A stretch of 22,068 nt of DNA from an uncultured Nitrososphaeraceae archaeon (GTDB taxonomy: Archaea; Thermoproteota; Nitrososphaeria; Nitrososphaerales; Nitrososphaeraceae), in assembly GCA_963765895.1 (NCBI GenBank), contig CAVXZB010000026.1:1-22068 (forward strand), read 5' to 3'. Position 1 is the stretch's first letter. Each line of letters begins with the position of its first letter. The position numbers and the translations under genes were made by a program. Shown here piece by piece: positions 1 through 22,068 of this stretch. The notes below the pieces were generated by a model, which saw only the letters and a list, made by a program, of their open reading frames with translations, did no database searches and was not told the DNA's origin.

Positions 1-29
1 ATTTATGGGGCATTAAAGTCTATGAATAC

Positions 30-43
30 AAAAGGTATAAAAG
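30..43 (+). promoter_or_regulatory. Putative archaeal BRE/TATA promoter of the integrase
   Basis: AAAAGG followed by TATAAAAG (36-43), about 27-34 nt upstream of the ATG at 70. Confidence 0.45.
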
Positions 44-69
44 TATAGATTCAGATAGTAATAGTAATC

Positions 70-1347
70 ATGGCCAACCATTCATCGTCGTTACCAACCC
101 AGCAGAGCATCAAGTCGCTGATTGAGAATAGCGAAGCAGTTTCCAAATACATCAAAAATGTCAGTATAATGAGCAAAGCAACAGCATATGCCTATAGCAG
201 AAGATTAGCGTCCTTCGAGAATTTTCTATCAATCGTATTTGGTGCATTAACCGTAGATAAACTCATTAGAAGAATTAAAGAAGGTGATCAGGATGTTTTT
301 GATGTTTTAAATGAATATAGTTCATACTTGAGCAATACTGGCATTTCAGTTGATACAATGAAACAGCGCATTATAACTGTCAAAAATTTTCTGGAATATC
401 ACGATGTAGATATTAGTCCGAAGGAAGTTTGAACTAAAGGTAAAACTACCGAAATCACTTAGAAAAAATAAAGAAGCACTATCTAAGGAAGATGTTACCG
501 ACATATTAAACGCCTGCTCAGATATTAGACTAAAAACATATGTAATGAGAGCCAGCTTCGATGGGAATGCGAGCACAGGAGGCTCTATCTCTCCGTATCA
601 AGGATTTTGATTCAGCAACTGTTCCAGTACCTATGAGATTTTCTGTAAGAGGTGAATATACTAAAACAAGGACAGATAGAACTGCATTTTTAACTAACGA
701 AATGGCACAGCAACTAAAGTTGTGGATAGACTATAAATATCGAACAAGAAGGGTATCTCATAATGATCGACATAATACAACATCAAAAAATAAAACAGTA
801 ACAGAATATAGAACACCCATCAAAGATGGTTCTGACCTAATGTTTGCGGTCTACCAAAACAAGGCCATTACGAAGACTCTTTCACTGTATCAGGATTTAG
901 TTAAATCTTTTGCAAAAACCTTGGATAGAATGGGAAAAGGTGCTAGAGAGGATGGTAACGAAAGGCGAAGACAGATAACACTGCATTCATTCAGAAGGTT
1001 TGTTAAAACTACTATATCCGACCTAGGTTATGCTGATTACTCTGAATATTTTATAGGACATTCAGGTTCTACATACTGGCGCAAGAAGGATTCGGGAAAA
1101 AGCCGAAATATTTCGCAAGATTGAGCCTTATCTGACATTTCTAAATGTCCATCAGTCAGAACGACAGGGTGCCGATATACAGACGAAGGTAGAAGAATTG
1201 GAAGAATTAAATCAGTCACTAAGACAGCATGATAAGGTAAAAGATGATGCTATAGGCCAACTATCAGATCAACTTGTATCTTTATCAGTGAGGTTGCAGG
1301 AGATCGAGAGGAGGCAGGTTGCTGGCGCGCGCGAGATTATGCTGTGA
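70..1347 (+). pseudogene. Tyrosine recombinase/integrase, frameshifted about three times (near 420, 555 and 1095)
   Basis: ORFs 70-432 and 561-1124 join via a KVKLPKSLRKNKEALSKEDV segment. Catalytic motifs are present: GMRAQE (R), KTR (K), HSFRR (HxxR), IGH and TYW (Y). A C-terminal coiled-coil tail (KIEPYLTFL...QLSDQL...EIML) ends at TGA 1345-1347. Confidence 0.9.
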
Positions 1348-2016
1348 ACAAAAAATAACAAACCTAAAAATGCGAGTATTCTTTAGCAGAAATATTGCTA
1401 GGGACTTGCACGCAGTATGGGCAAGGGTGTGTAAATCAAATTCGACCTAATTAAGGGCCCGTTAATTGCCTGACATGAAATGATGAAGCACAAAATTACG
1501 ATTTGTACCAGTGACTGACTGCCAGTTAAGAGTGAGTTGAATGTGTCAATATTTATTACACCCCAGGATACTCTAGCGCCTGCTGATCTTTTCCGTAACC
1601 TACTAAATCAGCTATACAAATGTGAGGCAAAACATTTGAGCCCAATAGATGTTAAGCATCAGCACTTTGGCATGGATTTAGAAACAATGTTAACGGTGCA
1701 AATTGAAAGTATCTATAGATAGTATCAATTTAGAGAATGTAAAGCAAAGCATTCAGTTCATATAGCAAGTTTTTACATATAGGATAATATTTGATTCAAG
1801 TCAGGTTAGTTCGATAGTAACTGAGCCATGGATGCATGCTATGTCCTCTGTCTTTCATCAGATTATGCTAAGTTAATACGTGGTGCTCATAAGAGCGCGC
1901 CCATCGTGCGTTGTACCGTTCAAACAACTGCCACTATTAGTAATCAGTAGAACACGCCCAAGCAAGATGCAAGGGATACGATGTAGTAGTCATTACCAAG
2001 TGTGAGATTCAATGAA

Positions 2017-3059
2017 TCATTCACGTGTTTGAGACATAGTCGATAGAATGTATTTACTATCTTACCAATCTCAGTCGGATATTGACTCATTACTGCGTGA
2101 CGAGCATTTTTTGATCTGTACAAGCCAGGCTCTGGAATTTTGCTTGCTAGATTTAAAGTATTTCCATGGGATGTAAATGTGATTTATTTGTTCCAGTTAT
2201 CATTCACGTGGGTTTTGCCAATTAGCTTCCTTATCACAAGCACCACTCCAGTTAGTTTTTCCCAACTAACTAGGTTATTCTGCTCATTCGTTATTTCAGG
2301 GGGCAAACCAGGCTTCATTGTTGTACTGATTAGTGTTTGCTGGAATGACAACAGATTATGATGCAGTTTAACCCATCCTGATCCTAATGAGGCAACAGCA
2401 AGCGCTTCAATTCCTGGGGAATGGGAATATTATGTAGAGATTTGTTTATATATCAGTGTGCGATTACAGAAATCCAGGTGGTTTAGGTATGCTATCTTTT
2501 CTGCCACATGTTTATCCAACAAGTATTAGTCTGTCAACCTTATCTGGATGGCCAATTGTAAATGCCTGAGCTATATGTCCTCCCAAAGAATATCCCATAA
2601 CATCTGCTTTTGGTATTTTCAGAGGATCAAGCAAACCAGCTGTATCGTTTGCTAGTTGCGGAAGTGTGTATGGTTTGGAACCAGCCGTTGAATTTCCAAT
2701 TCCACCGTTGATCAAACACAATCACTGTGTGATTTGAAGAAATACCAGTTAAAAAGGACGGATCCCAGGCATCCATACTATCAGAAGCGCCATTGAAAAG
2801 TATTATAGGGTCACCTTTGCCAAACATCTTGTACGCAACATCAATATCTCCTACATGGACTTTTTTTAATGGGATATCATGCTTATTTTACCAAATAAGT
2901 AGCACTAGAATTCGTTTGGTTTGGATCTGATTGACCATGCGCTACTTTAGTAATGCCAAAATAACCATAATTACTAATTGAAGGACCTGCGATAACAAGC
3001 ATAGATATGACAGCAATTAGGACTAGATGAACTTTCCTAACAAGTCTGTGACTTGACAC
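2017..3059 (-). pseudogene. Alpha/beta hydrolase with N-terminal signal/TM segment, multiply frameshifted
   Basis: Fragments read VHLVLIAVISMLVI, KKVHVGDIDVAYKMFGKGDPIILFNG, VIVFD, nucleophile elbow GYSLG and AWLVQIKNARHAVMSQYP (catalytic His region). Confidence 0.85.
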
Positions 3060-3145
3060 GCACCATATACTCGCTGAATAAGTGTTTGAGGTAATATTTT
3101 GACCTTAGAGAAAAAGAGTTGTCTATTCGTAAACTAAAGATGTGG

Positions 3146-3973
3146 TTAGTTAATCACCTTTATTACTACAAATTCGCATCCAATCTTTCCATTGTTCTGA
3201 TTTAACTTACAGTTCAACGGTTGGACTAAGCCTACGTCTGGAACGAATACTGTTGTTATACTATGTGAATCTTTCTCATGGACTGTCTTTGTCTTGTGAA
3301 CAACTACTACTGTGTTATGACCACCATGACGATGACGACCAGGACCACCACAGTCTTTGCTATGTAAGTTATCACATTCACATTCATGAGCTCCAGAACC
3401 TGCCTTACAGAAAAAGCCTTCCTTGGTTCTACAGTCTTTAAATGTGCCATTACAATTCGAAACGTGTTTTCGTATACTTATTGTTAGATGGGATTTGGAT
3501 CGGTATTAGGTGTTTTTGCTGGGATTAATGGATTTACTACAGGAGGGTTAGTATTTGTCACTTGCGCGGCGTTAGCATTTGCCGTTGCAGTGTCTGCTAT
3601 TGCTGGTGTTTCTTCTTGTACTGGTGCTGATTCTGGTGTTGCCGTATTATCGGTAGAACCACTATCACTAGTTCCTGTATCGGCTGAACCACTATCGCTT
3701 AATCTGTATCACCATTGTCACTTGAACCACTGTCTGGACCACCATTATCACTTGTTCCTGAATCACTACTACCGCTATCACTACCGCCGCCATTATCGCT
3801 TGAACCGCTGTCGCTACCGCCATTGTCACCATTATCGCTGGTTCCTGAATCACTACTATCGTCGCCGCACTATCTGAATCCTTAGCCTCGACCAGACCCA
3901 CACTAAAACCACTGGCCGAAACCATAGAAGCTGCCAAGCCAACAATCAAAAATAAAATAATAAATTTATTCAT
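3146..3973 (-). CDS. Secreted protein with a Gly/Ser/Asp-rich linker and a Cys-rich C-terminal domain (frameshifted)
   Basis: Signal peptide MNKFIILFLIVGLAASMVSA. An alternative frame gives DSGTSDNG/DSGSSDNG repeats, then TPESAPVQEETP and DCRTKEGFFCKAGSGAHECECD...PLNCKLNQNNGKIGCEFVVIKVIN, ending at TAA 3146-3148. Confidence 0.65.
3640..3875 (-). repeat. Low-complexity coding repeats (DSG[T/S]SDNG)
   Basis: Recurring plus-strand words GTTCCTGAATCACTACTA, CCATTATC and TTGAACC. Confidence 0.7.
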
Positions 3974-4737
3974 TATTTACTTTCAGCCCTTGGTGGTAAA
4001 CCCTTCTTTGATTCCTCCACGAAACCCGTTACGACCTTATATCCAGAATTTCTTAACTCTACAATCACAGAATTTAGCACTATTGCCATCATGACTGTTG
4101 GCATTACGATAATTGATTTGGCCTTACTCCACATGTCACAATTGTAGTGATAGATGTTATTGAACATTCTGCTTAATATTTATAGAAGAAGATTCTAATT
4201 GCAGTTGATTAGAAACGAAGTGCCATTTCGTCGTCAAGACCTGTAACTATAATGTGGAACAGTGTTTGATAGTGTAGGACAATGTGAGACCATATCAATA
4301 GATATCTGTTGATAAGGTTATAGGCGTCCGAAGATTAGATGACCTTCGGTTCTATGTGGATCAATGAGTTATCGGAAACTGCCGAATTCTGGTGTGATAG
4401 GATAAAGCTTAGGTTCTGCTCTACTTCATTTACTTTCTGACTACTAGGGGGAAAATTTCTTTCTGTGAAGGGGGTGAAAGAAAAAATTATCCCCTTGTAA
4501 ACGATCGCATCAGTAAATGCAGATGTTGCTGCTGTTCTTGAAGATAATGGTCTGAATATCTTACTATATTTGCAGAACTTAAGCGCGTGCAGCTATATTA
4601 ATAATAATGTCTTGCTTTCTTATGATCCGATTAATGTCATTTGGAATGTCTATCATCGGCTGGCTTTTGCTTCGAATTACTGGGAAGCGTCGGCTACTGA
4701 AAATGATATGTGCGTCGGAGGAAAGTTCAAAACCACC

Positions 4738-4884
4738 ATGGCATTGAAGCGGTCAAAAAAGAACTGGCACCACATACAAGAAAAAGGTTCTGTCCGATTT
4801 CCTTTGGATAAGCCAATCACATATGAGCTTGTGAAAAAGATTATCAGATATATAGCGAGGGAAATTTTAGGAGAGGGGAAATAA
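4738..4884 (+). pseudogene. C-terminal fragment of a DUF1801/YdhG-like protein
   Basis: KKELAP...KGSVRFPLDKPITYELVKKIIRY matches the typical DUF1801 C-terminus. No recognisable N-terminal part. Confidence 0.6.
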
Positions 4885-5553
4885 ATCAGAAAGACAATTG
4901 TCCTGTCTTTCATAACCCTTGACAACGTGATGCAGGCTCCGGGTGGGCCTGAAGAAGATCCTACTGGAGGGTTCGAACACGAAGGCTGGGTAGCTGGATA
5001 CTTTGACGACTTTCTTCTTAGTGTGATGATCAAGCAGACGAGTAAACCTTTTGATTTATTGCTTGGCAGAAAAACGTACGAGATATTTGCAGCGTACTGG
5101 CCATACGTGAACGCAAATCAAAACCCATTCGCGGCCAGACTCAATAATGCCAAGAAATACGTAGCTTCAAAGACCTTGACAAAGCTTGATTGAAATAATT
5201 CAGAACTGATAAATGGTGATGTTCCAGAGGAAATTAAAAGGATAAAGGAGCAGGATGGGCCAGAAATACAAGTTCATGGCGGCAGCAATCTTGTTCAGAC
5301 ACTCTTAAAGTATGACTTGGTCGAGGAGCTTTGGCTAAAAATATTTCCTGTTACTCTTAGCACGGGCAAGCGCTTGTTTGCAGAAGGTACAATTCCAGCT
5401 GGGTTCAAACTTCTTGAAAGCGGGATTTCGCCAAGCGGAGTTATAATCGCCAATTACGAGCGCTCAGGAGGAGTCAAGACGGGGTCACTTGGGCTAGAAA
5501 CACCAAGCAAGGCCGAACTTAATCGCCGCAACAAGTTAAAGGAAGGTGGATAA
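4885..5553 (+). pseudogene. Dihydrofolate reductase-family (RibD C-terminal-like) protein with a lost start codon and an internal nonsense codon
   Basis: One frame reads (I)RKTIVLSFITLDNVMQAPGGPEED...LLLGRKTYEIFAAYWP...LD*NNSELI...IQVHGGSNLVQTLL...GKRLF. ATC at 4885 stands where ATG is expected, and TGA at 5191 where Trp is expected. Confidence 0.88.
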
Positions 5554-5811
5554 AATAAGTCCTGCAACTACATATATCTATGCGAATACACGCCAAGATG
5601 TTAGAGCCACCCTGGCTCACTACAAGCAACTGGTACCATAGGCAGCAGGGCAGTTTCTGACATGTAATATTAATGCAGATTAGCCGTTCATAAACTTCCA
5701 ATACAGTTTTTTTAGACTGCTCTACTGGAAATGTTGTCATGATAAGGACACTCCCTCTACTTGCAGTTCTTCAGCCTATAGAAATCACTACCTACCTACA
5801 GAATGTAACAA

Positions 5812-6009
5812 TTGCCCAAAACTAAAGAGAAGGAACTAACGGTAAAGGAGGTTAAAGATATGATATACAAAGCAATTCAGAAGAAGCAAAAGTCGGTAGA
5901 CCAGGAAAAGTTCAACATGCGAATCGTTGAGGAAAATCTAGCAGAGGTAGAAGCCATGCAACAAATATATGCAATGATATTGGACGAAGAACATCGAAGA
6001 AAGAGATAA
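5812..6009 (+). CDS. Small charged helical hypothetical protein (65 aa)
   Basis: Intact K/E-rich ORF with a coiled-coil-like pattern. Confidence 0.5.
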   Translation: MPKTKEKELTVKEVKDMIYKAIQKKQKSVDQEKFNMRIVEENLAEVEAMQQIYAMILDEEHRRKR

Positions 6010-6502
6010 ATCATTTCCGGAACAGACAAACTAATTTAGAATTCCGATTAATTGTCAAAATTGACTATTATTTACACATACCAAGACCAAGCGATTTTTT
6101 ATCTCAATCAACTAAGTTACAAATGGTAGTATCTTGCCGAATCGAAACGTTCAAACATCATCTCAATCGGTGTCTGCTGATTGGTAAAAGCCCCATGTAT
6201 GCCGATTCAGTAGAGTCTTTACCGTCCTAATTGACGCACACTTGAGGAGACGATAAACCGAATATGAGCGACGTCCTCATTTCTTCTTTAACTCCTTCGA
6301 GCACCAGGGATAGTACTTGAATGGTTCTAGCGACGCTATAGGTCTATCATATTGACTATCACGAATGTACCAACCGTCTTTTGTTATAGAATGATATGCG
6401 TCTTCACCGGCTTTGAAGTAACAAAAGTCGTCGTAATCTACCGCCTTCTCAAACTCTATATTATTATCCTAACTTTCCTATTTCTTTTTTGGTGTGGTAG
6501 GC

Positions 6503-6773
6503 GCGCGCCTCTAGACAAATGTACATAAATTTTTTGTCTTGACCCAGAGGCACAGATCTATACATCTGATCCGTCTTTTTTAGAAGTATTTATAATCTGG
6601 CACGCCGCATATCTGTATTGAATGCCAGCTTTTCCGGTATGATTTTGCTGTACTTCATATGAATCCGACATTGTCCAATTTATTATAATTTGGATATCAA
6701 CAGAACTAATAAGCTGACTCAAATCTGCTAACTGCTACTATCTATAGATATTATCAATTTGATGGGTTGATAT
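6503..6773. repeat. Conserved non-coding element, copy A, left part
   Basis: Colinear with 15286-15557 through the blocks GCGCGCCTC, TTTATAAyCTGGCAC, GCTTTTCC, TTGTCC and TGCTACTATCTATAGATAT (19/19), at near-identical offsets. Confidence 0.85.
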
Positions 6774-6780
6774 GGCTATA

Positions 6781-6870
6781 GTTAAAGCTACAGATGGCTC
6801 CTCAATGACTTCAAATTACTCATGGTCATTTACTACAGTTGATACCAATCTATCATCTAAGATTAACTAG
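6781..6870 (+). pseudogene. Orphan C-terminal tail of an Ig-like (Big_5/SbsA-type) domain
   Basis: Translates as VKATDGSSMTSNYSWSFTTVDTNLSSKIN*. YSWSFTT resembles the terminal strand of this domain. Confidence 0.5.
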
Positions 6871-7052
6871 AGGAATCTATTCGTCCTGACGTAGTTAGAA
6901 CCAAAATCTAGTTGCATTAAATTACGCCACCTATCAAACCAGTTAAACAAGACTGTACTGTTTAAAAGTTGAAATAGTAGATTTTGAATGAAACTTCAGC
7001 ATGATATCCTACCCTGAGAGAATAAACGATTACACTTCGAGGTGAATCTATA

Positions 7053-8050
7053 ATGGAGGATCAGAGTCTTCAAGTTTCAAGTCTTCCGCCAATACGAGAA
7101 CGCGTTGGACTCATTGTACATGGTTCTAACGCGGCGATTGCGGTCAAAGCTATTGTTACAGCAGAAGCTGCCGGAGTGCGACAGATATGGATGGCCCAAC
7201 CACCTGTTTTGCCAGATGTATTAACGATGTTTCACTGCAGCAACAAAAACGTCTACGGTACGCCTGGGAACCTCGATTACACCAACCTATCCACGTCATC
7301 CCTTGGTCCTGGCTCAGCAGGTTCTAGCTTTATACGATCTTGCACCTGGTCGATTGCGTCTTGGAATAGGCCCCAGTCACCGCTTTATTATAGAAGATAT
7401 TTATGGTCTGCAACAGAAAACGCCATTAGCCCATCTGCGCGAATATCTGAAAGTACTGCGTGCTGCACTCTGGCAGGGAAAGGTGGATCATCATGGACAC
7501 TTCTATAACGTTAAAGCCACATTACCACGCACGTCGCAGATTCCGATACTTATTTCAACGCTAGGAATATCGGCATTTCAATTCGCTGGACAAATAGCTG
7601 ATGGAGCCCTTACATGGGTATGTCCTGTTCCGTATCTGCTTAATACTGGAATTCCAGCTTTACGTACCATCAGCAGCTGCAGTTGGACGATCTCCGCCTC
7701 CATTGGTGGCATATGTACCGGTAGCAGTTACCGAAGATCGGCATGCTGTTCTAGCCGCAGGACACCAAATGCTTGACTTTTATGCTAAGATCCCTTTCTA
7801 TGCTGCCATGTTCTCTAATGCAGGTTTTTCATTGACATCAGACCAGACGGTACCTGATGCTCTTGTAGATAGCTTGGTTATTTCTGGAAATGAATCAATA
7901 GTGGCTGCTCGGCTTACCGAACTTCTGGCTCCAGGTCTAGACGAGCTAATGGTATCGCTAGTGCACACAACAGGTGCAGGTGATGATGGGGGTGATGGTG
8001 ATGATGATGATGAGCAGACACGACTCATACATTTGATCGGTCGGTTATAA
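7053..8050 (+). CDS. LLM-class (luciferase-like) flavin/F420-dependent oxidoreductase, two frameshifts
   Basis: Motifs AEAAGVRQIWM, PRHPLVLAQQ, PGRLRLGIGPSH and AGQIADG run across ORFs 7053-7508, 7303-7776 and 7601-8050. Confidence 0.88.
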
Positions 8051-8142
8051 GATTGTGAGCTCTTTCATCACAGTATAACAAGATCAACTCATTGTGGTTT
8101 TCTGTAAGGGCTAGCCCTAATCCATCGATTTGGAAAGTCGAA

Positions 8143-8194
8143 GATATTAAGTTCATCAAATCCTGATAATTTTACCTATGAATAGGATCCACTA
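8143..8194. repeat. Conserved non-coding element, copy A, right part
   Basis: GATATTAAGTTCATCA (16/16) and TACCTATsAATAGGATC match 15553-15605. Confidence 0.85.
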
Positions 8195-8653
8195 GTTATG
8201 AGTAAGTTTGGACAATATTAATAACTCTGATTTATGCGTCGCTGGATCTTTGTACTTGATGTGGTGCTCTATGGATTCCAGATTTGTGTTCTTTATTTCA
8301 GGATGCAACCTACAGTAATAGTATCCATCCTTTATAGATATAATATGACAACATGGGCTCTGGTCCAATTCATGGTCTGGTAGCGCTACGTAAGGCATAG
8401 TTGGATCATCATAAAAGAAGTTGGTTACAGAGATGACTTTGGTTGCCTCGCTGTTTGTACTTGATAACGAAGCGTGGTGTAACGGGGAACATGAACTCGC
8501 GTACCCCTCGACTTCCCCGCCAGGTTTCCAGTTTGTATCGCTAGCGAATTGAGCGTGATTTTCGCCAGAACGGGAACTCTGGAAAGTCGGGGAACCTGCC
8601 GGTACTTCTAGCCCATTAGATGATGCCACTTCATTTTCATTTTCACCTGCCAC
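8192..8653 (-). pseudogene. Probable C-terminal remnant of an element replication protein: repeat-rich linker plus Cys/His zinc-finger-like end
   Basis: A low-complexity linker overlaps GGGAAC triads and ends in YYYCRLHPEIKNTNLESIEHHIKYKDP. This layout parallels the MCM tail at 19101-19460. The assignment is an inference. Confidence 0.45.
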
Positions 8654-8746
8654 AGATAAGGCAAGTCCCCGAGTTTCCCGGTTCCCAGTTTGTGCTCAAA
8701 TTGAGCGTGAATTGGACCATTTTCAGACGGGGAACTTGCCGGGAAA
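8482..8746. repeat. GGGAAC/GTTCCC iteron-like repeat cluster
   Basis: Two units share CCAGTTTGT (8528, 8685), AATTGAGCGTGA (8547, 8699) and GGGAACT (8572, 8730). Roughly 9-bp-period triads occur at 8571-8597 and, inverted, at 8663-8688. Confidence 0.7.
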
Positions 8747-8899
8747 ATTTCTAATGGCATAGTTTTCGATTCCCCCGGTGCGAACATCTTGCTTTATCAA
8801 TATAATGCTCTTGGTATGGCTTGCTCGATTCAGGCCTCTCATAAGGTCGTTATAGAAGAGGATATCAACAAAACAGGAATTTTAGATTTTGAAAAGTGA

Positions 8900-10396
8900 C
8901 TATGTGCCAGACAATTCCCTTCTTAAACTAGCAACTATTGCTTTCATCTGTTCCTTACTCTCGTCATATCCGTCTTGAATTAGCTGTCTGACCGTAGTTT
9001 TTGAAAAGTCAAATGTCTTATTTGAAATAGTATGACTGTCGTTCTTTCGCTCCAAGCGAGCAACAAAATCAACATCTACTCTACCCTTTACTAAATCAAT
9101 ATATCTCCCATGCTTGCCCGTGGCTAAAAAAGTAGCCTTAGCTTTTCTATTCAAAATTGTTTGGAGTGCTTCTTTACTCATACCATTCTCTTCGGCTAAT
9201 TTAATTAGCTGGTCTGCGAGTGTTGCATAATCAGATATAAGAACTGCAACATATTCATCAAATTCTGTTCTATCATGGTATATGATATCGTTCTTCCTGT
9301 CAATAACGCCATCATAATCATAAGAAGGATATTCTTGTTTAATCGGATGGAGATTTATTATACCAAATTTGAGACTTGGTATATTATCTTCTAATTTTCT
9401 AACTCGCTTCCAATAATGCTTGTGAGCAAGGTAGGTCTGTCTTAGAGGTGTATTAGCTAATAGTCCACCGTCCCAGAAGATGCGTAAGTCGCTATTACTT
9501 TCATCATTTGATGAAGGCCGATTAATCTCCATGGCTCCTTTTTTCTCTTCTCGTCCTTCACCCATGGCCAGGTTTCGGGTTTCCACATTTATCCTAGTAT
9601 AATCGTAATTAACTGGAACTGAGCAGCTGGCCAAAACGAAATCGGACTTTATGCCATCATCGTATCTTATAACGTGCTCAAATGCCTCTTTCTCCTGATT
9701 CTCATTCTGATTCTTCGCTGAATCTATAAATTTAACTCTACCATATCTACCGTATTCTGACTTTCTTGTTCCATCCTCTTTTTCATAGCTATCGAAAACC
9801 ACAGGAGTAGCCTCTTGCACATCCACGGCAACTAGCAAGAGTCTGGGTTCATTATTCTCGAAGCTTGTGGAAATAGGAAACTTGGCAAACTTTTCCAAGC
9901 TTTCTTTTAATGGTCTGTTGTCATAGACATACCACGTATTTGAAGGATCAAAAAATCTATTGTCTGGCAAAGGTGTCTTTGGTATAAACACATGGGGAAC
10001 TCCTTTAAAAATAAATTCCTTAGTGCTAAAATATCTTCTAGCAGATTCTCCTGAAGCAATTCGTCTATCTAATCTACGCCAAGAATCCCAATAATTTGTA
10101 AAGTATGGTATGTTTTCAACAGACGACTGAGTAGACAGATATTCCCAAAACTCGACAAGCCTTTCGCCTGATCCTTCCCATGTTTTATTTTCCTTTACAT
10201 AGCTTACTAGTAAAGGAGCATTTATTGCGCCTATTGACGTTCCGGATACGATATGAAATATTGGCTCGTTTCCTCTGTCTACTGTTCTAAAGTATGCTGA
10301 AAGTTCTTCATTAATGGCTTTATAGGCACCCGCTTCATATGCACCAAGCGAACCGCCTCCTTGAAATATTAATGCTCTGTTGATACTGGAATTCAT
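8900..10396 (-). CDS. Patatin-like phospholipase (498 aa, intact)
   Basis: Oxyanion motif QGGGSLGAY, nucleophile GTSIG and catalytic WDGG. Confidence 0.93.
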   Translation of the reverse strand: MNSSINRALIFQGGGSLGAYEAGAYKAINEELSAYFRTVDRGNEPIFHIVSGTSIGAINAPLLVSYVKENKTWEGSGERLVEFWEYLSTQSSVENIPYFTNYWDSWRRLDRRIASGESARRYFSTKEFIFKGVPHVFIPKTPLPDNRFFDPSNTWYVYDNRPLKESLEKFAKFPISTSFENNEPRLLLVAVDVQEATPVVFDSYEKEDGTRKSEYGRYGRVKFIDSAKNQNENQEKEAFEHVIRYDDGIKSDFVLASCSVPVNYDYTRINVETRNLAMGEGREEKKGAMEINRPSSNDESNSDLRIFWDGGLLANTPLRQTYLAHKHYWKRVRKLEDNIPSLKFGIINLHPIKQEYPSYDYDGVIDRKNDIIYHDRTEFDEYVAVLISDYATLADQLIKLAEENGMSKEALQTILNRKAKATFLATGKHGRYIDLVKGRVDVDFVARLERKNDSHTISNKTFDFSKTTVRQLIQDGYDESKEQMKAIVASLRRELSGT

Positions 10397-10418
10397 AAAA
10401 TCTTATTCACATCATCTG

Positions 10419-10432
10419 GTATATTTATTATT
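10419..10432 (-). promoter_or_regulatory. Putative TATA box for patatin 1
   Basis: Minus-strand AATAATAAATATA about 25-35 nt upstream of the ATG at 10396. Confidence 0.35.
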
Positions 10433-11091
10433 GTAAGGAAGCGGCACTGCATTGTTAATAGCTTGAATATAACGGATATCAATTGTCTTATCAAGGATTT
10501 AGGAATACCTGCGGAAATAGTATCTCTATATTTCAATATTTGATACTTCCGAGCATTTACTCAACTATTTAGTACAATTCATCTTAGTAATGTCTAAGAA
10601 GAACTCGTGAATGGTCCCGCCGAGTCTAACACTCAACGATGATGAAAGTTTGAAAGGGGGAAGCATCGGAATCAGACGATATTTCAGTAGAAATGGGATA
10701 TCCATTCAAAGTAACAACGAAGAGTGATATAGAAACGGCAGCAATCCTGAACGGGCATCCTCCTGGGGCAGTTGGTCACTACAGCATGATGCCGCTTATA
10801 GTATCAGGGCAATCAAAGCGCTGACAAGGCATATCTATGAATTCACTGAGGAATGCATGAGTCAGGGAGGAACCACGAAGATATTTGATGTTGATGATAC
10901 TGAGGTATTACTAGACAGTCTGCTTAAGAAATATTATATAAATTAGTAAGGAAAATACCCAAAACTTATAATCAGACCATAAAGTTTCAGTAGAGGGCTT
11001 ATTGTGGGCAGGTGTTCCTATGTGTGGCCCCCAATTCTTCGATAAGTAGCTGGCTCTTTTAGCTTTTTGGTGTACTCGCAAAAATTAGGCC

Positions 11092-11296
11092 GTCAGAGAT
11101 GTCAGGGTATCCATAGTACTATATTGGTTTTCCATATTATGAATACGTGCTATTCCTTATAGAAATTAATTAATTTTGTTACATAGAATTGAATATGTAC
11201 TATGGTTACTATGGATACCCTGACGGATAGAATATTACTAGTGGTCTGAGCGTGAAAATTCCATGAGAATAACTAGCAAATCTAATCCGTCAGGGT
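11092..11296. repeat. Inverted iteron-like triads around an AT-rich core (origin-like)
   Basis: Perfect 18-bp inverted repeat at 11101-11118 and 11207-11224, with an AT-rich core (ATAGAAATTAATTAATTTT). ATCCGTCAGGGT at 11285-11296 is the reverse complement of 11217-11228. Confidence 0.75.
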
Positions 11297-11637
11297 TGGT
11301 TTTCTATACATCAACAATGGCTATTCCATAATGACGGCGATATGTGTTCTATCCATGGTTACGGTAATCTTGAATATAGATAAAAAAATCTAGTCCATGA
11401 CACGAACATGGGAAGACCGCTCTTTGACTGGCTCCTGGTTCGCCTCGTCTTGAATCACATCCCAGTGATCGACCAGGATCCCGTCCTTGGCATTTCTAGT
11501 TCCATGGTGGCTGGATGATTGTAGAAAAGAATACAATATAGAGATTGCTTAGAATTCATACGCTTTGGATATGCACATAATGGGCAGTTTTAAGTCCATA
11601 GTATTTTTAAGCGATATCGGCCAGATACCTCTGAAAA

Positions 11638-11871
11638 ATGAATGCTGAGGAAGCCAAGGCATTTCTGAAGGATAGAGGAATACCGACTATGAATTATCCT
11701 CGCGGTTACCTACTAAAGGTATCCCGAAGGGAAGGCAGTCCATCGCGCCGTATAGAGATGGATGAATTGGATACGATCCTAACATTAGGCAAAGTTAAAC
11801 TGATTGCAGTTGAGGACACTGTGGGACATATCCTTATCGAAGTTGAAAGGAGGGACCTAATCCAAGACTAA
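11638..11871 (+). CDS. Small hypothetical protein (77 aa)
   Basis: Intact ORF with protein-like composition and TTTTTAAG about 30 nt upstream. Confidence 0.6.
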   Translation: MNAEEAKAFLKDRGIPTMNYPRGYLLKVSRREGSPSRRIEMDELDTILTLGKVKLIAVEDTVGHILIEVERRDLIQD

Positions 11872-12021
11872 TGCGAAATAAGCAACTTTAGTTACTATGG
11901 TAAAACATGGATAGTCTAATATTGTCTAAACACTCATCTATCTGGTTCTCTTCTAACGTAAAGGAATAATTTGGATACTACTGCTCGTCGATATTGTTGG
12001 CAATGACGGCGAGTGTACTTG

Positions 12022-12810
12022 TTACTCCTTTGCTATAGTTGTAATAGGGTGTATTTCTGCCCATTCACCATGTTCCTTATCTAATACATAGGATCCAGTA
12101 ACTTGAATATGGCTACCTACTGGTGGAATATCAATGTCCTGATGGAAATTCTGACAAGCAGAAATTGCAGTCGCTTGAGTTACTTTTCCTATACAAATAG
12201 GCTCTAGGACTAGATCTCCAAATTGGTTTTCTTGATTAGCCTGGTTTACTAGATGAGAATATGGAGGATCAAGTTTTAATCGTATATGCAAATCACCATC
12301 TCGTTCAGACCTGATGCTATCGATACTGCCAGTGACGGTTATGCATTTATCAACTATTTCCAATCTGCTTGGATTATATACATGATTCCAAAGTAAGTCA
12401 TCACATTTTCCTGGTGTTGATTCGGACGCTGTTACAACTGATGGTGACGATGGTATAGAGGCTGTGGCATCTGATGACGAGAATATATTGCTAGTTATAT
12501 CTTTGCCATTGTTGGAAGGAATACCGCTTAGTTGGTCCTCATTATCATTATTGTTGCCATCATTACTATTGTTATCGGCGACTCTCTCACAATCTCCATC
12601 TGGACTACGATGAAAACCATTTGGACATCTAGATAGCTTTCCTTCATGAGATACTACCCATTCACAATCGCCACTCGGACTTTTGTGATAACCATTTGGA
12701 CATCTTGCCTCAGCTACTTGAAGATAAAAAACATAAGGAATAGTAATAAGAACAATGACTAAAGACGTCATCAAAAAAGAGATTATTATATACGCTCTCA
12801 TGATTGTCAT
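12022..12810 (-). CDS. Secreted protein with two RCPNGxHxSPxGDCE repeats and a C-terminal DGDLH...EIHP domain
   Basis: N-terminal hydrophobic signal, 15-aa Cys repeats at 12586-12630 and 12661-12705, an Asn/Ser linker and a beta-rich C-terminal domain. Confidence 0.85.
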   Translation of the reverse strand: MTIMRAYIIISFLMTSLVIVLITIPYVFYLQVAEARCPNGYHKSPSGDCEWVVSHEGKLSRCPNGFHRSPDGDCERVADNNSNDGNNNDNEDQLSGIPSNNGKDITSNIFSSSDATASIPSSPSVVTASESTPGKCDDLLWNHVYNPSRLEIVDKCITVTGSIDSIRSERDGDLHIRLKLDPPYSHLVNQANQENQFGDLVLEPICIGKVTQATAISACQNFHQDIDIPPVGSHIQVTGSYVLDKEHGEWAEIHPITTIAKE

Positions 12811-12830
12811 ATATTTACTCTATCCTATCT

Positions 12831-13025
12831 TCACTTTTTTACCTTTTGCCAAGCATATTTAATTTCATCAGGCACGAATTCTAACAATATTTTATCTGCT
12901 CTTTCATGTGCATCTGGAAGTTCCTTATTATTTGCTAGTTCATCTAAATCTTTAATCAAACGGCTGACAAAATCATCAGATAACTCAATTATAGGTTCAG
13001 TATTCTTATGTAAAGAGTATGTCAT
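12831..13025 (-). CDS. Small helical hypothetical protein (64 aa)
   Basis: Intact ORF ending 20 nt upstream of the co-oriented 12022-12810 gene. Confidence 0.55.
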   Translation of the reverse strand: MTYSLHKNTEPIIELSDDFVSRLIKDLDELANNKELPDAHERADKILLEFVPDEIKYAWQKVKK

Positions 13026-13340
13026 TTGATTCTGCTATTTGTTAATCAGATTTGGTATATTAAAGCTGATTGAGTATAGAAAATAATCGCTGAACAAGAT
13101 TACTTGATAACCAACTTCAGTGATCGCTACTATTCAAGACATATGATTAGACGTTAATACTTGCGCCTACCTATAGCAAGGCGTCCTCGCCGTCTTCTCT
13201 TCGGTTAGACCTAAGTGCTAAGCCTGACCAAATTGAGATCACGTTCATGAAGCAGCACATAAGTATATTTCAATGAATATACAAACTCATTCGCCTCTCC
13301 CCTTGCGATCTATTATTAAAGAGAATGTAAACTATTCGAG

Positions 13341-13644
13341 ATGATAATGGAAGTGTCCCAAAGATGAACAAAATGAAAATGGCAATGTCCATATCTTAGC
13401 TAAAGAGATCGAAACATGGAATGGCTTTACAGATGCTCTAAGGAAAGAAAATGCACTTCTATTTAATAAGATGCTTTCTGAATGTGGACAAAATAAAGAC
13501 TATATTAGAACGGTTAGCTCCAAAGGTGAACCCCATTCAGCAGAATCATTATTCATGCTCTTAGTATTGCAGCAGCAAAAGATGATAAATGAATTGATTG
13601 TTAAAGTGTCCGAATGTAAAAGGTGGCAAAAGGAGAAAAAATAA
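13341..13644 (+). CDS. Small helical protein missed by the ORF track (frameshift near the start)
   Basis: Open frame 13348-13644 reads ILAKEIETWNGFTDALRKENALLFNKMLSEC...SAESLFMLLVLQQQKMINELI. The ATG/GTG starts at 13341-13353 are one base out of frame. It resembles a small family I recall from Nitrososphaeraceae. Confidence 0.65.
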
Positions 13645-13749
13645 TTTTTGTTGGTTCAAATCTCTGGACTGTATTGACTTAACGTTAGGTTTAAGACTTT
13701 AAGTAAATTCTATTACAAGATCTATATGTCACCACGATAATGGGGGCAT

Positions 13750-14710
13750 TTAGCTCCGAACCACCCTTGAGGTAGGGTGGATCTCAGCATGACCGCCTTC
13801 GCGCACATCAATTATGTATGCACCTGTTACCGTCAAGTGGTCTCCCACTTTAGGAAGATTAAATACCGGTCCATTATAGCCTTTACAAGATCCTATTTTG
13901 AAGGGTTCAACTGTGGTTAAATTCATTGGCTTTTGACAGATCAATTCTACCCATATCCCTCCTTTCATTTTGTCATTGAAATTTCCTACCGTAACCATAT
14001 TGCTATATGGTTTATCCAATGTTAAAGCCATAACTGCATCTCCATCGGCTGGGAAAATGGTACCACAGATACATTTCCTGATACTGTGACACATGGGTTG
14101 AGCATTATGAACCTTGGTGGCCCGGGCAGTGGCATAAAGTTCCATAGTGAAGGATTACAATTATTTGCAGTAGTGTTTGTTTTCTGAGCTGTAGGGGAAT
14201 TTGCAAATAACTCCTGGACCTGTTGGGCCTGTGATTTTAGTCTCAGCTGTGGCGTGAACTTTTGATCAAAATATTTAGTAAAGTTTGCTGCGTATACCAA
14301 GTTTTTTGTAAAGGGATGTTTTGACAACTGATCTCTTTGAGTTTCGTTCATAGGATGCTTTAGGAGTTCATTTAGACTGAAGGCCATAGCATAAGGGAGC
14401 AGGACGGTGTACCAAATTATATAGTGGAACTTTATAACACGATCTATCCACTCCATCCAAAAGACTCTTAAATTGTACAGTTGGACTTGCATATACAAAC
14501 GAATTATTATTAGAGGAAGTAACCGTTTCATTTACTAAAGAAGCAGATGGAAGAGATGAATTTGATAATGGTAGCGAAGATAGTGTTTCTGTAGTATTAG
14601 TAGACGCATTTGCTATACTATTTGAGTTGCTGATTACTGTTACTGCTACAATTGGAACTGAGAGTAGCGGCTATCAAGAGAGTTTTGACAAGTAAATTAA
14701 TTTTGTCCAT
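13750..14710 (-). pseudogene. Secreted paralog of 12022-12810, about three frameshifts
   Basis: Signal-like start MDKINLLVKTLLIAA at 14710 and a Ser/Thr/Asn linker. Shared motifs are CNPSLWN, PCVTVSG, ADGD, VELIC, PKVGDHLTVTGAYIID and EIHP. Confidence 0.75.
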
Positions 14711-14927
14711 TATTTGTATACACTACTAATTGCCTTAAAATAGGTATTATGTAAGAAAAATCTGAATATTTATTCATTATATTTTACCTATTTTTCACCA
14801 AAAACAGTATTAGGCCTACTACGAAAGGGGACCATTTCTAAACCGACACTCGGCTATCTTAGGTGGGCAGGAGGCTAAATTTGCGTATAAAAAACTAATT
14901 ATACATACTCTAGATTTTAGTGCGTAT

Positions 14928-15262
14928 ATGAATCGCAGATTCTTTCTCTTCGCCATACTGGTTATCACCGCGGTTATGGTGTTGCTTAGTTCTACGATCC
15001 TTTTTATCTCCCCATCTACGAGGGGGAGGCCAGGCTCTAGTAGCTATTGCTTCTCCTGATATACCTGTTAGTCATCATGACCGCGTCTATACTGCGGATC
15101 AATTTTCAAAAACTATCTATTAGATCCTGCTGGCGATGGTAACGATATTCTGACTGGAGGCGCAGGACGCGACTAAGTTTTAATTGTGGACCTGGGACAG
15201 ACACAATAACAGGCTTTCAGCCAGGTGTTGATACAAAGGGAGCAAATTGCGAATACCCATGA
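14928..15262 (+). pseudogene. Deleted or chimeric remnant: signal peptide + YncE/YVTN propeller start + RTX-like Ca-binding C-terminus
   Basis: Reads MNRRFFLFAILVITAVMVLL, then PDIPVSHHDRVYTADQFSKTI, then GDGNDILTGGAGRD* and CGPGTDTITGFQPGVDTKGANCEYP*. Confidence 0.6.
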
Positions 15263-15285
15263 TACCCAGTTTTACGTGATATTTG

Positions 15286-15605
15286 GCGCGCCTCATCATA
15301 TCAGCAAACACAAATTTTATCACCATCCTGGGACGTCAGTCTACACATAGGACACAGTATTTTTTGATGATCTTTATAACCTGGCACCACTCCTATCTTA
15401 TTATAACGCTTTTCCTGGATGATTAGGCTAGATGGGTTAAAAATCTGATGTTGTCCGATGTGTTAAACTTATTGCATAGTAACGGAATTAGTCTGTTGAT
15501 TTATATCAACTAATTGCTACTATCTATAGATATCACCAATTAATAGTTGACTGATATTAAGTTCATCACCAGTCTTGTAGTTCTACCTATCAATAGGATC
15601 AGCTA
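15286..15605. repeat. Conserved non-coding element, copy B (uninterrupted)
   Basis: Aligns to 6503-6773 joined directly to 8143-8194. Confidence 0.85.
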
Positions 15606-15700
15606 CGATGACATATGAATTAGAGGATCACACGGACTGGCGTGTCTATTACCTGAGCGATGATTACAATGTTCGTGTCATTATAATTCAATTAAGGTCA

Positions 15701-15890
15701 ATCTGACCTATCTGACCTATCTGACACTTTAGAGGCTGGAATCTTGAACCACGTACAGCCTTGATTGCATTTCAACTATCTGACCTATTTGACCTATGTG
15801 ACACTCCCCAACTTGTAATCTCGCATCGCATTGAACTATAACTGTATTGCACCCAACGACCTATCTGACATATATGACATATCTGACATC
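15701..15890 (+). repeat. Array of three (NTATCTGAC)x3 triads
   Basis: Triads at 15701-15727, 15776-15804 and 15861-15890, with periods of 77 and 85 bp. Confidence 0.9.
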
Positions 15891-16089
15891 ATACCCTGAA
15901 TAGGATTCATTTTGATTGACTATGAGAGAAATTACAGTCAGTTCCGATATGAAACAGTCTTTTGAGATATGAATCGAGCCAGAGAGTTGAATATTTGACT
16001 CTGACTCTTATTTTCGGACTCATGTTATACAGAATGTGTTGAAGCTGGTTTAACGTATTAGAAAAGATACCTTTGTCTTGATTATAATA

Positions 16090-17487
16090 TTAACATCCTT
16101 CGAGTATCTTCAATGCATCTTTTTCTCCTTGTTCAATTAGCATCTTTATGGAATCATGAGTAAAGTCTATAGATTTGCTGGAATAATCTGCTTCCTTACC
16201 GGTAATAGCATCTACGTCAGATGCACGTTCTATTCTTATTACCTTTTTTAATGTGAATTTGCCTTTTATTAAATCTTTGTATTTTTCCCGCCTAACTTCT
16301 CGTGTTTTACTTTTTTCTTCAGCAATCGTTAGAAACTGCTCAAACCCATTTTGAAATACCATACCCTCATTTGTATTAGTAAATTTATGTATTAATTGTA
16401 TGGCGCCAAGCAATGTTTATTCCAAATCATTGTAGTCTGTTACAATATCTGTTACCATTTCATCATAGCTAGAATTCCTGTCTGAATGTTATATCATTAT
16501 ATCTATCATTAACCCCGTCATGGTCGTTAGGAATAATATTTCTTTTAGAAGGATTCACGTTTACTACATACACATCTAAATCGGGAATTTTAGCTTTGAC
16601 ATTACCTGCTACTCTGGTCCAATAATCCCTATGAGCCTGCAAAAGTTCTCTAAATGGCGTATTATTTAAAAAACCTCCATCATAGAAACTTCTTCCACCT
16701 ATTATTCGGAACTTATAGAAGAGCGGTATCGTACCCTAGCCATAATATGATCTATAGTAATACCATCACCTTCATACACTCCTTTTTCAAGATAGTTCTT
16801 CCGTATGATAACTATCAAATGCCACTGTCTTCCCGTCAGATACATCTACACTAATGACAAGAAACCTAGGCCGCTCTACGTTCCCAGGCGGGTTATTCCA
16901 ATTTTTCAGTATTTTCATCTTTTGAATATCGCTCTATAGTATGTTGTAATGGATCGCTAATATACCAAGTCCATTGTACCGGATCGTTATTATTATCCCT
17001 ATCGCCAAATTTCACATCACGTTCTGGTTCTGGATTTTAAAAACACACATTTGGTGTTCCCTTAGCGAAGTAATATTTTACTGAGTAATATCTTCTTGCA
17101 GCCTTGATGAAGCATTAAAGTTTTTTTGTTTTTTTGCGTCATCCAACCATTTGTTAATATCTGGAGTGGACGAGAGACCATTTTTCTCATCCATCCAAAA
17201 ATCTTCAAGCACTCCTACTGCTTCTTTCCAGCGTTTACGTCTGTTGACTACATTGCTTACAAGCACTGCGGCGTTCATTGCACCCATGGAACTGCCTGCA
17301 ATAATATCAAATAACGGCCCATTTTCCGTGTCGTTTCCACCACTTTCAAGAAGCTTTTTACACAGCACTTTCCAGTCACACCTACTTCATACGCACCCAA
17401 TGCTCCCCCTCCTTGGAGTACCAATGCCCTCTGTCTATCAGGAATGATATGGTCCTTAGATTTCTTTATAGAATTTTCCTCTGTCAT
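16090..17487 (-). pseudogene. Second patatin-like phospholipase, multiply frameshifted
   Basis: QGGGALGAY, GSSMG, FYDGGFLNNTP, PRFLVISVD and NDRYND motifs, plus a SKSIDFT C-terminus, parallel patatin 1. Confidence 0.88.
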
Positions 17488-17647
17488 TTAATATTCCTTT
17501 AATAAAATTGCTCTTCTTATTTTATAGTACCGTGATTCTATGTGTTATTAAAATCGCTGCTTATATTTCATTATTAGATCGAATGACAACTGTAAGCTCA
17601 GTATTGATGAAAAATGAGTAGGAGGGCTGAGGCTCCACTATCGGATG

Positions 17648-17891
17648 CATCCGACATATATGACGTTTCTGGCCCCCCAGCATCTGATAATCTCTCATCA
17701 CATAGAACTATTGGAATGTAACTATCTGACGTATCTGACGTATCTGACATCAGTATGGCCGACATTCCTTAATCTTATGCAGCTCTCACCTCTATCTGAC
17801 GTATCTGACAGTTCCGTAATAGATCTTCTAAATGTACATTGAACATAAAATAACGTCCTTGCTATCTGACCGATCTGACTGATATGACATC
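17648..17891 (+). repeat. Array of four (NTATCTGAC) triad/dyad units
   Basis: Units at 17648-17673 (degenerate), 17722-17751, 17792-17810 (two clear 9-mers) and 17862-17891. Confidence 0.9.
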
Positions 17892-18133
17892 AAGATACAC
17901 AATCTCACAAATTATAATAACCGCCATGTATATGGGGTTAAATAGGAAAACCCCTACTGAGAAGTGTGGAATCAAGGTTGATGAAAAAAATATGGGTAAC
18001 TGTGATTCAAAACACTAAAAAAATGGATCAGAAGAATCGTAGTCTTGATTCGAAGTCACATTTACCATAAAGATAACCGTCATCTATCTGTACGACTAAG
18101 TCAGTCGCCTTTGATTTGAGCTCTAGAAAGCGT

Positions 18134-18969
18134 TTAATTAAGTCTGTTTCCTTCATCACTAAGTTCGTTTAGTACTTTTATTATATCACGTTCTTGGACG
18201 TCCAGTTTTTTCTTTAGGCATTCCATGCTTTGTTGATCTCCTCTACCAATTTCTTTCATGTCAGAAGCCCTGTACAGTTGATAATGTGAGTTCAATTTTC
18301 GTACCGCTAATTGGTCATCAGGTCTGCTGAATTTCTCGATATAGTAATGAATGATATGGTCTAAAACGAAGCGTGGTGTAACATCGGTTGCGAATTGATG
18401 CTCAGATATGCCTTCTAACCTACAGTCATTTTCTATGTAAACTGTATTTCTAATTCTTTGTTTCAACCCGTTAATAAAATCGGCAACTTCCTGATTGTGC
18501 TTTGATTCACTTTCTTCGATATCAGTTATTATATCATCGATTTCTTTAGAAGATATCTTCAGATGTGATCGGAGCCGATTGAAGTATTTCGACCTTAGTT
18601 TCTCCGAAATTTGTGTATATAGAGGTTTGGTTGTTTTAGGAAACGTGTTTAGTTGTGAATACAGTTCCGCTTCATATTGAAGCCAGTGATCAAGAACATC
18701 TTCTCTTAATGTCTCATAGTGTTGTAATAATGCTTTTTTCGATTTCTATTTTTCTCTAAAATGGTTTCAATAAAAAATGATCTATAGCGACTCCAATTAT
18801 GCCGAATGAAATTATCGGATTCGATATTATAATCCAAGCGTGATCTAGATATTCCTGCGGAATCAGAACCATCATGTAATCGATTGAAGTATTTAAACCA
18901 ATTGTAGAATATTGAATCTAGTGAGCGAATACAAATAGAAAACAATGATACAAAACTGTACATAATCAT
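18134..18969 (-). pseudogene. Hypothetical membrane-anchored helical protein, frameshifted
   Basis: Alternative frames give a TM segment AWIIISNPIISFGIIGVAID. A further segment, EDVLDHWLQYEAEL...VADFINGL, reads in frame into ORF 18134-18466. Confidence 0.55.
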
Positions 18970-19100
18970 GAAGCTAGCAAGCCGTATTTCATACTTTGTA
19001 CGATGACGATTAATACTTTTTTTAAATTACTTAAATAGACTGTAAGGTAACAGGACCACTTTAACAATCTTTTCATAAATGGAGATAGAATCATGACTGG

Positions 19101-21811
19101 TTATTTTGCATCTCCACTACACAGATGTCCTCTCATGTGATGTACATCTCCTTTTTGTCTGCAATTTTCGCAAGCCCAAGTATCTGAGTGTCCAAGTCTA
19201 TAGATATTACACGATTCTTGTTCCTTGATAATCTGCTGGTCTCCGAATGTGTCAGATATGTCAGATATGTCAGATAGCTGGGGATTATTTTGTTCAGTCA
19301 TGAATGCGGGCAACTTTTTCATGTTAACCGATATCGTGTCAGATACGTCAGATGCGTCAGTTGTGGACTGTGTCACATTATTTTGACTGGCCCTGATAGT
19401 TGTGTCAGATATGTCAGATTTGTCAGATGACACTTCCTTATTGATGTATTGTATTACCATTGGCTTGGCATTTACTAATTTATTTTTCCGTGGTTTAGCA
19501 CGATGTCAGTTACAGCTCTTAGCTTGTGATTATGTTCAATATTCCACTTCTCGCCCAAGTATTCAGGTGATACGTCGATTTTCCTTGCATACCCTAGCAC
19601 AAAGTCCTGTGTGATAGTTATGCCAATGCTAGTATGTTTTAAGATGTCCACGAATGCATTATAAAGGCCGGCATTGCGCGGGCTTTGGCGATTGTTGCTA
19701 CAACTTTACCGTATTGTGATATCATTAGGCCGATCCAATTCATTGTCTGAGTTGCGATCTCGTCTGTGACTATGTTACTGAGGTTAAGCTCTTGCTTGCG
19801 CTTCTGCGATCCTAAATATTGAATCGTATGCCCTAGTGGTTACTGCTCCCTGAATTTTGCCCTTCTCCCAAAAATTGTTTAGTCTAGCTCCTACATCGTC
19901 TGTCACTACAGGCTCGAGGGTTTTTGTATAAACAAGTAATTTCCCCAGGAAATTATAGTTATGTGATGGACGGTTTCTAACCCTAGTTTTTTTGTACTTG
20001 TGAATTTATTGATTTCATTTTCAGATTGAAAATCCATGAATTTATAAACTTGATCACATCTATCAAGAAGAGGTTTGAGTATTGGTATCTCGTCTTTAGA
20101 TATATTATAGCCCTTTGCTCCAAGTTTGATTAAGTGGATTTGCTGTTGCTATGATGGTTGTGGGTGCGTCGATCTCGAAATGGGTGCCATATTTATCTAC
20201 GTGTATCTTCCTTCCTCAGCAATATCTAGCAAAAATTGTTGATCGGTAGGATTCATAGCGCCTATCTCATTTATTGCACAAACGGCGCCCTGGCAGGTAC
20301 AACTACTCCATACCTACATACCTAGACTATCATTTTCTTTATCGACAATAGCAATGAGGCTTTTGCCACTAGCATGTTGAGTCTGTTACATATCTGGAAT
20401 TAGGTAATAGACGAGTAGCCTCTTTTCGCGGACGTACTTTTTGCTGTCCCTGGTTCGCCTACGAGTAGTGTATTTATTCTTCCCCTTCTTCCATTATCAT
20501 TCCCATGATCCAGACCTTGCTCCAACTATAGATTCTAGTAGTCCCAATTTTTTGTCGTTATGACCTATTACATTGGGTGCAACCATTGCAACAACCCTAT
20601 CTATATATCGCATTGGTTTGATTCTTTTTGTAGCTCCCTGGATAACGCTCTATGGTTTCAAGTTCACTTTGGTAAGCCTTTTCACATATTGCCTTGTGTC
20701 TCTTAAAAATTTCAATATCTTTAGAAGTGATTACTATCTTTTCTCTGTGTTTCGAATCAAGTCTACTATGATGTAAAACACTGACAAGTTTCTTGCCATT
20801 GCTATTGATTACGCTTTGTGTCTTTGGCTGGACATGTAGGTCACCTGTTATGTCTACATCTTTGCCGGCGAATGCATGACTCCATGATTCATCGTATAAC
20901 ACTACCTCAAGTGAATCATAATTTTCATTATGGTTATTATCAGCATCAATGACTTGAATAGTCTTGGCTGTAAATGGTACTCGTGGCTAACAGTAAATGC
21001 GGTGCTGTGACATTCGAAGTACTCCCATTTCGGGACTTGAAAATTGTCCAGGTGTCTTGGTGGGAGCATACGAGGTGGTATATAATTCTGGCTACCGACT
21101 TGGTTACAATTAGGGCATTCCCACTTTGAATTAGATATTACCCAGTATTGAGTTGAAAGTGAGTCTCTATGATTCCAGTAACCGTTATCTGCCCAGACTT
21201 AATCTTCTTTGCTTCAGAAAACAATAAGGGACAATGGGACCGACTGTTAAGACCATCTTATACATCCAACCTCACTCTGAGATTTCGAGTGATACTGCGG
21301 TGAGTGTATTTTGGTCCGGCAATATTTTCAAAAATTTTCTGCACGACTGCTAATTTTAGCGCTTGTTGCGACTCTTCTGGACCTAATGCCTTAAGTTCGG
21401 CTAATATTCTTGTAGTTAGATTGGATATGTTGATAACAAATTCGACTGGTGGCTTTGCTATAGGAATCCATTTTTTAAGGCGCAGAGCCTGGTTATATGG
21501 GATACTTGTAAATGCTAACTTGCTTACCATTATGAGCAACTAAAAGCCTTTAAGTGAAGCAATTTGCAGAAACATCTCCTCCACTAGATAATTCCAAGGA
21601 CCAATATTCGCGATATTCATTTCCTAATTCCTTCGGATTTTGCTTTGGATTGTGGCACATTCAGACGGATTGAAACCAGTCTGCAGAATTCTTCTTCAGA
21701 TAGTCCAAGCAACTGATTTGTAATTGATTTGTTACTAAGGCTAGAATTAGTTTCCTTGTCTTGAAAACGTTTATTTTCATCTTCTGATAATGTACCTCTA
21801 GCGATCATCAT
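19101..21811 (-). pseudogene. mcm: MCM-family replicative helicase (mobile-element type), many frameshifts, with a C-terminal SDx-repeat linker and CxxC zinc finger
   Basis: Motifs: WECPNC zinc knuckle, AGKDVDITGDL OB-fold strand, APNVIGHNDKKLGLL, Walker A RGRINTLLVGEPGTAKS (core at 20436-20459), Walker B-like AVCAINEI, sensor 1 IIATANP, Arg finger LLDRCD and sensor 2 TTRAYDSIFRIAEAQAR. Whether the 5' fragments at 21258-21811 belong to this gene is less certain. Confidence 0.9.
19249..19430 (-). repeat. Three (NTATCTGAC)x3 triads inside the MCM 3' coding region
   Basis: Triads at 19249-19277, 19336-19363 and 19402-19430 encode LSDISDISDT, TTDASDVSDT and SSDKSDISDT. Confidence 0.92.
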
Positions 21812-22068
21812 CCTTGTTCTTCACCAGTTCATGGAAGTTGATATGCTTCGGGCGGTGTTGGCCTCGGGTTGCCCAACCTGTTCCAACACCAGCCCTTTTT
21901 GACTTTTGTGAATGGTGTTCAGCCTTTGACCGGTTTATCGTGGCCTCATATTGCATAGTGTGGCGCACGTTCTTGTCGTCAGCTTTTATGAGGGCCCTTT
22001 TTAGTCCGGCGATTTGTCTTTGATAGCGGGTGCAGTTTGAACAGCTACCTTTAGATGATGCCTTATTC
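21798..22068 (-). CDS. Partial hypothetical basic protein with CxxC, upstream of and overlapping the putative mcm start
   Basis: Open frame from the window edge (NKASSKGSCSNCTRYQRQIAGLKRAL...KNKDDDR*) to TAG at 21798-21800, overlapping the ATG at 21811. Confidence 0.5.
   Translation of the reverse strand, partial: NKASSKGSCSNCTRYQRQIAGLKRALIKADDKNVRHTMQYEATINRSKAEHHSQKSKRAGVGTGWATRGQHRPKHINFHELVKNKDDDR

Follow-up and report, generated by a model that had tools for sequence, protein, structure and literature searches.

In phage lambda the iterons of the origin, ori-lambda, lie within the coding sequence of the O protein, in the linker between its two domains, and the iteron plasmids P1 (incC and incA) and F (incB and incC) each carry a second, control cluster of iterons. 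To our knowledge, replication origins have hardly been defined for MCM-using archaeal mobile elements, and we know of no genetic system for ammonia-oxidising archaea (AOA). SaPI, an integrated element of Staphylococcus aureus, is described in the relevant passages of PMC9371898 as encoding a Rep protein that is a self-loading initiator-helicase with a C-terminal winged-helix domain; the iterons of its origin follow immediately downstream of the rep open reading frame in two oppositely pointing sets, and the Rep2 type is, like MCM, a member of SF6. In Thaumarchaeota, passages of PMC6563490 present NitGar-E6, NitEve-E3 and ThaMY3-E2 as cryptic integrated MCM-encoding elements, with an integrase and with MCM as the predicted replication protein; those passages mention no origin and no repeats at the end of MCM, and in the text the word 'patatin' is absent and 'iteron' occurs only in the title of a reference. 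Here we show, by sequence comparison, that short phased repeats are physically tied to the 3' ends of mobile-element MCM genes across many Nitrososphaeria, and that the repeat unit differs between elements.

The window, that is the whole stretch of 22,068 nucleotides analysed here, is a complete contig and a mosaic, decayed paralog (91-94% identity) of contig C59 of the same genome. Its features are collected in Table 1.

Table 1. Features of the window, in order of position.
Feature	Position	Strand	Remarks
Tyrosine-recombinase (integrase) fragment	558..1124	+	PF00589, 25.7 bits (27.1 with neighbours); multi-copy family
Patatin 1, patatin-like phospholipase	8900..10396	-	498 aa, intact; without flanking arrays
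Dispersed repeat copy	15132..15605		Family of dozens of copies in the genome
Free array A, three NATCTGAC triads	15700..15888	+	Non-coding, downstream of patatin 2; 9 units, 6 exact
Patatin 2 pseudogene	16093..17487	-	Frameshifts and stops; intact counterpart is a 466-aa gene on C59
Free array B	17648..17889	+	Non-coding, upstream of patatin 2; 10 units, 7 exact
Homolog of C59 ORF269	18134..18969	-	Two frame pieces, 98% and 88% aa identity to ORF269
Array C, three triads within the MCM tail	19251..19429	-	9 units, 8 exact
Mobile-element-type MCM pseudogene	19101..21811	-	Many broken frames by stop-to-stop ORFs; tblastn pieces 19104-21811

A sequence-only reading of the window had described three clusters of the triad (NATCTGAC)x3, and all three were recovered at their places, far above chance: the window contains 55 occurrences of TATCTGAC with at most one mismatch, whereas 100 dinucleotide shuffles gave 22.0 +/- 4.7 and none of them reached 55; 31 of the 55 lie in the three clusters. 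Tandem Repeats Finder returned period-9 arrays at 15701-15725, 15776-15802, 15858-15889, 17723-17748 and 17864-17888, and further ones at 19250-19276, 19338-19360 and 19403-19428. The triads of array A (15700-15725, 15777-15802 and 15862-15887; periods 77 and 85) can be aligned with the C59_A and C27_A arrays. Array B, a paralog of array A, departs from the layout first described in that it holds four clusters with periods of 75, 70 and 70: the first, at 17648, is a degenerate triad, those at 17723 and 17863 are triads, and the one at 17793 is a dyad. The two 24-nucleotide spacers singled out in the earlier reading were found at about 15817 and 17679, matching at 21 of 24 positions, and AATCT or GATCT is present some 12-25 nt past each free triad. 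The sets of array C, with periods of 87 and 66, lie at 19251, 19338 (about 2.6 units) and 19404 within the last MCM ORF piece, between the winged-helix part and a C-terminal Cys/His (zinc-ribbon-like) part, and read in frame as the S-D-x repeats SDISDISDT, DASDVSDT and SDKSDISDT; the counterpart on C59 has four triads. Within each window array the units point one way only.

The array in the MCM tail and the position of patatin 2 between the two free arrays were thus read correctly from the sequence, but both genes are pseudogenes. A single open frame with P-loop, lid and OB had to be rejected for the window MCM, whose match contains 18 stops (5 TGA, 8 TAG and 5 TAA) and whose P-loop and lid fragments fall below the cut-off; by descent the gene is an MCM, but what the window has is a pseudogene, with its winged-helix-coding piece at about 19475-19705 and its zinc-ribbon-like end at 19104-19286. 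P-loop, lid and OB are all present in the C59 MCM, split over two overlapping ORFs (412 and 345 aa), with a separate 114-aa piece. The C25 copy is frameshifted, that of C26 is riddled with stops and that of C61 is cut by the contig end. Because this genome contains no intact MCM of the window's clade, the arrays here may be relics. The window is a decayed relic, with MCM and patatin 2 as pseudogenes and with more mismatches in its triads than C59, and as a dead copy it is of lower value when taken alone. An AlphaFold2 model of the winged-helix domain (20 sequences, pLDDT 80.8) shows helices and then two strands, in keeping, as modelled, with a three-helix bundle followed by a beta-hairpin wing. 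The large majority of the 44 Foldseek matches listed are winged-helix domains, the best among them being cullin WHB, Fur, Rok, forkhead, Z-alpha and MarR, and no other fold class scores better among these 44; their probabilities reach 1.0, with weak E-values (0.034 or higher).

Genome-wide there are 13 triad clusters on six contigs, and the MCM tails that carry arrays are those of the C59, C25, C26 and C61 copies. Were the free arrays merely decayed MCM C-termini, they should align with the MCM tails outside the triads; with the triads masked, none of 18 comparisons between free arrays and MCM tails stands out. Nor do the triads share the drift of their surroundings. Among arrays A and B and the C25 array, triad cores diverge by 5-11% and spacers by 50-60%, so that cores are kept 5-10 times better, and between C59 and C27, where the adjoining patatin gene has a dS of 0.32, 6 of 119 core positions differ as against 29 of 215 non-core positions. 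Whole triad-plus-spacer units have been gained or lost among the arrays, which is the pattern of unequal homologous exchange. These alignments show the triad to be the recurring quantum of the arrays and a feature of the DNA itself, conserved far above its surroundings.

The main new result is comparative. A blind class-wide pattern scan gave 27 matches in this genome and 1-8 matches in 7 of 400 other genomes, and none with a reversed control pattern; five of the eight pattern-match loci elsewhere lie at the 3' end of a non-cellular MCM gene (G297 twice, G195, G378 and G210). When the 1.6 kb after the lid was scored, 22 of 29 mobile-element MCM loci, which are not all independent (C1, C3 and C33 are mutual copies, as are C59 and C25), had a 9-bp-phased triad (19) or an inverted phased pair (14), against 1 of 29 for the 5' controls; the other seven had no such repeats by the criterion used. 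Background windows of the genome had a phased triad in 57 of 3028 cases and an inverted pair in 52 of 3028, and the cellular MCM had neither phased triads nor inverted sets. The sets follow directly on the winged-helix domain, either still within the coding tail or shortly beyond the stop codon. At least eight unit types occur across the elements (units seen: TCTGAC, TGTGAY, TATGAC, AACTGAC, GGTGAC and CGGATGCAA), forward and inverted sets agree within each element, and two MCM families of this genome have different units, TATCTGAC and TATGTGAT. In G401 a coding triad and a non-coding inverted triad have changed together to TGTGAY. The inverted second set, which has its unit in common with the first, is usually 75-370 bp away; the sets of the relatives are compact, whereas 1.1-1.4 kb and a gene separate the arms in the window's clade. 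Inter-arm GC is below locus GC in seven of nine cases (one of them a mispicked 8-bp spacer), often by little, and the stretch separating inverted sets shows no more than a mild excess of AT. Three hallmarks of an iteron-type origin are found at these loci, namely physical linkage to an initiator or helicase gene, clustered short direct repeats at a fixed phase, here 9 bp, and a replicon-specific unit common to both arms. The predicted covariation between triad unit and winged-helix domain is weak: on a 20-taxon tree there are 11 unit changes against a shuffled mean of 13.4, and 6 of 200 shuffles were as low.

The proposal that the triads matter as DNA, as sites linked to the MCM of the element, therefore gains support at the level of sequence from the contrast of 22/29 with 1/29, the unit differences and the masked alignment. 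The architecture is like that of SaPI Rep and its ori and of lambda O and ori-lambda, and we therefore read the triads as element-specific iterons, which probably define the replication origin of an integrated MCM-carrying mobile element, and possibly its control sites. According to this model the element's MCM would recognise its own repeats and load itself there, the likeliest reader being the winged-helix domain directly preceding them, in parallel with the SaPI Rep helicases at iterons downstream of rep. The forward arm would have turned coding in the window's clade, giving Ser-Asp on either strand, probably after fusion of MCM with a downstream zinc-ribbon gene. Free array B would be the inverted arm, which a variable gene would have pushed about 1.1-1.4 kb away; in the window the homolog of ORF269, which has no Pfam family above cut-off, lies between array C and array B. 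Array A would be a duplicate of the inverted arm, with the patatin-like phospholipase gene as cargo between A and B, and the arrays would be recombination-prone and located at module junctions. A bolder extension, which we think has little chance of being correct as a whole, is that AOA mobile-element MCMs are self-loading initiator-helicases with the origin in or after their own 3' end (in one clade as dual-use DNA that encodes Ser-Asp), and that spare origin arms around a phospholipase gene turn it into a non-autonomous module that could be looped out, amplified or mobilised with MCM in trans.

A different DNA-binding protein of the element, for example of the ribbon-helix-helix type, might instead bind the arrays, making them a centromere-like partition site, or operators for patatin or its neighbours, and not an origin. 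Plasmid centromeres are typically arrays of short direct repeats, a 152-aa ORF upstream of the C59 MCM has an N-terminus that looks ribbon-helix-helix-like by eye (Pfam gave no family), the patatin start codon follows the end of array B at a distance of about 150 bp, and the C27 arrays are conserved though no MCM is nearby. However, the ORF has only weak matches elsewhere (23-32%) and none beside the C25 MCM, two of three patatin orthologs in sister genomes are without arrays, and across genera the sole constant partner of the repeats is the MCM 3' end. We consider this explanation unlikely.

It is also conceivable that array-patatin-array is a functional cassette, which excises by array-by-array recombination as a one-array circle and is then replicated or re-inserted in trans by the MCM element. 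The arrangement is present on C59, C26 and C27, and remnants of it persist on C22 and C61; on C25 a single array stands in place of the array-patatin-array of C59; and the C27 cassette is without MCM, its homology to C59 beginning exactly at the outer edge of array B. The patatin gene is under purifying selection (dN/dS 0.30, C59 versus C27), and the ortholog in G429 has an array downstream. Against this, the other end of the C27/C59 homology falls in a dispersed repeat and not at an array. The dispersed repeat family of Table 1 adjoins array A in the window, and A-type or solo arrays on C59, C27, C61, C25 and C22. No empty site was found for the C27 cassette, each free array has a single orientation as opposed to the two-armed sets of the relatives, and the orthologs in G401 and G407 have no array within 1.5 kb. 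A search for circular junctions gave no reliable one, and with the window copy dead and two of three orthologs without arrays we found no evidence for patatin 2 as a mobilisable satellite or decoy; a functional cassette of this kind seems to us quite improbable. The protein itself is a generic patatin (PF01734). Assignment to CapV, the CBASS-type phospholipase effector, was rejected at 44 bits against the NCBIfam equivalog cut-off of 200.

We think it very unlikely that a site-specific recombinase uses the arrays as target or arm sites, in an integron-like system shuffling genes between them. The genes that separate the MCM tail array from the array following it do differ (ORF269, ORF257, ORF88 and ORF167 of G406) and are unrelated except for a 43-aa stretch common to two, and integrase fragments occur in the same segment, that of the window lying at the far end of the duplicated segment. 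Yet no inverted core-type site was found within the window arrays, the arrays vary by whole triad-plus-spacer units as in unequal homologous exchange, and the link to the MCM 3' end is present also where no cassette follows. An integron attC cassette was rejected on the single unit orientation within each window array, and a CRISPR array because homologous 'spacers' are shared from copy to copy, and by arrays A and B, and one array lies inside an ORF. Least credible, and already disfavoured, is the idea that the repeats exist for acidic Ser-Asp repeats needed by the MCM linker, the free arrays being MCM-tail relics or plain minisatellites without a DNA role: the in-frame S-D-x reading of the tail triads, the x-D-x of coding versions in most relatives, the minisatellite-like variation in unit number and a long (ATCTGACTT)n run in G308 speak for it, but non-coding sets follow the stop in G297, G195, G378 and G302, G406 uses one Ser codon only per orientation (TCT-GAC and its reverse complement TCA-GAT are its only S-D codons), the residue shifts from S to C, Y and G between elements with the DNA core retained, the free arrays do not align to MCM tails, and cores outlast spacers to the extent given above.

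If the triads are indeed iterons, the recurrence of element-specific repeats at the MCM 3' end points to a candidate minimal replicon consisting of the MCM gene and its triads, and provides a setting for testing whether an archaeal MCM can locate its own origin independently of Orc1/Cdc6. On the same reading the loci would show a route by which an origin becomes absorbed into coding sequence, and origin arms would act as junctions prone to recombination, at which cargo such as patatin-like phospholipases is shuffled.

The likeness to lambda O and ori-lambda lies in candidate origin repeats inside the coding sequence of an initiator, in an interdomain linker. Unlike MCM, O is not a helicase, and the lambda iterons are 19-bp inverted-repeat units with no extra arrays around cargo. 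With P1 and F the locus would have in common at least two iteron clusters per replicon with a gene between them, and by analogy titration or handcuffing of the initiator by an additional cluster is conceivable, as in the decoy idea of the sequence-only reading; in those plasmids, however, the bracketed gene is rep and not cargo, and the initiator is a Rep protein and not a helicase. NitGar-E6, NitEve-E3 and ThaMY3-E2, as far as the passages of PMC6563490 describe them, are similar as integrated AOA elements with integrase and MCM. SaPI provides an integrated element, a helicase with a winged-helix domain, and short iterons in opposed sets at the end of the helicase gene. The helicase here differs, being an MCM of the true archaeal type that has P-loop, lid and OB domains, the candidate iterons are 9 bp long and grouped in triads where those of SaPI are 5-6 bp, and one arm in the window's clade is contained in the ORF while the other appears displaced and duplicated around a cargo gene.

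Three clusters of triads, each made of three 9-bp units, had been described from the sequence alone, two free and non-coding around patatin 2 (arrays A and B) and one in the MCM tail (array C), and both motif counts and repeat calling bear this description out (see table). Allowing at most one mismatch, the 22-kb window contains the unit TATCTGAC 55 times, compared with 22.0 +/- 4.7 times in shuffled sequence, a count that none of 100 shuffles reached, and all eight period-9 arrays called by Tandem Repeats Finder fall within these three places. The related 24-mers (21/24) and the AATCT and GATCT words after the free triads are likewise present. Translated in frame, array C reads SDISDISDT, DASDVSDT and SDKSDISDT. 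The window holds no Rfam family and no tRNA.

Features discussed in the text (C, contigs, of the source genome unless a genome is named; C26, the window; G, Nitrososphaeria genomes; L, loci of the MCM survey)
Feature	Location	Position	Strand	Remarks
Array A	window	triads start 15700, 15777, 15862	+	
Array B	window	degenerate triad 17648, triad 17723, dyad 17793, triad 17863	+	
Array C	window	triads 19251, 19338, 19404	-	inside last MCM ORF piece
Integrase fragment	window	558-1124		
Dispersed repeat	window	15132-15605; 6557-6761 plus 8142-8885		
ORF of dispersed repeat	window	8192-8653	-	153 aa
Insertion in dispersed repeat	window	6762-8141		1.4 kb; matches C27 14720-15985 (90%) and C18 (94%)
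Further multi-copy stretch	window	2007-3310		86-88% identical to C76, C18, C19
MCM-tail arrays	C59, C25, C26, C61			
Array pairs around patatin	C59, C26, C27			
Single arrays	C25, C22			
Two arrays	C61			
Blind-scan loci at MCM 3' ends	G297 (two), G195, G378, G210 (one each)			G297, genome of a different family
Inverted and forward units past MCM stop	G297:C20	L024 9374-9441; L025 9566-9632		
ATCTGACTT run	G308:C121	28825-28912		
TATGTGAT sets of second MCM family	C1, C3, C33	39110-39530; 33258-33678; 6002-6422		
Solitary TATGTGAT triad and inverted triad	C1	15387-15513		24 kb from C1 MCM
Lone TATGTGAT-type triad	C17	9538-9562		
Large proteins with MCM-type Cys/His tail	L026 (G421:C45), L027 (G405:C17), L028 (G429:C314)			

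The window is one entire contig of a 4.9-Mb source genome in 88 contigs, and it aligns with C59, a paralogous contig, at 94.4% identity over positions 1-19301 and at 91.4% over 19249-22068. Along the longer alignment there are 160 indel events and 794 substitutions, of which 59% are transitions, and the divergence is very patchy, ranging from 0.3% to 10% per kb. The sequence is therefore a patchwork of genuine changes and conversion tracts and does not reflect uniform error; a contig shaped by sequencing error is ruled out by the same spread, together with patatin 1, which is intact here and on C25 and broken on C59. In the window, MCM is split over many frames and a single match spans 18 stops; patatin 2 is broken there as well. 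On C59, patatin 2 (466 aa) and ORF269, which lies between it and MCM, are intact, and MCM consists of two ORFs (412 and 345 aa) plus a separate 114-aa upstream piece. These gene states and the integrase fragment thus mark the segment as a decaying integrase-plus-MCM integrated element, a class described for Thaumarchaeota (PMC6563490), and the array and MCM copy of the window itself is a relic. The window, C59 and C25 are paralogous segments; their uneven divergence, together with the fact that the broken genes are not the same from copy to copy, suggests repeated gene conversion among at least three copies, or mixed strains in the assembly. A further multi-copy stretch lies elsewhere in the window.

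A scan of the source genome found 13 triad clusters on six contigs. Alignment shows that the three-triad plan is common to arrays A, B and the free array of C25, the seven-base cores being 5-11% diverged and the remaining positions 50-60%. When the C59 copies are compared with those of C27, 6 of 119 core positions are changed and 29 of 215 outside the cores, with a dS of 0.32 for the adjacent patatin, and whole triad-plus-spacer units have been gained and lost between arrays. Under the alternative that the free arrays are decayed MCM tails, the two kinds of array should align over their length without excess conservation of the triads. This is rejected: once the triads had been masked, not one of 18 comparisons of free with tail arrays exceeded shuffles, while tail-tail and orthologous array pairs did, and A and B were only faintly alike. 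The free arrays thus cannot be recognised as remains of an MCM C-terminus, and the triads are the part that was kept.

Spaced triads were sought blind in 401 Nitrososphaeria genomes: the source genome gave 27 matches, only seven others gave any (1-8 each), and the reversed control pattern gave none. The matches outside the source genome form eight loci, five of them at the 3' ends of MCM genes of non-cellular type; those in G360, G222 and G308 do not. With the tail of the C59 MCM as query, relatives were detected in 28 genomes out of 81. For a wider survey, MCM ORFs were chosen by blastp and the 1.6 kb after the lid domain was scanned at 29 mobile-element loci, not all of them independent (those on C1, C3 and C33 are mutual copies, as are those on C59 and C25). 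A 9-bp-phased triad (19 loci) or a same-core inverted phased pair (14 loci) was present at 22 of the 29, compared with 1 of the 29 when an upstream stretch of 1.6 kb was scanned and with 57 and 52 of 3028 background windows of the source genome; cellular MCM had neither. The sets start directly past the conserved 'P-x-VL-x-W' end of the winged-helix-like region, either in the coding tail or at most about 170 bp past the stop. As far as sequence comparison goes, the link between triads and MCM genes is thus general across the family.

Intact MCM relatives of 680-760 aa are encoded at L024, L025, L029 and L042. Two intact MCM genes, L024 and L025, lie 47 kb apart on one contig of G297, a genome from another family, and no more than about 20 bp past each stop three to four inverted units are followed by three forward units of TATCTGAC type; the total of about six may relate to the six winged-helix domains of a hexamer. 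In G308 at least ten perfect ATCTGACTT units form a 9-bp microsatellite of the TATCTGAC-type unit, on a contig that gave no hit in the search for the MCM family.

Judged by their nucleotide patterns, the triads are a feature of the DNA and not of the protein. The unit differs by element (TCTGAC, TGTGAY, TATGAC, AACTGAC, GGTGAC, CGGATGCAA), and forward and inverted sets agree in unit within one element. Several sets are non-coding, and the encoded residue varies between S, C, Y and G across elements with the core DNA unchanged. In the G406 tail ATCTGAC and GTCAGAT alternate, both giving in-frame Ser-Asp with no other Ser codon used, and in G401 one changed base is common to a coding triad and a non-coding inverted triad. 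A second MCM family in the source genome uses TATGTGAT sets; C1 also carries a solitary triad of this kind, a 77-bp AT-rich spacer and an inverted triad, and C17 a lone triad.

In the C59 clade arrays B and A both run in the direction opposite to that of the tail array, and the gene between the tail array and B varies (ORF269, ORF257 or ORF88 in the source genome, ORF167 in G406), these ORFs being unrelated apart from one 43-aa stretch. C25 has one array at the place of the C59 array-patatin-array. On C27 the cassette stands by itself; homology with C59 starts precisely at the outer boundary of array B and ends about 250 bp beyond array A, in a dispersed repeat; no empty site for this cassette was found. 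Cassette remnants lie on C22 and C61. From this comparison and the turnover of units, the arrays therefore appear to be recombination-prone module junctions. The dispersed repeat is present in dozens of copies at 65-88% identity, the full ones carrying the 153-aa ORF, and one window copy is split by an insertion; a truncated copy adjoins the A-type or solo array at every locus examined (C26, C59, C27, C61, C25, C22). ORF269, ORF257 and the 153-aa ORF have no family in Pfam, NCBIfam or PADLOC, and the last had no usable match in the Atlas.

The sequence-only reading had also proposed that patatin 2 is an origin-flanked cassette, which could be a satellite or a decoy. Patatin is under purifying selection (dN/dS 0.24-0.30) and is of a generic type, not a recognised defence effector; the source genome has 35 patatin-family matches over many contigs, several broken, a large paralog expansion for an archaeon. 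Sister genomes supply its three closest orthologs, of which two lack any array within 1.5 kb; the third, in G429, has triads about 200 bp downstream. Nine public DNA runs matched, the best with 0.26 of words, and no RNA run did. Among the low-depth Logan contigs of four runs (depth about 2-5), no joint between arrays, as a circular form would leave, was supported. One contig of the X3 run places C59 position 7447 (A', the counterpart of A) beside 5487 (B', that of B) with seven other letters between, and was not counted because both sides are triad repeats. With arrays missing from two of the three orthologs and no supported joint, patatin 2 may be a satellite or a decoy, but that reading is unsupported. 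The exact triad occurs on 18 IMG/VR contigs, whose retrieved stretches contained no MCM or patatin relative, and a search with MCM against viral contigs found no relative.

The likely reader of the triads, on structural modelling, is the winged-helix region just before the repeats. This region is modelled as a winged helix (pLDDT 80.8), and its best fold matches are winged-helix domains, at weak E-values of 0.034 or more; when the sequence of the MCM tail was compared with PDB chains, the lid alone matched (E 0.2). Unit class clusters only weakly on a 20-taxon winged-helix tree, where it takes 11 changes; shuffled classes average 13.4, and 6 of 200 shuffles go as low. The Cys/His end past the repeats is not universal, as the MCMs of G195 and G302 stop right after the winged helix. 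The tail 'RLGHSD..AC.NC..KGD' also ends three large proteins (531-808 aa) of no Pfam family, and each of these has 9-bp repeats of its own, either ahead of the tail or past the gene.

In the mechanism that we propose, the triads would be the mobile element's own iterons, at which MCM would load itself as a helicase, and in the clade of the window one origin arm would have turned coding when MCM fused to a downstream zinc-ribbon gene. In the literature searched, repeats at the ends of thaumarchaeal MCM genes are not described, although the supplements of PMC6563490 may bear on the point; PMC2926602 mentions only that Thermococcales plasmids have iteron-like repeats upstream of their replication genes. 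On this analysis we rate the triads at MCM 3' ends as a probable new form of a known kind, the iteron origin tied to a self-loading helicase. The interest lies mainly in the family-wide pattern and in the lead that it offers to a replicon for ammonia-oxidising archaea.

The lambda origin lies inside its initiator gene O, much as repeats lie in the MCM coding tail. In SaPI, an initiator-helicase with a C-terminal winged-helix domain recognises iterons immediately downstream of rep, which are arranged as two opposed sets with an AT-rich region between them, and one of the Rep types is MCM-like (PMC9371898). The repeat sets of the MCM elements, lying past the winged helix, match this rep and iteron layout as described there; the region between their own arms is only mildly AT-rich. 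It is on these two architectural matches that we read the triads as candidate iterons of the element and MCM as its predicted self-loading helicase.
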